DNA from: an uncultured Oxalobacteraceae bacterium | GTDB taxonomy: Bacteria; Pseudomonadota; Gammaproteobacteria; Burkholderiales; Burkholderiaceae_D | Assembly: GCA_937996605.1 (NCBI GenBank) | Contig: CALKVB010000436.1 | Span: 1 to 61,548, forward strand | DNA: 61,548 nucleotides | Direction of reading: 5' to 3' | Shown here: positions 1 through 61,548 of the stretch, piece after piece | Numbering within the stretch: position 1 is the stretch's first letter | How the letters are laid out: every line of letters begins with the position of its first letter | Position numbers and translations under genes: made by a program | The notes under the pieces: generated by a model | Databases searched by the model: none | What the model was told of the DNA's origin: nothing | Seen by the model: only the letters and a program-made list of their open reading frames with translations

Positions 1-1406
1 TCCGTAATGTCTGTGCGAATGGCGATGTATTTTTCAATGACGCCGTCGCTGTTCTTGAATGGCGCAACGAAAGTATCAACCCAATACAGCGAACCGTCTT
101 TAGCGCGATTGCAGACCTCGCCACGCCATGGTGTACCTTGCGAAATGTTTTGCCACATCTCTTGCCAGAATTCATTACTCTGTGTTCCTGAGCGGCTAAT
201 ACGATGGTACTCACCGATAAGCTCTTCGCGTTGATAGCCACTAATGCGGCAAAAGGCGTCATTGACATCGATGATCACCCCATGTGCATCGGCTACCGAG
301 ACAATGGCATGCATATTGAGCGTGCTGAGTAAGGCTTGGTTATCGCGAACTGCGGCATCTAGTTTGTCTTGTGTTTGCTCACTCCAGGTTAACTGCAGAC
401 GCAAGAGCGCAGTAATTAGGCCACTAATCAGCGTTGCCGCAACAAAGAATAAAATGGGGATAGAGCGGTTAGTTGCGATTTCAAACGCAGGCGTGCTGGC
501 AACCTCAAATTGAATATCTCTGCCATAAACCGTGAGCACACGAGAAAATTGAAATTGCGCCGTGCTTTGCAGCTTGCGGAAATCTTGACTAGGACTGGAG
601 TCGAAGCTGGTGATTTGATTTTGTGCGTTTTCGACGATATTACTCAGTCGGTATTGCAGCAGACTATTATCCATTTCGTTGACGTCGGCTAACAGTTCGC
701 TAATGATAATTGGGGCATACAGAATGCCGATTAACTGCTGGTGGCGCGCTTCAGTCGTGGTTGGCGTTAAATTGTTTTTGAAGACAGGCACAAAAAGCAT
801 CACGCTTGCTCTACGGGCTTCTTTAGGTGGGGCATAGATGAGGTCGCTCATTGCTGGTTTGCCGGAGGAAATCGCGTGTTCAATCGCAGCACGACGGCGG
901 GGATCTGAACCAAGATCTGCGCCGAGTATCCCGTGACTTTGAGTCGAAGAAACAAAATACTTGGTCAGATAATGTGTCTTCGGCGTGTTTTCATCGAATA
1001 CACGCACTTCAAAATCAGGTGAAATTTCCCGCTTTTGTTTTTTTACATAAGCGTCGAGATCTTGATGTTCAACCTGTTCAACTAAGCCTATCCCGCGTAA
1101 GCCGCGAAATTCATTGGATAAGTCTCTGGTTCGGAGTATTTCTTGAAATTGTGCCTGCGTGATCTCTTGGGTCAGGCCAAATAGACTTTTGGTGCCGTTC
1201 AGAGCATACAGCGGTGTAGCGAAGCGTCGTTCGATTTCAAGCGCGATCCGTTCGGATTTGTTACGAAAGTCAAGTTCGCGTTTGTTTTGCAGGTTAAAGT
1301 TCAGCCACCACGTGCCGGCCACTGCCAAGCACATGCTGCAAAGGAAGATAGCGATTGGTAAGTACTTAGGAAATAACCAATCGCGATGAGTCCAGGGATT
1401 CTTCAC
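1..1406 (-). CDS. CHASE-domain, PAS/PAC-containing sensor protein (3' end runs off the window)
   Basis: Not in the ORF track because it is open at the left edge. Ends translated by hand from GTG at 1406: MKNPWTHRDWLFPKYLPIAIFLCSMCLAVAGTWWL (TM), CHASE-like ...RTRDLSNEFRGLRGIGLV..., and PAC ...YWVDTFVAPF...YIAIRTDIT at the edge, in the same frame. Confidence 0.8.
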   Translation of the reverse strand, partial: MKNPWTHRDWLFPKYLPIAIFLCSMCLAVAGTWWLNFNLQNKRELDFRNKSERIALEIERRFATPLYALNGTKSLFGLTQEITQAQFQEILRTRDLSNEFRGLRGIGLVEQVEHQDLDAYVKKQKREISPDFEVRVFDENTPKTHYLTKYFVSSTQSHGILGADLGSDPRRRAAIEHAISSGKPAMSDLIYAPPKEARRASVMLFVPVFKNNLTPTTTEARHQQLIGILYAPIIISELLADVNEMDNSLLQYRLSNIVENAQNQITSFDSSPSQDFRKLQSTAQFQFSRVLTVYGRDIQFEVASTPAFEIATNRSIPILFFVAATLISGLITALLRLQLTWSEQTQDKLDAAVRDNQALLSTLNMHAIVSVADAHGVIIDVNDAFCRISGYQREELIGEYHRISRSGTQSNEFWQEMWQNISQGTPWRGEVCNRAKDGSLYWVDTFVAPFKNSDGVIEKYIAIRTDIT

Positions 1407-1634
1407 AGAAGCTTCGCCTTTATCAAAGGAATTTAAGTATCGCGGTCTTTTGATATTGCCGTCAATAAATTATTTCCTTAAAGAAGCTTTGTTGTACCCC
1501 AAAATGCAACAATATCGGCACTTTGATTTGCGGGCGAAAGGTATAATCCTGCCCACTATGACGCCAAAAAATTTTTGATAAATCATTAACTTATCTGCTT
1601 TTGGTGGCTATTCTTAATACAAAATAAACTGCTT

Positions 1635-2633
1635 ATGAAACGAGAATTCGACATTTATGGCTTGGGCGCAGCTCTAGTCGACACGGAAATCACATTGGAT
1701 GATGCTGATTTGCAGCGTATGCAAGTCGAGAAAGGTGTGATGACCTTGGTCGATGAAGAACGTCAACATGTCTTGATCGAGCATCTGCGCGAACACCTAA
1801 TTGCTTCGAAACGGGCTAGTGGCGGCTCCGCGGCCAATTCCATTATTGGTGCAGGTCATTTCGGATGTCGGAATTTTTATTCTTGCAAAGTGGCAGACGA
1901 CGAAAATGGCCGTTTTTATTTACAAGATATGCGTGCCGCTGGCGTGTCGACACCGCCCAATTTAGCTTCAAAAGACGGTATTACAGGTAAGTGTCTGGTA
2001 ATGATTACGCCAGATGCAGAACGCACCATGAATACCTATCTTGGGATTAGCGGTAGTCTGTCCGAAGCGGAAATCGACTTCGAGGCGATCGCAAAAGCCG
2101 ACATGGTGTACATCGAGGGATATCTGGTCACTTCACCGAGCGGTCGTGCTGCGGCGATCAAAATGCGTGAACAAGCGCGTCGAGTGGGAACTCGCGTCGC
2201 GATTAGTTTGTCTGATCCAGCGATGGTGCAGTTTTTCCGCGATGGTCTGTTGGAAATGATAGGTGATGGCGTTGATCTCATTTTTTGCAACCGTGAAGAA
2301 GCGATGCAATTTGCAAACGCGTCGACCATAGACGAAGCTTGTGCAGGCTTGCAACGTTTTGCCAAAACTTTTGCAATTACTTGCGGCCCAGATGGCGCTG
2401 TTGTTTATGATGGTCAGAAGTTGAGCAAAGTCGATGCCCCCGTCGTCAAAGCCATTGATACCAATGGCGCGGGCGATATGTTTGCGGGCGCCTTTATGTA
2501 TGGCTTGAGCCAAGGTTTGAGTTTTGAATATGCAGGTAGATTTGCCGCAAATGCTGCAGCTAAAGTGGTGACACAATATGGTCCACGCTTACGTCCAGAA
2601 CAACACGAGGAACTCAAACGCGGTTTTTTCTAA
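1635..2633 (+). CDS. PfkB/ribokinase-family kinase (adenosine/inosine kinase-like)
   Basis: GGSAANS, PDAERTM and DTNGAGDMFAGAF PfkB signatures. Confidence 0.9.
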   Translation: MKREFDIYGLGAALVDTEITLDDADLQRMQVEKGVMTLVDEERQHVLIEHLREHLIASKRASGGSAANSIIGAGHFGCRNFYSCKVADDENGRFYLQDMRAAGVSTPPNLASKDGITGKCLVMITPDAERTMNTYLGISGSLSEAEIDFEAIAKADMVYIEGYLVTSPSGRAAAIKMREQARRVGTRVAISLSDPAMVQFFRDGLLEMIGDGVDLIFCNREEAMQFANASTIDEACAGLQRFAKTFAITCGPDGAVVYDGQKLSKVDAPVVKAIDTNGAGDMFAGAFMYGLSQGLSFEYAGRFAANAAAKVVTQYGPRLRPEQHEELKRGFF

Positions 2634-2682
2634 AAAACGGGATGATTTGGTCCCTTAAACGGAGTAACAACACTCGGGAATT

Positions 2683-5600
2683 ATGCTTTCCTCATTTTCA
2701 AATCGTATGACAGGATACTTTGCCGCATTGTTGGTCGCGGCATTGGGGATTTTGTTCGTGCTTTGGTATGTGGGAATTCCGAGTATGGGACTCAACGGTG
2801 CCCGTTCACAAAGGTTAGAAGCGGCTTTGCGGGTATTAGAGACCCGAGCAGATGTACAAAGCCGTTTAATTGCGACAGAACTTAAAGAGCGAGGCGAAGA
2901 TACTGCCTTCGTTGCTGAAAATGCACAACTCTTTATTGCCGGAGCGAGCGCTGGGGTACAGATGGTTTTGCAGAGACAGTTTGAAGGGCTGCGAAAGGCA
3001 CATCCGCAGCGCTTCAAGAAAATCTTTCTGGTCGAGCTTCAATCCAAAAAAATCATCGCGAGTACCAGCGCGGCAGAAGCTGGTACTGCTGTCACTGATA
3101 GCGAGCTGTTGACCCGCATTTCTCACAACCATGCCGAGCGGGCACTGGAAAATTGGATGGCTAGCGATGGTTCTCGCGTCTTGGCCATTTCGAATCCGGT
3201 GTATGCGTCGACTTCGAGCAAGGTGCCGGTAGCTATCTTGTTTGCCATACTCGATTTGCAGCTATTTCTCGATGAAGGATTTCAATCCGATTTATTGTCT
3301 AGCAATGGAAACGATACAACTTTATTGTTTGATCAAAATGGCGCTTTAATTACCAGCTATCCTAAGGTTGACAGCAAACAACAATTTTTCACGCCAAACC
3401 AACGGGTTTTGGCTGGGTTTGAAGGTACCTTGGAGCAAACCAATCAAGTCGGTGAAAAGTTGATTGTGGTGTACCGTAACGTTCAATTAGGTCCAGAGCA
3501 AATTTGGACTATGGTCAATTACTCCAAGAAGGAAGGGGTGTTGGCGAACTTGAACGAACAGGCAAATATTTTGCTGGCAGCGGGTATTCTAATTACCTTC
3601 TTATCCTTACTGCTGATTTATTTTGCGTCGCGGCGTTTGACTGCAAGCTTGCACAGTTTGGTGCATGCCGCGCAGCAATTGAAAGACGGGCGGCGCGATG
3701 TTCGAGTCGAGCTTAAGGCCAGTGAATCATTGGAGATCCGTGTGTTGACTTCGGCCTTTAATGAGATGATCGAATCAATTCAAAATTCACAAAAGACACT
3801 GGAAGAAACGGTAGCGCAAAGAACGGAAGAATTGAGGCGTTCAGAGGTCCGTCATTTAACTCTGTTTAATACCACGGCAAGCGCGGTGATGGTATTAGAT
3901 CCAGTTCGTGTGATTGATTGCAATCCATCAGCAATTAGTATTTTTGGAGCGCACGACAGAAATGATCTGATTGGGCGTCATCCTGCAGAGCTGTCGCCGC
4001 CGAAACAGCGCGATGGCGCCGATTCTATTGAGGCTGCTAACCAAAATATCTTGCTAGCACAAGAGCAGGGACAGATTGCTTTTGAATGGTTGCATATGCG
4101 CTTGCATACCGGCGAAGTATTCGACGCCGAAGTTTTACTGAATCGTGTTGAGCTTGATGGTCGCCAACTTATTCAAGGAACCATGCGCGATATCTCTGAG
4201 CGAAAACGTGTAGAGGCGGCACTACATGCTAGCGAAGAAAGACATCGCACTCTAGTTGAATGGTCGCCCGAGGGAATTAACGTACATCGCAAAGGACGTT
4301 TGGTCTACGTCAACGCCGCCGCGATTCGAATGTTAGGCGCAAGCTCAGCTGCCGACTTGATAGGTAAGCCAATCTCAGAGGTGATTCATCCTGACTTCTG
4401 GTATCTGCTGAAAAATCGGGTGCGAAGTGTGAGTGAACTCGGTGCTCGCGATGAAAGTTATGAAGCCAAATTTGTTCGACTCGACGGCACCACGATTGAT
4501 GTTACTGCGCAGGGCACATTGATCGATTTCGATGGCTTGCCTTCCGTTTATTTGGCGTGGCGAGATATTACTGAGCTCAAACGTAGTGAGGAGTCGCGTC
4601 GCATTGCAGCTACCGCATTTGAATCCCAAGAAGGAATGTTCGTGACCGATGCAGATTGGAACATTTTGCGCACCAATCAGTCATTTAATCTCATTACCGG
4701 TTATTCGTCCGATGAGCTGGTCGGGCGGCCGCCCCATTTCCTCAGTGCAGATTTCCAAGAAGACGAATTGTTCAAGGAAATGATGCTGGGAATATCAGAG
4801 CGTGGAGCTTGGCAGGGTGAGGTGATTGATAGACGTAAGGACGGTGGTGAATTCCATGCTTGGATCAATATTTCGGGTGTCAAAGATGAGGCAGGTGCGA
4901 TTACGCATTTTGTTGGTACCTTCAACGATATCACTTTGCGCAAAGCCGCCGAAGATGAAATTCGTAATCTAGCCTTTTTTGATCCTTTGACGCAATTACC
5001 GAATCGTCGCCTATTGATGGATCGTTTGGAGCAAGCGCTCGCATCTGGTAATCGCCACACGCGTAAAGGCGCTTTGTTGTTTATTGATTTAGATAATTTC
5101 AAAACACTCAATGATACCTTAGGTCATGATCATGGTGATCTGTTGTTGCAGCAAGTCGCAGAGCGGCTCTCACGTTGCACACGGGAAGGCGATACTGTGG
5201 CGCGTTTGGGTGGTGATGAATTCGTGGTGATGTTAGAAGATCTTGAGGAAAATCCATTTGATGCAGCGAACCAAGCGGAAGTCGTTGCGATCAAAATCTT
5301 ATCAGAGCTCAATCAAACTTACTGGCTTGGAGTTAATGAACATCATAGCTCCCCAAGTATTGGTGTTACCTTGTTTGGCGAAAAAGTAGAAACCATCGCT
5401 GAACCCCTGAAGCGGGCGGATTTGGCGATGTATCAAGCGAAGTCAGCAGGGCGCAATACAATACGTTTCTTCGATCCAAAGATGCAGATTTTGGTGTCGC
5501 AACGTGTGGCATTGGAAGAAGACTTGCGTGATGCCATGTTGAACGATCAATTTGAATTGTATTACCAAGCGCAATTGACTGATGATGGCAAGCTGTTTGG

Positions 5601-6282
5601 GGCCGAGGTGTTGATCCGCTGGAACCATCCAACGCGTGGCATGATTTCGCCAGTCGAGTTTATTCCACTCGCTGAGGAAACCGGGCTAATCAGTATTCTT
5701 GGTTATTGGGTTTTGCACACAGCCACTAATCAATTGGCGATTTGGGCTGAACAGCTTGAGTTCAAGGACCTGGTGATCGCCGTGAATGTGAGCCCAAGTC
5801 AATTCCATCAAAAGAATTTTGTGGAACAAGTGGTTGACGTGCTGGAATTGACTAAGGCCGATCCTTTGCGACTGAAGTTAGAACTCACCGAAGGGTTCTC
5901 AATCTCGAATATCGAGGATGTCATCAAGAAGATGAGTATCCTCAAAGAAGTTGGGGTTGGATTCTCACTTGACGATTTTGGTACCGGTTATTCTTCACTT
6001 TCCTATCTTAAACGCTTGCCACTTGATCAATTGAAGATCGATCAAAGCTTTGTGCGGGATATCTTGGTTGATCCTAATGACGCTGCTATCTCGAAAATGG
6101 TAATTGTGCTCGCAGAAAGCTTGGGATTGGCGGTGATTGCGGAAGGTGTAGAAACCCCCGAGCAACAGGTGTTTCTTGCTGAACAAGGCTGTCACGCCTA
6201 TCAAGGCTACCTCTATAGCAAGCCATTACCATTGGCAAAATTTGAAGAATTTGCACGCAATATTTATCATGGGCGTGTCTAA
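2683..6282 (+). CDS. Membrane-bound diguanylate cyclase/phosphodiesterase (periplasmic sensor, HAMP, 3 PAS, GGDEF, EAL)
   Basis: Two TM segments, HAMP, three PAS/PAC units, intact GGDEF with REGD I-site, EVLIRW and DDFGTGYSS. Confidence 0.95.
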   Translation: MLSSFSNRMTGYFAALLVAALGILFVLWYVGIPSMGLNGARSQRLEAALRVLETRADVQSRLIATELKERGEDTAFVAENAQLFIAGASAGVQMVLQRQFEGLRKAHPQRFKKIFLVELQSKKIIASTSAAEAGTAVTDSELLTRISHNHAERALENWMASDGSRVLAISNPVYASTSSKVPVAILFAILDLQLFLDEGFQSDLLSSNGNDTTLLFDQNGALITSYPKVDSKQQFFTPNQRVLAGFEGTLEQTNQVGEKLIVVYRNVQLGPEQIWTMVNYSKKEGVLANLNEQANILLAAGILITFLSLLLIYFASRRLTASLHSLVHAAQQLKDGRRDVRVELKASESLEIRVLTSAFNEMIESIQNSQKTLEETVAQRTEELRRSEVRHLTLFNTTASAVMVLDPVRVIDCNPSAISIFGAHDRNDLIGRHPAELSPPKQRDGADSIEAANQNILLAQEQGQIAFEWLHMRLHTGEVFDAEVLLNRVELDGRQLIQGTMRDISERKRVEAALHASEERHRTLVEWSPEGINVHRKGRLVYVNAAAIRMLGASSAADLIGKPISEVIHPDFWYLLKNRVRSVSELGARDESYEAKFVRLDGTTIDVTAQGTLIDFDGLPSVYLAWRDITELKRSEESRRIAATAFESQEGMFVTDADWNILRTNQSFNLITGYSSDELVGRPPHFLSADFQEDELFKEMMLGISERGAWQGEVIDRRKDGGEFHAWINISGVKDEAGAITHFVGTFNDITLRKAAEDEIRNLAFFDPLTQLPNRRLLMDRLEQALASGNRHTRKGALLFIDLDNFKTLNDTLGHDHGDLLLQQVAERLSRCTREGDTVARLGGDEFVVMLEDLEENPFDAANQAEVVAIKILSELNQTYWLGVNEHHSSPSIGVTLFGEKVETIAEPLKRADLAMYQAKSAGRNTIRFFDPKMQILVSQRVALEEDLRDAMLNDQFELYYQAQLTDDGKLFGAEVLIRWNHPTRGMISPVEFIPLAEETGLISILGYWVLHTATNQLAIWAEQLEFKDLVIAVNVSPSQFHQKNFVEQVVDVLELTKADPLRLKLELTEGFSISNIEDVIKKMSILKEVGVGFSLDDFGTGYSSLSYLKRLPLDQLKIDQSFVRDILVDPNDAAISKMVIVLAESLGLAVIAEGVETPEQQVFLAEQGCHAYQGYLYSKPLPLAKFEEFARNIYHGRV

Positions 6283-6690
6283 TTGAGGTGCATATCCCGT
6301 TGCACACTCCGCGTCTTCCCAATAATCCCATTATTTGTTCCCACTCGTTTGGTCTTGAGCGTGCGGAATTGAACTTATTTCCCAGACCTGAGTCCTAAGA
6401 ACCTAGACTGCTATTTACAGAGAGCTCTGCCCAATGGTAGCAGCGGTTGAAGCTTGAATCGAGAAGCAGACCTGTGCTGTGGCACAGCGAGCATGCTCGA
6501 TTCAATATACTGCCGCGTTGTTGCTTGTGCTGAAGCTGCTCAGATCAGATTGTGGTTTGATGAATGGTTTCATATTCAGAACTTACGCAAGAATTGCTAA
6601 TCACGCAGTATTTTCAGTGCCGCGTCACTACAAAGTTGCTGCGTAAGTCCTAACATTACGGTAGCCCTTGAGGCCAAATCAGGAGACATA

Positions 6691-8328
6691 ATGGAACGAC
6701 GTGACTTTCTTAACTTGAGTGGTGCCGCCTTAGGCACTTTCCTATTGCCAGCTTATGCACGTGCGATCACGGCAGATGAGCTCTTGAAGCCGGTCTCGAA
6801 CCAGTTTCGTAAAGCTCTCGCTGATACAGCATTGAACGCGGCGACCAGTGCTGGTGCAAGTTACTGCGACGTGCGTATCGGTCGCTATTTGAATCAGTTT
6901 ATTTCTACACGCGATTTGAACGTAGAAAATGTGGCGAATACGGAATCAGCTGGAGTTGGTATTCGGGTTATCGCCAAAGGTGCTTACGGTTTCTCGGCAA
7001 CTAATGATATGTCTCCGGATGGCGTGGCCGCGGCGGCGCGTCAAGCGGTCGCGATTGCGATGGCGAATTCTAAGTTGCAAACCGAGCCGGTTCGTTTGGC
7101 ATCTGTCAAAGGTGTGGGTGAAGTGAGTTGGGCCACACCGATCAAAAAAGATTGGCGCACAGTGCCAATTAAAGAGAAGGTTGAGCTCTTGATTGCGGCG
7201 AATAAGGCAGGTATGGAAGGCGGTGCCAACTTTATGCAGTCGGTCATGTTCCAAGTCAATCAGCAGAAATATTTCGCCTCCACCGATGGCTCGTATATCG
7301 ATCAAGATGTGCACCGTTTGTGGATGCCTATCGCCGCCACTGCGGTCGATAAGAAGACGAATAAGTTCCGCACCCGCCAAGGCTTGTCTGCACCAGTAGG
7401 CCGTGGTTATGAATATCTCGACGCGCGTCCTGAAGATAAAGTGAAAGCTGCTGGCGGTGTGGCTACGCTATACAAGAACTCTTACGATCTGATCGAAGAT
7501 GCACGTGCATGTGGTAAGAGTGCTAAACAGAAATTGACCGCCAAATCAGTCGTTCCTGGCAAGTATGATTTGGTGTTGAGCCCAGAACATATGTGGTTGA
7601 CGATACATGAATCTGTTGGTCATCCAACTGAGCTTGATCGCGTTCTCGGATATGAAGCGAATTTTGCTGGTACCAGCTTCGCTACCATCGATAAGTGGGA
7701 ATCTAAAAAATTCAAGTATGGCTCTGATAAGGTCAACATCATCGCTGACAAAGTTGTACCAGGCTCCTTGGGCGCTGTTGGCTATGACGATGAAGGTGTG
7801 AAGACTAAACAATGGGACATCATTAAAGACGGTATTTTGGTGAATTACCAAGCGACGCGTGATCAGGTGCATATGATTGGCCAGAATGAATCCCACGGTT
7901 GCTCTTATGCGGATAACTGGAGTAGCGTGCAGTTCCAACGTATGCCAAATATTTCTTTGGCAGCGGGTAAGAAGCCACTGACACCAGACGAATTGGTCAA
8001 AGATGTGAAAAAGGGTATTTACATCGTCGGTGAAGGCTCGTTCTCCATCGATCAACAACGCTACAACTTCCAATTTGGTGGCCAAATGTTCTTTGAAATC
8101 AAGAACGGCAAAATTGGGGAGCAGTTGGAAGACGTTGCTTATCAATCTAACACGCAAGAATTCTGGAATGCCTGCAGCGCAACCTGCGATGAACGTGATT
8201 GGCGTATGGGCGGCTCCTTCTTCGATGGTAAGGGCCAACCATCTCAGTCGAGTGCTGTTTCGCACGGTTCAAGTACCACGCGTTTTAATGGCATCAATGT
8301 AATCAACACTGCACGTAAAATCGGCTAA
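6691..8328 (+). CDS. tldD: TldD/PmbA-family metalloprotease, TldD-type subunit 1, Tat signal
   Basis: MERRDFL twin-arginine motif, HESVGH zinc motif, YDDEG, RMPN. SD aggag upstream. Confidence 0.88.
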   Translation: MERRDFLNLSGAALGTFLLPAYARAITADELLKPVSNQFRKALADTALNAATSAGASYCDVRIGRYLNQFISTRDLNVENVANTESAGVGIRVIAKGAYGFSATNDMSPDGVAAAARQAVAIAMANSKLQTEPVRLASVKGVGEVSWATPIKKDWRTVPIKEKVELLIAANKAGMEGGANFMQSVMFQVNQQKYFASTDGSYIDQDVHRLWMPIAATAVDKKTNKFRTRQGLSAPVGRGYEYLDARPEDKVKAAGGVATLYKNSYDLIEDARACGKSAKQKLTAKSVVPGKYDLVLSPEHMWLTIHESVGHPTELDRVLGYEANFAGTSFATIDKWESKKFKYGSDKVNIIADKVVPGSLGAVGYDDEGVKTKQWDIIKDGILVNYQATRDQVHMIGQNESHGCSYADNWSSVQFQRMPNISLAAGKKPLTPDELVKDVKKGIYIVGEGSFSIDQQRYNFQFGGQMFFEIKNGKIGEQLEDVAYQSNTQEFWNACSATCDERDWRMGGSFFDGKGQPSQSSAVSHGSSTTRFNGINVINTARKIG

Positions 8329-8339
8329 GGAAATCCATC

Positions 8340-9674
8340 ATGAAACATTTAACGCGAGAAGAAGCAAAGAGTATCTGCGATAAAGTGATGTCGTTTTCCA
8401 AAGCAGATGAATGTAATGTGCAAATTGGAGGCAACCGTACCGGCAATATCCGCTTTGCGCGCAATGCAGTATCGACTTCAGGTGTAGTCACAGATACGCA
8501 AATGGCCGTCGCGGTCGCTTTCGGTAAGAAGCAAGGGATCGCCACCATCAATGAATTTGATGATAAGTCTTTGGAAAAAGTGGTGCGTCGCGCGGAAGAT
8601 TTGGCGCGCTTGGCACCAGAAAATCCAGAATTTATGCCCGCGGTGGCGAAGCAGACCTACAAAGAAACACCGACCTTCATTCAAAAAACCGCCGATATTG
8701 ATCCTGAATTTCGCGCTCAAGTTGCCGCATATTCGATCGAAGCCTGTCGTAAAAAGAACTTAGTGGCGGCAGGTTTCTTTACCGATGTCACTTCCTTTTC
8801 TACAGTCGCCAATTCGAATGGCGTGTTCGGCTATCAACGCGAAACGGGCTTGGACTTTACTTGTACAGTACGTACCGAAGATGGTCGCGGCTCGGGTTGG
8901 GTCAAGCGTTCAATCGGCGACGCTAATCGTTTCGATGCTCGCGAAGCGGCTGATGTCGCGATTGAAAAAGCTTTGCGTTCGATGGAAGCAAAAGCGCTAG
9001 AGCCAGGTCGTTACACCGTGATCTTGGAGCCAGCAGCGACTTCCGATTTGATCGGCAATATGCTAGGTGGTTTTGATGCGCGTTCTGCAGACGAAGGCCG
9101 TAGCTTCCTATCGAAAAAAGGCGGCGGTAATCGTTTAGGTGAAAAACTATTTGATGAACAAGTCAATATTTGGGCGGACCCTTGGAACCCAGATGTCGCT
9201 GTCTTGCCTTGGGATGGTTCGATGTTGCCCCGTGAACGTACTGAAGTCATCAAAAATGGACGCGTAAATTCTCTTGAGTATTCTCGTTACTGGGCGCAGA
9301 AACAAAAAGTCGCCATGCGTGCTGGGCACGGCAATATGATCATGGGAGGTACAGAAAAGACCACAGCTGAACTGATCGCCAATACCAAGAAAGGTATTTT
9401 GGTAACGCGTACGTGGTATATCCGTATGGTGGATCCGCAGTCGGTATTGTTGACAGGCTTAACCCGTGACGGCACTTTCTATATTGAGAACGGCAAGATC
9501 ATGTATCCAGTGAAGAACTTCCGTTTCAATGAAAGCCCAGTCACCATGCTCAATAACATCGAAGAGATAGGTAAGCCTGTGGTCATCGCAGGTGATGAAG
9601 TGCCTTATCAAATGTTGATTCCACCGATGAAGGTCAGAGATTTTAATTTCACGTCGCTTTCAGACGCCGTGTAA
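8340..9674 (+). CDS. TldD/PmbA-family protein, TldE/PmbA-type subunit 1
   Basis: RFARN, LEPGRYTVILEP, TGLTRDGTFYIENG, NFRFNES. No HExxxH. Starts 11 bp after tldD. Confidence 0.85.
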   Translation: MKHLTREEAKSICDKVMSFSKADECNVQIGGNRTGNIRFARNAVSTSGVVTDTQMAVAVAFGKKQGIATINEFDDKSLEKVVRRAEDLARLAPENPEFMPAVAKQTYKETPTFIQKTADIDPEFRAQVAAYSIEACRKKNLVAAGFFTDVTSFSTVANSNGVFGYQRETGLDFTCTVRTEDGRGSGWVKRSIGDANRFDAREAADVAIEKALRSMEAKALEPGRYTVILEPAATSDLIGNMLGGFDARSADEGRSFLSKKGGGNRLGEKLFDEQVNIWADPWNPDVAVLPWDGSMLPRERTEVIKNGRVNSLEYSRYWAQKQKVAMRAGHGNMIMGGTEKTTAELIANTKKGILVTRTWYIRMVDPQSVLLTGLTRDGTFYIENGKIMYPVKNFRFNESPVTMLNNIEEIGKPVVIAGDEVPYQMLIPPMKVRDFNFTSLSDAV

Positions 9675-9695
9675 TTCAGTGAAATTATGAAGAAA

Positions 9696-9730
9696 AATTC
9701 AGCAAATTGCTGCGTGCTATTTGCTGAATT
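9696..9730 (+). other. Intergenic stem-loop between the two TldD/E pairs
   Basis: aattcagcaaat...atttgctgaatt, 12-bp inverted repeat with no U-tract. Confidence 0.55.
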
Positions 9731-9785
9731 GTCTGAAGTTGAAATCAGGTGAGTTTGACTGAGTCAAGCATAATCAGGAGCAAAG

Positions 9786-11423
9786 ATGGAAAGACGTGAC
9801 TTTTTAAAAATCAGTAGCTATGCCGCGGGTGCCTTGATGGTGCCAGTGTTTGGTAACGCGATTGCGGCAGAAGAATTGATGAATCCTATGGCCAAGGCGT
9901 TTAAAAAATCCTTGGCTGATGCTGCAATGAATGCGGCGACCAAAGCCGGTGCTAGTTATTGCGATGTGCGAATTGGGCGTTATATCAATCAATTTATTAC
10001 CACCCGTGATACTCGTGTAGAAAATATTGTTAATTCCGAGTCTATGGGTGTTGGTGTCAGAGTGATTGCAGGCGGCGCTTATGGCTTCGCCTCGACCAAT
10101 GACATGAGCGTCGATGCCGTAGCAAATATTGCTAAGCAAGCGGTGGCAATCGCCAAAGCCAATGCAAAACTGCAAACCGAACCACTTATGCTTGCTCCAG
10201 TAAAAGCTTTGGGCGAAGTCAGCTGGGCTACACCGTTCACCAAAGATTGGCGCAAGATTCCGGTCAAAGAAAAAGCAGATATGCTGATCGCTGCTAATCG
10301 CGCAGGCTTAGAGGCGGGCGCTAGTTTCATGCAATCTAATTTGTTTCAAGTGAATCAAGAGAAGTATTTTGCTTCGACGGATGGCTCTTATATTGACCAA
10401 GATATTCATCGTTTATGGGCACCGATGACGGCGACCGCAGTGGATAAAGCCACCAATAAATTCCGTAGCCGTGAGAGCTTGTCTTCGCCAGTTGGCATGG
10501 GCTTTGAATTCTTTGATGCCAATCCACAAGATAAAGTCGCTGCGGCTGGTGGAGTCACGACTTTATATAAACGCTCTGTCGATTTGATCGAAGAAGCACG
10601 TGAGAGTGGCCGCCAAGCGCGTGAGAAATTAAGTGCAAAATCAGTAGAACCCGGCAAGTATGATTTGGTGTTGAGCCCAGAACATTTATTCTTGACGATC
10701 CACGAATCGGTGGGACATCCAACAGAATTAGATCGTGTGTTGGGTTACGAAGCGAACTATGCTGGAACTAGTTTTGCGACCTTGGATAAATGGCGTTCCA
10801 AGAACTTTAAGTTTGGTGCTGACCGCGTTAACTTCTTTGCGGATAAAACCACGCCGGGTTCTTTGGGCGCCGTCGGGTATGACGATGAAGGTGTGCCAAG
10901 TAAGCGTTGGGACATCATCAAAGATGGCGTTTTGGTCAATTACCAAGCGACGCGCGATCAGGCGCATTTGATCGACGAAAAAGAATCTCATGGCTGTTCG
11001 TATGCAGACAGTTGGAGCAGTGTGCAATTCCAACGTATGCCAAATGTCTCATTAGCAGCGGGTAAAACGCCATTGAGTCCAGATGAGATGATTAAGGACG
11101 TCAAGAAAGGAATTTACATTCTCGGTCGTGGTTCTTATTCGATTGATCAACAACGCTATAACTTCCAGTTTGGCGGTCAACTATTTTACGAGATCAAAAA
11201 CGGCAAGATTGTTGGTCCTGTCGAAGATGTGGCCTATCAATCCAATACTCAAGAATTCTGGAATAGTTGCAGCGCCATTTGCGACGATAAAGATTGGCGT
11301 ATGGGTGGCTCATTCTTTGATGGTAAAGGGCAGCCGAGTCAGGTTAGCGCCGTATCCCACGGATCGAGTACCGCTCGTTTCAATGGCATTAATGTGATTA
11401 ATACCGCACGCAAGATCGGATGA
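9786..11423 (+). CDS. tldD: TldD-type subunit 2, Tat signal
   Basis: MERRDFLK, HESVGH. Colinear paralog of 6691-8328 (both 545 aa). Confidence 0.88.
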   Translation: MERRDFLKISSYAAGALMVPVFGNAIAAEELMNPMAKAFKKSLADAAMNAATKAGASYCDVRIGRYINQFITTRDTRVENIVNSESMGVGVRVIAGGAYGFASTNDMSVDAVANIAKQAVAIAKANAKLQTEPLMLAPVKALGEVSWATPFTKDWRKIPVKEKADMLIAANRAGLEAGASFMQSNLFQVNQEKYFASTDGSYIDQDIHRLWAPMTATAVDKATNKFRSRESLSSPVGMGFEFFDANPQDKVAAAGGVTTLYKRSVDLIEEARESGRQAREKLSAKSVEPGKYDLVLSPEHLFLTIHESVGHPTELDRVLGYEANYAGTSFATLDKWRSKNFKFGADRVNFFADKTTPGSLGAVGYDDEGVPSKRWDIIKDGVLVNYQATRDQAHLIDEKESHGCSYADSWSSVQFQRMPNVSLAAGKTPLSPDEMIKDVKKGIYILGRGSYSIDQQRYNFQFGGQLFYEIKNGKIVGPVEDVAYQSNTQEFWNSCSAICDDKDWRMGGSFFDGKGQPSQVSAVSHGSSTARFNGINVINTARKIG

Positions 11424-11490
11424 TGGTCTGTAGCACGCTAGACCAATGAATAAGAGTTTTTCCTGTATCGAATAATAGAAGGAAAAGAAA

Positions 11491-12819
11491 ATGAAACAAA
11501 TGAGTCAAGAAGAAGCAAAACGTATCTGCGATCGCGTGATGGCCTTATCCCGTGCAGATGAGTGTCGCGTATCCATTCAAGGAATCCGCGCTGGCAATAT
11601 TCGTACGGCGCAAAATAGTGTGTCGACCGCGGGACTGAATCAAGACACGCAAATGTCGATCAGTGTTGCCTTTGGTAAGCGTCAAGGCACTGCAACCATT
11701 AATGAGTTTGACGATAAGTCTTTGGAACGTGCCGTGCGTCGTGCGGAAGATATCGCACGTTTAGCACCTGAAAATCCTGAATTTATGCCGGCAGCAGGCA
11801 AGCAAGAATTTAAGGCCTCGCAAACCTATTTTAAAGAAACTGCGGCGATTGATCCTGATTATCGCGCAGAGGTGGCGGCCCAAAGCATTAATTTGGCGAA
11901 AAAAAATAAGCTCATTACTGCTGGATTTTTTCTCGACACCGTGGGTTTTGAGGTTATCGCTAACTCTAACGGCGTCTTCGGTTACCAAGAATCAAGCAAT
12001 CTCAGCTTTAGCTGTACAGCGCGTACCGAAGATGGTCGTGGTTCTGGTTGGGTCACACGTTCTGCGAACGATGTGCGCTTGTTTGATCCGCGTGAAGCGT
12101 CTGAAGTCGCGATCGAAAAAGCCTTGCGTTCGGTCGATGCTAAAGCCTTGGAGCCTGGTCGCTATACAGTTGTCCTTGAGCCAGCCGCATCCTCTGATAT
12201 TTTGAATTTCATGTTTAATGCGTTTGATGCACGCTCTGCTGACGAAGGCCGCAGCTTCTTGTCGAAGAAAGGCGGCGGCAATCGCCTCGGTGAAAAGATG
12301 TTCGATGAGCAGGTTAATATTTGGACAGATCCTTGGGATGCGAATGCGCCAGTGGTGCCATGGGATGCGGGTTCTATGTTGCCACGTGAAAAAATGTCCA
12401 TGGTCAAAAACGGTAAGATTGAGTCTTTGCAGTATTCGAATTTTTGGGCCAAGAAACAAGGCGTTGCAGCGCGCGGTCGTGCTGGCAATACCATCATGTC
12501 GGGTGGCGATAAGTCGACTGAAGAACTAATTGCATCGACCAAAAAAGGCATCTTGGTGACACGCACCTGGTACATCCGTTCAGTTGATCCTCAATCATTA
12601 TTGGTGACAGGGTTGACTCGCGACGGTACCTTCTACATCGAGAATGGCAAGGTAAAACACCCAGTCAAAAACTTCCGCTTCAACGAGAGCCCAGTAACGA
12701 TGTTGAATAATATTGAAGACCTCGGTAAAACGCAGGTTTTTGGTGATGGAAGAAAATCAGTCGTGCCAGCAATGAAACTACGTGATTTCAATTTCACGTC
12801 TTTGTCTGATGCGGTGTAA
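11491..12819 (+). CDS. TldE/PmbA-type subunit 2
   Basis: Paralog of 8340-9674 with the identical C-terminus RDFNFTSLSDAV. Confidence 0.85.
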   Translation: MKQMSQEEAKRICDRVMALSRADECRVSIQGIRAGNIRTAQNSVSTAGLNQDTQMSISVAFGKRQGTATINEFDDKSLERAVRRAEDIARLAPENPEFMPAAGKQEFKASQTYFKETAAIDPDYRAEVAAQSINLAKKNKLITAGFFLDTVGFEVIANSNGVFGYQESSNLSFSCTARTEDGRGSGWVTRSANDVRLFDPREASEVAIEKALRSVDAKALEPGRYTVVLEPAASSDILNFMFNAFDARSADEGRSFLSKKGGGNRLGEKMFDEQVNIWTDPWDANAPVVPWDAGSMLPREKMSMVKNGKIESLQYSNFWAKKQGVAARGRAGNTIMSGGDKSTEELIASTKKGILVTRTWYIRSVDPQSLLVTGLTRDGTFYIENGKVKHPVKNFRFNESPVTMLNNIEDLGKTQVFGDGRKSVVPAMKLRDFNFTSLSDAV

Positions 12820-12928
12820 TCAGCAAGAATTAGCAAAAATCAGTAAGTATCAACAAGTATTTGCAAGAGCGAGCAGGCTGGCATCGCCAGTCTGTAGCGC
12901 TTGCGTAAGGATGGGCTAGAGCAAGAGC

Positions 12929-13549
12929 ATGAGTCGATACGATTTTTATTTTACGCGTTTGATGTACGACTCAGGTGACTGGGATGTGGATATCCGCATG
13001 CCCAGTAATGTATTGAACTCCTTGGTCGAATATACCACCCTACGCGTTGATACGGTGGAGCGAGTAATTGCGCTTGCTGATCCCAAGATGTTGGAGGCGC
13101 CGTTTTGCTATTTGGCAGGCCACAAGCTGGTGCAGTTCAATCCGCAAGAACGTAAAAATTTAGAACGCTATGTGAAGGGCGGCGGTTTTTTGTTTGTGGA
13201 CGATTGTAATCACGACATTGATGGTTTATTCGCGAAATCGTTTGAAGCAGAAATGATCAAGATATTTGGTATCAAGGCGCTCAAGAAAATCCCGAATTCC
13301 CACCCCCTGTATTCGTGTTTTTTTAAATTCGATGGCCCACCGAATACCAGTGTTGAGTTGAACGGCTGGGGTGATGACTTAGTCCACGATTATCTAAAAG
13401 CCATAGAAATTGATGGCCGTATTCGTGTCCTGTATAGCAATAAAGATTATGGTTGCGAATGGGACTACGACTTTCGCAATAAACGATTTTTGGCGATTGA
13501 TAACACCCGCTTCGCCGTCAATATTATTCAGTATGCATTAGGAGCATGA
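12929..13549 (+). CDS. DUF4159-like protein
   Basis: YDSGDWD, PFCYLAGH, GGGFLFVDDC, HPLYSCFF, DYGCEW. Typical position upstream of MoxR. Confidence 0.75.
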   Translation: MSRYDFYFTRLMYDSGDWDVDIRMPSNVLNSLVEYTTLRVDTVERVIALADPKMLEAPFCYLAGHKLVQFNPQERKNLERYVKGGGFLFVDDCNHDIDGLFAKSFEAEMIKIFGIKALKKIPNSHPLYSCFFKFDGPPNTSVELNGWGDDLVHDYLKAIEIDGRIRVLYSNKDYGCEWDYDFRNKRFLAIDNTRFAVNIIQYALGA

Positions 13550-14544
13550 ACGTGCAAGCCAGTTGGAATGAACAAGAAATTGCCGACCTCGGTCAAAAAT
13601 TATCTGGCTTGACGGCCAGTATGTCGCAGGTCATCGTTGGTCAGAAAGACGTGATTGATTCCTTAGTGATTTGTTTGATTGCGGGTGGACACGCCTTACT
13701 CGAAGGTGTTCCAGGCTTGGGCAAGACCTTGCTCGTAAAATCCTTAGCACAAGCGACGGACTTGCAATTTCGACGTGTGCAATTTACGCCCGATCTCATG
13801 CCTTCGGATATCGTAGGCACTGAAATTTTAGAAGAAGATACCAGCACACGTCAGCGTGTGTTTCGTTTTCAACCTGGCCCGGTATTCACGCAAGTGTTGT
13901 TGGCCGATGAAATTAATCGGGCGCCGCCAAAAACGCAATCCGCTTTGCTCGAGGCGATGCAAGAACGCTCAGTGACTTTTGCGGGACAAACCCATCGCTT
14001 GCCACAACCTTTCTTTGTTTTGGCAACGCAAAATCCTATCGAACAAGCTGGCACTTATCCTTTACCCGAGGCCCAGTTGGATCGCTTTTTATTGCGCATC
14101 GATGTCGGCTATCCGACTGAAGAGGAAGAAATCGCGATGGTTTCGCGTACCACCAATGCAGGCATAGGCGAAGCAAGTGCGGCGATGGATGTGGCTAGCC
14201 TTTTACGTTTGCAACAACTCGTGCGAGTGATCGAAATTGGTGAGCATCTGTTGCGATATGCCACGCGTTTAATTCGCGCTACACGCCCTCAAGAAAGCCA
14301 AATCGAACGAGTGCGTCAACAAGTTGGTTGGGGTGCTGGCCCACGCGCTGGTCAAGCTTTGGTGCTGGCTGCTAAGGCTCGTGCTTTCATGCAAGGTCGC
14401 TTAGCCGTCACACGCGAGGATATCGGTGCGATGTTATTGCCCGTCCTAGCGCATCGAGTCTTACGCAATTTCGAAGCTGAGGCAGATGGAGTCGCGATAG
14501 CCGATATTTTGATGGCGATACGTGAACAGATTCAAGTCGCTTGA
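13546..14544 (+). CDS. MoxR-family AAA+ ATPase
   Basis: GVPGLGKT Walker A, RVQFTPDLMPSD, LLADEINR Walker B, ATQNPIEQAGTYPLPEAQLDRF. ATGA overlap with the upstream gene. Confidence 0.95.
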   Translation: MNVQASWNEQEIADLGQKLSGLTASMSQVIVGQKDVIDSLVICLIAGGHALLEGVPGLGKTLLVKSLAQATDLQFRRVQFTPDLMPSDIVGTEILEEDTSTRQRVFRFQPGPVFTQVLLADEINRAPPKTQSALLEAMQERSVTFAGQTHRLPQPFFVLATQNPIEQAGTYPLPEAQLDRFLLRIDVGYPTEEEEIAMVSRTTNAGIGEASAAMDVASLLRLQQLVRVIEIGEHLLRYATRLIRATRPQESQIERVRQQVGWGAGPRAGQALVLAAKARAFMQGRLAVTREDIGAMLLPVLAHRVLRNFEAEADGVAIADILMAIREQIQVA

Positions 14545-14586
14545 ATTGATAAATGTTGAAAATCCTGCTGATTGCTTTATCCCACT

Positions 14587-15471
14587 ATGCTTGATATCGC
14601 CACTCTTCTGGCCCATAGCAAAGATCTTGATCTCGTCGTCCGCCATGTATTGGCCGGTTTAGGTCATGGTTTGCACGCCGGTCGTGAGCGTGGTGCGGGC
14701 GTCGAGTTCTCGGAGTACCGCGCTTACGCACCAGGGGATGAATGGCGCCGCGTCGATTGGAAACTCTTAGCACGTAACGATCGTTACTACGTGCGCGAAG
14801 CTGAACGCGACAGTCACGTGGCGGTGTGGTTTTGGTTAGATGCAAGTGCATCGATGAGTGAAGCGAGCCATCGTTACGCCCAGGTTTCCAAACTAGCTTA
14901 TGCGCGTGCAGTAATCGCTTGCCTAGCGGCGGTCGCCCAGCGACAAGGCGATGCTTTTGGCCTCTTGATTGCCCAACATGACAGCATCGATTACACCCCA
15001 GCTTCTCGTGGGCCACGGCAGTTGCAGCGTATCATGGCGCGTCTGAATCAAACCACTGCTGGCGGTGCGTTGCCGAATAGCGAGACCATACGCTCACACC
15101 TGCATTTTGCAAGGGCACCGAGCATGGTGTTCGCAATTGGTGATTTTCTAGAGCCACAATCCGCAACCGAAGAGGCATTACTGCGTTTGCGACGCATGCA
15201 ACACGATGTGCGTGCACTGTGCCTTCGTACAGAAGCAGAAGTGAAAGCAGATTTTTCCGAGAACATGACTTACTGTGATCCAGAGATGCCGCAGTATTGG
15301 GTGGCCTTTGATCGCAACGCGAAAGACGTCTATTTACAAAAAGCGCAGGCGCACTTTGAGCAATTGCGTGCCAATTGTAGACGAGCAGATATTCCTTATT
15401 TAGAAGCCTGTATCGAAGACGACCCCACCAAAACCATACGTGCCTTTTTGCGCAAAGCGAGGCCGGTATGA
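14587..15471 (+). CDS. DUF58 / VWA-like protein
   Basis: GAGVEFSEYRAYAPGDEWRRVDWK (DUF58) and MIDAS-like DASAS. Start placed at ATG 14587; TTG 14572 is an alternative. Confidence 0.88.
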   Translation: MLDIATLLAHSKDLDLVVRHVLAGLGHGLHAGRERGAGVEFSEYRAYAPGDEWRRVDWKLLARNDRYYVREAERDSHVAVWFWLDASASMSEASHRYAQVSKLAYARAVIACLAAVAQRQGDAFGLLIAQHDSIDYTPASRGPRQLQRIMARLNQTTAGGALPNSETIRSHLHFARAPSMVFAIGDFLEPQSATEEALLRLRRMQHDVRALCLRTEAEVKADFSENMTYCDPEMPQYWVAFDRNAKDVYLQKAQAHFEQLRANCRRADIPYLEACIEDDPTKTIRAFLRKARPV

Positions 15472-16637
15472 GTGTTTTATTTAGCTGGTGGTGGTTGGGC
15501 TTGCCCTTGATGGCTTTGCCGATTTGGTGGCACAGGCAACGTCGTCAACAAACCTCTGCCCAGCCTTTAGCAACGGCGCGTTTTCTGGCGCAAACGGATC
15601 CGCGTTTGCAGAGTGTTTGGCGTTGGCGCCAACTCCTTCTTTTGATCTTGCGCCTGTTGATGCTTGCTTGCTTGTTAGCTTTGGTCGCGGGAATTTTTTA
15701 TCGTGGCCGTGGCGATACTATTTTTATTTCCGAGCAGGCCGACAAGACGTGGGTGCAACAGCAACTGAGTCAGTCGAAGAAGGAGGCAGGGGGCGACTGG
15801 TCAAATGCCAAGATCGAGCGTGTGTGCGTGGAAGCGAGTTGTTCGGTTCAAACTGATCAGATATTGCCATGGTTGGCGCACCATCAACATGAGTGGAAAC
15901 GCGGTAGCAAATGGTTAGTGTTGGCGAGTGCCAGTGATGGTCAGATCAGCGCTTTGCTGCCCCAGTTTGACAACGCATTGGACTTAAGAATTTCACCATT
16001 GACTTCACCAGAGAAGCTGTTGCCCGCGACCATCTCTATTGTCGTCAAGAGTGCACGATTCGCCGAATGGCAGGCATGGTTCAAAGTATTTGAACAAACG
16101 CTTGATGGGCGCTTGCATTTTGATGTGAAAGAACAATGGAATACCAAAGTACCTGCTAGTTTGGTGGTGTGGGAAAGCCCTTTGGCACCGACGGCAGAAT
16201 GGCAAGCACCGTTGTGGTGGCTTAGTGAAGCGTCCGCTTTTGCAGCAGACATTGAGAATGCAAAAGATAAGCGCACCAGTGAATCTGAAGCGCTGAGCGC
16301 ACTCGGACTCCGTGCTTTTGAAACTAAGCAAGGACGAGTGTGGTTGAAATCGGCAAACAGCGATTGGCCTCTAAACGAATTGGGAGGCGCCAAGCGCTTA
16401 TTTGAAACTTGGCGCGCTCTGCAAAGTCAGCCACAGGGCTTTCCCTTGCAAGCGTTGTCCTTGCCTGCGGTAACCACAGCAACAACATCAGCAACAATAT
16501 CTACAACAAAAAGTGATAGCGAACGCACGGACGATTCTGATGGTGAGAAAAAGGCCAATCTTGATCGCTATTGGATGTTGGCCTTGCTGAGTTTGTTTTG
16601 CTTAGAACGGATTGTGAATCATGCCCGACGCACTTAA
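15468..16637 (+). CDS. BatA-like N-terminal double-TM protein
   Basis: WWWLGLPLMALPIWWH...RF...LLLILRLLMLACL N-terminus; C-terminal TM ending LER. Confidence 0.7.
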   Translation: MSVLFSWWWLGLPLMALPIWWHRQRRQQTSAQPLATARFLAQTDPRLQSVWRWRQLLLLILRLLMLACLLALVAGIFYRGRGDTIFISEQADKTWVQQQLSQSKKEAGGDWSNAKIERVCVEASCSVQTDQILPWLAHHQHEWKRGSKWLVLASASDGQISALLPQFDNALDLRISPLTSPEKLLPATISIVVKSARFAEWQAWFKVFEQTLDGRLHFDVKEQWNTKVPASLVVWESPLAPTAEWQAPLWWLSEASAFAADIENAKDKRTSESEALSALGLRAFETKQGRVWLKSANSDWPLNELGGAKRLFETWRALQSQPQGFPLQALSLPAVTTATTSATISTTKSDSERTDDSDGEKKANLDRYWMLALLSLFCLERIVNHARRT

Positions 16638-18738
16638 GCATCTTCGCTCATCACTGTTCTTTGCCCTGCTCACTCAGCGGGTGTGGCTGTATCTGGCATT
16701 CGCAGCGCCTTGGATCGTGGCGCAGTATTGGCCCCCACTGATGTTGATCTTTTTCGGCTCTGCTATCGATGTGTGGCGTTGGCATCGACATCTTGATCGA
16801 CATTTGGTGGCTATTCTCAATGCTACATGTATAGAGCTTGAAGATAGTAGCCAACTGCTATGGACGGCAAAAACACCGATTGCGCTCCTACAGCAGCGGC
16901 GCTTGTGGCAACGCGTCGGGACATTCCTCAATAAACAGCGCATTCAACATCTGGCGCAGAAATTACACATCTTTGGATGGCTTTTGCGTGTAGCTTTACT
17001 GATCAATCTCTTGTTGGCTGCATGGATATGGGTGCACGCCTCGCGAACAACGATTTCTTCTCCAATAATACCGTCTGCTGCGGTGACAGTAAAAAGTAGC
17101 ATTGCTCGATTAAGTATTAAAGTCGCACCGCCAGCGTACACCGGCGTCGCCGCATTCGAGACTGAAGCCAAAGAATTGAATGTGCCTGAACATAGCTTCA
17201 TCACTTGGTGTTTGCATCAGACATCGGGCGGAGATTCATCAAACACGATGCAAGAGATACGTTTGAGTAACGGACAGACACTGAGTTTGGGTTCGACAAC
17301 CCAAGAACATAAGGAGAAGCGCTGCGTCGATTGGGAAGCGAGCGAAAGTGTATTTTGGATTTGGAGTGGCGAAGCAAAGCCACAACGTTGGAATATCAAA
17401 GTGAAATTAGACCAAGCACCAACGGTCGAAATACAGAAGCCCACTGAGATGTTGCAAGTTTTGGTGGCAGATACAAAACAGTTCTCGATGGCGCTGCGGG
17501 TAGTCGACGACTATAAAATTACGAACGCGACCTTGCATCTCACCTTGGCCCGCGGTAGTGGCGAAAATATTCGCTTTAGCGATAAAGAGTTGGCCTTGCC
17601 TCAAGGTGTAGACCCACGCTCGCGAGCTTGGCAAAAGCAATGGACCTTGAGCGAGCTTGGCATGGAGGCTGGCGATGAATTGTATTTCTTTGTGCAGGCA
17701 AGCGATAACGCTTTACCTACTCCACACATCACGACTTCTGCGACCTACACAGTGCGGCTGCCTTCACCCGAGGCAAAAGAAGAACAAACTTCAGTCTTGC
17801 CGATTTTGGTGAAGCCTGAGTCTTTACGTAGTCAACGCCAGATCATTATCGATACCGAGCAGTTGTTGGCAGACATGAAAGCCAATCCAAGACTAGCGCC
17901 CGCAGTGATTCGTAGCCGCAGTGAAACGATCGCCAATGACCAGGCCGCATTGCGGCGCCGTTACGGCAAATTCTTGGGTGAAGAGTCGACTCTATTTGGT
18001 GATGAAGCCGAAGGCGAACATGGCGAACATGATGAGCACGGAGGCCAGCAAAAAGGGGGCGAATATAAGCCAGTAGATATGGCAGCGGCCTATGGACATG
18101 CGCACGACCAAGAAGAAAATGCGACTTTGTTTGATGAAGCGACCAAGAAAATTTTACGCAAGGTATTGGCAGCGATGTGGGATGCAGAGAAGTCACTGCG
18201 GTCTTTAAGCCCTGTGACGGCTTTGCCGCCAGAAAACAAGGCCTTAGAAGGAATTAAACAACTACAACAGGCAGATCGCATATACCTTCATAAAGCAGCT
18301 TTCATCCCGCCTGTGATCAAAGAGGAAAAACGCCTCAGCGGCGATGTATTAGAGGCCAAGAATTGGAAATCTAAGCCCACGAGCCTAGCAGAGCGCATAC
18401 CAACAGAGATTCGTAATCTCATCGATGATCTCGCGCAAGCGAAGCCGCTACCGGCTTTGTGGAGTAAAACTGCGAGAGCTTGGTTTGCGCAGAGTTTGAA
18501 AGACGAGGAACAAAGATTGGCGGCTCAAGCTGCTGTACAAGATGTACTCGATGGATGTGATAGTTGTCGTGCACCATTGCGGGCGTGGCTGCGCTCATCG
18601 CTAGGTGAAGGACAGCGTTTGTTGCAAGCGAATGACGCAGCGTCGCCAGACAGCAAGCCCGCTGCCACGAGCCGATGGCAGCGAGCATGGAAAGCCTCGG
18701 GATTATCATCTGAGCTTGAAACAGGAGCGCGCAAATGA
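16621..18738 (+). CDS. Membrane-anchored DUF4175-like protein (Ig-like and helical regions)
   Basis: N-terminal TMs, PPAYTG, DQAPTV, DDY, LGMEAGDELYF...ASDN, RSQRQIIIDTE, GHAHD. Confidence 0.6.
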   Translation: MPDALKHLRSSLFFALLTQRVWLYLAFAAPWIVAQYWPPLMLIFFGSAIDVWRWHRHLDRHLVAILNATCIELEDSSQLLWTAKTPIALLQQRRLWQRVGTFLNKQRIQHLAQKLHIFGWLLRVALLINLLLAAWIWVHASRTTISSPIIPSAAVTVKSSIARLSIKVAPPAYTGVAAFETEAKELNVPEHSFITWCLHQTSGGDSSNTMQEIRLSNGQTLSLGSTTQEHKEKRCVDWEASESVFWIWSGEAKPQRWNIKVKLDQAPTVEIQKPTEMLQVLVADTKQFSMALRVVDDYKITNATLHLTLARGSGENIRFSDKELALPQGVDPRSRAWQKQWTLSELGMEAGDELYFFVQASDNALPTPHITTSATYTVRLPSPEAKEEQTSVLPILVKPESLRSQRQIIIDTEQLLADMKANPRLAPAVIRSRSETIANDQAALRRRYGKFLGEESTLFGDEAEGEHGEHDEHGGQQKGGEYKPVDMAAAYGHAHDQEENATLFDEATKKILRKVLAAMWDAEKSLRSLSPVTALPPENKALEGIKQLQQADRIYLHKAAFIPPVIKEEKRLSGDVLEAKNWKSKPTSLAERIPTEIRNLIDDLAQAKPLPALWSKTARAWFAQSLKDEEQRLAAQAAVQDVLDGCDSCRAPLRAWLRSSLGEGQRLLQANDAASPDSKPAATSRWQRAWKASGLSSELETGARK

Positions 18739-20423
18739 ATTGGCTCAACGGTATTTTGAGTTTGTTACTGATCGCAGTGGCCTTGTGGTCAATGCGCGGA
18801 TACACGCGAAGGCTGGAGAAGGCTTTAGTATTGTGTTCAGCACTGTGTGTACTCGCCATACTGTGGCAGGAAAATTGGATACCTTGGTTGCAAGCGCAGT
18901 TGCCGCCAAAATCGCCATCCACCTTGGTTATTCATAGCGATAAACAAGCCGTCTTGACGCCGAGCTTACAAAGGCAAATTGAAGGCGCTCAACAAATTCA
19001 ATTGCTGGGAGATGGCTATCGCCGGAGTCAATGGCAAGATATCAAGGCGAGGCCTTTGGTCTGGCAGCAAGACAAAGATAAACCGAGTCTGCAGCTGCAA
19101 TTTAAACCGCAAGTCGCGTTAGGACGTGAGTTTGAATTAGTGATCCAGCGCCAAATGCACTCGCGCCCCGTTGTTGATCAAAGGCGAGGTCAGTGGCATG
19201 CCCAACTGTTGGCGGAGAACGGCGTGGTCTTGGCTGAGGAGAAAAGCAAAGAAGCGAGTTTGCGTTTGCGGTGGTTGGCCCCAGTTGCAGAACGTATGGT
19301 ATTGCAAGCGAAAGTCTTCGATGAGAATGAGAGGCTGATTGATGCGGGGCCTATCCCTGTTGAGGTGAAGGCACTCAAACCTTTGCAAGTTTGGGGGCGT
19401 TTTGACGCCTCTTCATTTGATGCAAGATCACTGCAAAACGTGCTGCGCCAAAGCCAAGCACTGCTCGATTGGCAAACACGTTTGGGCAAAGATATTCAGC
19501 ACATAGAAACGCCTGTTACTGAAATCACCAATACCGATTTGATGCTGATCGATGCTGCCTTTCTCGAGCAACAAAGTGGAGCGTCTTTGCAGCAGATATT
19601 GGCGCAAGTGGCCAAAGGAAAGACCTTGATGGTACTGGGTGCGAACGCGAATCAGACCAACTTTTGGCGCCAACGTTTTGAGCTTAATTTGCAAGCGAGT
19701 AACCTCACGAAAGATGCGGAAGTCACGGTCGATGTCGCAGGCTTTGGCAGCATGAGCCTAACCCCGAACGCATTCTCAGTGATGCCTAACAATGTGAGCA
19801 ATGCAGGCAAAGCCTCGACTTGGCACGCATACCCACAAAGTAAAGGTAGTACGCCGTGGCTGTGGCAACGTTCGTGGCAAGGGGGGGGCATCGCGTGGAT
19901 CGCGCTCAGTGATTGGCATCGACATGCGATCGCGACCCCGCAAAAACTCACGGCGTGGTGGCAACAAATTTTTGATCAACTTGAGTCTGCAGGACCTAAT
20001 TCGCTTGGCATATCTTTGCGAGATGAAATGCCGCTGCTAGGTGAACGCCAAATTGTGTGCGCGCAAGGCATAGTGCAAGGAGGAATAAGCGCAGTTGAGA
20101 AAGTGGTCTTGCCTTTATCGAGCTATGCCGAGGCAGTGGATCAACTCTGTACTGCTTGGCGACCCATGCAAATCGGCTGGCAGGAATTAAGCTTAACAGC
20201 ACCAGAATTGAAGTCACCCATGCAGCAAGGTTTTTATGTGTATGCGAATGATGCCTGGCCAACGTGGCAGCGGTATTTGAAAGCACAAGCGAACTTGGAG
20301 TTTGCTGAGCGGCTGCCAGCAAGGCTTAAAGCAGTCGCGCCGCAGCTTCCGATGTGGCCACTCTATTTACTTACAGCGCTGCTTTTGCTTGGCTTATGGC
20401 GTATCGACACAAAGCGCGCTTAG
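18735..20423 (+). CDS. Hypothetical membrane protein, last gene of the MoxR cluster
   Basis: 562-aa ORF with ATGA overlap, N- and C-terminal TM segments and a large soluble middle. Confidence 0.7.
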   Translation: MNWLNGILSLLLIAVALWSMRGYTRRLEKALVLCSALCVLAILWQENWIPWLQAQLPPKSPSTLVIHSDKQAVLTPSLQRQIEGAQQIQLLGDGYRRSQWQDIKARPLVWQQDKDKPSLQLQFKPQVALGREFELVIQRQMHSRPVVDQRRGQWHAQLLAENGVVLAEEKSKEASLRLRWLAPVAERMVLQAKVFDENERLIDAGPIPVEVKALKPLQVWGRFDASSFDARSLQNVLRQSQALLDWQTRLGKDIQHIETPVTEITNTDLMLIDAAFLEQQSGASLQQILAQVAKGKTLMVLGANANQTNFWRQRFELNLQASNLTKDAEVTVDVAGFGSMSLTPNAFSVMPNNVSNAGKASTWHAYPQSKGSTPWLWQRSWQGGGIAWIALSDWHRHAIATPQKLTAWWQQIFDQLESAGPNSLGISLRDEMPLLGERQIVCAQGIVQGGISAVEKVVLPLSSYAEAVDQLCTAWRPMQIGWQELSLTAPELKSPMQQGFYVYANDAWPTWQRYLKAQANLEFAERLPARLKAVAPQLPMWPLYLLTALLLLGLWRIDTKRA

Positions 20424-20913
20424 CGGCAAGAGGTGCAGTCCGCTTGTTTTTATGGCTTATGATTTTAATTTTGTAAAAACCATTTTTTGCAAAATTAAAA
20501 TCAAATCTAACCGATGAAAATTTACTTTGACTAAATTAAATTTATTTTAGATCTGAAATGGTTGTTATTTAACTACGCTTATTTTAGTCACTATAACTTT
20601 GATCAAAACACAGCAAGTTCGCAATTTAATTCTTTGGCCAAGCTCGCCCAATGAATCTTCTCTTTCTCGTGCTGTGCAAATTCTCATGACTTGAACTACA
20701 GCAAGCATTTTCATGTGTGAACTCCTTTTTCTGCCATTACGCCTCGCTTTCAATCTCCTTCAAATTCGTTTCTACTGAAGTTCCATTGGTTCGATGTTTA
20801 TCCCCAGGAACCAATATGTGATGCTGCGAGATTTGTGAATGCGTTGGAGTCTTCAGCATCGTTTTTTCTTCAGGACCTGCATAAGAACATGTCTGAACTT
20901 AGGAGGAAGTAAG

Positions 20914-21471
20914 ATGAATAAGAAGTTGAAAGTAGCATTAGCTTTAGTATTCGGTTTGACCAGCGCTGCGCAAATTGCCTATGCCATGACGGTTAATTCG
21001 ACCTACGTTAACAACACGGGTAATGAAATCCGCGGAATCTTTGGACGTTATTCCAACCCAACGATTTATCTCGATCGTCGCGCCTGTGGCGAATCTCAAT
21101 TGTCGGCTATGGCATGTGGGCCGTACACCATTAGTGTCGGAAGTTCCTTCCTGCAAAACGCAGAGAACAATTACGGCAATTATGCGGCGAAAGCTATCTT
21201 AGGGCATGAATGGGGTCATACGATTCAATTTACCTATAACATCAATCCCGGTCAGCCTTACCTCGAGTTGCAGGCCGATTGCGCGGGCGGTTCTTTCATT
21301 CGTTATGCGGTCGATAGTTTGCGTTATCCGAACTTCTTAGCGACTGCCGTGAGTGCTGCACGTGCCTATGCAGGTGGTGATCATGGTACTCCTGCTCAAC
21401 GCGATTACTACACACGTTGGGGCTACACTAATGGCATTTCCAAATGTCTGAATAACCTACCGCGCGTTTAA
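20914..21471 (+). CDS. Secreted neutral zinc metallopeptidase (YpfJ/zincin-like)
   Basis: Strong SD aggagg before ATG 20914, signal peptide, HEWGH...ELQADC and DHGTPAQR motifs. Confidence 0.8.
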   Translation: MNKKLKVALALVFGLTSAAQIAYAMTVNSTYVNNTGNEIRGIFGRYSNPTIYLDRRACGESQLSAMACGPYTISVGSSFLQNAENNYGNYAAKAILGHEWGHTIQFTYNINPGQPYLELQADCAGGSFIRYAVDSLRYPNFLATAVSAARAYAGGDHGTPAQRDYYTRWGYTNGISKCLNNLPRV

Positions 21472-21604
21472 TTTTTGTTGGCGGCATTGTTGGAACCAAT
21501 GATGTAGGTAATCGGTAGAGTCACACTTTCAAAAGAGGTGTGACTCTCTGCTCAACGCAATGCTTAGATGCAAATAGAAGTGTCAGAATGAAGTGGAGCA
21601 TGGC

Positions 21605-22399
21605 ATGAAAAAAATGAATATCGTACTCACAGTGAGCGCTACATTGCTTGTTGGTTCAAGCTATGTTTTGTGGCAGTCGATGACTACACAAGAACAACGA
21701 GAGTTGGCGGCGGCAAGTGTTAGCTCTGCTGCAGGCAAAGATAAAGTAGAATTCGCGAGCAGTGCCTCACGCCCCGATGTTGGACATGCGCATGGTGAAA
21801 AAGCGAACCCTTGGCAAGCGTCGCCATTTCAAGTTGCAGGTACTCCGACGGCGATTCCTAATTTTGGACCGATGAATAAGCTTGACCCAGCTCAGGTTCC
21901 CGAGCCAGAGAAAGAAGTGGTATCGCCGGAAGAACTCGCGCGCCGTCAGAAGATGACGGCATTAGGCTATATGGTGCCTACTGACTACTACAGCAAAGAT
22001 GTAAAAACCCTAAAGCAATTGGCGAAATCCGGCGATGCCTATGCAATGGTGCATCTCGGAGAAAAATATTATTTTGAATTAAACGGCCAGACAACGAATC
22101 CAGATTTTGAACAAGGTCTTGATTATCCTGCGGCAGCCAAACAATCGTTTAAAGACGCCTTGGTCGCAGGTAACGTCAGATCAGCAGGCATCATTGCTGA
22201 ACTGTATTTTCAAGAGAAGAATCCAACCGAAGCCTATGCCTGGCACTTAATTTCGGATCAACTTGGTGACGATATCAGTGCCAATTGGTTCCGTCGTACT
22301 GAGATGGCACAGCAAGCGACACCGGCTATCAAGCAGGCGGCGGCAACTCGTGCAGCACAAATTATGAGTGAACTTAAGCTCGCTAAAAAATCGAGCTAG
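21605..22399 (+). CDS. Membrane-anchored hypothetical protein with Sel1-like helical repeats
   Basis: N-terminal hydrophobic segment, Pro/Ala linker, AKSGDAYAMVHLG...EAYAW Sel1-like pattern. Confidence 0.6.
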   Translation: MKKMNIVLTVSATLLVGSSYVLWQSMTTQEQRELAAASVSSAAGKDKVEFASSASRPDVGHAHGEKANPWQASPFQVAGTPTAIPNFGPMNKLDPAQVPEPEKEVVSPEELARRQKMTALGYMVPTDYYSKDVKTLKQLAKSGDAYAMVHLGEKYYFELNGQTTNPDFEQGLDYPAAAKQSFKDALVAGNVRSAGIIAELYFQEKNPTEAYAWHLISDQLGDDISANWFRRTEMAQQATPAIKQAAATRAAQIMSELKLAKKSS

Positions 22400-22445
22400 G
22401 CGCGAAGACACTTTTGACGCCGAAACTCAATCAAGACCGTAAATG

Positions 22446-22489
22446 AAAAAGCGCGAATTTTTTAAGTGTTTCAAAATTTCGCGCTTTTT
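22446..22489. terminator. Bidirectional intrinsic terminator
   Basis: aaaaagcgcgaa...ttcgcgcttttt between convergent genes. Confidence 0.75.
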
Positions 22490-22526
22490 GTTTCTATCGA
22501 GACGCCGTAGCGAAGCAAGCTCGAAA

Positions 22527-23804
22527 TTACTTACTCGCAGCTTTCACCACTTCGCCCGCTTTGATCACCACTGCGACATTTTCTAAGAGGCGTACGTCTT
22601 TACTTGGATCACCCTTGACGGCGACCATATCGGCAAAACGACCTGCTTCGATGATACCGACATCTTTGCTGGCCAAGGCTTCTGCAGCATTGATCGTCGC
22701 CGCTTGAATTGCTTGTACCGGCGTCATGCCATATTTCACCATGGTGGCGAATTGTTTTGCGTTGTCGCCATGTGGGTAAATACCGGCGTCGGTACCGTAC
22801 ACCATTTTCACGCCGGCTGCGTGCGCTTTGCGGAATCCTTCGCGTTGGATGTCTGCGACTTCGCGGTCTTTACGCAAATTATCTTCAAGCACACCATTCT
22901 TTTTACCTTCCGATTGCGTGTAATCGGTGTTGTAAATGTCCATTGACAAGTAGGCGCCATGCTTCTTAGCGAGCGCAATACCTTCATCATCGATCAAACT
23001 GGCGTGCTCAATGGTGTCAATGCCAGCACGAATCGCATCCTTAATACCTGATGTGCCATGTGCATGCGCTGCCACGCGCAAGTCCCATTGATGTGCTTCC
23101 TCAGCAATGGCTTTCATTTCCGTTAGACTTAATTGCTGTTGGCCTGGTTCAGTATTGTGTGAAAACACGCCACCAGTCGCACAAATCTTGATGACTTGCG
23201 CACCATACTTACGTAATTCGCGCACACGTTTGCGGCCTTCTTCTGGGCTATCGGCGTTGTATGGGCTACGTTGATTCATCGACGGTGGGAAGAAAGTCGA
23301 GTCGCAATGACCGCCGGTAGCACCGAAGGAATACGCAGCGGTAACGATACGTGGACCACGCACTTTTCCTTCATCGATGGCCTCGCGCAGTCCTACGTCA
23401 TTCCATGCGTCTGAACCCACATTGCGTACCGTAGTGAAGCCTGCATCCAAAGTGCGGCTGGCGTGAGGAACGGTGATGATAGACCAGAAGCGATCGTTAA
23501 ATTGCAGCGTGTTATAGCCGCCATAAGTGGGATCACTATCGAGATGGACGTGCATATCGATCAAACCTGGAACCAAGGTCATACCTGCTAAATCGATTTT
23601 CTTGGTATCGGCAGCAACACTCTGTGCACCTTGCTTCACACTAACGATACGACCATCGCGCACTAAGATCTGCGGATTCGCGATCATTTTTCCTGTACGC
23701 ACATCGAGCATTTGGCTCGCGGAAATCAAAACATCAGCCGCTTGCGCATAAGCTGAAAAACTTAAAGCAGCGGCAATCGCCGTCAAAGAAAAAGCAAACT
23801 TCAT
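22527..23804 (-). CDS. Secreted amidohydrolase-superfamily peptidase (Xaa-Pro dipeptidase-like)
   Basis: Start revised to MKFAFSL (signal peptide ...AYAQA). PGLIDMHVH, GFTTVRNVG, IKICATGG, AHAHG, IEHAS, GTDAG. Confidence 0.88.
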   Translation of the reverse strand: MKFAFSLTAIAAALSFSAYAQAADVLISASQMLDVRTGKMIANPQILVRDGRIVSVKQGAQSVAADTKKIDLAGMTLVPGLIDMHVHLDSDPTYGGYNTLQFNDRFWSIITVPHASRTLDAGFTTVRNVGSDAWNDVGLREAIDEGKVRGPRIVTAAYSFGATGGHCDSTFFPPSMNQRSPYNADSPEEGRKRVRELRKYGAQVIKICATGGVFSHNTEPGQQQLSLTEMKAIAEEAHQWDLRVAAHAHGTSGIKDAIRAGIDTIEHASLIDDEGIALAKKHGAYLSMDIYNTDYTQSEGKKNGVLEDNLRKDREVADIQREGFRKAHAAGVKMVYGTDAGIYPHGDNAKQFATMVKYGMTPVQAIQAATINAAEALASKDVGIIEAGRFADMVAVKGDPSKDVRLLENVAVVIKAGEVVKAASK

Positions 23805-23940
23805 TGAGTAACTCCAGTGAGAGAAAAAATACAGCAGGTGCTGAGCGCTGCTTAGTATCGCGTTTGTATCGGGCATGGTCAAACCATAGCGCAGAATCTG
23901 ACGTACGCTACCAACAATCGAGTCATAAATGAATAAATTG

Positions 23941-23971
23941 AAAAGCAAAAAGCCCACCAAATGGCGGGCTT
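23941..23971 (-). terminator. Intrinsic terminator closing the csp 3' region
   Basis: Minus strand AAGCCCGCCAUUUGGUGGGCUUUUUGCUUUU: GC-rich stem followed by a U-tract. Confidence 0.75.
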
Positions 23972-24348
23972 CGTGAACAACAATAAGTATAAAAAAGCAT
24001 GCATCGAATTCCCATCCCACCGACGCTATCTGCGAAGTGTGTGATGTGGTCTCAAGCCCATGCTATCTGCATGGTGCCCTTGTGAAATTCAATTACGGCG
24101 GGTTCGTTCCGCTGTTCTTATTCTGTGTTGGGTGAGTTTGCCGCAACCGGTACGGCATACCGTTACACCATCTTCGCTTGCCCACACTATCTGTGTGGTG
24201 CTACACGCCGGTGAGAACGATGAGGCAAAGCCTCAATCACTTTTCTTTGATTGCGATCGATGAACTTTTGTCTTCCCAACGCTATCTGCGAAGTGGTCAA
24301 CGTCAGTGCATGATGCAATGGCGAATCTCTGTCTCAATTAAAAATTGA
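23946..24348 (-). ncRNA. Putative structured RNA or long 3'-UTR with four C-AGAUA-G hairpins
   Basis: Four ctatctg-centred inverted repeats (loops at 24027-31, 24064-68, 24188-92, 24283-87), compensatory stem changes, additional hairpins and a distal terminator. Confidence 0.6.
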
Positions 24349-24558
24349 TTACAAAACCTGAATATTGCTGGCTTTGTCGCCTTTAGGGCTAGCAGTGCGT
24401 TCAAACGAAACACGCTGATTTTCCGAAAGGCTTTTGAAACCATTGGATTGAATGTCCTGGAAATGGGCGAACAGATCCGCACCACCTGTATCTGGTGTAA
24501 TAAAACCAAAACCTTTTGCGTCGTTGAACCATTTGACGATGCCTGTTTGTTGAGTCAT
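24349..24558 (-). CDS. Cold-shock protein (CspA family)
   Basis: [15 protein letters not shown] (RNP1) and LFAHF (RNP2); 69 aa. SD gaagga. Confidence 0.97.
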
Positions 24559-24972
24559 GTTATTTCCTTCGTTGTATCGATCTAGCTGTTTTACCGGCGG
24601 CTTAATGTCGCGCAGCTAATGTTGCATTGATCTTTTTTCTTGAAGCAAAGAGGGATGAAATCATATACAAATTGAATTATGCGTATGAAGCCCATTTTGC
24701 CCGTGGACGAAATTGTCCTGTGGCACTGAGAACCAAGAGATGAAACCGAAGGAGAACAAACAGAACGACTAGAAGAGAACAGCCATGCGGAATTGGGACC
24801 AACAATATTACGACCTGATGCAAGTACAGGACGCAATATACAGGGCTTTTTGGAAATCACCTAATTATATTTTGGAAAAATGAAAAATAGTGTGAAGTTG
24901 CGAAATACCAAATTGGCCAGATGGCGGCGAACATTGAAGTTGACCGCCATACTAAACACGTACTTGAGCGTA

Positions 24973-25500
24973 TCAACGGAAGAAGTTGTATCGCGCAGTG
25001 TAAGCTATCCGCACTTCCTTGCCGAGGTTGGAGCCATCGCAAGTTATATTGGGTGCTTTTCCATCTTTAGTTGAAACACGCTGAATACTTTTTACTTGAG
25101 AAAAGATTCCAGTACCGCTGTTTGACTTCGCCTTCAGCAGCAACAAAGGAATCGCATTTGCATCGGCGCTGTCGGCGCGTGCAACGACTTCGCCAACTAC
25201 TTTACTGCCATCATTGCTTTCCCAGCTTGGTCCAGCATAGTGTTTGCCGACTACATTGCCTTGTTGGTCGAATAGTTTCGCTTCTGGCGCGAGGAAAACC
25301 CATTCATATTTATTGGAATCCTTGGCATTTGTTTTGCAAGCATAAATTTGCACGCCTTCGGCCGCAAAATCGAAAGTAAAACTTTGATCAGCGGGAGCTT
25401 TCAAAGCTTCTGGTGCTGCTTGTACGGGAGAGGTTGGAACTGTAGTGCATGCATTAAGAGTGGCAAGCATAAATGTGAGTAGACTGACTTTGTGTTTCAT
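24973..25500 (-). CDS. DUF3455-like lipoprotein
   Basis: Start revised to MKHKVSLL with lipobox LNAC. AEGVQIYAC, WVFLAPEA, GKHYAGPSW, IQRVSTKDGKAP, YTARYNF. Confidence 0.75.
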   Translation of the reverse strand: MKHKVSLLTFMLATLNACTTVPTSPVQAAPEALKAPADQSFTFDFAAEGVQIYACKTNAKDSNKYEWVFLAPEAKLFDQQGNVVGKHYAGPSWESNDGSKVVGEVVARADSADANAIPLLLLKAKSNSGTGIFSQVKSIQRVSTKDGKAPNITCDGSNLGKEVRIAYTARYNFFR

Positions 25501-25773
25501 ATTTTTCTTTAAGTAATGTAGGAGCAATTTGCTGCTCTCAAGGCAAGTAAATGCTCTGAACAGCGGTATTGCCGTGGTTTTGTTGCTTGTTGACCCTAGC
25601 TTAGACACCATATTGGCGACTTCATGCTTGCTTTGAGTGATAATAGCTCGTAGAAAATCAGGCAAGCAAAAGACCAAAGATGTTGGCTATTGAATAACTG
25701 TGTTGAGAGTACTTAGATTCATAAAAGTTCATAAAAATTTATAAAAATTCACTAAGTCGAAAGAAATTGCCAA

Positions 25774-28146
25774 ATGCAGGTTAAGCAAGCATATGTCGCT
25801 GCGATGGATAAGCCACTGACTTCCGCTCAGCGCTTAATTTTTTTTAAGCGCCTCCAGACACTAACGAATAAGATCCACGCCACCAATGCGGTGGATCAGA
25901 TCATGCTTGATCTTACCGCCGATATTTGTGATCTATTCGATTGTGATCGCCTGACCATTTATGCAATTGCGCCAGACGGCAAGAACCTTATTTCTAAAGT
26001 AAAAAAAGGATTGAATTCATTCAGAGACATACGTTTACCGATTTCTGATCAGAGTATCGCTGGCTATGTCGCTGGACATCGTGAAGCCTTGTGCATTCGT
26101 GATGTCTATGATGAGGAAGAGCTAAGGCGCGTTTCACCACAATTACATTTTCAAAAAGCGATCGATCAGAAGACTGGGTATAGAACGCGCGAGATGTTAG
26201 CTGCGCCTATTATCGAAACCAAAACAGGACTGCTGGTTGGCGTGATTCAATTTATTAATAGCCGTCATGGCGACCCTTTCACTATCATCGCACAAGAAGG
26301 TGTGAAAGAGCTATGTGAAACACTGTCGATTGCTTTTTCGCAGAAGAGTCGCGTGATTCAAATCCCGCCATCTAAGTTAAATTATTTAGTGACGGAAGGT
26401 ATTGTTTCGATTGCCGAATTTGAAGCGGCGATCGCCAGTGCGCGACTTAAGCAGTGCGACCTTGAGGATGTCTTGATCGATGAATTTCAAGTATCGCCTG
26501 AACAAATTGGGCATGCATTAGCAAAATTTTTTAATGTGCCTTATGAGCCTTTCCAAGCAGATCGCGTGATTGATGTTGAGTTGATCAAGCGGTTGAAACG
26601 CCAGTATGTCGATGAAACTGGGTGGCTCCCAGTGTCAGATGAAAAGAGCGGCATGACGGTATTAGCGCTCGACCCCGAACAAGTGAAAGCGACGCGCGTG
26701 GTGAGTATGATTTTCCCTGGCGCACATTTACATTTTAAGACCACCACTCGACGCGAATTCAAACAAACAGTTGATCAATTCTTTGGGCAAACGGCAAATA
26801 CAGGTTCTGTTGATGAACTTTTATCTGGGCTTGAAGAAGATGATGAAGAGCACTCAAATAATCAAAGTAATGAGGTGTCCGCCGCGGTAGAAAATGAATT
26901 AGTGAAATTGCTGAATAAGATTATCGTCGACGCTTATCAACAAGGTGCTTCTGATATTCATATTGAACCTCGACCCGGCAAGGAAAAAACGCTAATCCGA
27001 TTCCGTAAAGATGGCTCATTGACGCCATATATCGAAATTCCGGCCAGCTACCGCAATGCACTGCTTGCACGTATCAAGATCATGTGTGATCTCGATATCT
27101 CCGAAAAGCGCAAACCGCAAGACGGCAAAATTAAGTTCAAAAAATACGGTCCTCTCGATATTGAATTGCGGGTGGCGACCATCCCCTCAGCCGGTGGTAT
27201 GGAAGACGTGGTGATGCGTATTTTGGCGGCGGGGGAACCAATCCCGCTCGAGAAATTGGGGATCTTGCCGCACAACCTCAAACGCCTCAAAGACGTGGTT
27301 GATAAACCGTATGGTATTTTCTTTGTATGTGGACCAACCGGCTCAGGAAAGACCACCACTTTGCATTCGGTTTTACATTATCTCAACCGACCCGAAACCA
27401 AAATTTGGACTGCGGAAGATCCAGTAGAAATTACGCAAAAAGGCTTACGCCAGGTTCAAGTCAATCGTAAAGCGGGGATGGATTTTGCTACAGTGATGCG
27501 CGCCTTTTTGCGTGCCGATCCTGATGTGATTATGGTTGGCGAAATGCGCGATAAAGAAACCGTATCGATTGGTCTAGAGGCTTCACTAACAGGCCACTTA
27601 GTGTTCGCTACTTTACACACCAATAGCGCACCAGAATCGATCATACGTTTGCTGGATATGGGCATGGACCCATTTAACTTTGCCGATGCTTTGCTTGGTA
27701 TCTTGGCGCAACGTTTAGCGAAGCGTTTATGCAGCAATTGCAAAGTCGCTTACCAACCAAGTAAAGAAGAAATCGCGAGTCTGCTCAATGAATATTGCGC
27801 AGAGCTATTACCAACCACGGAATTTCAACAAAGCCCTGAAGCGGCAAAGTTAAAAGTACTCAAACACTGGATGCGTAGCTATGGCGATGAAAAAGGTCAA
27901 TTGACTTTATATCGCGCGCAAGGATGTGATAAATGTAGTGGCGGTTATAAAGGTCGTGTTGGTCTCCATGAATTAATGGTAGGAACCGACCCAGTCAAGA
28001 AGTTAATCCAAGAGCACGCACGCGTCGCACAACTCTTTACTGCGGCACTCGAAGACGGCATGTTGACCTTGAAGATGGATGGCATAGAAAAGGTCTTGTC
28101 GGGCATCACCGATATGAAGCAGGTGCGCCTGGTATGCATTAAATAG
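25774..28146 (+). CDS. GspE/PilB-family secretion/pilus ATPase with N-terminal GAF domain
   Basis: GAF (SIAGYVA...DVY...DQKTGYRTREMLAAPI...VIQFINS), ASDIHIEP, GPTGSGKTT, AEDPVE, LRADPDVIMVGEMRD, TLHTNSA, two CxxC. Confidence 0.92.
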   Translation: MQVKQAYVAAMDKPLTSAQRLIFFKRLQTLTNKIHATNAVDQIMLDLTADICDLFDCDRLTIYAIAPDGKNLISKVKKGLNSFRDIRLPISDQSIAGYVAGHREALCIRDVYDEEELRRVSPQLHFQKAIDQKTGYRTREMLAAPIIETKTGLLVGVIQFINSRHGDPFTIIAQEGVKELCETLSIAFSQKSRVIQIPPSKLNYLVTEGIVSIAEFEAAIASARLKQCDLEDVLIDEFQVSPEQIGHALAKFFNVPYEPFQADRVIDVELIKRLKRQYVDETGWLPVSDEKSGMTVLALDPEQVKATRVVSMIFPGAHLHFKTTTRREFKQTVDQFFGQTANTGSVDELLSGLEEDDEEHSNNQSNEVSAAVENELVKLLNKIIVDAYQQGASDIHIEPRPGKEKTLIRFRKDGSLTPYIEIPASYRNALLARIKIMCDLDISEKRKPQDGKIKFKKYGPLDIELRVATIPSAGGMEDVVMRILAAGEPIPLEKLGILPHNLKRLKDVVDKPYGIFFVCGPTGSGKTTTLHSVLHYLNRPETKIWTAEDPVEITQKGLRQVQVNRKAGMDFATVMRAFLRADPDVIMVGEMRDKETVSIGLEASLTGHLVFATLHTNSAPESIIRLLDMGMDPFNFADALLGILAQRLAKRLCSNCKVAYQPSKEEIASLLNEYCAELLPTTEFQQSPEAAKLKVLKHWMRSYGDEKGQLTLYRAQGCDKCSGGYKGRVGLHELMVGTDPVKKLIQEHARVAQLFTAALEDGMLTLKMDGIEKVLSGITDMKQVRLVCIK

Positions 28147-28285
28147 TCATGCATTAGATACTGATGCAGTGAAGATTCGACATGGCGTTCAGTATGTTGA
28201 TTGCGCTGAGTAATTCGCTTGACTGGAATATAGTTTGTGCCTGTGTTAGCATTTTTGCTTTCTTCCGCGATATGAGTGAAAGCAC

Positions 28286-29530
28286 ATGAAAGCTTGTTGG
28301 ACTATCCCATTCTTTATTTTCCCAGTCTTTCTCTTTAGCACGACCCTTAGCAGTCAGGCGCAAGAAGCTAACCCTAGCCTAAGTGCCATATCCAACTCTT
28401 CATCGAACACGATAACAGTGCTGAAGAGCCGTGCAGAGCTGGATCAAATGTTGGCGCAAGGGCCGAACATCTTGGATCAACTCACACCCTATTCGCGCGA
28501 ACAACTACTACACAATGTTGAATGGCGTAATGGTGTGATAAGTCGCTTTGCCTTTGCGATACCAATTGCAGAACTTGAACAAGAGCAGGCTAGACAGGTT
28601 TATGCCATGTTTGGGATTGAGCGCTTCTTTCCGAAAAAATTTCCGCTTGGAAGTCCGCTTCGATATGACGATGTTGGCCCAGCATACGAAGCGCTTGTCC
28701 AAGGAATGAATCAAGCCTTGAACCTTGATCAGGAACAGGCAAAATCAGAAGATCTGAAGATGGTGTGGTCTGCGACGAACTTGTTCTACAAGGAGCAGCT
28801 GTCGCCATTATTGAAACCATCGAAATTGGCATCGACGAGTAAGGGAAATCTGTTGGTGTTATTTGAAGTGATTGACACAGTTGTTCAGATGACTGACGCG
28901 AAGAAGATTTTAGAGGATTTAAAGCGCATTCACAAAGAACTGAATCACCGCGGTATCGATACCCGCCGAAATTTGGATGAACGTTTGTTGAAACATATGC
29001 TTACCCAGCGCGACCTTGAAGGCGCTCGCGCACTGGTGGCTAGTCGACCACATCTCTCCGATGTGGTCATTCCTAAACTGTTTGATGCAGAAACGTCGAA
29101 GATGGCAGGCTTAACTGTATTAACTGAAAAAAATGGCCAACTTCAGACCAAAGTTTTACCAGCTGTTAATGGAAAGACGCAAGTCTTACTGGTTGTATCG
29201 GAGCACTGTGGCTTTTGTCAAAAGTTGTTCGCAGATCTAGAGCACGATTCGCAACTGTATGCGCGGTTTTCACGTGCGCAAATCGTTCTGATTTCTGCCT
29301 TGGAAAATGGTATACCAATGGATTTTGTACGTCAGTGGAATGCCAAGAATCCCGCACTTCCTATGTATATGCCTGGTAAAGAGGAACAATGGAAGTCTAT
29401 CGATGTCAACGGTTGGCCTCAGTTTGTGTTTATGAAAAATGGCAAAGTACAATCTCGAGAGCGTGGTTGGCGTAACGATGGAAGCTCTAAGGAAAACGTC
29501 ATTCATGCCTTAGAAAAGGCTGGTTTGTAG
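28286..29530 (+). CDS. Exported protein with C-terminal thioredoxin-like domain
   Basis: Signal peptide; CGFC CxxC and a cis-Pro-like GWPQF motif. Confidence 0.65.
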   Translation: MKACWTIPFFIFPVFLFSTTLSSQAQEANPSLSAISNSSSNTITVLKSRAELDQMLAQGPNILDQLTPYSREQLLHNVEWRNGVISRFAFAIPIAELEQEQARQVYAMFGIERFFPKKFPLGSPLRYDDVGPAYEALVQGMNQALNLDQEQAKSEDLKMVWSATNLFYKEQLSPLLKPSKLASTSKGNLLVLFEVIDTVVQMTDAKKILEDLKRIHKELNHRGIDTRRNLDERLLKHMLTQRDLEGARALVASRPHLSDVVIPKLFDAETSKMAGLTVLTEKNGQLQTKVLPAVNGKTQVLLVVSEHCGFCQKLFADLEHDSQLYARFSRAQIVLISALENGIPMDFVRQWNAKNPALPMYMPGKEEQWKSIDVNGWPQFVFMKNGKVQSRERGWRNDGSSKENVIHALEKAGL

Positions 29531-29744
29531 CGGTGTTTCAAATAATGGACAAGAGTCGTGTCCATCGTATCAGTCTAATTTTTGCCACCTTCAAGTCCCG
29601 CTTAATAGCGACATACTCGATGTTCGCTTGAAATAAATGTCAACGCTTTGAGCTAGCTCTGCGTTTCAAAGCTTTGCTTTGAGATCTTCACCTGGATGCG
29701 CGAATTCTCGCGTGGCACCTTAAAATCAACACACAAGGACGAAA

Positions 29745-32501
29745 ATGAAAAATAGAATCGAGTCGATAGGTAAAGTCTCTCCTCTTTTATGTAGGCAGAC
29801 TGCGGTTGCAGGTGCGGTTACTTTGTTTTCTAGCCTAAGTTTATCGGTGTATGCACAGGAACAGGATCTAAACGCAGTAAAAACTCCCGTTCGCGTCGAA
29901 ATCACCGGTTCCGCAATTAAGCGAGTCGATAGCGAATCCGCTCTGCCAGTGCAAGTGATTAGCCGCGAAGATATTCAGAAGGCGGGTGTGACCACAGCTT
30001 CTGAATTATTATCTAGAGTTGCTGCCAATGTCGGTGGTTTGACCGACGGTATTAGCATTAATGTTGGTGGCGATCAGCGCGGCTTTAACTCTGCTAATTT
30101 GCGCGGTCTCGGCACGTCATCGACCTTGATCCTACTGAATGGCCGCCGTATGGCGAACTTTGCTTCACCTGGTGATGATGCAGGTGTTGATCTGAATAAT
30201 ATCCCTGCTGCTGCGATTGAGCGCGTTGAAGTTTTGCTTGATGGTGCTTCGTCTCTCTATGGAACAGATGCGATTGGTGGGGTCATTAACTTTATCACGC
30301 GTAAAGATTTTCAAGGTTTTGAAGCGAGCACCTATTGGGGCCGCACACAAGAAGGGGGCGCATCTAAACGCACCTTTACTTTAGGTGGTGGTATCGGTGA
30401 TTTGCAAAAAGATGGTTACAACGTTTTCGCGGTGTTTGATAATCAACATACCGGTAGTCTGTTCACTTCACAACGTAAGTTTATTCCTGCATTGCAAATT
30501 CCTCAGCGCTTAGGTCACTTGTTATCGAGTTATACCGACCCCGCTAATATTCGTCTAACCTCAAATCAACGCGATTACCTGCAGGAGCAAGGCTTCAAGA
30601 TTAATGGTAAGCCGATTACCAATCGTTTGATAAATCTCTCGGTACCGAATTGCAAACCAGCGGCTAACTTGTATTTGCCAGCGGGTACAGGTGGTGTTGA
30701 TGCTTGTACTTACGATTACATGGGCGATACCGAGCTTTATCCTAAGTCAGAAAAAAGTAGTTTATTGAGTCGCGCCGTATTTCAAATTAATCCCAATCAT
30801 CAGTTTTACGCAGAGGCTTCTTGGAGCCAAGCAAAGACGTATTACGTAGGCTCTTCAGCACGGGTAACTGGCTATATCGATTACAAAAAAGTGCCGCAGT
30901 TGGCCAACACGGGCCTCGATACACTGGTCGATGATGATGTGCCTGGTGAGTTGACATTGCGTATGCGTTTGAAAGAAGCAGGCAACCGAACCAGCGAATT
31001 AACCAGTGAAGCGCAACGCGTGGTCGCAGGATTCAATGGTAATGTCGCAGGTTGGGATTACGATATTGGTCTCAATCAAAGTGTCAATACAGTGCGCGAT
31101 AAAGACACCCATGGCTATGTGCTATACGACAAACTGCTCAAGGGAATCGCCGATGGTTTGATTAATCCGTTTGGCCCTTCAAGTGCAGCGGGTGTAGCGC
31201 TTATCAATAGTATTCAAGTCAATGATGAGGTACGCCATGCACGCGGTACTATGACCAGTCTTGATTTCAAAGCTTCCCGTAGTTTAATGCGTATGGATGG
31301 CGGTGATATGTCTCTCGCAGTTGGCGGAGAATTGCGTCGTGAGCGTACGGTGTTCACACCATCTGCTTTGCTAATGAGCGACAACATTAATAATGATTTC
31401 GCGCCAGAGGGCGGACGTGGCACTGATGATGCACGCAATGTTGGCGGTATTTTTAGTGAATTACTAGTGCCGTTTAGCAAGCAGTGGGAAGCGCAATTGG
31501 CGGTGCGCCATGATCATTATCAAGGCGTTGGTGGTGCGAATAGTCCGAAATTGGGTCTGCGTTATCAGCCAAGTAAGGACTTATTGTTCCGTGCCTCTAT
31601 CGGCAGTGGTTTCCGTGCACCGTCTATGTCTGACTTGTATCGCCCACTTGTCGTCAGCTCTACGGCGACTTTGCCTGATCCTGTGAGTTGCGCAGCGAAC
31701 GATAATGATCTTTCGATTTGTGCCGACAACTGGACTACACGTCGTTACAGTAACCCCAACTTGAAACCAGAGCGTAGTCGTCAATATACATTGGGAATGA
31801 TTTTTGAACCAAGCCGTCAATGGACTTTCAGTGCCGACTATTGGAACATTAAGCGCACCGATTTGATTAGTGAAATCGGTGACGACATCATTCTGGGTAA
31901 TCTCGCCAAATACGGTAATTTGGTACACCGCAGTGAAGATGGCGATATCGACTACATTGAGCTACGCAAAGAAAATCGCGGTGCTCAAATTGCGACAGGT
32001 TTGGACTTAGCGGTCGAGCTGCACGGGATTAAAACCGAGTTCGGAAAATTCAGTGCACGCATGTTGGGTACGGTGATGCTCGATTCGAAAATTCAAACCA
32101 ATCCTGGCGATAAATATGTGAGCAATCTCGGCAAGTTCGTGACAGATGGTGTGGTGCAACGCTGGCGTCATCGTTTGACTTTAGGTTGGGAACAAGGTGA
32201 CTATGCTTTGAATCTTGGAAATACCTATTACTCAGGCTACGATGATCAAAATTCAGCGATTAATATTGATGACGGTAGTATCGTCGCTGCGAACAAGGTC
32301 AAAGCTTACTCTCTGTGGGATTTGTCTGCAGCCTATAACTACAATAAGTCTTTGACGGTACGTGCGGGTGTTCAAAATTTATTAAACACAACGCCACCGT
32401 TTTCGAATCAGGCTAACTTCTTTATCTCAGGTTACGACCCGAGTTACACCGATCCACGTGGACGTTTTTTCTATGTGAGCGCGCAATACTCGTTTAAGTA
32501 A
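29745..32501 (+). CDS. TonB-dependent receptor
   Basis: VEITGSAIKR TonB-box region, NLRGLG, LLNGRR, IERVEVLLDGASSLYGTDAIGGVINF, C-terminal ...AQYSFK. Confidence 0.95.
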   Translation: MKNRIESIGKVSPLLCRQTAVAGAVTLFSSLSLSVYAQEQDLNAVKTPVRVEITGSAIKRVDSESALPVQVISREDIQKAGVTTASELLSRVAANVGGLTDGISINVGGDQRGFNSANLRGLGTSSTLILLNGRRMANFASPGDDAGVDLNNIPAAAIERVEVLLDGASSLYGTDAIGGVINFITRKDFQGFEASTYWGRTQEGGASKRTFTLGGGIGDLQKDGYNVFAVFDNQHTGSLFTSQRKFIPALQIPQRLGHLLSSYTDPANIRLTSNQRDYLQEQGFKINGKPITNRLINLSVPNCKPAANLYLPAGTGGVDACTYDYMGDTELYPKSEKSSLLSRAVFQINPNHQFYAEASWSQAKTYYVGSSARVTGYIDYKKVPQLANTGLDTLVDDDVPGELTLRMRLKEAGNRTSELTSEAQRVVAGFNGNVAGWDYDIGLNQSVNTVRDKDTHGYVLYDKLLKGIADGLINPFGPSSAAGVALINSIQVNDEVRHARGTMTSLDFKASRSLMRMDGGDMSLAVGGELRRERTVFTPSALLMSDNINNDFAPEGGRGTDDARNVGGIFSELLVPFSKQWEAQLAVRHDHYQGVGGANSPKLGLRYQPSKDLLFRASIGSGFRAPSMSDLYRPLVVSSTATLPDPVSCAANDNDLSICADNWTTRRYSNPNLKPERSRQYTLGMIFEPSRQWTFSADYWNIKRTDLISEIGDDIILGNLAKYGNLVHRSEDGDIDYIELRKENRGAQIATGLDLAVELHGIKTEFGKFSARMLGTVMLDSKIQTNPGDKYVSNLGKFVTDGVVQRWRHRLTLGWEQGDYALNLGNTYYSGYDDQNSAINIDDGSIVAANKVKAYSLWDLSAAYNYNKSLTVRAGVQNLLNTTPPFSNQANFFISGYDPSYTDPRGRFFYVSAQYSFK

Positions 32502-32528
32502 ATAGGAATATCGCCAGAATCGCTAGAA

Positions 32529-32564
32529 AGGCGCCTCTCGCTGTATGCGTTGAGGCGCTTTTTT
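32529..32564 (+). terminator. Intrinsic terminator
   Basis: ggcgcctc...gaggcgct followed by a T-run. Confidence 0.65.
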
Positions 32565-32631
32565 CTTGGTGCTTTGCGTGTAAAATGGAGGTCTAGCATT
32601 GTTTGTCGCACGTCCTTACTTTTATTGATCT

Positions 32632-33390
32632 ATGGCCTATTTGCTCTCAATTTCTCATATTCTCGCGGCGATCTTTTTTGCGATTCACGCGGTGCGCAAT
32701 CGTAAGGAGTTGTACTGGGTGATGATCTTGATTTTGTTTCCCTTATTCGGTAGCGTGATCTACTTCTTTGCGGTGTACCTGCCAGATTCACGTATGCCTG
32801 GGCAGGTAAGAAAAGTCACCAATGCTGCTATGAGCGCGCTTGATCCAGGACGCGAATTACGTGAGGCGAAGCAAGCGTTTGAATTAACACCTTCAGCGCA
32901 AAATCAGATGCGTTTGGCCGCAGCTTACCTTGAAACGGGTGATGCGCAGCATGCAGCGCAATTGTATGAGGCTTGTTTGCAAGGTCCGTTCGCGAATGAA
33001 AAGGAAATGCTCTATGGCGCTGCGCGAGCGCGTTTGCAAAACGGTCAAAGTGCCGCAGCGCTAGAGCTCTTACAAAAAATTCGTAACGCTGATGCAGGTT
33101 TTCGCAAAGAAGCTATGTACATTCTGTTTGGTAGAGCTTATGGCGCAGAAGGGAAAAACGCAGAAGCACGTGTCGAATTTATGGAGGCGGTGTCGCAGTT
33201 TGGTAGCGTCGAGGCCTATGTTGAATATGCGATTTGGGCCTTAAGTGTGGGTGAAATCGAAACCGCACAAGCGCAACGTAATGAAATCGAAAAGCTGAAA
33301 AAACATTGGAATAAACATCATTTGGTGTTTCACAAAGAAAATCTACAGCGCCTCGAGCAAGCTTTTGCAGGTGCGAAGAAGTTAGGCTAG
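32632..33390 (+). CDS. Membrane-anchored TPR-repeat protein
   Basis: Two N-terminal TMs (IHAVR...YW...FPLFGSVIYF) then TPR-like helices. Confidence 0.75.
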   Translation: MAYLLSISHILAAIFFAIHAVRNRKELYWVMILILFPLFGSVIYFFAVYLPDSRMPGQVRKVTNAAMSALDPGRELREAKQAFELTPSAQNQMRLAAAYLETGDAQHAAQLYEACLQGPFANEKEMLYGAARARLQNGQSAAALELLQKIRNADAGFRKEAMYILFGRAYGAEGKNAEARVEFMEAVSQFGSVEAYVEYAIWALSVGEIETAQAQRNEIEKLKKHWNKHHLVFHKENLQRLEQAFAGAKKLG

Positions 33391-33418
33391 CACTGAAAAG
33401 CAAAGTAATAGTTAAGAC

Positions 33419-33461
33419 AAAAAGAAAGGCGACTGATGCGATTCGGTCGCCTTTCTTTTTT
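33419..33461. terminator. Bidirectional intrinsic terminator
   Basis: aaaaagaaaggcgac...gtcgcctttcttttt between convergent genes. Confidence 0.8.
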
Positions 33462-33481
33462 TCATTCCAATCTATGTTCGA

Positions 33482-34441
33482 TTAGCGTTGCAACACCCCA
33501 TGCAGGCGTTCCGGCAAGTGGCTAGCTGGATGTGTCGATGAAAAAACATAGTGCTGGAAAATACTACCCCAGGCTTCGCGCTGTGCAGGTGGCAGGTCTT
33601 TAAATCCTAATAAGGCTTGCATCAGCAGACCATAGGGCGATGTCTTGTTCTCAGTCGAGAAGTTCGAACCGCCCCACCAATAATTGGCCAAAATATTAAT
33701 CTGATCTAATGATTCGACATGGTGCCACCAAAGATTAGGAATAAAGATTGCATCACCTGGTTCGAGGATCGCGGTCTGTGCGTGTTTTAACGCTTCTGCA
33801 AATCGTGGATAACGCAGCAGGTCTGGATCACGCAAATTCACCATACTGATGGGTGAAGGCGTAGGCGCGAAGTCTAGTGGGCCGATATAGAGATTGGCGA
33901 TTTGTTCGGGAGGGAACAAAATAAATTGCCGACGCCCACTCACCACGCAGGCGATATTGTCAGAACCATCGATGTGGGTCGGTGTGGTAATTTTATTGCC
34001 GACCCAAATTCGCGGAATAATTTCCTGAGGAACCAAGGGCATAGCGTGATCTGCTAACAAACTAGGCAGGCATACAGACATCAGAGCACTTTGTACTGCC
34101 ACAGATGGTGAGCTCGGAAGTTGTGCATATCGAAACAGTTGTTCTAGTACTTTTGTCAGAGGTAAGCGATTCTTAATGAAGTTAAAACCATCTAGCACTT
34201 CGTTATAGAACACGCGCCCCAGATGCTCGGGGCGCAGCATGATCGCATCAACATCCATACCGCTATCATGATTCACCAAGTGTTGAAGTAACTCGTGCGT
34301 AGAGCGTTTGGCTAGCTCAACCATAGGCCATGTATTCACAAGGCCACGAAATATACAGGGCTGATAGTGTTGCATTCGTTCTGCAATCGTCTCTTGGCTT
34401 AGATCGCTATATTCTTTGATGGCGAGAAATTCTGTGCTCAT
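33482..34441 (-). CDS. Cupin-like/JmjC Fe(II)-2OG oxygenase-family protein
   Basis: IWVGN, HID (HxD), NIACVVSGRR, LEPGDAIFIPNLWWHHVES, NYWW. Confidence 0.85.
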   Translation of the reverse strand: MSTEFLAIKEYSDLSQETIAERMQHYQPCIFRGLVNTWPMVELAKRSTHELLQHLVNHDSGMDVDAIMLRPEHLGRVFYNEVLDGFNFIKNRLPLTKVLEQLFRYAQLPSSPSVAVQSALMSVCLPSLLADHAMPLVPQEIIPRIWVGNKITTPTHIDGSDNIACVVSGRRQFILFPPEQIANLYIGPLDFAPTPSPISMVNLRDPDLLRYPRFAEALKHAQTAILEPGDAIFIPNLWWHHVESLDQINILANYWWGGSNFSTENKTSPYGLLMQALLGFKDLPPAQREAWGSIFQHYVFSSTHPASHLPERLHGVLQR

Positions 34442-34794
34442 AGTTTCCTTAATCGTGTCACACCGTGCGTTTAGTAAGCGTTAGTAGGCGTGACATCTAT
34501 TCTAATCGTCCGTTGCTAAATCATAGACGGTGGCTTACGGCTTTGAATGATGTCTCAAAAAATCGACAAAAGACGGGTTTAAAGTGGGAAAAGCACCAAA
34601 GCTCAAACTTGCTATAGAAAATAGATGCTTTTGAATTTGGTAAATATCATTAAATCGTCTAAAGTTGCTTGTGGACTAGTATCGCTTATGTGATACTGGT
34701 ATTTACGTGTAAATTGCAAGTGTGCCTTCATCTTCGTGCTCAATGAAGCCATATAGTGGAGCCATGTGCAATCTGATTCTGAACGGAGAATAAA

Positions 34795-35307
34795 ATGAAG
34801 ATGATAAATCCTAAACAACAAGGCTTCACACTGATAGAACTCATCGTTGTGATCGTTATTTTGGGCATTTTGGCGGCCACCGCCCTACCTAAATTTGCCG
34901 ATTTGGGCAAAGATGCGCGGATCGCTGCATTGAATGCTGCTCGTGGCAGTATGTCTGCAACTGCGGCGATGGCCCACGGCAAATACTTGGTGACGACACC
35001 GTCTCCTACCACAGTAACTTTGGAAGGAACAGTAGTGACATTTGCGACAGTTGCAGCCTCTGGATATCCAAAAGCAGATACGAATTTCGCAAACGCTGCT
35101 GGTCTGTCTACAAGTGATTATCAGATTATCCCAGCGGGTACTGCGGCAACGGCTAATTCGCCAGTGACGAGCGCCACTGAAATTGCTTTAATTCCTATCA
35201 GTGTGTCTGGCTCGCCAGCTGGTCTGAATTGCTATGTGAAGTACCAAGAGCCGGTATCTGCAACGGCTGCTCCAGCAGCACCAGCGCCAGTGACGAGCAG
35301 TTGCTAA
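34795..35307 (+). CDS. Type IV pilin (MshA-like) 1
   Basis: G|[24 protein letters not shown] prepilin motif; C-terminal Cys pair. Confidence 0.88.
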   Translation: MKMINPKQQGFTLIELIVVIVILGILAATALPKFADLGKDARIAALNAARGSMSATAAMAHGKYLVTTPSPTTVTLEGTVVTFATVAASGYPKADTNFANAAGLSTSDYQIIPAGTAATANSPVTSATEIALIPISVSGSPAGLNCYVKYQEPVSATAAPAAPAPVTSSC

Positions 35308-35365
35308 CGGCATCGGAAGTTTTATTCGAGTTTTAGATTTATTTTGACCAATTAGAGGAAATAAA

Positions 35366-35872
35366 ATGAACAGCAAATCCAAACAAAAAGGTTTCACCTT
35401 GATTGAATTGATCGTCGTGATCGTGATTTTAGGTATTCTTGCCGCAACCGCATTACCAAAGTTCGCTGATCTCGGGAGTGATGCCCGTGTTGCCTCTTTA
35501 AACGCTGCTAAAGGATCTCTGGCGGCAGCTGCGGCGATGGCACATGGAAAATATTTGGTCACTTCACCGGCGCCTGCTAGTATTACAGTCGAAGGTGCGA
35601 CAGTTACTTTTGCTACAGTGGTGGCGTCTGGTTATCCAAAGGCAGATGCAGGATTCGCGACTGCAGCCGGATTAAATTCAACTGATTACACAATTATTCC
35701 ATCAGGTTCTGCGGCGACCGCAAATTCACCTGCCACAACAGCAACAGAGACGGCAGCAATTCCAGTGAGTGTGGCAGGTAGCATTAAAGGTTTGTCTTGC
35801 TATGTTAAATACGCTGAACCAGCAACAACGACGTCGGCACCAACCATTACTATGGTCACGACTTCTTGCTAA
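35366..35872 (+). CDS. Type IV pilin (MshA-like) 2
   Basis: Same prepilin motif; paralog of pilin 1. SD gagga. Confidence 0.88.
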
Positions 35873-35937
35873 AAATCGGGCTCTTTGATAAGAGCGGGTT
35901 CATGATGTCGACTGATAATAAATTTGGTGTTCAAAAC

Positions 35938-36438
35938 ATGGCTAACAAGCAATCCGGTTTCACTTTGATTGAATTAATCGTAGTCATCGTTATTTTGGGA
36001 ATTTTGGCAGCGACCGCGTTGCCAAAATTTGCTGATTTGGGATCAGACGCTAGGATTGCCTCGTTAAAAGGGGCGCGCGGTTCATTGAGTTCAGTTGCAG
36101 CTATGGCGAAGGGTAAGTATCTTGTCACCAGCCCTGTACCGACTACAACAACCATGGAAGGTGTTACGGTGACATTTTCAACTGCTTTCGCGTCGGGTTA
36201 CCCTAAAGCTGATGCCGCTTTGGCCGCAGCTGCAGGTCTTAACACGACTGATTATACGTTGATACCTCCAAGTACAGCCGTAACAGGCAATTCGCCAGCA
36301 ACTACTGCAACCGAAATTGCTTTGATACCCGTGAGTGTTGCTGGTTCAGCAAAAGGCCTGAGTTGTTTCGTTAAGTATACCGAACCGGCTTCAGCAACTG
36401 GCAGTCCGACTATTGCAGTTACGACGACTAGCTGTTAA
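35938..36438 (+). CDS. Type IV pilin (MshA-like) 3
   Basis: Start revised to MANKQSG|FTLIEL; paralog of pilins 1 and 2. Confidence 0.85.
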
Positions 36439-36458
36439 TCGTTGACTTGAATCGATAT

Positions 36459-36484
36459 AAAAGGCTTCGAACGAAGCCTTTTTT
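36459..36484. terminator. Bidirectional intrinsic terminator
   Basis: aaaaggcttcg-aa-cgaagcctttt between convergent genes. Confidence 0.85.
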
Positions 36485-36504
36485 CAACTCTAATGTGTAA
36501 TTGT

Positions 36505-38562
36505 TTACCCCAAAGCCGAAAGCGTTCTTTTGCCAATACCACTTCGCTTCGCTTTCGAACTTGCTAACTTGAGTGTGGATCGGCGGCTCACTCTTTGGAC
36601 TTCTTCGCTTGACTCCACTGTTGGCTCAGCCAAAACAAAAATCTCAACTGCTTCAGCCAATTTTTTTGCCTGTTGATGCATATTATCAGCAGCGGCTGCA
36701 GCCTCCTCAACCAAGGAAGCATTCTGTTGAGTGATGTTGTCGAGCTGCCCTAAAGTCAAATTAACCATTTGTATGCCACTTACTTGCTCGGCGCTGGCGC
36801 GAAAAATTGACTGCATATTTTCAGACACTAGGGCAATTGTCGCGACAATGTTCTGCATGGTTTCGCCGGTATTTTGTACCTGTCGATTGCCAGCTTGAAC
36901 TTGTGCCTCTGAGGTTTCGATCAAACCTTTGATTTCCTTCGCCGCTTCTGCTGAGCGCTGCGCTAAATTTCGTACTTCAGTCGCGACCACAGCAAAACCG
37001 CGTCCTTGTTCACCTGCGCGTGCAGCTTCAACCGCGGCATTGAGTGCAAGTATATTGGTTTGAAATGCAATGCCATCAATTACGCCAATGATGTCGTTAA
37101 TCCTTCGCGATGAAAGTTGGATTGACATCATCATGTCCACTAATTCGCTCACCATTTCGCCGCCTTGTTTGGCGATCGATGTCGCATGTTTGGCTTGCTC
37201 GTTTGCGTATTGAGCACTTTGCGTATTTTGCTGTACGGTGGTCGTCAATTGTTCCATCGAGTTGGAAGATTCGGCGAGTGAACTTGCCTGTTGTTCCGTG
37301 CGAGTTGAGAGATTCATATTGCCGTTGGCGATCTCACGCGAAGCGATGGCAATGGTGCTGGTTCCCATCCTAATGTGAGTGACCAGAGTCGCGAGAACTT
37401 GGCGCATGCCTTCAAACTCGGCTTGAAGTTGGGCCAATTCATCTTGACCTTGCATTTGTATGGGATGGCTGAGATCGCCTTGGCTGATTTTCGATGCAGC
37501 GAGACTGAGAGATCGTGTTTGGCGAGAAAAAGAAAGATAGAAGCAGCACAGTAAATAGGCCGCGATAGAGAACATCAGTAGAATCGTCGCTAAAATGGCA
37601 TTGCGATTCCATTCCATCGTCTTCATCCTTTGCTCCAGTTTACCTGCCATCATCAAAGCGATAGCTTGATGGATTTGGTCCCACTTGTTTGCGCAAATCA
37701 TGCCTGCTGCTAAGTATTTGGTACCGGTATCTTGGTCTAAGGTATTGAGTACTTCTTTCTTTGTCCGCTCCAAAAATACTTGATGTTCAGTGATCAAACT
37801 TGATACCTGACCGTTCAGCGCCGCGAGTTGAGGGTCGTTTGCAAGCGCCATTTCAATTTGTGATTTGATCTTAACTAGATCGCGTTGATTAAGTATGACG
37901 TTGGTGCTGATTAAAATATCTTCATTCGCCTCCATTAAACCAGTGTCGATATAAGAGGCCCCGCGTGCAGACGTATCGATTAGCGTAGACATCAGTTCAG
38001 GAATTGCTTTGCTGTATAAATGGATGAGGTAGTAGGTCTCTACCTGAGGATCTAAGCTGAGCTGGCGTTGATCTGCGATTGTGGTGCGAAGTTTGTCGAA
38101 TTTCTCCGATAAATCGATGCTCATTCGGTATACCTGCGCAGGTTTTGTACCTTCTGGTGGTGCCTGAATTTGTCGCCATGCATCTTGCAGGCTTCCTAGT
38201 TCTGCATTGAAAGCGGAATCGTGTTCTCTATTTAGATGCTGTTGAAAATCTTTAAAGTGATGTTCGATACCATTTGCGGCGGATGTTTGTTGCTCTTTTG
38301 CGCCGCTATTGCCAGCTAGTGCAAGACGCTGCCAAGCTCTATGTAGCTGGAGTTGATTTTGCAATGCCTGTAGGGAGTTAATTAACTTGATTCCAACGAG
38401 TTCTTGTTGCGCGGTATCGATTGATTTGTTCAGTTCCTTGACTAATAAGGTGCTGATCAAACAAGCAGGCAGCGCAAACACGAAAGTAACAATGATAAAT
38501 TTCGGTAAGAGACGAAAGCGACGCATCAAATAGATGCCAGGCTGGAGTAAGATCTGCATCAC
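36505..38562 (-). CDS. Methyl-accepting chemotaxis protein
   Basis: Two TMs, large periplasmic domain, [34 protein letters not shown]. Confidence 0.95.
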
Positions 38563-38596
38563 GTCCTCTGAGTGTTGATGTGCGGAAAGAATTTTT

Positions 38597-38630
38597 ACTT
38601 TACGCAGAATTTGTGACCAGAATGTGACCT
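38597..38630 (-). promoter_or_regulatory. Pho-box-like direct repeat plus -10 element upstream of the MCP
   Basis: Minus strand aggtcac-attc-tggtcac, 10-nt spacer, then TAAAGT. Confidence 0.45.
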
Positions 38631-38665
38631 CAATTCTGGTGAGGACGATGTAGTTAGATTTAAGG

Positions 38666-39145
38666 CTACTCTTGGTTTATGCGTGGCTCTAAACTACAAG
38701 CGATCACTTGCGCCCCAAAGAAGTCAGCTTGTAAGTGAAAAGTTTTCAAAAGACGCTGCTTTCCTATAGGATCTGTTGGCAGTGCTAGGCTCAGGTGCAA
38801 GATATCCCCTGACTGAACCGGTGTTTGCATTTCTCTAGCAGCCGGAGCAGCGTTTGGGCCGGGTGAGGGAGTCGACGAAAGTAGTCCCTGCTTTTGCATT
38901 TCTTGGACGACCGCAGCGAGGGGGATAGTGACGCAATCATGAGGCTCTAACCAACGTTTGCTGCCATTTGCGGTGCTTACAATTCCACCAGTCAATTCGA
39001 CCGCGGTATCGGAAATTCGCTCGTAATGAAATGCTTCCCAATCCGCAAGCCCACGTTGACGTTTGGCGATGTCAGCCATAATTTGGGCTACTTGGCCACC
39101 GTGCGCTACCATGCCCACCGGTAACATTTCAGAAAAATCGAACAT
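38666..39145 (-). CDS. Hypothetical protein
   Basis: 159-aa ORF with a good SD (aagga) filling the intergenic space; no motif recognised. Confidence 0.6.
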
Positions 39146-39382
39146 GTATGGTCCTTCTTGAAATTGGTCAAATCTGAAACTAATTCGTTTGTATCGCTTT
39201 GAATTCGCCAGTTGTAGATGAATTCTATGTTTGAAATTGTCCGAATTTTACGTGGAATCTGCAAATCACAGGTAAAATTCGCCATCGGTTTTTAAACGAT
39301 TAATTTTGTCTTTTGTATTTTAGCTGCCATCGTCTTTTCGCGATGGCGAATGACCATAGTAAAACTTAAAAGGAATACCAAG

Positions 39383-40297
39383 ATGTTGATTAAATCTCGT
39401 GTCGTCATCGGAAGCGCAATCGCTCTGTTGGCACTAACAGCATGCAATAAGAGTGGCGATAAAGCAGCCGATGGCGTGGAAAACGTGATCGCAGCGACAG
39501 TCAATGGCCAGCCTATCAGCAAAAAGCAGGTGGACTTCATTATCAAACAACAAGCTGCACAAGGCATGCCTGATAATCCAGAAATGCGTAAGATGATTAT
39601 CGATAATCTGGCGTTGGAACAATTGGTGGCACAAGAGGCAATTAAAAAAGGTCTCGATAAAAAAGGCGAAGTAGCAGACCAAATCGAAATGGCAAAATTG
39701 AATATTTTGGCGCAGGGTTTCGTTGAAGATTACATGAAAAGTAATCCAGTGAGCGACGCAATGCTAACAGCAGAATATGACAAAATTAAAGCTTCAATGG
39801 GTGGCAATGAGTACTTAGCTCGTCACATTTTGGTCGAAAAAGAAGATGAAGCGAAAGCAATTATTGCTAAGTTGAACAAAGATCCGAAACAATTTGCAGC
39901 ACTAGCTAAAGCACAATCTAAAGACCCAGGTTCCAAAGATCGTGGTGGCGATCTCGGTTGGTTTGATCCAAGCCGCATGGTTCCTGAATTTGGTGCAGCA
40001 ACAGCTAAACTAGAAAAAGGTAAATTCACACAAGAGCCCGTGAAATCACAATTTGGTTTCCACGTGATTATGTTGGAAGATTCCCGTGCTAAACCTGTGC
40101 CAACTTTGGAACAAGTTAAACCACGCTTGACGCAACAAGTACAACAACAGAATTTGAAGAAGTTGTTGGATGATATGAAAGCGAAAGCGAAGATTGAAAT
40201 CGTCGGCGCTTCCGCAGCGGCAGCATCTGCTTCTGCACCTGCTATGTCAGTTGCGCCAGCGTCGGCACCAACGGCACCAGCTGCTGACAAGCACTAA
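39383..40297 (+). CDS. PpiC/parvulin-type peptidyl-prolyl isomerase lipoprotein
   Basis: Lipobox LTAC, ARHILV, SKDPGSKDRGGDLGWF, MVPEF, SQFGFHVI. Confidence 0.92.
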   Translation: MLIKSRVVIGSAIALLALTACNKSGDKAADGVENVIAATVNGQPISKKQVDFIIKQQAAQGMPDNPEMRKMIIDNLALEQLVAQEAIKKGLDKKGEVADQIEMAKLNILAQGFVEDYMKSNPVSDAMLTAEYDKIKASMGGNEYLARHILVEKEDEAKAIIAKLNKDPKQFAALAKAQSKDPGSKDRGGDLGWFDPSRMVPEFGAATAKLEKGKFTQEPVKSQFGFHVIMLEDSRAKPVPTLEQVKPRLTQQVQQQNLKKLLDDMKAKAKIEIVGASAAAASASAPAMSVAPASAPTAPAADKH

Positions 40298-40315
40298 TCC
40301 TCGTCGTATCCAATA

Positions 40316-40350
40316 AAAAGGCCGTCTGATGTTATGTCAGACGGCCTTTT
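40316..40350. terminator. Bidirectional intrinsic terminator
   Basis: aaaaggccgtctga...tcagacggcctttt. Confidence 0.85.
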
Positions 40351-40444
40351 GCTTTGCAGCGCTAGGGAGTGGTGAACTGTTTGGTGAGCGTTGTAGCGTC
40401 ACTCACCCAGTTCGAGTCACTTAGTTTGTATCACTACGCTTGAA

Positions 40445-42142
40445 TCACTCAGCCCTAATTACGCGTGGCGTATAGTTTTGGATCAAATCTTTACTAAAGT
40501 TTTTGACGTAGTATTCGAGCGCATCAATGTCTTTTCCTATGTCTTCGCGTTCGATTCCATTCTTAAATAAAGTAAATCCATCACCACCATCGGCGAGGAA
40601 ACTGTTGACAATGACTGTGTACAAGCGCTCTTTGACTAAGGCTTCTCCATTCAAGCGTACGTCACGAATACGCTCTGCTTCGTTGGGACTTGCCTTCCAT
40701 TGATAGCTGAAACCTGTCGAGACATATAGCTTTTTGGGATCGGTCAAAGCGCGCCCTGTCCACTGCTGTTGTAAGACTTTGATGATTTGCTCACCTGTCA
40801 GTTTCATTCGTGTGATGCCATTACCAAAAGGTTGTACCGCAAAGAGATCGCCATATGTGATGGTCAATGGTGCTGGTCTTTTGCCACTAGGAAGGTCGTT
40901 ACGGATACTGCCTGAATTCATTATCGCGATGTCTGCGTGGCCTTTGGTCTGTGCGTATTTTAATTGACCATCGACCGCAACATTTCCGAGCAAGCTATCC
41001 CATGTCTTCGGCAAATACTGACGATTAAGAGGAGCGGCGATTTGCGCGATCGGGCGTGATTGAACAACGTTAGTGAGTTCAACTACTTTATCAATTAACT
41101 TCTGCGCTTCTGGGTCAGGCTTGATGGTTTCTTGATTGATCAAGTGATTCACAGCAGTCGCCGATAAAACCCGTTTTTGTGATCGATCAATACGCAGCGT
41201 GGTTTCGGTAAAATAAGCACCGTAGCTACGGGCTTGTACTAGCAGGCGGCCACCAATTTTGCAGGTATAGGCTTGATGTGTATGACCAGAAATCACCATC
41301 GTGATGGCAGGATCTAACTTTGGCATCATATCGACCATAGGTCCGCGTAGACCTTCACATTGGTAGCTTGGGTCATTCGCAGCACCTCGATAATTTGCGC
41401 CTTCGTGAATTAAGACAATGATCGCCGCCACATCTTGTGTTTGAATTTCTGGAATCAGTCGATTGATGGCTTTTGCTTCATCTTCAAATACTAAATCCTT
41501 CACTCCATCACCCGCAACTAGGTGGGTGGTGTCGACTGTCAAGGCACCAATAATCGCGATTCGCACATCACCGACTTGGCGAATAATGTAAGGCTTAACC
41601 CACGGTTTGCCGGTTTGTTTATCGATCACATTGGCGGCGAGATATTCGAACCGAGCACCGCGAAATGAGGGATAGTTGCAGCCTTGCGCATCGCAAATGC
41701 CGCGGATCTTTTGCATTAAAGCAGGACTGCCAATATCAAACTCGTGATTACCGAGTGAAGTTGCGCTTAAATCGAGCTGATTCAATGCCTCGAAAACAGG
41801 CTCGTCTTTGAGCAGTGCAGAGCCGATCGGAGTCGCCCCTATCATATCGCCTGCGCCGAGTAGAATACTATTCGGTTTCTGTGCACGCGCCGCCTTAATT
41901 GCGCTGCTCAAATAGGCGTAGCCGCCTGCTGGAATTGTGCCACCCTCTTTGCCATCTTGGCTGACCATCACCGGAACTGGATTGCTCGCTTGCAGGTGTC
42001 CATGGAGGTCGTTGATACTGAAAATACTAATTTCGCTGATATGCTGGTCAGCGGGAATATTCGTTTTCAGAGTTGGGGGGGCACTTGTACAGGAGCTCAA
42101 TAGTAGTACTGAGATTACGCTGCACAATAAACGTCGTTTCAT
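40445..42142 (-). CDS. Bifunctional metallophosphoesterase / 5'-nucleotidase lipoprotein
   Basis: Lipobox LSSC, NDLHG, AGD, GNHEFD, GHTH, NSGSIR, QPFGN, FLADGGDGF. Confidence 0.93.
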   Translation of the reverse strand: MKRRLLCSVISVLLLSSCTSAPPTLKTNIPADQHISEISIFSINDLHGHLQASNPVPVMVSQDGKEGGTIPAGGYAYLSSAIKAARAQKPNSILLGAGDMIGATPIGSALLKDEPVFEALNQLDLSATSLGNHEFDIGSPALMQKIRGICDAQGCNYPSFRGARFEYLAANVIDKQTGKPWVKPYIIRQVGDVRIAIIGALTVDTTHLVAGDGVKDLVFEDEAKAINRLIPEIQTQDVAAIIVLIHEGANYRGAANDPSYQCEGLRGPMVDMMPKLDPAITMVISGHTHQAYTCKIGGRLLVQARSYGAYFTETTLRIDRSQKRVLSATAVNHLINQETIKPDPEAQKLIDKVVELTNVVQSRPIAQIAAPLNRQYLPKTWDSLLGNVAVDGQLKYAQTKGHADIAIMNSGSIRNDLPSGKRPAPLTITYGDLFAVQPFGNGITRMKLTGEQIIKVLQQQWTGRALTDPKKLYVSTGFSYQWKASPNEAERIRDVRLNGEALVKERLYTVIVNSFLADGGDGFTLFKNGIEREDIGKDIDALEYYVKNFSKDLIQNYTPRVIRAE

Positions 42143-42153
42143 ATTGCGTCCTT

Positions 42154-42198
42154 AAAAAACAAAAATCTGCGACAGCACGTGTTGGCTGTCGCAGATTT
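42154..42198 (-). terminator. Intergenic terminator/attenuator between the receptor and nucleotidase
   Basis: 14-bp inverted repeat aaatctgcgacagc/gctgtcgcagattt followed by a U-rich tract on the minus strand. Confidence 0.65.
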
Positions 42199-42224
42199 AT
42201 TTTTAGATCACTAAACCGAAAAGA

Positions 42225-44627
42225 TTAGAAATCTGCGCTGAGTGTCACGGAAGTCAAACGTGGTGCACCCATGTAGTAGAACACGGTGCTTGCAGCAAAA
42301 CTACCAACAGGTTTAGCGTTTGTGATGGAGTTCGAAGAAGCATTGCGATATTTCTCATTGAGCAAATTGCTGATGCTCAAACGCAAAGTCAACTTCTTGT
42401 ACCAATCGCTCTTAGGGAATTGATAACCAGCATCCAAGCCAATCAGAGTGTAGGCTGGAATGAGCTCGTCATTCATCATCGTTGCTTGCTGTTCGCTTGT
42501 GTATTTCGCTTTCAAACGTGTGTACCAGTTAGCTTGTTCGTAGCTAACAGATAAGCCGTACTTCCACTCTGGCGTGTTTGGCAATTGATTGCCTGTGATA
42601 GGCAAAGTGATGACTTCACGTTTTGGTGAAGTGACGAGGAATTGCATGTTGTCACGGAATTCGCTCTTCGCATAACCAATGGAGCCGTAGAACGACCAGC
42701 CATTGATAGGTTTATTACCCGCTTCAACTTCGAAACCTTGAGTCTTAACTTTACCAACGTTCATTAAGCTACGAGTGTCGGTGATAGGGTTGTAAGCGGT
42801 TGCTTGACGATCACGGAAGTCCACAGAGTAAACAGTTACTTGTGATGTTAATTGATCGCTTTGCAAACGATAACCCAGATCGAGGTTGTAGGAAGTTTCA
42901 GACTTAACGTCGTTTCCTAAAACTGGTGCACCATTCACAACCGGCAAAGCAGAGTACACGAAGTTCGGCGGTGCTTTCATGTTTTTAGCCAAGCTAAAGA
43001 ACAATTGATTGTTATAGTCGATCTGGTAGCGGGCACCCAATTGCGGCAACACTTCTGTGTACTCACGAGCGATACTGTAAGTAGTGCCTGCGCTTTCGTT
43101 TGCATAGTTTGTAAAGTCGCGCTTCATGGTTGGTACACGTACACCAAGGTTAATCAAAACTTTCTCGTCCATGAAGCTCATGGTGTCTTGTGCGAAGAAT
43201 TGGTAAGCCGTGCTAATCGTGCGCCAATTGGGAGATTGGAAGAAAGAGCCGTCTGGACGTTTGATACGGTCAGATTCCAACCAGTAGTCAGCAGCGATGC
43301 CGTTGGCATCCACTGGAACCATAGGACCAAATTGTTCGTGCGTTGCACGTTCTGCCCAGAAACCACCGAGTAAAGTATGGTTGCTCCATTGATGAGCGAT
43401 AGAAGCTGTAATACCAGGACGGTTAGTACGGGTAACACTGCTATTTGCTACGATGACGCGGTCTAAAGTATCGCCATCGCCATTTAAGTCAACACCAACG
43501 GTGTTTTTGCCAGTCGTGGTGTTGAGAAATTGGCTCTCGGACTGTAAGCGCTGTTGATTGCCGCCTGTACCGTAACCGAACCAGTAGTAAGGCACGATAC
43601 GTACATCGGTATTTTCGCCGATACGGAATTTACCGACCACAGAGGCAATCGCGTTTTCAAATGGGTTCTTAGATAAATTGAAGTAAGAATCGGCGAACGC
43701 GACACTAGGATCATTGTCCGCTTTACCTTTAGTCGGTGTTACATGGCCTTGGAATTTTGCAGCGTAATCGTAGTAGTAGCCATACTTGTTCAAATCCGCC
43801 AAGCTGAAGCTGGCGAAGTTATTGTTGATAGCACGGTTGTACAACAATGTCGCATTGATCGAATTAAAACGATCGAAATCGAGGCGGTAGCCGATATCGA
43901 CGTGATCACGCATCGCACGACCTTCACCTTTCCACTTGCTGACATTAGCGTCAGAAGCGGAAATGAAGAAACGGGAACGGCCATCAGACCATAAACCTGT
44001 GTCGTAACGGACGAAAGTCTTACGCAAATTCAAACCACCCACGGTTTGCATGACACGTGTACGTCGGGTTTTGGATGGATCACATGTTGTGATCCCGAAG
44101 TTACCACCGGTTGCACCGATCTGAGGAGAATCGACGTCGGTAGAGCCCTGAGTCACGAATTGTGTACAGGTATTTTCTTGGTCCACGAATTCTTGTGGGT
44201 ACACTGCGAAGTTGCCGGAGTCATTAACTGGCACTCCATTGATCGTTGCGCCGATTTGATCGCTGTTGAAACCGCGTAAGGTCAAGCCGCCACCGAACAA
44301 ACCAGAAGCATCGTGGTTGTAGCTGTTGACAGCTGGCATCAATTCTAGAGCTTCATAAGCATTGCCAGTCGGACGTTGTTTTGCCAACTCTTCTGCAGTG
44401 ATGGTACTGCGTGCTTTAGGCGCGTTTTCTTCAACCATCAAACCCATACCGACTTTCTTGCCAGTAATAGTGATTTGAGTCGCGCTGATCGGCTCGGTTG
44501 GTTCTGACGATTGCTTTTGCGTTGTTGATTGCGCAAATGCTGTTCCGCTTAAGCAAGCTAATTGGCACGCTATTGCGATGACGCTCAGACGGCAAGTTGT
44601 GCTCACCGCTTTAGATTGATGTTTCAT
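42225..44627 (-). CDS. TonB-dependent receptor
   Basis: Signal peptide, ITITG TonB box, LRGF...INGVPVND plug, C-terminal ...TLSADF. Start placed at MKHQSK behind ggag. Confidence 0.92.
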   Translation of the reverse strand: MKHQSKAVSTTCRLSVIAIACQLACLSGTAFAQSTTQKQSSEPTEPISATQITITGKKVGMGLMVEENAPKARSTITAEELAKQRPTGNAYEALELMPAVNSYNHDASGLFGGGLTLRGFNSDQIGATINGVPVNDSGNFAVYPQEFVDQENTCTQFVTQGSTDVDSPQIGATGGNFGITTCDPSKTRRTRVMQTVGGLNLRKTFVRYDTGLWSDGRSRFFISASDANVSKWKGEGRAMRDHVDIGYRLDFDRFNSINATLLYNRAINNNFASFSLADLNKYGYYYDYAAKFQGHVTPTKGKADNDPSVAFADSYFNLSKNPFENAIASVVGKFRIGENTDVRIVPYYWFGYGTGGNQQRLQSESQFLNTTTGKNTVGVDLNGDGDTLDRVIVANSSVTRTNRPGITASIAHQWSNHTLLGGFWAERATHEQFGPMVPVDANGIAADYWLESDRIKRPDGSFFQSPNWRTISTAYQFFAQDTMSFMDEKVLINLGVRVPTMKRDFTNYANESAGTTYSIAREYTEVLPQLGARYQIDYNNQLFFSLAKNMKAPPNFVYSALPVVNGAPVLGNDVKSETSYNLDLGYRLQSDQLTSQVTVYSVDFRDRQATAYNPITDTRSLMNVGKVKTQGFEVEAGNKPINGWSFYGSIGYAKSEFRDNMQFLVTSPKREVITLPITGNQLPNTPEWKYGLSVSYEQANWYTRLKAKYTSEQQATMMNDELIPAYTLIGLDAGYQFPKSDWYKKLTLRLSISNLLNEKYRNASSNSITNAKPVGSFAASTVFYYMGAPRLTSVTLSADF

Positions 44628-44689
44628 TTCCCACTCCATATCCAAGTGATTTTTGTAAAATTAAATGCTCAAATTTTTGAGAACAGTGG

Positions 44690-44745
44690 AGTTTGCCGCC
44701 AGATTGTTACAGACTGGTGACAAAGCGTTTTCATTGTTGTGACAG
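44690..44745 (-). promoter_or_regulatory. Pho boxes (PhoB sites) and -10 element
   Basis: Minus strand ctgtcac-aaca-atgaaaa-cgct-ttgtcac-cagt-ctgtaac (11-bp period), 10-nt spacer, then CAAACT. Confidence 0.7.
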
Positions 44746-45052
44746 ACCGCAAGTTTAGCACAGGGGATATCCCCATCTTCAAAGTGCTTTGAAGCGGAAA
44801 CGTGGGTTTTGATAGGGATTTCGTAGGAGAACTGGTATCGAGCAGACTGGAGTGGCGGCATAAATTGCCGCAATGCAGCAATTAGAGTGTTAACTCTAAT
44901 TCTGTTGTTTTTACCGAATACACCAAATTTTATTGTCTTTTGCTAAAGTTTTTGGGTGATCTATTTGAGTGTGATGTGATTGCCTATCATTGCCCATAAG
45001 CACTGGTATGTTGGCTTGGGTTTTTGCATCCCGCGTCATTGATTCTACAAAT

Positions 45053-45088
45053 AAAAATCGCACTGGTCGATTTCTCCACCAGTGCGAT
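45053..45088 (-). terminator. Intrinsic terminator of deaD
   Basis: atcgcactggt...accagtgcgat followed by a U-run on the minus strand. Confidence 0.75.
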
Positions 45089-45124
45089 CAACATTGCGAT
45101 CAACTTAATAAGCTAGTTTTTCGC

Positions 45125-47521
45125 TCAAAATTTCTTTGCTTTGCCTGATCTGGAAGGCGCTTTGACGTTCTCAAAACGGCTACCGCTACCGCCGCGCGCT
45201 GTTACTGGCTTTTTTGTTCGAGGCGCTTCGGATTTGCGATCTTTCTCGGCGACACGGCGATTGCCTCCGGTGACGCGTTCCTTCAAGGCTAAAGGCGTGT
45301 TCGAATGCGCATTCACTAGCAGGCTGCTGGTGCCGATTTCTTTCATATCGAGCTTCTTGCCGCCAACCCAAACGCTTTTCAAATGCGTCAAGATTTCTTT
45401 TGGCATACCAACGGGCAAATCGACCGTAGAGTAATCATCAAATAAGCCGATATGACCAATGAGTTTTGCATCGAGACCAGCTTCGTTGGCGATGGCGCCC
45501 ACAATATTTCCTGGGGTGATGCCGTTTTGTTTGCCCACTTCGATACGGAAGGTTTGCATAGGAATGGCGACTTTGCCTTTAACTTCGTCGCGTTTCTTTT
45601 CTTTGCGAGCTGGCGCAGCGGCTTCCGCGGCAATTTCTTCTTTGCTGCTGGCTGCGCGTTGTACTACTTGGTCTAGGCGAGTTGCACTGGTTGGGCGCTC
45701 ACTGCGTTCACTACGCTCGGTGCGCTCCGCGCGTTCGCGAATCGGTTTGCTACGTGATTCAGCGCGTGGCGCTTCCTCGTGGCCACTAGCACCTTCAGCA
45801 CGAATATTCAGGGCTTGACCCGCGACACGAACAGACTTGAGGTGCGCTAACATATCTTTTGGCAAATCATCAGGGAGATCCAAGACGGTATAGTCGTCAT
45901 AAATATCGATGCGGCCGATAAATTTAGACTCGATGTTTGCTTCGTTCGCAATCGCGCCAACAATATTGCCTGGTTTTACACCATGCTCGTGGCCCACCGC
46001 AATACGGAAGGTTTGCATACCAGGTTCAGGTGTACGAGGGCTATGTTCACGACGTGGGCCACGGCTTTCGCGTTCAGCAAATCGATCGCCACGTGCCGGA
46101 CGATCACCGCGGCTTTCGCGTCCAAAGTCACGACCACTATCGCGACCGCTATCATTGCGCCAGCTGTCATCTGTTTTAACTTCGCGTTTATTCTTATCGA
46201 GTAACAGTGGCTCATCACCGCGTGCCATTTTGGCTAACGCAGCGGCTATTTCTATCGCTGGAACATTATGCTCTTGCTCGTAGGCCTCGATTACCGATAA
46301 AAATTGTTCGAGTTCGCCTTGCGCTAAAGTTTCAGTAATCTGATCTTTGAAGCGCGAAATCCGCACATCATTGACCGCTTGGATGGTCGGCAACTCTAAT
46401 GGCGAGACTGGCTGACGGGTAGCGCGTTCAATTGCCTTCAATAGATTTTTCTCACGTGGGGTGATGAACAAAATCGCTTCACCGCTACGGCCAGCGCGAC
46501 CGGTACGGCCAATACGATGGGTGTAGCTCTCCGGATCATACGGTACGTCATAGTTGACGACGTGGCTAATACGTTCAACGTCCAAGCCGCGTGCCGCAAC
46601 GTCAGTCGCTACCAAGATATCAATCTTGCCGTCTTTAAGTTGCTGAATTGTGCGCTCACGTTGAGCTTGCTGAATGTCGCCATTGATGGCAGCGACCGAA
46701 AAACCGCGCGCTGCCAGTTTTGATGCGAGTTCCTCGGTACCTAACTTGGTACGAGCGAAGATGATCATGCCATCAAATGTTTCTGCCTCGAGAATGCGTG
46801 TGAGTGCATCCAATTTATGCATGCCACTGACTAGCCAATAGCGCTGGCGAATATTGTCTGCAGTGCCGGTTTTGGCCGCGACGGTGATTTCTGCTGGTTT
46901 ATTTAAGTACGTTTGCGCGATGCGTTTAATGACCGATGGCATCGTCGCTGAGAATAAAGCAGTTTGATGACCTTCAGGCGTTTCTTGCAAAATGCGTTCG
47001 ACATCATCAATAAAGCCCATACGCAACATTTCATCAGCCTCGTCGAGTACCAAGGTTTTGAGTTGCGATAAATCGAGCGAGCCTTTATCCAAGTGATCAA
47101 TCACGCGACCAGGTGTGCCTACGACTACATGCACACCGCGACGTAAGGCCGATAATTGCGGGCCATAACTTTGGCCGCCGTAGATAGGCAATACGTGAAA
47201 ACCAGGGATGTAGCGTGCATAGGTTTGAAAAGCTTCAGCAACTTGAATTGCGAGTTCGCGCGTTGGGGCTAAGACCAATGCTTGTGGTGCAGTTTGACGA
47301 ATATCGATGCGAGACAAAATCGGTAGAGCAAACGCAGCTGTCTTGCCTGTGCCTGTTTGTGCTTGACCTAAGACGTCGCGATTCTCAAGCAGTGTGGGAA
47401 TCGTCGCAGCTTGAATCGGCGATGGTGACTCATAGCCAACGTCGCTCAAGGCGCGTTGGATGGCATCGCTCAGTTTCAAATCAGCGAAAGTAATATTAGG
47501 GACGAGTTTTGCTTCAGACAT
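45125..47521 (-). CDS. deaD: DEAD-box RNA helicase DeaD/CsdA with two DbpA RNA-binding domains
   Basis: Q motif, AQTGTGKT, PTRELA, DEAD, SAT, ARGLD, HRIGRTGRAG, and two GNIVGAIANEA domains. Confidence 0.92.
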   Translation of the reverse strand: MSEAKLVPNITFADLKLSDAIQRALSDVGYESPSPIQAATIPTLLENRDVLGQAQTGTGKTAAFALPILSRIDIRQTAPQALVLAPTRELAIQVAEAFQTYARYIPGFHVLPIYGGQSYGPQLSALRRGVHVVVGTPGRVIDHLDKGSLDLSQLKTLVLDEADEMLRMGFIDDVERILQETPEGHQTALFSATMPSVIKRIAQTYLNKPAEITVAAKTGTADNIRQRYWLVSGMHKLDALTRILEAETFDGMIIFARTKLGTEELASKLAARGFSVAAINGDIQQAQRERTIQQLKDGKIDILVATDVAARGLDVERISHVVNYDVPYDPESYTHRIGRTGRAGRSGEAILFITPREKNLLKAIERATRQPVSPLELPTIQAVNDVRISRFKDQITETLAQGELEQFLSVIEAYEQEHNVPAIEIAAALAKMARGDEPLLLDKNKREVKTDDSWRNDSGRDSGRDFGRESRGDRPARGDRFAERESRGPRREHSPRTPEPGMQTFRIAVGHEHGVKPGNIVGAIANEANIESKFIGRIDIYDDYTVLDLPDDLPKDMLAHLKSVRVAGQALNIRAEGASGHEEAPRAESRSKPIRERAERTERSERSERPTSATRLDQVVQRAASSKEEIAAEAAAPARKEKKRDEVKGKVAIPMQTFRIEVGKQNGITPGNIVGAIANEAGLDAKLIGHIGLFDDYSTVDLPVGMPKEILTHLKSVWVGGKKLDMKEIGTSSLLVNAHSNTPLALKERVTGGNRRVAEKDRKSEAPRTKKPVTARGGSGSRFENVKAPSRSGKAKKF

Positions 47522-47737
47522 GGGACGGGCTCACTAGAGGGGTGTTTTTCGCAGGATACGAAAAAGTATAAGGCCGTAGTTTACTCTGTCGCGCCTCTTG
47601 TGGCTAATTCATTCGTCCAAAACCCGCTAAAAAGCGTTAAATCCTTTGAAATATTCATTTTTACGATGGTAAAAAAATAATTTCATGTGAATTTAACGCG
47701 TCTTCTCAAGAAACACTGAGATCACAAGGGTTGGGGC

Positions 47738-49138
47738 TTAAAGAAAGCCTAGTTTGCGCTTGTTGGCATCAAAGTTATGAAGATTCGGCAATAAATCGAG
47801 CAATGTCGAATCCGAAATACCTAACCAACTACCTAAAGTCGCGGCGTACTGATCGACTGAAGTGGTAGGCAATAATCGACCTTGCCCGACGTCGTCATCG
47901 CCATTGCTCGCCACAATCGGAGCGCTGCCATAAAAGCGCTTGCCATTGACCGCGCCACCAAGCATGAAATGCATGCTACCCCAACCATGATCACTACCGT
48001 CATTATTGCCGCTGAGGGTGCGTCCAAAATCAGACGCTGTGAAGGTCGTGACTTGATCGGCTACGCCGAGTTCGACAGTGCTGTTATAAAACGCCGCCAT
48101 GGCGTCCGCCACTGTTTTGAGTAAAGCAGGGTGATCTGTGAGTAGTCCATCGTGATTATCAAAACCACCCAAAGACACAAAGAACACTTGGCGTTTGGCA
48201 CCGACCGTACCTGCTGTCGAGATCATACGTGCCACCATATGAAGTTGATCTGCAAGGCTGTTATCAGATGGGAAAACTGTTTTAATTTCCGGCCCACTCG
48301 CTAAGGCTGCGCTCAATACAGCATCAGCATCGATAGATCTTGCTGTCACACGATTGTATTCATTCTCGAATAAATGGCTGCGACTTTGAGTGATGATTTG
48401 ACGCAAGGCATCAGAGCATGCAGTAGAACCAAAGAGCGGTTTTTTCAAGCCATCAAATGGAACAGAACCCTTGGTGGTGATTTGGTATTGCACCGCTTGT
48501 TTGCCCGCCAGATAGACAGCGTTGCCAGAGACATTCACGCAGGTGAATGTGGCATTGCCATTGCCCGCAGCGAATAGATCGCCCATGCGCCCACCCCAAC
48601 CCGAGGCGGCGCCTTCGGGCGATGAGGATTGCCATACCGATTGTTGGTCGTTATGTGAAAATAATTTCGGTGGTAGCGCTACGCTGCGATTGCTGTATTG
48701 TAGTTTGGTGGTGGGTTGAATCAGTGTGCCAAGATTGAGTGAGACGCCCAATTTTCCCGCATCAAACAGAGGTAACAGCGGTGATAATTCAGGCGCTAAG
48801 GCATATTCATGCGTGGCACCAAAACGATCAATCGGAGCGGCGATGGGTTTAAGCGCGGTAGCACTCAAACTGGCACGTGAATAGGCCAAGCTTGGGCGTA
48901 GTTGTTGGTAGGCGTTGTAGCTGGCGGTGTCGTAAGGAACCAGAGTATTTGCGTAATCGTTACCGCCATACAAAAACACACAAACGATGGCTTTATAGTC
49001 AGTGGCGTCAGCGGCAGATGCTTCTGCAATTGTTGCTAAATTGAGTGCCCACGGTGCAGCAACGCCCGACATCGATAGCGCAGCGGCGCGTTGAAAGAAA
49101 GCACGACGAGACGCATTTAGAGTTGAGTTATTTTTCAT
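47738..49138 (-). CDS. DUF1501-family protein, Tat signal
   Basis: SRRAFFQ, CVFLYGGND, LFSHNDQQ, GWGGR, GGFDNH, SDFGRT, GSDHGWG. Confidence 0.85.
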   Translation of the reverse strand: MKNNSTLNASRRAFFQRAAALSMSGVAAPWALNLATIAEASAADATDYKAIVCVFLYGGNDYANTLVPYDTASYNAYQQLRPSLAYSRASLSATALKPIAAPIDRFGATHEYALAPELSPLLPLFDAGKLGVSLNLGTLIQPTTKLQYSNRSVALPPKLFSHNDQQSVWQSSSPEGAASGWGGRMGDLFAAGNGNATFTCVNVSGNAVYLAGKQAVQYQITTKGSVPFDGLKKPLFGSTACSDALRQIITQSRSHLFENEYNRVTARSIDADAVLSAALASGPEIKTVFPSDNSLADQLHMVARMISTAGTVGAKRQVFFVSLGGFDNHDGLLTDHPALLKTVADAMAAFYNSTVELGVADQVTTFTASDFGRTLSGNNDGSDHGWGSMHFMLGGAVNGKRFYGSAPIVASNGDDDVGQGRLLPTTSVDQYAATLGSWLGISDSTLLDLLPNLHNFDANKRKLGFL

Positions 49139-49148
49139 GATTCGACTT

Positions 49149-50885
49149 TCATTTCAAGACGATAAATTCTGGGCTGGCCATGACGAGTGTGAGCGCCGCG
49201 TAGATTCGCTGATAGCGATAAGTATCAACACCACTACGCATACTGTTAATGGCATTGGTGATTAATGCGATTGAAGCCGTGCTTAGCTGATTTGCGGCCA
49301 GTAATAAATTCAATTCGGCGACCAAGGTATTGGCGTTATCGGCGAGTAGCAAAAGCGATTGATAATTTGCCGTGAGATCGCCGACCCCGCGCGAGCCGTT
49401 GATGGCGGCCTGCATAAAGTTGACATAACCTACCACCGAAGACTCATTCACGATTTGCATCTCTGGGGCGACTAGGTTGGCGTTGGCAATACTGGTATTC
49501 GGTGGCACATAGCCCGGCCGAAAGTAGTTAAAGACCGTAGGTGAACGTAATGGGCTTTGACCTAATTTTGTACCAGCATCACTGGTGTCGCCGATGAGCC
49601 AAGTATCGGCTTTTGATGTCGCCGCAAAGCTTCTCGCCCAGCCTAAGAAGCGCATCATCGGTTCTCTGATCTTGCCAAACTGTGCATTACTGGTTCCGCT
49701 CGTGTCGCGTGCCTCGTTGTCGAGTAGTATGGCTTTGATGACGGCCTTCATATCACCTTTGACACCGATGCCATTGTTGTTGAAAACCGTGGCAACGCGA
49801 GCGATATAGGCAGGGCTTGGATTACTAGTCACTAGGCGCTGTATTAGTTGACGCGAAATAAATGGCGCCACATTAGGGTGGGCAAAGAGTATATCTAAAC
49901 TCATGCTCAAAGCCACTTCACCACTCACGTTGGCAGGGATGCTTTTGCCTAAGAAAGTGGAACTGCCATATTCGTGTTTAGTCGCAACCTGACGCAAGGG
50001 ACGTTTGTGGTAGTCTGGGGTTGAGGTATTGCTGGTGGTGAGGTCAAAATCCCATCCCGTGAATACGCGAGCAAGTCCGGTAATATCATCAAGCCCGTAG
50101 GTTTCAACAGGTAGGCCATTCTTCGTGACAGGCGAACCATCGAGATTGAGTTCAATTAAACCTATGCTAAATAGTTGCATCACTTCACGTGCATAGTTTT
50201 CGTCTGGCAGTGCTCCGGTTGTGGGGTTGTACTTGGTATTGCCACGGTAGGTGAGATACAAACTCATGGTGGTACTGGTCGAAACTTTCTGCAAAATATC
50301 GCGATAATTGCCGAAGCAGTTTGCTTCAAGTAAATCAAGATAATTAGCTGCAGCAAAGGCTTTCCAGCCACCGCCATTGACCAACCCTTGTATGCTAACG
50401 ACCAAAATTTCTGACAGCGCGAGTGTGATACGTTGTCGCAACGTGTCAGGAGAACTGATGAGTTTGCGCCATGCACAAGAATCGAAGCCTGCTTGTGAAG
50501 TGCGATAGGTGGATGCATTCATGCCTTTCTTCACCAACCAATCCCAACGCGTACCATTGCTAGGCACAGCAAACTGTTCGTCCAGCCATGCGTTATAGCC
50601 CAGTGATTGGACCCGCTGGATCTGTTCTCGTGTTACGCCCATACTTGCTTGAAGCAAGAAGCGCGCAGCTTGAGTTTCGCTGATGGCAGTGGTATTGATT
50701 GCGGCAGGTGGCCCTGCAAGATTGCTCGATGTCGTTGATGTCGAAGGACTACCGTTTTCGCCGCCGCAAGCGCTCAGTGCGAATGAGGTAGCTAGGGTAG
50801 TGGTGAGTGCTGGTACACGATTTGATGCGATTGATGGGGCGTTTGCTTGCGTCATATCCTGTGGCTGGTCTTGGTCATAAGGCAT
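49149..50885 (-). CDS. DUF1800-family protein (probable lipoprotein)
   Basis: LSAC lipobox-like, AARFLLQA, LRQRITLALSE, PDENYAREVMQLFSIG, PTVFNYF, SPEF. Confidence 0.85.
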   Translation of the reverse strand: MPYDQDQPQDMTQANAPSIASNRVPALTTTLATSFALSACGGENGSPSTSTTSSNLAGPPAAINTTAISETQAARFLLQASMGVTREQIQRVQSLGYNAWLDEQFAVPSNGTRWDWLVKKGMNASTYRTSQAGFDSCAWRKLISSPDTLRQRITLALSEILVVSIQGLVNGGGWKAFAAANYLDLLEANCFGNYRDILQKVSTSTTMSLYLTYRGNTKYNPTTGALPDENYAREVMQLFSIGLIELNLDGSPVTKNGLPVETYGLDDITGLARVFTGWDFDLTTSNTSTPDYHKRPLRQVATKHEYGSSTFLGKSIPANVSGEVALSMSLDILFAHPNVAPFISRQLIQRLVTSNPSPAYIARVATVFNNNGIGVKGDMKAVIKAILLDNEARDTSGTSNAQFGKIREPMMRFLGWARSFAATSKADTWLIGDTSDAGTKLGQSPLRSPTVFNYFRPGYVPPNTSIANANLVAPEMQIVNESSVVGYVNFMQAAINGSRGVGDLTANYQSLLLLADNANTLVAELNLLLAANQLSTASIALITNAINSMRSGVDTYRYQRIYAALTLVMASPEFIVLK

Positions 50886-51264
50886 ATCGATACTCGCTTT
50901 CTATTGAGGTTCGCCCGCGGTTGTAGTCTCAAAAACCAGGGGTATGGCTGATTGGTGAGACAAGCGTAGTTAACTAGCCAATCACGAACAAGGGGCTATT
51001 TGTAAGCAAATGTGAGAGGCAAGAGTAGGCGATGTGTGTCGAACTAAGCTCAACCGTATAGAGGAGAAACGCTGCCTGGTTCAGACGGAGAAGCTTCGTG
51101 GATTTGTTACATTTCTTGCTTAAAAAAACAAATGCGGTAGTCGAAAGCTTGGTCTGAATTGAATGAAAAAGGCAGCTTTGCAATGCTTTGATACACGGCT
51201 CATTCTATATTTGAGGTATCCTTGCCAGCTTTATTGATTAGCCAAGCAATTTGAAGCAGAACGC

Positions 51265-52110
51265 ATGAAGTTGTACACAGAGTCACAAGAGCGAGAATTA
51301 GAAGAACAAGGTGTTGTTCAGATCCATATTCGGTTCAGGCCTAAGCGTCTGATGTCGATCTTGGTTGTTTTGCTCTTGCACGTCTTGTTTTTGTACCTAT
51401 TGCTGAAAATCGGCGCCGATATTAAAGACGGTAAGCCTTTAAGCAGCCCTATGGTGATGATTTTTGACAAAATCAAACAAATTAAACAAGGCGAGCCGAA
51501 TGCGAAGAAGGCGGAAGTAAAGACCAAAACGCCGCCCAACCCTAAGGCTATCAGTCAACCGAAAACGACGCCAATCAAACCGACCGAAGAAATTGTAGAA
51601 AAGCCCCCTGTCAAATACGAGGACATGCCGCCACCAGATATGACCTCGATGTTGAATGCTGCTCGCGAAAAACGCCAACAAGCGCGTGAGGCTGCGGCGG
51701 CCGAGAATGCCGCGGCACAAGGAAATCGTGGTCGCAGTACGCAAGATATTGCAGAGGAAAATGTGCGACGTAGTATGGATTTAGCAAACGGCAGGAATGG
51801 TGATGGCGGCCTGTTTACTATTTTGCACAAAGGCGTCCGTACTGCGACCTTTTCATTCCGTGGTTGGGAAGTTCGAGTCAATAGCAATCGTCAGGTGTAC
51901 GAGGTCGATGCTGGCCTTGGCGGTAATGTTGAACTGGCGATCGTGAAGAAGATGATGGAAGTGATAAGGGGGCGGTTTAAGAAACAAGCACCATGGGAAT
52001 CCAATCGATTAGGTCGAGTCGTGATGATTTCCATGGCGCCAGAAGATAGCGAAGAGACAGAACGCTTCTTGATGAAAGAGATGTTTGAATCGGATCATCA
52101 GCGTCGTTAA
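51265..52110 (+). CDS. Hypothetical single-TM protein with TonB/TolA-like Pro/Lys linker
   Basis: TM containing LLLH, a P/K-rich linker and a globular C-terminus. Confidence 0.6.
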   Translation: MKLYTESQERELEEQGVVQIHIRFRPKRLMSILVVLLLHVLFLYLLLKIGADIKDGKPLSSPMVMIFDKIKQIKQGEPNAKKAEVKTKTPPNPKAISQPKTTPIKPTEEIVEKPPVKYEDMPPPDMTSMLNAAREKRQQAREAAAAENAAAQGNRGRSTQDIAEENVRRSMDLANGRNGDGGLFTILHKGVRTATFSFRGWEVRVNSNRQVYEVDAGLGGNVELAIVKKMMEVIRGRFKKQAPWESNRLGRVVMISMAPEDSEETERFLMKEMFESDHQRR

Positions 52111-52148
52111 GGCGTCGATAAGGTTTTGTTAAGAGTTGAGACGCTTTC

Positions 52149-52667
52149 TTAAATTGCCTGCAAAGCTTGTGGTGTTTTAACATTGGCGACGTACTTCCAC
52201 AAACGCGCCGCACGACCCAAGAAAATGCCACTCAATGCGCCGAAGACCAAGGCGCTGATTGTCATAAAGCCCGTGCTACTTCCTATCTCAGGCTGCATTG
52301 CAGTGAAAATAGCCAAGACATATTTGCCGACAAAGATGGTTAAAATCAATGTCATCGGTACCCAGCTTCCAGCCACCGTCAACATCCCGCTTTCAGCGTG
52401 ATAACGTGTTTTGTGAGACAGTGGAATTTGCATCACTGCTGCGGCCAGCGTCAAACATGCAATTGCCCACGCAAACAATAAGCCTGGATGCCCACTAGCA
52501 TTCTGTAATACGTTGCTCGCGGAGAAAGCGATCATAATCAAAGGGAGAATGGTGACTCGTTTCAATGAAACAGTGCGATCACGTGTTTGACTCCAACCCA
52601 GCGCGACTAAAGCAGCTAACAGAATCCAAACCCAAACTGGTGTGTGCGTGATGACTTGTGTGAACAT
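52149..52667 (-). CDS. DUF6622-like membrane protein
   Basis: HTPVWVW, GSWVPM...F..KY, G.FLGR, multiple TMs. Start at MFTQVI behind gaggga. Confidence 0.65.
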   Translation of the reverse strand: MFTQVITHTPVWVWILLAALVALGWSQTRDRTVSLKRVTILPLIMIAFSASNVLQNASGHPGLLFAWAIACLTLAAAVMQIPLSHKTRYHAESGMLTVAGSWVPMTLILTIFVGKYVLAIFTAMQPEIGSSTGFMTISALVFGALSGIFLGRAARLWKYVANVKTPQALQAI

Positions 52668-52924
52668 GTCGTACTCCCTCAAAATAATATATGTAAATTG
52701 GATGTCTGAATTGCTTCGAACGTGTGCACACTATGCCTAAGTAAAGGAGCGACTTCGAGCACAAAGCGATGAAATGCAGCCTCGCGCCGTGAACTGTCGA
52801 CGACAGGCGTGAAATGCAAGTGATGAAAAATGTGAAGGCGGCTTTCTCCGCCAAGTTGTCCATCAAGCTTAAGACATGCTGCTAAAATAGTGCCTCACCA
52901 CAACATACATTCGACAGGCTTATC

Positions 52925-53386
52925 GTGATCAATTTGCATCTAGGGAATATTGGACAGATTATTCAACTGGCAATCGCCCCCGTGTTCTTGCTGACGGGGG
53001 TTGGTACGAATTTGACTGTGTTGACCAATCGGCTGGCGCGAATTATTGATCGCTCCCGTACTTTGGAGGAAATGGTCAGTTCTCAAGGTCCAGAAGCGCT
53101 TACCCCCAATATGCAGTTAGAACTTGATGAGCTGTATCAGCGCATGCATTTAATTAACCGTGCAATCACCTTGAGTTCAACCTGTGCATTGCTGATTTGT
53201 TTGGTGATCGCGGCCTTGTTCATGGGAGATGCGCTCGATATTCATCTCGATAAATTAATTGCGGCGATGTTTGTGTTAGGCGTGTTAGCGCTGATTGGGA
53301 GTTTTATGTTCTTCTTGCGTGAGATTTTTGTCGCGACAAAAACCCTGCGTCGCCAGCGTGAACATGGTGCAAAATTCTTGCCATAA
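52925..53386 (+). CDS. DUF2721-like membrane protein
   Basis: IAPVFLLTG...TNRLARIIDRSR...FLRE. Confidence 0.75.
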   Translation: MINLHLGNIGQIIQLAIAPVFLLTGVGTNLTVLTNRLARIIDRSRTLEEMVSSQGPEALTPNMQLELDELYQRMHLINRAITLSSTCALLICLVIAALFMGDALDIHLDKLIAAMFVLGVLALIGSFMFFLREIFVATKTLRRQREHGAKFLP

Positions 53387-53582
53387 AATTACAGATTCTG
53401 AAGTGTTGTATAGCACCTTGGCCTGACGTTCCTTAAATACCACGTTTAGACCTTCTTCCGCGTGAAACTCGCGTGGAACATCTTGCCTTGTCGCAAAATT
53501 GAGGCACAATGGGATTCAAGCGTTTTCCCTATGTATCGTCCAGCTTGAGCGAATCAGCTTAGTGCGTTGAGAGGAGTCTCCA

Positions 53583-54089
53583 ATGATGACCGTGCCCATC
53601 ATTATTGATTTTGAAGCTTCGGGCTTCGGTCAAGGTAGTTATCCTATTGAAGTTGGCTTCTCGGGGCGTCATGGCGAAGGCTGGTGTTCCTTGATTCGAC
53701 CTGAAAATGACTGGACACATTGGGATCTTGAAGCGGCCAAAATCCATAACATCGCAAGAGAAATCCTAGTCGAACGTGGTAATACCGCGCAATTTGTTGC
53801 TGAACAGCTTAATTTTTTCCTCGGTGGTCGCACTGTGTACACAGATGGTTGGGGACAAGATTATGTATGGATGGCACGTTTGTTCGACGCTACCGGCATT
53901 GTCCCCAAATTTAAGCTCACAGACCTGTTTGAAATTATCGAGGATGAGCAAATGCCTTTATGGCAATCGACCAAAGAACAAATTACCAAAGAGCTTTGTG
54001 TCGCTCGGCATCGTGCCAGCAGTGATGCTAGGGTGTTGCAATTGACTTGGTTGCGTACTTACGATGAGACCCGTAAACAAACTGCATAG
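53583..54089 (+). CDS. DEDDh 3'-5' exonuclease-like protein
   Basis: IIDFEASG (ExoI), YPIEVG, IHNI, HRASSDA (ExoIII). Confidence 0.75.
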   Translation: MMTVPIIIDFEASGFGQGSYPIEVGFSGRHGEGWCSLIRPENDWTHWDLEAAKIHNIAREILVERGNTAQFVAEQLNFFLGGRTVYTDGWGQDYVWMARLFDATGIVPKFKLTDLFEIIEDEQMPLWQSTKEQITKELCVARHRASSDARVLQLTWLRTYDETRKQTA

Positions 54090-54090
54090 A

Positions 54091-54106
54091 CTGTATAAAA
54101 AATCAG
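54091..54106. promoter_or_regulatory. LexA (SOS) box upstream of uvrD
   Basis: CTGTATAAAAAATCAG = CTG-N10-CAG; uvrD is an SOS gene in E. coli. Confidence 0.6.
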
Positions 54107-54149
54107 TCATTGTCGCGAATTGGCTTGATCTCTCCCGTATAATGGCGGG

Positions 54150-56426
54150 ATGCAAAATCTCCTACATAATCTGAATCCTGAACAGCTTGCTGCTGTGACC
54201 TTACCGCCGCAATCGGCGCTTATTTTGGCGGGTGCCGGCTCCGGCAAAACGCGTGTCTTGACGACCCGTATTGCCTGGTTAATTCAAACTGGGCAAATTT
54301 CGCCACATGGCGTGTTGGCGGTCACGTTTACCAATAAATCTGCCAAAGAAATGTTGACCCGTTTGTCGGCGATGTTGCCGATCAATACACGCGGTATGTG
54401 GATAGGTACCTTTCACGGGTTATGTAATCGTTTACTGCGCGCACATCATCGTGATGCCGGGTTGCCGCAGACTTTCCAAATTCTCGATTCAGGTGACCAG
54501 CTCTCTTTCATCAAACGTTTACTCAAAGCAAATAATATCGATGATGAGAAATATCCTGCTAAGAATTTGATGTACTTCATCAATAGTGCAAAAGACCAAG
54601 GATTGCGTGCCGCCGCAGTTGATGCCTATGATGATTTCAACCGAAAAATGGTGGCCTTATATGATCTCTATGATCTGCAATGCCAGCGCGAAGGTGTGGT
54701 CGATTTCGCAGAATTATTGTTGCGCACGTATGAGTTATTAAGCCGAAATCAGCCTTTGCGTGAGCACTATCAATCACGCTTCAAGCATATTCTGATCGAC
54801 GAGTTTCAAGACACCAATGATTTGCAATATAAGTGGCTAAAACTGATGGCAGGCACGCAAGCCGCGGTGTTTGCGGTGGGCGACGATGATCAAAGTATTT
54901 ATGCTTTTCGCGGCGCGAACGTCGGTAATATGTCTGCATTCGAGCGTGAATTTCACGTCGAGAATCTGATCAAGCTTGAGCAAAACTATCGTTCTCATGG
55001 GCATATTCTTGATACTGCAAATGCCTTGATTGAACATAATAGTAAGCGTCTCGGCAAAAACTTACGTACTGATGCTGGTCATGGTGAGCCGGTGCGCATT
55101 TTCGAGGCAAGTAGCGATATTCAAGAAGCACAATGGATCACCGAAGAAGCGAAGAATTTGATACGTGATGGTTCTCTTCGTAGCGAGATCGCGATTCTCT
55201 ATCGTTCCAACGCTCAATCGCGCGTGATCGAACATGCTTTGTTCACGGCCGGTTTGCCCTATCGCGTGTATGGCGGTCAGCGCTTTTTCGAGCGTGCAGA
55301 AATTAAACATGCAATTGCATATTTGCAGTTGATGGATAACCCTCACAATGATTCGGCTTTTTTACGCGTGGTGAATTTTCCAACGCGTGGCATAGGCGCT
55401 CGCTCGATAGAGCAACTGCAAGATGCAGCGCGTCAATACAATATTTCTTTGTATGCCGCAGTGCCTTATGTGACAGGTAAGGCTGGTAGTTCATTGGCTT
55501 CCTTTGTCAAATTAATCGAATCGGCAAGATTCGAAACGCAGAACTTACCGTTGCCAGAAATGGTGCAAGTGGTGCTTGATTTGAGTACCTTAATTACTCA
55601 CTACCAAAATGAAAAAGAAGGCGCGGATCGCATCGAAAACTTAGAGCAGTTGGTGAGTGCGGCAACACTCTTTGTTTCAGAAGAAGGTTTTGGCCATCAG
55701 GCGCCGGCATTAGTAGGGCCAGCCTCGCGACCAGCAAGCAGTTTGATTGCGAATGATCAGGGCATAGAAATTATCGACGCTGATGCAGCCTTGCCAACTG
55801 TGATGTCACCGCTGTCAGCGTTCTTATCTCACGCCTCTCTCGAAGCGGGCGACAACCAAGCTCAAGTGGGCCAAGATGCATTGCAGTTGATGACAGTGCA
55901 CGCGGCAAAAGGTTTGGAGTTTGATTCGGTATTTATTGGCGGCTTGGAGGAGGGCTTATTTCCACATGAAAATAGCTCTCAGGAAGAATCCGGCGTGGAG
56001 GAAGAGCGTCGCTTGATGTATGTCGCAATTACTCGTGCACGTAAGCGTTTGTATATGACCTTCTCGCAAACGCGTATGCTGCATGGTCAAACGCGCTATA
56101 ACTTACGGTCTCGCTTCTTTGATGAAATGCCTGATGCGTCATTAAAATGGCTCTCGCCTAAGGTGCAGCCAAGTTGGTTTGGTCGCACCAAATCAGCGTG
56201 GGATGAGTCGCCAGAAGCGGGGGCGAACTTGATCGCGCAAAGATTCAGTAAAACCCAAACTGGCAGTGCTTGGCGGATTGGCGAAAACGTCGCGCATGCG
56301 AAGTTTGGTGAAGGTGTGATCGTGAATATCGAAGGCAGCGGAACCAATTCTCGTGCACACATTAATTTTGGCAAGTTCGGTATGAAATTGCTCGACTTGG
56401 GTGTTGCGAAATTAGAACGTTTGTAA
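54150..56426 (+). CDS. uvrD: DNA helicase II UvrD
   Basis: AGAGSGKT, TFTNK, DEFQDTN, VGDDDQSIY.FRGA, LEQNYRS, TVHAAKGLEF, EERRLMYVAITRA. Confidence 0.96.
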   Translation: MQNLLHNLNPEQLAAVTLPPQSALILAGAGSGKTRVLTTRIAWLIQTGQISPHGVLAVTFTNKSAKEMLTRLSAMLPINTRGMWIGTFHGLCNRLLRAHHRDAGLPQTFQILDSGDQLSFIKRLLKANNIDDEKYPAKNLMYFINSAKDQGLRAAAVDAYDDFNRKMVALYDLYDLQCQREGVVDFAELLLRTYELLSRNQPLREHYQSRFKHILIDEFQDTNDLQYKWLKLMAGTQAAVFAVGDDDQSIYAFRGANVGNMSAFEREFHVENLIKLEQNYRSHGHILDTANALIEHNSKRLGKNLRTDAGHGEPVRIFEASSDIQEAQWITEEAKNLIRDGSLRSEIAILYRSNAQSRVIEHALFTAGLPYRVYGGQRFFERAEIKHAIAYLQLMDNPHNDSAFLRVVNFPTRGIGARSIEQLQDAARQYNISLYAAVPYVTGKAGSSLASFVKLIESARFETQNLPLPEMVQVVLDLSTLITHYQNEKEGADRIENLEQLVSAATLFVSEEGFGHQAPALVGPASRPASSLIANDQGIEIIDADAALPTVMSPLSAFLSHASLEAGDNQAQVGQDALQLMTVHAAKGLEFDSVFIGGLEEGLFPHENSSQEESGVEEERRLMYVAITRARKRLYMTFSQTRMLHGQTRYNLRSRFFDEMPDASLKWLSPKVQPSWFGRTKSAWDESPEAGANLIAQRFSKTQTGSAWRIGENVAHAKFGEGVIVNIEGSGTNSRAHINFGKFGMKLLDLGVAKLERL

Positions 56427-56480
56427 CATGTGAATGGAGCTGCTGCTAGCGTCAAACTAGGAGCAGCTGAGCGGCAAAAA

Positions 56481-57113
56481 TTATATGTGGTATGCGGTAC
56501 TTGTCATCACTTTTGCCATGACTTTCATCAAGCCCTTGATCGGCGCCGGCAATTCTCTCGCACCTAGCTTGTTGGCAGCATCGCCATGATTAATTTCATC
56601 AATGCGCATTTGATCAACGATTGCTCGTGATTTCGCATCCTGTAATGGTAGCTTCTCTAAGTGGCTCTCAAGGTGCGCTTCAACTTGTTTTTCAGTTTCA
56701 ACCACAAAACCAAGACTGACCGCATCACCGCAGGCGCCAGCTACCAGACCGCAGGCATAAGCGCCCGCGTACCAAAATGGGTTGAGTAAGCTGGTGTGTG
56801 AATTGAGCTGCTGCAGGCGATCAGCGGTCCATGCCAAATGATCTTCCTCTTCTATTCCTGAGTGCTTGAATTGATCACGGACCTTTTGATTGCGCGAGAA
56901 CACAGCTTGAGAGTCGTATAAGGCTTGCGCACAAATTTCACCTACATGGTTGACACGCATTAGTCCAGCTGCGTGTTTTTGTTCATTTTCAGCGAGCGTT
57001 GCCTCAGCAATCAACTGCGCTGGATTGGGGCGGGATGAGCGTGCTTGACCACTCACAACGCGCAGTGCGCGATCAAAGTTGCCAATTAGATTATCGATGG
57101 AGGGAGCGATCAT
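56481..57113 (-). CDS. coq7: Demethoxyubiquinol hydroxylase Coq7
   Basis: MRVNHVGEICAQALY, EEEDHL, ETEKQVEAHL, DEINH di-iron motifs. Confidence 0.93.
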   Translation of the reverse strand: MIAPSIDNLIGNFDRALRVVSGQARSSRPNPAQLIAEATLAENEQKHAAGLMRVNHVGEICAQALYDSQAVFSRNQKVRDQFKHSGIEEEDHLAWTADRLQQLNSHTSLLNPFWYAGAYACGLVAGACGDAVSLGFVVETEKQVEAHLESHLEKLPLQDAKSRAIVDQMRIDEINHGDAANKLGARELPAPIKGLMKVMAKVMTSTAYHI

Positions 57114-57460
57114 AGGAATCTGCCAAAAGTGCTTGAAATATAGATTGTAAGCCTTATATGCATGGGTATAGTTGTGGTGCCACCGTTTCCTTATTTTCAG
57201 AAAGGTTGCTATAATTCACATTTTTGTGTGTCAATCTAGTGCTTTGTTGTTGCAATGCCACATAAATAAGAGATAGTTGCACAAAAACCGTGAATCCCTT
57301 TGCCCAAAAGGGTGCAATTTGTTCCAATGCCACTTAGTATACAAGGCAAAAAGCTGCCAAGGTTTATTAAATGGCAGGAACTTGAGACACCATTTTGAGT
57401 TGATATTTATATAGTAATAAAATCATTCAAGAAATTTTTTAACCTTTGGAGAGCTTTTCA

Positions 57461-58525
57461 ATGAAAAAATCACTTATCGCTTTTGCCGTTTTGAGCGCAT
57501 TTGCATCTGCAGCTTCTGCACAGTCTTCTGTTGTGTTGTACGGTGTAATCGACACATCCACTTCTTACATGACTAGCCAAAGTGCAACAGGCGGCAAAAA
57601 AGTTTCTATGGAAACAAACGGTCTGAGCTCTTCCCGTTGGGGCTTCAAAGGCACTGAAGATTTGGGTAATGGTTTGAAAGCCAACTTTAACTTGGAAAGC
57701 TCTTTGGCAGTAGATACAGGCGTAGCTGGCAATTTGTTTGACCGTACAGCAACAGTTGGTGTTGAAGGCGCGTTCGGTAAAGTTAATGCTGGTCGTCAAA
57801 CTAACTTGGCATACGACACATTGGTGATGGTCGATCCATTGAATTTCGCAAACCCAGGCACTAACGCAAACGTTGCTTTGGGTTCTATGAATAATGCGTC
57901 TTTGTATAGCGCACACGGTTCAAGCAATGGTTTCTCTTCTGCAGCGCGTGAAAACAATGCAATCAAGTACAGTGCTCCAGCGATGTTTGGTGGTATCGTG
58001 TTCTCAGGTATGTATGGTTTCGGTGAAAAAACAGGTAACGCACAAGCTGGTTCCTACATGGGCGCTTCTGCAACTTACGCAGCTTCTGATATCTCTGTAG
58101 TGTTCTCCTATGGTCAAATGCGTGATGCAAACGGTGCATCTACATTGCGTTCATACACTGGTGGTGCAAAATTCGTAGTCACTCCAGAATTGACATTTAA
58201 GGTTTCTTACGCTGAAAACGAAGTCAATGCTACAACACGTAATGTTTCCGTATTTGGCACAGGTTTTGATTACAAAATCAGCCCTGCGACAACATTCACT
58301 GGTGCTTACTATGCAAACCGTCGCTCTGGCGATGTAGAAGGTAAAGCTGATACATTCCAAGCATTGGTGAAATATTCCTTCAGCAAACGTACAGCAGCTT
58401 ACACATCATTCTCTTATGTACGTGCAGGCACGACAGCAGCTAAAGACACAGATATGGGCTTGTTCTTGGCAGCTGGTAACAAAACAGCAACTCGCACAAT
58501 CGTTGGTATCAACCACGCTTTCTAA
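57461..58525 (+). CDS. Betaproteobacterial trimeric porin
   Basis: MKKSLIA...AQSSVVLYGVID, SRWGFKGTEDLGNGLKA.F.LE, C-terminal GINHAF. Confidence 0.95.
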   Translation: MKKSLIAFAVLSAFASAASAQSSVVLYGVIDTSTSYMTSQSATGGKKVSMETNGLSSSRWGFKGTEDLGNGLKANFNLESSLAVDTGVAGNLFDRTATVGVEGAFGKVNAGRQTNLAYDTLVMVDPLNFANPGTNANVALGSMNNASLYSAHGSSNGFSSAARENNAIKYSAPAMFGGIVFSGMYGFGEKTGNAQAGSYMGASATYAASDISVVFSYGQMRDANGASTLRSYTGGAKFVVTPELTFKVSYAENEVNATTRNVSVFGTGFDYKISPATTFTGAYYANRRSGDVEGKADTFQALVKYSFSKRTAAYTSFSYVRAGTTAAKDTDMGLFLAAGNKTATRTIVGINHAF

Positions 58526-58556
58526 TCAGTGATTTATTAAGCTGATTGAGTTGAAT

Positions 58557-58586
58557 AAAAAAACTGCCTTCGGGCAGTTTTTTTTT
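58557..58586 (+). terminator. Intrinsic terminator of the porin gene
   Basis: aaaaaaactgcc-ttcg-ggcagttttttttt (UUCG tetraloop). Confidence 0.9.
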
Positions 58587-58718
58587 GAACTTTTGTATGG
58601 AACTGCTGATCTACATGGCGTCATTTTGCCCAATGAAACCCAATGGCCTTCATTGTGACTCTCTTTTTCTTGATTATTAACGATCAAGCTTCGTGCTTAA
58701 ACCTCTAACTGACGTCAT

Positions 58719-60941
58719 ATGAAAGCTTTTGTTTCGTTCATTTCACTATTGTTTTTTTGTTTCGTGAGTAGTTTTGCACATGCTGGCTTTCAAGCGAAGC
58801 GTCTCGATGAAACGAAGCAGAAATTAACGATCGACGGTAAGCTGGACGAGAGTGTTTGGCAGTTAGCAGTGCCACATGATGTGTTTTATCAGACGCAGCC
58901 ATTTGATAAGCGTAAAGCACACTTGAGGACCGAGGTCCGGGTGTTATTTGATACCAATAATTTATACGTTGGGATTAAAGCTTTTGATTCCGATCCCGAT
59001 AGCATACGTGATTCATTCTCTCGTCGTGACCGAATCACTATTGATCAGGATTTTTTTGCTTTATATTTAGATCCGAGTAGTGCGCATAAGTCGGCACAGA
59101 TCTTTTTTGTGAATGCGAGAGGCACTGTAATGGATGGTATATACAGTGACTCTGCTGGCGAAGATTCTTCCCCAGATTTTGATTTCGAAGTTGCAACTTC
59201 ACGCTTTTCTGGAGGTTGGAGTGCCGAATATCGCATTCCATTTTCTTCTATTGCTTACGATAAGGATTCCAAGACACCTTGGAGCATGTTAGTACTGCGT
59301 AATATGACACGCGAACAGCGTTATCGCATGTACAGTGGACAAGTGACCCGTGCGACCAATTGCAATCTATGTTACTCAGATACCATTGATGGCTTACAGG
59401 ATTTGCCTTCGGGCTTGAGTTGGAACCTCACACCCCAGGTTGTAGGTCGCAGTACCAAGGATACCGTCGCTGGATCACCAACAATCGCAACTCGAGGTAA
59501 AGCGTTTAGTTTGGATTTGAAGGTCCGTCCCGATTCAGCGACGACAATTGACCTCACACTCAATCCAGATTTTTCGCAAATCGAACTTGATTCACCGCAA
59601 TTATCGGGAAACACGCGCTTTAGTTTGTTTGTACAGGAAAAACGTCCGTTTTTTTTAGAGGGCGCAGATATCTTACGTACCCCTTTCAATGTGATTAGTA
59701 CGCGAAGTATTGCAAACCCTGATGCGGGATTTAGATACACAAGGCGAGATGCAGGCAAAGATGTTAGTTGGATCATGGCCAAGGATGCTGCCGGAGGTGC
59801 AGTGTTAATTCCACACACTTACTATACATCTTCGGCGAATGCTAATACGGCCTCGTTGGCAAATGATTTGCGTGCTAATTTCCGCTTGGGGACTATGTCT
59901 ATTGGTGTCACGGCGACTGATCGAGAATATCAAGGTATCTCAGCTTACAACCGTGTGATCGGCCCAGATTTTGTGTGGCAGATCGATCGTAATCAAGCGC
60001 TTAGAGCACAACTTTTGTTGAGTGATACCAGCGCACAGCCCGATAGACAAGGCAATCTAAGCAAAGGCTTGGCGAGCTCTGGACATGCATTTTACGCAGG
60101 GTGGTCGAACGGTAATGATGCTTGGGGGATAGGTTTGAGCGTACGTGATCTGAGTAAGGACTTTCGCGATGATAATGGTTTTTTTTCACAGGTCGGGTTT
60201 CAGAGTGTTAATAATGATTTGACTAAGAAATGGGGAAGAGTCAGCATTTGGAATGAGCTTAATACCTACGTGTCCACGGAATACAAAATTGATGCAGACG
60301 GTAAGGTGATGTCTAAGAGTATTTCGCCAGGAGTGAGTGTTGCTGGTGCCTATGATAGCTCGGTTTATTTCAATATCAATCCAGCGATAAAAAGCAGGGT
60401 CAACGCCGCTGGTGAGTTGTATAGTTTGAATCGGATCGCTACTGGTTTTGCGATTAGCCCCGGAAAGCAAATTGCTCGTGTTAACGGTGACTTTACGCTC
60501 GGCGATGTTGTTGATGTTGCCGCGAACCGTTTGGGAAAAGGTGGATCAGCATCGTTCAGCGCAAAGTTACGCCCAATGGATAGAATCGAGTTCGATTCTA
60601 GTTACGCAACTAGTTGGATAAGTAGTAGTGATGAAGTCCACAGCGGTGAACGTGCTTATACAGAGACAGCGCTCCAAATTAATAGTGTAGTGCATTTTTC
60701 TGAAAGAGATAGTTTGCGCATCATTCTGCAAGACGCGCGAACCAGCCGCAATCCTGAGTTATACACGATGACGGTGGCGCCAGAAAGCAGTCGAACCGTC
60801 AATTCTTTAGTGTTTACGCGCCGAGTCGGTTTAGGCAGTGCCAGCTATCTTGGGTGGACCACGACCAAATCGGAGACACCGGGTTTTGTCGCCAAACGCA
60901 AACAAAGTGAAATTTTTGCGAAGTTATCTTGGCAAATTTAG
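58719..60941 (+). CDS. CBM9-like + DUF5916 outer-membrane protein
   Basis: Signal peptide, IDGKLDESVW, WSAEYRIPFSSI, TLNPDFSQIE, EKRPFFLEG, C-terminal FAKLSWQI. Confidence 0.75.
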   Translation: MKAFVSFISLLFFCFVSSFAHAGFQAKRLDETKQKLTIDGKLDESVWQLAVPHDVFYQTQPFDKRKAHLRTEVRVLFDTNNLYVGIKAFDSDPDSIRDSFSRRDRITIDQDFFALYLDPSSAHKSAQIFFVNARGTVMDGIYSDSAGEDSSPDFDFEVATSRFSGGWSAEYRIPFSSIAYDKDSKTPWSMLVLRNMTREQRYRMYSGQVTRATNCNLCYSDTIDGLQDLPSGLSWNLTPQVVGRSTKDTVAGSPTIATRGKAFSLDLKVRPDSATTIDLTLNPDFSQIELDSPQLSGNTRFSLFVQEKRPFFLEGADILRTPFNVISTRSIANPDAGFRYTRRDAGKDVSWIMAKDAAGGAVLIPHTYYTSSANANTASLANDLRANFRLGTMSIGVTATDREYQGISAYNRVIGPDFVWQIDRNQALRAQLLLSDTSAQPDRQGNLSKGLASSGHAFYAGWSNGNDAWGIGLSVRDLSKDFRDDNGFFSQVGFQSVNNDLTKKWGRVSIWNELNTYVSTEYKIDADGKVMSKSISPGVSVAGAYDSSVYFNINPAIKSRVNAAGELYSLNRIATGFAISPGKQIARVNGDFTLGDVVDVAANRLGKGGSASFSAKLRPMDRIEFDSSYATSWISSSDEVHSGERAYTETALQINSVVHFSERDSLRIILQDARTSRNPELYTMTVAPESSRTVNSLVFTRRVGLGSASYLGWTTTKSETPGFVAKRKQSEIFAKLSWQI

Positions 60942-61046
60942 TGGCGCTCATCGTCATTAGATTGGCATTTTTACTGATTAAATTTGCAAGAAAGGGCTCT
61001 TCGCAGGGTTTGACGTTTAGAGCAGACTTGGTTATCCTTCGCACAT

Positions 61047-61128
61047 TGCGCCGATTTGAGATCAGCTTGCGGGCGCAGTTTGGATATGTTTTGTGCATAT
61101 TCGGACGAATAAATACGGCTAAAGCGAG
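61047..61128 (+). ncRNA. SAM-II riboswitch (long-loop variant)
   Basis: P1 ugcgcc/ggcgca, conserved GAUUU, GCUUGC, AUAAA and GCUAAAGC elements, upstream of metX. Confidence 0.8.
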
Positions 61129-61229
61129 CTCGAATGCCGCAGTACCCCCTCCATTCAGCCCACCTTTTAGCCCCTAAGTGTATCGTGATTGCCGACAAAC
61201 CTTGTGTTTGTCTCTTAAGGGAAGAACTT

Positions 61230-61548
61230 ATGTCATCTGTTGGAATCGTTAAGCCTCAAGCTTATCGCTTTAGTGAAGCTTTGCCACTGCAAAGTGGTGC
61301 CACCATCAGCGATTACAGCCTGATGATTGAAACTTATGGCACCTTAAATGCTGACAAATCAAACGCGGTTTTGATTTGTCATGCGCTCAATGCATCGCAT
61401 CATGTTGCTGGTTATTATGAAGATCAACCGAAGAATATCGGTTGGTGGGACAACATCATCGGCCCTGGCCGCCCGTTGGATACCGATAAGTTTTTTATTG
61501 TCGGATTGAATAATCTGGGGGGCTGCCATGGCTCCACGGGCCCTTCCT
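61230..61548 (+). CDS. metX: Homoserine O-acyltransferase MetX (truncated by window end)
   Basis: Translated by hand: [10 protein letters not shown]...[28 protein letters not shown]...[19 protein letters not shown]...[13 protein letters not shown]. Confidence 0.93.

Follow-up and report, generated by a model that had tools for sequence, protein, structure and literature searches.

The ten genes at positions 6691 to 20423 of the window (the whole stretch of DNA that was analysed, 61,548 nucleotides long) join two TldD/TldE protease pairs to a MoxR module with its membrane proteins, and these two halves are almost certainly linked in function. More tentatively, we propose that ATP hydrolysis by MoxR in the cytoplasm, relayed across the inner membrane, would either charge with metal or feed a chambered protease of three subunits, which would reach the periplasm as a single package on one Tat peptide; DUF4159 would be a general client-docking domain, so that the TldD-less alphaproteobacterial version of the machine would have a periplasmic client of its own. 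A sequence-only reading had already proposed exported TldD/E proteases coupled to an inner-membrane complex of MoxR and a VWA protein. The co-occurrence of the halves and the Tat motif on TldD support this coupling, to which we add what that reading lacked: the DUF4159 link, the export signal confined to TldD, the Asp ligand and the His-rich loop of ORF9.

The linkage is deduced from the distribution of the genes. The identical 6 of 301 Pseudomonadota genomes carry the stand-alone DUF4159, the TldD clade (at least 63% identity) and ORF9, and the identical 17 of 120 family genomes carry TldD and ORF9 (16 of 119 without the unpublished G386); no case of the TldD clade without the machine was found in these two samples. 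Both halves are present in 63/63 and 31/31 loci that are long enough, and the gene order recurs in Bacteroidota-like loci, that is in at least two bacterial phyla. Separate occurrence of the halves had been named beforehand as what would speak against the coupling; they co-occur throughout all the samples. In a biofilm of S. maltophilia, the tld genes and the genes downstream drop together (PMC7688217).

MoxR-DUF58-BatA-type operons are widespread and tied to envelope defects, and their clients are mostly unknown. The cluster would offer these long-unexplained envelope machines a concrete client which is easy to assay (peptide cleavage, metal content). As it comes with a named client, a predicted subunit for docking whose residues are defined, and a loop that is a candidate for handling the metal, the question is directly testable. 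If our reading is true, a periplasmic, Asp-liganded, three-subunit form would be added to the TldD/E family, which is known chiefly through the cytoplasmic E. coli enzymes, one Tat peptide would export two passengers, and the docking idea for DUF4159 would predict a partner for the alphaproteobacterial machine.

Layout and integrity of the locus

Exactly ten open reading frames, all on the + strand, fill the cluster in the order tldD1-tldE1-tldD2-tldE2-DUF4159-moxR-DUF58-BatA_N-ORF9 (DUF4175-like)-ORF10 (GATase1-like) (Table 1). The distances between them are, in this order, 11, 111, 67, 109, -4, 27, -4, -17 and -4 nt, hence an overlap at four junctions, as the sequence-only reading had seen in describing ten co-oriented genes, several of them overlapping. 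Pfam gives three PmbA/TldD domains in each of genes 1 to 4, then DUF4159, AAA_3, DUF58 (with an additional weak VWA_2 match) and the BatA N-terminus; its scan returned no match for genes 9 and 10. For the DUF58 gene, the ATG at 14587 is a possible start in place of the TTG at 14572, its homologues having about 294 aa.

Table 1. Coordinates of the genes and other features of the cluster
Feature	Positions	Strand	Description
TldD1	6691..8328	+	545 aa; Tat motif RRDFL; HESVGH 306-311; Asp512 replacing the Cys ligand; acidic cleft type (W302, E448, F451)
TldE1	8340..9674	+	PmbA-type, 444 aa; no HExxxH, no signal peptide
Hairpin	9675..9785	+	after tldE1, without U-tract; z -2.0
TldD2	9786..11423	+	545 aa; Tat motif RRDFLK; HESVGH; Asp512; Arg cleft type (F302, R448, Y451)
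Hairpin	11424-11490		similar, intergenic; z -2.9
TldE2	11491..12819	+	442 aa; no signal peptide
Hairpin	12820-12928		similar, intergenic; z -2.6
DUF4159	12929..13549	+	stand-alone, 206 aa; no signal peptide; PDB 4I66 fold; predicted third protease subunit
MoxR	13546..14544	+	332-aa AAA+ ATPase with intact sensor I and Arg finger; Walker A at 54-61 and Walker B at 118-122
DUF58	14572..15471	+	VWA adaptor, start probably 14587; MIDAS-like D-x-S-x-S 90-94; no membrane segment
BatA-N protein	15468..16637	+	389 aa, held in the membrane by two anchors; basic loop at 22-56; C-terminal anchor, conserved ER at end
ORF9	16621..18738	+	DUF4175-like, 705 aa
ORF9 loop	17986..18129	+	flexible, rich in His/Asp/Glu, residues 456-503; H-x-H-D 493-496; candidate metal-handling site
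ORF10	18735..20423	+	562 aa; membrane anchors at N- and C-terminus; Ig-like and GATase1-like domains

An assembly artefact was ruled out as the source of the duplication: no joints or indels appear in the four public runs (four studies) that cover the stretch, and a single contig spans 10656-20614. The D-E-D-E order is found in 36 of the 41 Oxalobacteraceae-group loci whose upstream DNA reaches far enough. The three intergenic hairpins possibly stabilise the mRNA. The promoter and terminator scan gave no excess over shuffles, and Rfam gave no match, either in the window or among 7 loci. A pattern search of 73 upstream regions detected neither Zur nor Fur boxes and so gave no pointer to the metal. 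The Pfam scan of the 40 larger ORFs of the window detected no RiPP modification enzyme family, and the flanks contain short ORFs only, with no sign of a RiPP precursor; the earlier remark that neither lies nearby is thus borne out.

The protease pairs and DUF4159

TldD1 and TldD2 are 75% identical, TldE1 and TldE2 68%. A recent local duplication was ruled out, as TldD1 and TldD2 belong to separate family-wide clades. The residues beside the substrate cleft differ in charge between the two (Table 1), and this switch recurs at least 7 times on the TldD tree, which is a quick tree. Within the cluster, HExxxH is found in the two TldD only and in neither TldE; the form HESVGH is invariant in 70/70 aligned TldD. 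At the position of the third metal ligand, 70/70 aligned TldD have an Asp (D-G-K) against the Cys454 (C-G-K) of the E. coli type. The Cys is retained by the canonical TldD of the same genome, which carries a separate canonical tldD (C512) and pmbA (C301), as well as a tatC, and by an actinobacterial relative (41% identical, signal-less). None of the annotated genes up to 4 kb away from the latter is a MoxR, and this counts against our reading. The plasmid search returned two distant actinobacterial TldD only. Judged by sequence scores, the pairs are placed in the superfamily only, below the equivalog level: for the NCBIfam TldD model they reach 61 and 84 bits where 513 are required, for PmbA 57 and 75 where 438 are required.

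A twin-arginine motif is present, by pattern, in 135 of 136 proteobacterial TldD and in 34/34 complete Bacteroidota-like TldD, and no export signal was found in the TldE sequences examined. Since the Tat peptide is on TldD only, TldE must travel out with it, and we consider this joint export via Tat to be very probable.

E. coli TldD/TldE (PmbA; PDB 5NJ5; PMC5810440) has features in common with the cluster: three PmbA/TldD domains per subunit, an HExxxH on TldD only, and Lys, Glu, Asp and Arg residues tethering a clamp, whose invariant counterparts here are K514, E314, D316 and R417. However, the best sequence match to the E. coli proteins has an E of only 2e-11, and the cluster differs by its Tat peptide, Asp512 for Cys454, the predicted third subunit, the duplication and the MoxR module. 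The alignment puts the polar residues H300, R317 and H525 in its pocket, at the positions of W256, F273 and V465 in E. coli. In Xanthomonas, a tldD transposon mutant delays leaf degradation (bioRxiv 10.1101/2023.05.09.539948), a gene not assignable to the TldD clade of the cluster, and two adjacent tldD genes of Xcc shift together in a regulator study (PMC6430473).

The modelled complex suggests that DUF4159 is probably the third subunit of the TldD/TldE protease and the physical link. In this model DUF4159 is docked across TldD and TldE with a score of 0.67, against 0.00 for the best of 3 controls; the score mark is reached by 116/157 solved pairs and by 2/215 mismatched pairs, a calibration which holds roughly, as the inputs were our own alignments, three chains and residues 201-442 only of TldE. 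The contacts agree by at least 57% between runs, and the partner pLDDT is at least 89. The interface loops of DUF4159 (135-149 and 176-190) exist in 70/70 TldD-linked and in 0/15 alpha-type (TldD-less) proteins, and the docking site is kept by both paralogue pairs (16/17 and 15/15 identical). When compared to the rest of each protein, the interface is clearly more conserved in TldE (p 2e-5), at the borderline in DUF4159 (p 0.05) and not in TldD (p 0.18), which counts against the model. The fold is that of the uncharacterised DUF4159 protein Hoch_4089, solved alone (PDB 4I66; about 25% identity, Z 22.5, rmsd 2.4 over 187 aligned residues, Foldseek E 8.5e-13). It also matches the GATase-I fold (1KXJ, Z 9.6, rmsd 3.1, 145 aligned; IFT52, Z 9.4), and the Pfam clan note agrees. 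The position of the GATase elbow is occupied family-wide by Asp91, and an invariant, clade-specific Cys93 comes after the strand. The homologue search gave close relatives only among the 120 matches listed.

The membrane machine and its TldD-less relatives

MoxR matches AAA_3 at 218 bits, is 50% identical to the alpha-type MoxR and scores far below the cut-off of the RavA model; its motifs are present in 125/125 TldD-linked MoxR, 96 of which also match the strict Walker B pattern. It is adjoined by a VWA adaptor, DUF58. The basic loop of the BatA-like protein is assigned by its charge to the cytoplasm, and no homology was found between this protein and ORF10. ORF9 consists of N-terminal membrane helices, Ig-like domains (160-382), a four-helix bundle (400-560) and a small C-terminal helical domain; fold searches returned generic Ig and four-helix matches only, the best with Z 10.6. 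Its loop contains 11.9% His, against 1.3% elsewhere. The HxHD motif is present in 147/150 ORF9 loops and in 0/5 DUF4175 proteins of TldD-less genomes, a control of 5 genomes only, whose DUF4175 aligns with ORF9 mainly across the N-terminal half.

In 66 of the 301 genomes the core machine is found with no TldD at all, and none of 15 such loci examined has TldD/E within 10 kb. It therefore has a TldD-independent job there, which counts against our reading. An alphaproteobacterial operon, MoxR-DUF58-BatA::DUF4159-GATase1-like, has homologues in the cluster for MoxR, DUF58, the BatA N-terminus, DUF4159 and ORF10. Its DUF4159 forms one protein with BatA and has no docking loops, whereas that of the cluster stands alone next to tldE. 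Its DUF4175 gene is unlinked in 5/5 genomes and lacks the HxHD loop, whereas ORF9 is linked and has it. The BatA-like protein aligns with the fusion protein over the N-terminal 80 residues and nothing beyond, and ORF10 has a full-length homologue in this operon, a membrane protein of about 690 aa (94.5%, E 8e-8). This operon probably corresponds to RL3499-RL3502 of Rhizobium leguminosarum, mutants of which reportedly had envelope defects (Vanderlinde, 2011; mentioned in PMC5118466, PMC4255674 and PMC3893208). The sequence-only reading knew of no assigned function for this architecture. For the full architecture this stands in the literature searched, where one paper names the operon as uncharacterised and where we found no functional study of it (most subscription papers lay outside this coverage); the membrane half, however, has these TldD-less relatives.

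A possible mechanism and its alternatives

The two pairs are likely to leave via Tat as pre-assembled TldD-TldE-DUF4159 trimers. In the modelled arrangement DUF4159 would straddle both C-terminal domains and be exported alongside TldD, and it would dock the trimer onto a membrane complex of the BatA-like protein, ORF9 and ORF10, because the same domain is fused to a BatA-like protein in the TldD-less Alphaproteobacteria. By analogy with NorQD and MxaRSACKL, MoxR would pull DUF58, which would grip the conserved cytoplasmic loops, while the periplasmic HxHD loop of ORF9 would pass metal to the His306/His311/Asp512 site. The active enzyme would, like E. coli TldD/E, trim unfolded peptides from the N-terminus, and the charge difference between the two clefts would widen its substrate range. 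Between a protease powered and a protease matured by MoxR, both of which had been envisaged, the evidence leans towards maturation or activation. That the machine loads or activates the metal of the protease, as MxaRSACKL does for methanol dehydrogenase, seems to us the most likely of the readings, though slightly short of an even proposition. Against it, Tat clients usually acquire their cofactor before export.

In the mxaFJGIRSACKL system (PMC12276312), Ca2+ insertion into the periplasmic methanol dehydrogenase requires MxaR, S, A, C, K and L, and a two-subunit periplasmic metalloenzyme with a periplasmic partner is encoded just upstream of MoxR, a VWA adaptor and auxiliaries. The cluster is alike, its periplasmic location being predicted: by synteny and co-occurrence, a metalloenzyme client is encoded with MoxR and VWA genes. 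It differs in that its client, a protease, carries a Tat signal and in that BatA_N, DUF4175-like and GATase1-like proteins make up the membrane part. The VWA match is in DUF58 only; none was found in 54 BatA-like or 55 ORF10 members, whereas MxaC and MxaL have VWA, which counts against metal loading. NorQD inserts metal via twisting: a MoxR-like hexamer and a VWA partner remodel the target (PMC13036017). However, NorD grips its membrane client directly, whereas here client and motor would sit on opposite sides of the inner membrane. It also counts against our reading that apo-TldD/E of E. coli was reconstituted by metal addition alone (PMC5810440).

Alternatively, the cluster could encode a trans-membrane ATP-dependent protease, in which the MoxR-driven complex unfolds or extracts envelope proteins and feeds their N-termini to docked TldD/E, like ClpX-ClpP. 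We consider this unlikely. The periplasm is without ATP, and ORF9 has an extended periplasmic arm of Ig-like and helical domains, two points in its favour; the Rhizobium RL3499-RL3501 mutants grow poorly on peptide-rich TY medium, and TldD/E requires an unfolded N-terminus of about 15 residues, through a narrow channel (PMC5810440). However, the characterised MoxR/VWA pairs remodel their clients and thread no substrate (PMC13036017), the TldD-linked His loop is left unexplained, and the tld genes are apparently 2-8 times more abundant than the machine genes in one S. maltophilia table.

It is rather improbable that MoxR-DUF58 instead folds, proofreads and metal-loads the trimer in the cytoplasm before Tat export, the membrane proteins being a tether only and DUF4159 perhaps being set free before export in lineages where it has no signal. 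In favour of this, neither MoxR nor DUF58 shows a clear membrane anchor or signal, and a mycobacterial MoxR1 is said to be a chaperone for a Tat client. The hand-classed N-terminus of DUF4159, which varies with the lineage, lacks a Tat peptide in 92/125 loci (52 Oxalobacteraceae-group, 40 Bacteroidota-like) and has a single, degenerate Arg in 21; yet a full twin-Arg peptide is found on 12. Moreover, in the BatA fusion the alpha-type DUF4159 comes after one or two additional membrane helices (among the 8 checked, half have two), which fits a periplasmic placement, and the large conserved periplasmic domains of ORF9 and its His loop would be left idle.

Of similarly low probability is a membrane machine with its own envelope job, as in the TldD-less Alphaproteobacteria, to which the protease is docked as an accessory (peptide clearance or food), active without MoxR. 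The TldD-free cores and the full-length homology of ORF10 speak for it, as do sigma-54 promoters, detected by pattern scan upstream of 31/45 Oxalobacteraceae-group operons, and the peptidases or TonB-dependent receptors among the flanking genes. The flanking genes, however, are kept only within lineages, and the count of peptidases, which vary across lineages, has no background rate; in the two genome samples the TldD clade was never found without the machine, and only the TldD-linked type has the His loop on ORF9 and the loops by which DUF4159 would dock.

Finally, two unrelated operons side by side, as the 109-nt gap with a hairpin between tldE2 and DUF4159 might suggest, are largely refuted and most improbable, given that the two halves are present or absent together across the 301 and the 120 genomes, that two phyla share the order, and that this gap shrinks to a few bases in many relatives.

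A probably exported protease with a changed metal ligand

The region is filled by ten ORFs on one strand (Table), with four overlapping junctions and a widest gap of 111 nt, as the sequence-only reading of ten co-oriented genes with overlapping ends had it. Four public runs cover the stretch, in which joints and indels are absent. The nearest named relatives of the host genome are Undibacterium and other Oxalobacteraceae; this genome also has tatC and, separate from the operon, a canonical tldD and pmbA.

TldD1 and TldD2 both begin with RRDFL followed by a hydrophobic stretch. By pattern match, the Tat motif is present in 135 of 136 proteobacterial TldD (the sole exception retains RR) and in 34/34 complete Bacteroidota-like TldD, while no export signal was found in TldE from the same two sets. 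Since only TldD has a signal, TldE is likely exported together with it. DUF4159, about 71% identical between the phyla, is signal-less in 52 loci of the Oxalobacteraceae group and in 40 of the Bacteroidota-like ones, and carries a single-Arg peptide in 21 loci and a twin-Arg peptide in 12 (N-terminus classes were corrected by hand). Because the protein is conserved while its own signal can decay, it would most simply be a second passenger.

The metal (Zn or Fe) of E. coli TldD is bound, according to PMC5810440, by His262, His267 and Cys454. In the operon TldD, His306 and His311 are invariant, whereas the C-G-K of E. coli is D-G-K in 70/70 aligned proteins; D-G-K is also present in 136 of 140 proteobacterial ORFs (the other 4 have no match at all) and in 47/47 Bacteroidota-like ORFs. 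The Cys is kept in the host's canonical TldD and in a signal-less actinobacterial relative (41% identity). Hence the change of ligand goes with export, and it is possible that Asp is an oxidation-proof ligand or that the metal has changed. By alignment, H300, R317 and H525 occupy the hydrophobic pocket positions of E. coli TldD; they may favour polar substrates or form a second metal site.

TldD1 and TldD2 are family-wide clades, distinct from the Xanthomonadales duplications. They are separated by 6 sites, of which 302 and 451 flank the cleft in the alignment to E. coli; the Xanthomonadales copies differ at the same two sites and at residue 448. Two TldD could be scored in 69 loci: an Arg448 copy stands beside a non-Arg copy in 58, both copies are acidic in 11, and in no locus do both have Arg. 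A 70-row quick tree built with these segments removed still requires 8 changes of the cleft label, at least 7 of them forced by strong branches; this could reflect repeated convergence or gene conversion. As two cleft types are retained under either origin, the residues suggest a complementary substrate preference.

A predicted complex and the membrane half

We modelled TldD2 (29-545), TldE2 (201-442) and DUF4159 (3-206) with a 70-row alignment for each. The trimer scored 0.67 and the best of 3 controls 0.00, on a scale whose mark is reached by 116/157 solved complexes and 2/215 mismatched pairs, a calibration which is only rough for this job. With contact agreement between runs of at least 57% and partner pLDDT of at least 89, the model, itself a prediction, supports binding of DUF4159 to TldD/TldE. 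Its loops 135-149 and 176-190 touch TldD at 286-291, 481-487 and 536-545, and TldE at 221-224, 400-407 and 431-438. This site is kept in both TldD/TldE paralogue pairs; against it, the conservation excess over the rest is significant for TldE only (p 2e-5; DUF4159 0.05, TldD 0.18). Sequence searches for a comparable solved complex matched only 4I66 (alone) and TldD/PmbA entries. The invariant Cys93, His65, His95, His153 and Cys176 of DUF4159 could belong to a catalytic or metal site within DUF4159 itself. The fold of DUF4159 also gives a middling match to a domain of human site-1 protease (PDB 8UW8 chain A 616-874; Z 8.5, rmsd 4.1, 168 aligned), another protease with such a fold attached.

In the membrane half, MoxR keeps its motifs intact and DUF58 carries one of MIDAS-like type. 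The BatA-like protein is anchored twice at its N-terminus, around a basic loop, and once at its C-terminus; ORF10 is a GATase1-like membrane protein. ORF9 is DUF4175-like (Atlas 0.97, with the family on 10-17% of cluster members; Pfam in 11/28 distant members). Its model (pLDDT 82, pTM 0.56) predicts membrane helices together with Ig domains and a four-helix bundle. A loop of low confidence inside this bundle (residues 456-503) is 11.9% His, compared with 1.3% in the rest of the protein, and 27% Asp+Glu. An H-x-H-D is present in this loop in 147/150 ORF9 proteins, whose mean column identity is 24%, and was not found in DUF4175 from five TldD-less genomes. Flexible His-rich loops are typical of metal chaperones.

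Proposed metal loading and its alternatives

We tentatively propose that the trimer is the client of the MoxR machine, which would load or activate its metal on the periplasmic side. The mxaFJGIRSACKL operon is a precedent for such loading by a MoxR set: according to PMC12276312, Ca2+ insertion into the periplasmic enzyme encoded upstream needs MxaR, S, A, C, K and L. NorQD (PMC13036017) is a further one. All parts of the operon belong to known families and its logic resembles known MoxR/VWA systems. The reading as a whole draws on one model and comparative evidence.

It is unlikely that an ATP-coupled machine instead feeds substrates to the protease, a reading that would leave the His-rich loop of ORF9 unexplained. 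Chaperoning in the cytoplasm before export we consider rather improbable. As to natural substrates under any reading, the hosts are mostly polymer degraders and peptidases are present in some operon flanks, which is a weak hint.

An independent envelope machine, with the protease as docked accessory, also seems to us improbable. It would agree with the TldD-less alphaproteobacterial operons, which all have MoxR, DUF58 and then a BatA::DUF4159 fusion (15/15 fetched), followed in the 8 listed in full by an ORF10 homologue, alike over its full length; no TldD/E was found within 10 kb (0/15) by a profile able to detect canonical TldD. This operon probably corresponds to Rhizobium RL3499-RL3502. 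Published reports class RL3499 as an MRP MoxR with an important role in membrane integrity; they also show growth defects on TY medium for mutants of its region.

Both contact-loop motifs of DUF4159 are present in 70/70 TldD-linked proteins and 0/15 of the alphaproteobacterial fusions. Since DUF4159 is fused into the membrane complex in one lineage and is a predicted protease binder in the other, it is likely the bridge between protease and membrane complex, as the client reading would have it.

Co-occurrence and surroundings

The sequence-only reading had hinged on the TldD/E and MoxR halves occurring together, and they do. Of 301 Pseudomonadota genomes drawn, 72 contain DUF4159, as a small stand-alone gene in 6 and within a long reading frame (789-1222 aa) in 66; the TldD clade (at least 63% identity) and ORF9 (E 1e-30 or better) are each found in exactly those 6, and a seventh genome has a 40% TldD relative distant from its DUF4159. 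In the family sample, 17 of 120 genomes (16/119 without the unpublished G386) have two clade TldD and ORF9, the other 103 having neither; DUF4159 is present in 3/18 genomes of the genus. Of 80 loci anchored on DUF4159, the 63 that extend sufficiently to either side all have both halves. Another 80 were fetched with a distant ORF9 group and are called Bacteroidota-like here, after the name Cyclobacteriaceae of the query's cluster; the 31 of these reaching far enough upstream all show the full set in the same order. These are counts and not a statistic, because kin are not independent. That the halves are merely adjacent is hardly credible.

No functional study of this operon was found in the literature searched. 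A nine-gene S. maltophilia operon with MoxR and at least two TldD/PmbA genes is described in PMC7688217 as not yet characterised and as down in biofilms; the supplement lists five genes from both halves at -2.1 to -2.4, with MoxR absent from the table (column meaning is assumed, and orthology taken from gene order and annotation). The operon is widespread and uncharacterised, and the proposals can now be reduced to specific, cheap experiments.

Table. Coordinates of the operon and of features noted beside it
Feature	Position	Strand	Remark
Operon	window 6691-20423	+	TldD1, TldE1, TldD2, TldE2, DUF4159, MoxR, DUF58, BatA-N protein, ORF9, ORF10
Hairpin 3' of tldE1	window 9675-9785
Hairpin 3' of tldD2	window 11424-11490
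Hairpin 3' of tldE2	window 12820-12928
HEWGH protein	window 20839-21471		210 aa, exported-looking, outside conserved operon
Xaa-Pro dipeptidase	window 22527-24020	-	2 kb beyond operon; exceeds NCBIfam cut-off
DUF1501-DUF1800 pair	window 47738-50885	-
Second Tat-signal TldD	L067 (Brevundimonas contig) 11827-13596	-	other cleft type; opposite strand, directly after ORF10
ORF9 in two adjoining pieces	G439:C22:178517-180568 (family sample)		frameshift or split gene

The three hairpins have no U-tracts (z -2.0 to -2.9) and may raise the protease-to-machine ratio. The HEWGH protein weakly matches a neutral zinc metallopeptidase family, far below cut-off. Two more MoxR paralogues lie on contigs C461 (49% identical) and C116 (45%) of the genome. 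Six loci (L024, L031, L044, L065, L076, L077) have the order D-E-D-DUF4159, so that, the second tldE missing, a single TldE would serve both TldD. In 10 loci of different lineages (L007, L013, L024, L039, L044, L049, L078, L153, L160, L167) a sensor kinase lies downstream of ORF10, accompanied in 5 by a response regulator.

A canonical sigma-54 site lies 5' of the first tldD in 31/45 Oxalobacteraceae-group loci (L009-L054; e.g. L026, L030, L045; shuffle mean 0.1), and is missing from the window, from three further Undibacterium loci and from 28 other loci (0/28). In front of these sites there are often 2-6 direct repeats of CGGACA, spaced by some 10-12 bp, which look like an enhancer array for an activator.

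Follow-up and report, generated by a model that had tools for sequence, protein, structure and literature searches.

A Bulged AGAUA-Loop Hairpin, Apparently Undescribed, Shared by a Cold-Shock mRNA, Free-Standing RNA Genes, and Phage Leaders in Oxalobacteraceae

Organization of the csp Locus

The window, the whole 61,548-nt stretch of DNA that was analyzed, comes from an uncultured bacterium of the Oxalobacteraceae and carries on its minus strand a small cold-shock gene (csp) preceded by a long leader and followed by a structured trailer:

24835-24863, minus strand: promoter predicted from the sequence, with -35 TAGGTG (24863-24858), a 17-nt spacer, and -10 TATATT (24840-24835)
24559-24828, minus strand: csp 5' leader of about 270 nt, from an alignment with five relatives
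24569-24565, minus strand: ribosome-binding site of csp, within the 5' leader
24349-24558, minus strand: cold-shock gene csp, 69 aa, with a PF00313 cold-shock domain spanning the whole protein
23941-24348, minus strand: structured 3' trailer of csp, 405 nt to the U-tract, from its fold and from RNA contigs down to 24001
23941-23972, minus strand: intrinsic terminator-like site, stem 23972-23949

Transcription of csp is predicted from the promoter sequence to start at about 24828. This promoter is absent from the calls of a consensus promoter scan of the window, and a comparison of loci found its spacing again 5' of related csp genes. The -35 element in the promoters of this csp subtype, TAGGYG, is non-consensus yet conserved and lies 17 nt 5' of TATATT. 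The initial 130 nt or so of the leader are pyrimidine-rich and conserved in the alignment with five relatives, and a leader profile has a single match in the window's own genome. In having its coding sequence preceded by such a leader, long and conserved, the csp gene resembles the cspA thermoregulator (RF01766); however, the leader has no Rfam match, RF01766 has no match in the window at either threshold and only weak sub-threshold matches in three related loci that contain csp, and that family does not span a 3' trailer.

The genes flanking the unit differ among relatives. In the window, the neighbors encode an Xaa-Pro dipeptidase-type amidohydrolase (22527-23873, minus strand), a DUF3455 protein (24973-25500, minus strand), and a GAF-containing PilB/GspE-type ATPase (25774-28146, plus strand). 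Two further plus-strand open reading frames lack a Pfam family: 20917-21471, which has a weak neutral zinc metallopeptidase match (E 8e-5), and 21593-22399.

A preliminary description of this DNA had proposed that csp and a structured RNA of about 400 nt, roughly twice the length of the coding sequence, form one transcription unit, given that no terminator directly follows the csp stop and the first lies at about 23941-23971. Our measurements agree: a terminator scan found one minus-strand terminator-like site only between the stop codon and 23941 (stem 23972-23949), the trailer measures 405 nt or 1.9 times the coding sequence, and its fold beats 100 of 100 shuffles (z -3.75). Near-identical RNA contigs (at most two differences) cross the stop codon by at least 31 nt on each side in four of six RNA runs (four studies). 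The contig pieces are confined to 24001-24807, with contig ends at 24803-24807, and fit one transcript from the promoter at 24863-24835 to the terminator. We treat this as a hint of a single unit and not as proof because strand and transcript ends cannot be read from the contigs, the RNA runs had been selected as containing this stretch, and there was no working DNA control; uncovered flanks in these runs are not evidence of silence.

In addition to the four hairpins described below, the preliminary description had listed further stems in plus-strand letters. With probabilities computed on the transcribed strand, stems are expected at 24221-35 (p 0.96-0.99 for the inner pair) and at 24098-112 (p 0.75-0.93), whereas the one at 24148-62 (p 0.05-0.16) and the ggtg/cacc pairing enclosing it (p 0.02-0.09) are predicted mostly not to form; all three stems (24221-35, 24148-62, and 24098-112) are absent from the consensus of 22 trailers. 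Trailers with four hairpins in relatives are 520-764 nt long. A terminator lies 3' of the last hairpin in all 22 trailers, and the first two hairpin copies of csp trailers are 250-550 nt away from it; across most bacterial loci, a terminator follows the hairpin within about 60-125 nt. Searched against an annotated plasmid collection, the trailer gave matches at its terminator only.

Structure and Covariation of the Hairpin

The trailer contains a 20-nt repeat in four copies, 95, 124, and 37 nt apart and 75-95% identical to a reference copy, with CAGATAG at 24282, 24187, 24063, and 24026. CAGATAG occurs at 332 sites in the 5.0-Mb assembly, and the trailer is the only cluster of at least three within 400 nt. 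The hairpin unit comprises a lower stem with a minimum of three pairs, then a bulged A, an upper stem of 6 bp, and an AGAUA loop:

24273-24298, minus strand: hairpin copy 1, two upper-stem mismatches, 31 bits with the copy itself included in model building
24178-24203, minus strand: hairpin copy 2, perfect upper stem
24054-24079, minus strand: hairpin copy 3, perfect upper stem
24017-24042, minus strand: hairpin copy 4, two upper-stem mismatches, 37 nt after copy 3
24157-24223, minus strand: long arm bearing hairpin 2, with an asymmetric internal loop in which GG lies opposite five mostly A/G bases

Folding of the single sequence leaves hairpins 1 and 4 borderline, with p 0.50 and 0.22 for their respective closing pairs at 37 C. 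Across 22 loci, all 86 copies have an A as the bulge and 84 of the 86 have C-G directly beneath it; these copies were picked by loop and upper stem alone, so that the bulge and its flanking C-G pair played no part in their selection. An alignment of 63 bacterial and phage sequences has 86.3% of cells paired and 7 of 10 pairs changed on both sides, a degree of covariation that 0 of 500 shuffles reach and that compares with 29-51% in slid-register controls. This alignment was selected by pattern, and its invariant columns prove nothing alone because the selection fixed them. The long arm also covaries: an alignment of 10 sequences shows two-sided changes at 13 of 26 pairs, with 85.7% of cells paired (0 of 500 shuffles); its outer helix is not favored in the window's own fold (p about 0.01).

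The hairpin appears to be read as RNA from the csp strand, given that, one position excepted, G-U wobbles number 80 and A-C mispairs 4. At the excepted stem position, C-A is found in 34 of 78 sequences and would be G-U on the opposite strand. The same strand bias of the G-U pairs, together with a loop that is fixed and asymmetric, makes a DNA site unlikely. A coding peptide repeat was rejected because the copies fall in all three reading frames (33, 32, and 20) and the peptides they share derive from the motif itself, and a CRISPR array because the spacing is irregular (95, 124, and 37 nt) and the repeats are only 75-95% identical to the reference copy. The AGAUA loop equals five bases of the 16S 790 loop; this link was set aside because the flanks differ and a short motif for the 790 loop was not found in the assembly.

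Distribution of the Hairpin Family

A strict hairpin pattern matched at 335 places, spread over 162 of the 301 genomes searched in the family (a tally that, like the subtype-pattern tally below, includes the unpublished genome G115), compared with 14 for the reversed control (hand-counted). The pattern is absent from the other 139 of 301, about half of the family. A covariance model recovered one variant in 78 pattern-negative genomes; only 90 candidates were scored per genome, and absence is therefore to be read as "not found." In other families of the order, strict matches are at chance level (8 of 244 genomes vs. 9 control hits), and a pattern requiring two copies is found in 0 of 200 other genomes of the class. 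Another family of the order (f6) has single strict matches in three of six genomes, and one of these (G029:C1:459211-459230) can fold as the hairpin. Named records (at least 121 loci) belong mostly to Undibacterium, Massilia, Duganella, Janthinobacterium, Collimonas, Herbaspirillum, and Noviherbaspirillum, which identifies the family as Oxalobacteraceae. Two metagenome-assembled records titled Bifidobacterium (L255 and L360) contain a betaproteobacterial-type csp, its leader, and two hairpins and are probably mislabeled or misbinned.

Rfam gave zero matches at gathering level in the window and tRNAs only in 20 related loci, and scans by E-value gave terminator-driven and sub-threshold cspA matches only. 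A description of this hairpin RNA was not found in the open full-text literature or, among motif catalogs, in Rfam, which together were the scope of the search, nor in the available parts of PMC7011215 (including one supplement, by motif search), PMC6337395, and PMC13370968. The hairpin RNA is thus a real, conserved, and apparently undescribed motif family: a structured motif outside Rfam that is common to the mRNAs of csp, to small genes that stand alone, and to probable late leaders of phages, all within a single large family whose members live in soil, in water, and with plants.

Linkage to a Cold-Shock Protein Subtype and Independence from It

The Csp encoded in the window belongs to a subtype, defined by D or E two places after HF, in which HFQDI and GDKA take the place of the HFSAI and GKQA of ordinary paralogues. 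A strict hairpin lies within 800 nt of csp in 79 of 90 subtype loci vs. 0 of 42 ordinary csp loci; many loci were chosen by their hairpin, and among loci chosen by protein, a set enriched for negatives, the count is 21 of 31. The 21 orthologue loci from 24 genomes of the same genus contain four hairpins in 20 cases and two in one, and hairpins are found at none of 19 paralogue loci and at neither of the two paralogues in the window's own genome. Four genomes of this genus lack both the subtype gene and the hairpin.

The linkage is not obligate in either direction. Eleven of the 90 subtype genes lack a strict hairpin, five of them having a short plain 3' end. Conversely, in three genera the hairpin is present in 40 of 42 genomes and the subtype DNA pattern in 0 of 42 (hand tally), and in five genomes of these genera (one or two contigs each) all 12 Csp matches are ordinary; ordinary Csps are present in 10 of 10 genomes searched by protein. 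Two loci without the open reading frame keep a csp-type leader joined directly to three to five hairpins. In L379 (1270-1720; G151:C14), the csp leader runs straight into five hairpins, which a terminator follows; a promoter-like stretch is positioned as in csp loci, and G151, which is 95% complete, has three Csp matches, all ordinary; the second (L415; G126:C194) occurs alongside an intact csp locus in the same genome. These loci provide a clear case of an mRNA becoming a noncoding RNA gene.

The proposal that the Csp is coexpressed with its own RNA ligand is weakened by these results. The multivalent RNA is conserved (2-4 hairpins in 21 of 21 loci) and its association with the subtype is as stated above; however, the hairpin is retained in 40 of 42 genomes without the subtype and in two loci without the open reading frame, and 11 of 90 subtype genes do without it. 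Because the hairpin persists where the subtype csp is missing, a decoy for another host protein is likelier than a decoy for the neighboring Csp.

Free-Standing RNA Genes

Among 37 loci without csp, 22 have a terminator after the hairpin, and most of these also have sigma-70-like boxes upstream; we take these as free-standing units. The remainder are two loci that share flanks, one prophage-type leader, and 12 that look like chance matches. Tandem copies of the free-standing gene occur in records named Massilia aquatica and M. frigida (L279, L257, L340, and L341). Of 125 loci, 64 have the next gene beyond the terminator on the same strand and 60 have it in convergent orientation (by a crude longest-ORF rule), a mix that argues against control of a downstream gene.

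A TGC-N3-GCA palindrome lies upstream of 51 of 101 loci without csp vs. 2 of 75 csp loci, nearly always just 5' of an extended -10 box and about 170 nt upstream of the hairpin; its arms are T- and A-rich. Examples (L072, L073, L075, L085-L087, and L254-L373) are of Massilia/Duganella/Janthinobacterium type. The PhaR motif given in the accessible portion of PMC12542648 fits this palindrome, and a phaR-type gene is present in five of five genomes searched. As a side clue to regulation, the palindrome sequence may thus reflect control by a PhaR-like protein.

A second IF-1 gene is often located within about 1.2 kb of the RNA, whether or not csp is present (L021, L055, L058, L093, L236, L260-L298, and others), and at L093 a DEAD-box-like helicase ORF lies downstream as well.

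Phage Copies of the Hairpin

Viral contigs contain at least 120 hairpin loci, and seven matches to the two-copy pattern. Among the matches listed, csp is absent from all 80 phage loci with 3 kb of context. The phage copies are single hairpins without the second internal-loop module of the long arm. A terminator adjoins the hairpin in 60 of the 120 phage loci listed, with the hairpin before it in 37, after it in 21, and between in 2, and in many phage loci the two are within about 10 nt. Among the matches listed, these terminator-linked loci differ from the others in two respects: a full lower stem is present in 56 of 60 vs. 18 of 60, and a Q-like gene lies upstream in 28 of 38 vs. 3 of 42, the queries having been three upstream proteins from these same loci, so that three matches are self-hits. 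Several phage loci have RusA-type genes upstream and HNH or small-terminase genes downstream. When late-leader position was examined, 39 of 60 hairpins were found before a terminator and 21 only after one (among the matches listed).

PHROGs, Pfam, and a PDB sequence search gave no name for the Q-like proteins. Lambda Q was the best match of a structural model of one upstream protein family (pLDDT 72.9) in both structure searches, with modest scores (Foldseek probability 0.97, E 0.094; Z 5.8, rmsd 3.7, 97 aligned residues in the other), and the identification rests on position, a zinc finger, and this modest fold match. In G220, a genome of the host family, this Q-like family occurs twice; one prophage leader contains a bulged stem with an altered loop and the other has no hairpin. 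Two phage leaders had no match in an annotated phage collection. Taken together, these phages probably infect this host family and have the hairpin in the leader of a late promoter.

Three further observations concern these loci. Phage leaders share additional conserved hairpins upstream of the motif (L103, L104, L107, L120, L127, L132, L138, L164, L170, and L180), a moron gene often separates the Q-like gene from the promoter in the same loci, and in one phage contig (L160:1570-2336) seven tRNA genes come straight after the hairpin and terminator.

Candidate Partners and Comparison with Known Systems

None of the candidate partner proteins that we considered is codistributed with the hairpin. 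CsrA (PF02599) was found in 0 of 5 genomes, among them the window's own, which is 90.65% complete (controls were positive in 3 of 14). RRM proteins were found in one of five genomes, without codistribution; ProQ was not found in the window's own genome and is present in a hairpin-negative one; and the second IF-1 was not found in three of five hairpin-positive genomes nor in the window's own. The latter genome also shows no surplus of hairpins with an AGAUA loop as candidate mRNA targets, unlike a CsrA-type regulon.

The decoy RNAs CsrB/CsrC and RsmY/RsmZ carry a repeated GGA loop motif and are encoded by free-standing sigma-70 genes with a terminator, with paralogues in each genome. The hairpin RNA is like CsrB/RsmZ in having several copies of a short loop motif on variable stems, in having multicopy hairpins in a free-standing RNA gene with sigma-70-like boxes and a terminator, and in having paralogues per genome. 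In contrast to CsrB/RsmZ, its motif is an AGAUA loop with a bulged A and not GGA, it has no Rfam match, CsrA was not found in any of the five genomes searched for it, it is often fused behind csp, and it also occurs in phage leaders. We posit that it probably works like a CsrB-type decoy without belonging to that family. Bulged stems serve as protein operators in the iron-responsive element, the MS2/PP7 coat operators, and the Cas6f repeat hairpin. Judged from its letters, the present hairpin resembles these in that one base bulges out at a set distance from a loop that is conserved, but its bulge and loop letters differ from each. The iron-responsive element has a bulged C and a CAGUGN loop, unlike the bulged A (86 of 86) and the CAGAUAG loop region found here.

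Two other comparisons concern the position of the RNA. As described in the available part of PMC8034643, the ccaF1-CcsR locus of Rhodobacter sphaeroides consists of a gene for an RNA-binding protein of about 70 aa followed by RNAs made from its 3' UTR. Both loci join a small RNA-binding protein gene to repeated RNA units in its 3' region, but the protein here has a PF00313 cold-shock domain and not DUF1127, and the hairpin RNA also exists without the gene. StxS is a small RNA from a lambdoid late-promoter leader that pairs with mRNAs via Hfq, according to the portion of PMC7547250 available. The phage copies may occupy a comparable place, beside a terminator and with a Q-like gene on one side and late genes on the other; unlike StxS, they are of a host-type hairpin common to chromosome and phage, and 21 of 60 come after the terminator (among the matches listed).

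A Proposed Trans-Acting Decoy and Its Alternatives

Stems that covary around an unchanging bulge and loop, a varying number of hairpins per RNA, duplication, survival without the open reading frame, and reuse by phages together suggest a site that acts in trans and is bound by a conserved host protein. We give about even chances to the reading that the trailer is a trans-acting multivalent decoy that titrates a conserved host RNA-binding protein, probably not the neighboring Csp. The last option raised in the preliminary description, a 3'-derived RNA titrating another protein, is in this respect the favored one, although the candidate partners lack the codistribution that would single one out. 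The RNA would be made from the csp promoter at this locus and from its own promoter elsewhere, and one protein would read the invariant bulge and loop jointly. The strength of titration may be set by copy number, with 1-5 hairpins per RNA, up to six strict matches per genome, and tandem genes in some Massilia. Phages would engage the same host factor with a one-hairpin version in the late leader, and csp would be a coregulated neighbor contributing a stress-linked promoter and not the target. Several findings stand against the decoy. No partner emerged from the candidates considered, the window's own genome shows no surplus of like hairpins, about half of the family lacks the hairpin, and one stem position would fit the opposite strand better. 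In addition, the 21 of 60 phage hairpins just after a terminator would be made only on read-through (among the matches listed), neither prophage leader of G220 has an intact hairpin, and the match to lambda Q is modest. Finally, the linkage to one Csp subtype is very tight, and the subtype csp and the hairpin are lost together in four own-genus genomes, as expected for a cognate pair.

This joint loss and, among csp loci, the confinement of the hairpin to those of the subtype (79 of 90 vs. 0 of 42) favor a widened form of the autoregulatory sponge suggested earlier, in which the hairpins bind Csps as a class, the subtype and the ordinary paralogues alike, and buffer free Csp. The presence of ordinary Csps in all 10 genomes searched by protein and the frequent proximity of the RNA to a second IF-1 gene, IF-1 being another OB-fold protein, fit such a buffer, as does the ability of the cold-shock domain of eukaryotic Lin28 to read GAU in a loop. 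Bacterial Csps, however, have low specificity and prefer single-stranded pyrimidine-rich RNA, a preference that suits the pyrimidine-rich csp 5' leader better than a purine-rich 5-nt loop. In addition, the RNA persists without the subtype, and the binding surface would seem to be larger, given that an invariant bulge lies 6 bp away from the loop. On balance a Csp buffer seems unlikely to us. The preliminary description had also entertained an RNA resembling a type III antitoxin that restrains a toxic CspD-like protein, and a repeated RNA beside a small gene to which it is tightly linked does recall such a module. Type III toxin-antitoxin systems have tandem RNA repeats upstream of the toxin gene, a terminator between the two, and an endoribonuclease of the ToxN/CptN/TenpN type, and the toxin gene is not known to occur without the RNA. 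Here the repeats are downstream of the gene and uneven (95, 124, and 37 nt), the protein is a cold-shock protein and not such an endoribonuclease, and 11 of 90 genes lack a strict hairpin. Nor is a CspD reading of the window Csp supported: the gene is not divergent from clpS-clpA, the paralogue in the CspD position next to clpS-clpA is another gene (C495), and on TIGR02381 (cut-off 115.4) the window protein scores 89 bits compared with 112.8 for the clpS-adjacent paralogue type. We give the antitoxin proposal almost no credence.

Three alternatives do not involve the Csp. The hairpin could be a cis-acting, 3'-terminal element of short transcripts, serving as decay protection, as a processing mark, or in tuning of the terminator by a bound factor; a terminator within about 60-125 nt in most bacterial loci and about 10 nt in many phage loci, and the 21 phage copies directly after a terminator (among the matches listed), would agree with this. 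We regard a cis element as decidedly unlikely, however, given that free-standing and tandem genes hold little else to protect, that the first two trailer copies are 250-550 nt from the terminator, and that downstream genes are often convergent. That the hairpin imitates the tRNA-Ile(GAU) anticodon arm, as a decoy for an anticodon nuclease or for an enzyme that binds tRNA, is highly improbable. The register does fit (C25-A26, a 5-bp stem, a 7-nt loop, GAU at 34-36, and A37), and tRNA genes are present in 8 of 37 phage loci scanned, but position 33 is an A where the in-register rows of the genome's 31 tRNAs found show U (a comparison set without tRNA-Ile(GAU), which is not assembled in this genome), and C32-G38 would pair and leave no open 7-nt loop, the covariation indicating a bulged A with the C paired to G. 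A small RNA whose loops and flanks pair with mRNAs, or with each other in a loop-receptor assembly, would draw on the second conserved internal-loop module in the arms and has parallels in repeated 3'-derived small RNAs behind a small RNA-binding protein gene (available part of PMC8034643) and in a phage late-leader RNA that pairs (available part of PMC7547250). This we consider improbable: the sole invariant single-stranded stretch is 5 nt, pairing leaves the invariant bulge unexplained, and the phage copies are one hairpin without a receptor module.

Returning to the decoy, we speculate, with less confidence than in the decoy itself, that Oxalobacteraceae possess an undescribed global RNA-protein regulatory axis in place of the missing CsrA/CsrB. 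A host protein would be titrated by the hairpin RNA, whose dose would depend on copy number and on two inputs, one a promoter of cold-shock type and the other a carbon-storage box of PhaR type, and temperate phages would have captured a one-hairpin mimic in the late leader with which to manipulate this protein. If the partner is a global regulator, the system would show decoy-RNA control in bacteria without CsrA and phage access to the same control; if it is a Csp, the RNA would buffer bacterial cold-shock proteins in a sequence-specific manner, a kind of buffer not found described in the literature searched. The 26-nt hairpin, together with loop and bulge mutants, offers a pull-down bait for the partner in culturable Janthinobacterium, Massilia, and Herbaspirillum. 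Natural mutants occur as well: in variant hairpins at three loci (L222, L233, and L428), the bulged stem is kept and the closing pair or the loop is altered.

Follow-up and report, generated by a model that had tools for sequence, protein, structure and literature searches.

A short RNA hairpin that recurs four times behind a cold-shock protein (csp) gene of an uncultured Oxalobacteraceae bacterium is a real and new RNA motif, and by its sequence it probably mimics the anticodon arm of tRNA-Ile(GAU). Its layout consists of a lower stem, a single bulged A, six base pairs and an AGAUA loop, and it occurs in three genomic settings: the tails of accessory csp genes, stand-alone small RNA genes and viral contigs. 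Because this tRNA-like hairpin recurs in the free small RNAs of related bacteria and in phages, it is likely, to judge from the same sequence data, to serve as a decoy, drawing off a protein that either reads tRNA-Ile(GAU) or attacks it. The match to the tRNA-Ile arm and the phage copies go beyond the original prediction, which had proposed a CsrB-like protein sponge with the cold-shock protein as a possible ligand.

The csp tail and its four hairpins

Within the window, by which we mean the whole stretch of 61,548 nucleotides that was analysed, the element is a structured 3' RNA tail on the minus strand (about 23940-24348), between the stop codon of csp and its terminator. The gene (24349-24558, minus strand) encodes a 69-residue protein of the accessory Csp clade (PF00313, E 3e-27), and the transcript would end at an intrinsic terminator on the same strand (23940-23972; predicted at 23972-23949), which forms invariant columns in the alignment of relatives. 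Read from csp toward the terminator, the four minus-strand hairpins (originally lettered D, C, B and A) are hairpin 1 (24271-24299; 26.7 bits by covariance model), with the bulged A, the AGAUA loop and a tandem mismatch in its upper stem; hairpin 2 (24176-24204; 33.8 bits); hairpin 3 (24052-24080; 39 bits), which is nearest the consensus and identical to positions 24-45 of the host tRNA-Ile at 15 of 22 positions; and hairpin 4 (24015-24043; 29 bits), whose predicted fold is the weakest. In the ensemble of the whole tail, hairpins 2 and 3 form at ~1.0, hairpin 1 at 0.66 and hairpin 4 at only 0.2. A conserved internal-loop module (24163-24217, minus strand), in which 24207-24217 faces 24163-24175, encloses hairpin 2 and is repeated without an AGAUA cap in many relatives.

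The four CTATCTG sites of the original prediction do lie at 24026, 24063, 24187 and 24282, and its description of the stems, of the 17 nt that hairpins A and D share, of the one bulge and of the two compensatory swaps by which B and C differ is correct. The span that it gave, 24018-24296, holds the hairpins but falls short of the larger element, and its 1-2-2-1 order of hairpin types is not kept in relatives. As a 7-mer, CTATCTG has five matches in the window against a chance mean of 4.8; the csp-tail cluster is the sole site in the 4.99-Mb genome with at least three same-strand copies per 500 nt. Four copies of the closed pentaloop are observed, while 2000 dinucleotide shuffles of the 409-nt tail gave at most two copies of any closed pentaloop. 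When window and genome are searched with the covariance model, exactly four clear copies of the hairpin appear, all at the csp tail. Compared with shuffles, the tail folds with a z of -4.4 on the csp-sense strand and -2.9 on the other.

The csp tail is also present in RNA libraries, in keeping with the transcription that had been proposed. Five metatranscriptome runs, each from a different study, yield near-identical contigs that span parts of 24001-24805 (eight runs were examined, three of them without a hairpin piece), and three of these contigs join the csp coding region to the hairpins; strand, ends and level cannot be read from such contigs, and DNA carry-over in the libraries is possible. 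The flanks of the locus have next to no RNA-contig cover, a silence that is no evidence, since the runs were picked by their match to the csp stretch and no DNA run covered it. Runs X8 and X10 hold csp fragments of other organisms only. Upstream of the coding region lies a long csp 5' leader (24559-24805, minus strand), its extent taken from RNA contigs ending at 24805, 24803 and 24787; this leader is covered by RNA contigs, is similar in several genus loci and has no Rfam cspA match.

That the element works as DNA, be it as an operator, a REP-like repeat or a single-strand hairpin, is very improbable. The hairpins are near-palindromic and the strand of the RNA contigs is unreadable, as such a reading would allow, but they contain G.U and C.A pairs, keep a fixed orientation to csp and come with promoters and terminators. 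Each genome has a single locus with no dispersed copies, and the genome-wide count here, four copies at one locus, is not that of a REP-like DNA repeat, the outcome that would have spoken against the original prediction.

The neighbouring genes in the window, for an amidohydrolase (22527-23804), a DUF3455 protein (24973-25500) and a GAF and type II secretion ATPase protein (25774-28146), are common to only some genus loci. The first 600 bases of contig C286 of the same genome hold a dense repeat cluster of one closed pentaloop, in a different region.

Architecture, covariation and distribution

For 110 hairpins, chosen by loop and closing pair alone and including related sequences that are not independent, covariation is 0.413, as against 0.163 in shuffled and at most 0.173 in slid controls; pairing is kept in 87.6% of cells, and changes on both sides are seen in 8 of 10 pairs. 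Together with the genus loci, these values bear out the view of a conserved, structured RNA whose loop is invariant and whose stems covary. Of 154 loops in csp-tail hairpins, 150 read CAGAUAG, three CGGAUAG and one CAGACAG. Since loop and bulge are invariant while the mid-stem needs only its length, the ligand would be a protein.

Four or five hairpins stand ahead of the terminator in 29 of the 30 best csp loci of the genus (chosen by csp match, the window's own included), the remaining one ending at a contig edge, and the tails are modular and 350-750 nt long. Hosts in general carry one to six hairpins on a branched RNA. A strict pattern is matched in 117 of 250 genomes of the family (Oxalobacteraceae-type), including one match inside a reading frame and one in G135, which is unpublished; the reversed control gives 2, and outside the family 1 of 292 genomes of other families has a match. 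Among the matches listed, the motif is in its proper setting in Undibacterium, Massilia, Duganella, Pseudoduganella, Janthinobacterium, Collimonas, Herbaspirillum, Noviherbaspirillum, Telluria and Rugamonas. A lower stem and terminator accompany it in 47 of 53 Oxalobacteraceae-like loci but in none of 27 others, among the 80 matches listed. Contig L154, labelled Bifidobacterium, was grouped as Oxalobacteraceae-like because it carries the same csp; with its Oxalobacteraceae-type csp and hairpins, it is probably mis-binned. In many genera of the family that have the same tRNA-Ile, the RNA is absent even by model search; this counts against a decoy, and it makes the motif an accessory one.

As originally supposed, no described RNA family accounts for the motif: neither the window nor 40 related loci have a match in Rfam 15 at the gathering threshold, and a search relaxed to E 10 adds nothing beyond terminator-level noise. 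We found no description of the motif in the literature, where candidate lists in supplements, or collections of motifs other than Rfam, might include the stand-alone RNA without a name; the available text of a Herbaspirillum small-RNA survey (PMC6337395) does not mention it.

CsrB and RsmZ, the sponges that sequester CsrA and RsmA, present repeated GGA loops on variable stems. The comparison that had been drawn with them holds for the design, in that several identical loops sit on variable stems of one RNA, which may have its own promoter and terminator. Unlike these sponges, the motif has no GGA loops: its loop is AGAUA, and six pairs beneath the loop a bulged A is conserved. CsrA (PF02599) was not found in the window's genome, which is 90.65% complete.

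Resemblance to the anticodon arm of tRNA-Ile(GAU)

The hairpin aligns in register with positions 24-45 of the host tRNA-Ile(GAU) arm, a likeness that was first noticed by eye, so that the tests given here came after the fact. A stem-only profile of 114 csp-tail hairpins, with the loop excluded, ranks tRNA-Ile(GAU) first of 33 tRNAs (14.3 versus 6.1 bits). With a profile of 153 unique hairpins, the tRNA-Ile arm is the top plus-strand window of the 6.4-kb rRNA operon (14.5 versus 7.8), and this window also has GAUA at 34-37, positions that were not scored; random tRNA-like arms attain the operon-scan score with P 0.0025. The 790 loop of 16S rRNA is likewise an AGAUA loop. Mimicry of that loop was considered and dropped, as it is absent from the top windows of the operon scan.

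The upper stem carries G31-C39 in 139 of the 153 hairpins. This is the tRNA-Ile allele of the family, whereas C31-G39 is the allele in most other families of the order (14.5 versus 2.8 bits). Pair 30-40, U.G in the tRNA, is often C.A (51 of 153) or U-A in the hairpin. When the triplet is left free, viral matches have GAT in 57 of 68 cases; mimicry of further tRNAs in this frame was rejected, since the other triplets (11 of 68) are scattered. Versions with more distant tRNA-Ile stems were also set aside, with matches in 8 of 401 genomes of the class, all single, and viral counts of 2 and 39, about chance.

Several features count against the resemblance. The window copies are identical to the tRNA-Ile arm at only 12-15 of 22 positions, tandem mismatches absent from the tRNA are tolerated in the upper stem (U.U at 29-41 in 17 of 153), and the phage copies L465 and L517 have the C31-G39 allele of other families, which may or may not be that of their hosts' tRNA. 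The loop differs from that of the tRNA at three fixed positions: C32 and G38 stand where the tRNA has U32-A38, and A33 replaces the universal U33. Nor is there a cloverleaf: acceptor, D and T arms were not found, the hairpins have no RF00005 match, and ARAGORN calls neighbouring tRNAs and not the hairpin. Elsewhere in the window's genome, contigs C442, C545 and C671 carry divergent extra tRNAs (Pro, His, Tyr and two Arg), possibly phage-derived.

Host settings and the adjoining cold-shock protein

The link to a single Csp clade that had been anticipated is borne out by the csp genes of the hosts, in which hairpins follow 8 of 25 accessory genes (11 if three tails shortened by the terminator rule are added) and none of 15 core genes. 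The Csp of the window belongs to the accessory clade by its HFQDI and KGDKA motifs, as opposed to HFSAI and KGKQA in core Csp, and the clade as a whole is changed at RNA-binding positions (HF[QGK]DI, KG[DE]KA). In a set of 120 metagenome loci whose hairpins pair, 35 lie after an accessory csp, 23 adjoin an IF1 paralogue and 42 have a promoter palindrome. The stand-alone genes are 150-280 nt long, with a promoter-like site and a terminator. They occur in genera g29, g31, g36 and g67, in none of which the accessory Csp clade was found with this query; in genomes G064, G123 and G240 the best Csp matches are core Csp. These stand-alone genes with promoter and terminator, some of them facing a convergent gene, argue for action in trans, and since both stand-alone and phage copies exist, such action would be independent of the adjoining Csp.

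The data bear directly on the sponge reading, in which the RNA, built on the CsrB plan, would titrate a cold-shock protein or some other OB-fold protein able to read AGAUA, and the tRNA likeness would be a coincidence or a trace of origin. Lin28-type proteins do read GAU motifs, and the restriction of the hairpins, among csp genes, to those of a clade altered at its RNA-binding positions would fit such a ligand, as would the IF1 paralogue at 23 of the 120 loci. Against it stand the copies in the four genera in which the accessory clade was not found, and the window's genome, in which only a normal IF1 and no such paralogue was seen; the match to the tRNA-Ile stem and the place of some copies inside phage tRNA arrays are left unexplained. 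We regard this reading as rather unlikely. The idea of a sponge as such stands, while Csp as its ligand is weakened: the adjoining Csp is unlikely to be a required partner, because the hairpin stands alone where the clade was not found, and in phages.

Several features surround the host copies. In L060, L151, L162 and L175 a 7-3-7 palindrome, likely a regulator site, lies just 5' of the -10 element of the stand-alone promoter. Among the promoter regions of L035, L036 and L041, one Collimonas-type copy has two 5-nt direct repeats, 11 bases apart, that resemble a Pho box. In Massilia-type genomes the RNA is followed by the IF1 paralogue, whose tail is rich in arginine (L070:1142-1399, L166:1479-1742). 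No toxin gene is conserved next to the host copies, the downstream genes of which differ in kind and strand.

Phage copies

At least 68 viral contigs carry the hairpin with the G31-C39 pattern, and further ones have C31-G39. The typical viral order is a Q/AlpA-like zinc-finger gene, a promoter and a leader with the hairpin just ahead of the terminator, the hairpin thus lying between a Q-type gene and a terminator on the same strand; lower stem and terminator are present in 55 of the 68 copies. Of the 79 contigs that encode the Q-like protein, at least 32 also carry the hairpin, by hand count. That gene (L081:804-1361) has 213 relatives in viral contigs, and it was named by fold search alone, as sequence searches of Pfam, PHROGs and the PDB did not name it. 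A model of the zinc-finger protein (pLDDT 78), searched against 48,161 chains, has AlpA (Z 8.2, rmsd 4.2, 129 aligned) and lambda Q (Z 6.5, rmsd 4.9, 95 aligned) as its best matches, with Z scores that are middling for a helical protein and that count against the decoy reading. In lambdoid phages the late-leader position is transcribed in the lysogen, according to the available text of PMC7547250. Four of five complete phage genomes tested are without a tyrosine integrase, and the same four are without a serine recombinase.

Some phage copies lie within a group of tRNA genes or immediately ahead of one, or else precede the gene for the terminase small subunit; in L550 and L551 the hairpin is 9-10 nt ahead of a tRNA gene. 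A tRNA lies within 1.5 kb at 21 of the 68 viral loci, in no case tRNA-Ile(GAT); nor does tRNA-Ile(GAT) lie within 1.5 kb in Q-like phages with or without the hairpin, which gives no hint either way of an exchange between the two. Matches in named phage and plasmid collections are terminators or tRNAs, not the hairpin, with none in the FoX1 stretch. A second covarying late-leader stem, with or without the AGAUA hairpin, is seen at L084:1385-1480 and in L290, L294, L307, L310 and L316, and has no Rfam match. Further structured non-coding elements lie 5' or 3' of the hairpin in integrase-less phages (L549:1520-1640, L087 and L548), which suggests small-RNA clusters.

The position of the hairpin shortly before an intrinsic terminator, in the viral and Oxalobacteraceae-like proportions given above for the matches listed, and directly before a tRNA in some phages, is what one would expect of a cis element near RNA 3' ends that controls stability, processing or termination. 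Such a role is improbable all the same: the stand-alone RNAs, with little else in them and facing a convergent gene, offer no cis target, and four to six scattered copies exceed what the protection of an end would need.

A putative decoy and its possible partners

Because the hairpin matches the tRNA-Ile arm, its ligand would be a protein that reads this arm, and two kinds fit: type-1 isoleucyl-tRNA synthetase (IleRS), and a tRNA nuclease or toxin. Either might also fail to bind as a reader of tRNA, since A33 and G38 abolish conserved features of the anticodon loop.

In the first case, the hairpin would be a pre-shaped ligand of type-1 IleRS, by which the RNA titrates the enzyme, lowers charging and tunes the stringent response, or else gains a stability factor. 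According to the available text on the S. aureus IleRS1 complex, base-specific contacts are made at A35 only, positions 32 and 33 face the solvent and U36 turns into the loop (PMC11685878), and U36 contacts U33, as the accessible part of a further paper has it (PMC13752280). The changes in the hairpin would suit IleRS, as the altered positions are unread and A33 could pair with U36. The type-1 zinc finger is present in all 28 family IleRS proteins read, and the thrS operator is a precedent for an arm mimic bound by a synthetase (PMC9976931, available text). On the other hand, the same text gives t6A37 as a strong determinant for bacterial-type IleRS, and G34 is nearly invariant in the hairpin, yet IleRS1 reads it through backbone and stacking. 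No such hairpin precedes ileS in the window's genome, at 28 family loci or in 32 leaders from other phyla; the IleRS type is the same in genera with and without the RNA; and slower charging is ill-suited to the late leaders of integrase-less phages. We hold IleRS to be an unlikely partner, though a less doubtful one than an OB-fold protein.

Three other leads were set aside. The ileS leaders of Bacteroidota and three other genomes held no conserved mimic, the four PF08264 matches for a free anticodon-binding domain in the window's genome all fall in long, synthetase-sized frames, and ProQ was not found in that genome.

Our favoured, if tentative, reading is that the motif is a trans-acting decoy, a locked anticodon arm that would guard translation from a nuclease or toxin targeting tRNA-Ile. 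The recognised face would correspond to tRNA positions 25-31, 34-37 and 39-44. With C32-G38 and A33 the loop would be shut to five bases and the U-turn gone, making decoding impossible and probably resisting cutting, while an extra C25-G44 pair and the lower stem may steady the arm without the rest of the tRNA, A26 being left bulged. Hosts would make their one to six copies on the branched RNA after an accessory csp or from its own promoter, and phages a single copy, in the late-promoter leader (in lambdoid phages even in the lysogen) or within tRNA arrays. A nuclease or toxin so bound would be kept off tRNA-Ile, and translation would continue in stress or phage infection. That the titrated protein would be an enzyme harming tRNA-Ile is suggested by the neighbours (Csp, the IF1 paralogue, phage tRNAs and late genes), all of which serve continued translation. 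Phage tRNAs with changed anticodon loops counter tRNA-cutting defences, according to the available text of three reports (PMC10264068, PMC12409363, PMC13056530); no nuclease of tRNA-Ile(GAU) was found in the literature, the accessible parts of these reports included, which counts against the decoy.

As a decoy RNA, the motif would belong to a broadly known class; its bait would be a tRNA arm, and phages would use it alongside their hosts. Pseudo-ToxI and RNA anti-CRISPRs are phage small RNAs that mimic the shape of a host RNA and act as decoys. Unlike these, the motif would copy a tRNA arm, and arrays of the putative decoy are encoded by the hosts themselves. It also differs from type III antitoxins (ToxI), as its hairpins are irregularly spaced and no conserved toxin gene lies downstream.

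Closer in form is the E. coli thrS operator, in which, as far as the available text of PMC9976931 goes, more than one hairpin copies the anticodon arm of one tRNA without acceptor, D or T arm. The motif shares with it the copy of a cognate anticodon arm, by sequence and register only. The operator, bound by ThrRS, acts in cis in the synthetase's own leader, whereas the motif has a closed loop of five bases and does not precede ileS; its places are 3' tails, free small RNAs and phage genomes. The StxS and pR' leader RNAs of lambdoid phages (PMC7547250, available text) likewise lie between the late promoter of a Q-type gene and a terminator; StxS, however, is an Hfq-bound base-pairing RNA, and the motif is a structure common to phages and host chromosomes. 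Loop-altered phage tRNAs, too, are found in phage tRNA arrays and are changed at positions around the anticodon, in the accessible parts of PMC10264068 and PMC12409363. The motif, being no tRNA and so neither charged nor decoding, could only distract an enzyme and not replace its target.

Implications

With the motif, a large group of bacteria gains a new RNA family, described here from a genome in which CsrA was not found, and the RNA offers a direct bait for naming its protein partner. Some of its hosts, Janthinobacterium, Massilia and Duganella, are harmless bacteria of soil and water that grow in culture. Were that partner IleRS, the RNA would be a trans-acting regulator of an aminoacyl-tRNA synthetase.

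Among anti-phage and toxin effectors, enzymes that cut tRNA form a major class, which phages are known to answer with resistant tRNAs or repair enzymes. Bacteria and their phages could plausibly share a free-standing, locked copy of one tRNA's anticodon arm which, acting in trans, would disarm a defence or toxin that cuts tRNA. If the decoy reading is true, an RNA of 25 nt would be a different phage answer to tRNA cutting and would point to an undescribed enzyme directed against tRNA-Ile(GAU). The motif would then be an anti-nuclease made of RNA, shielding a tRNA though not itself a tRNA, and serving its hosts as a multi-copy stress RNA and its phages as a counter-defence.
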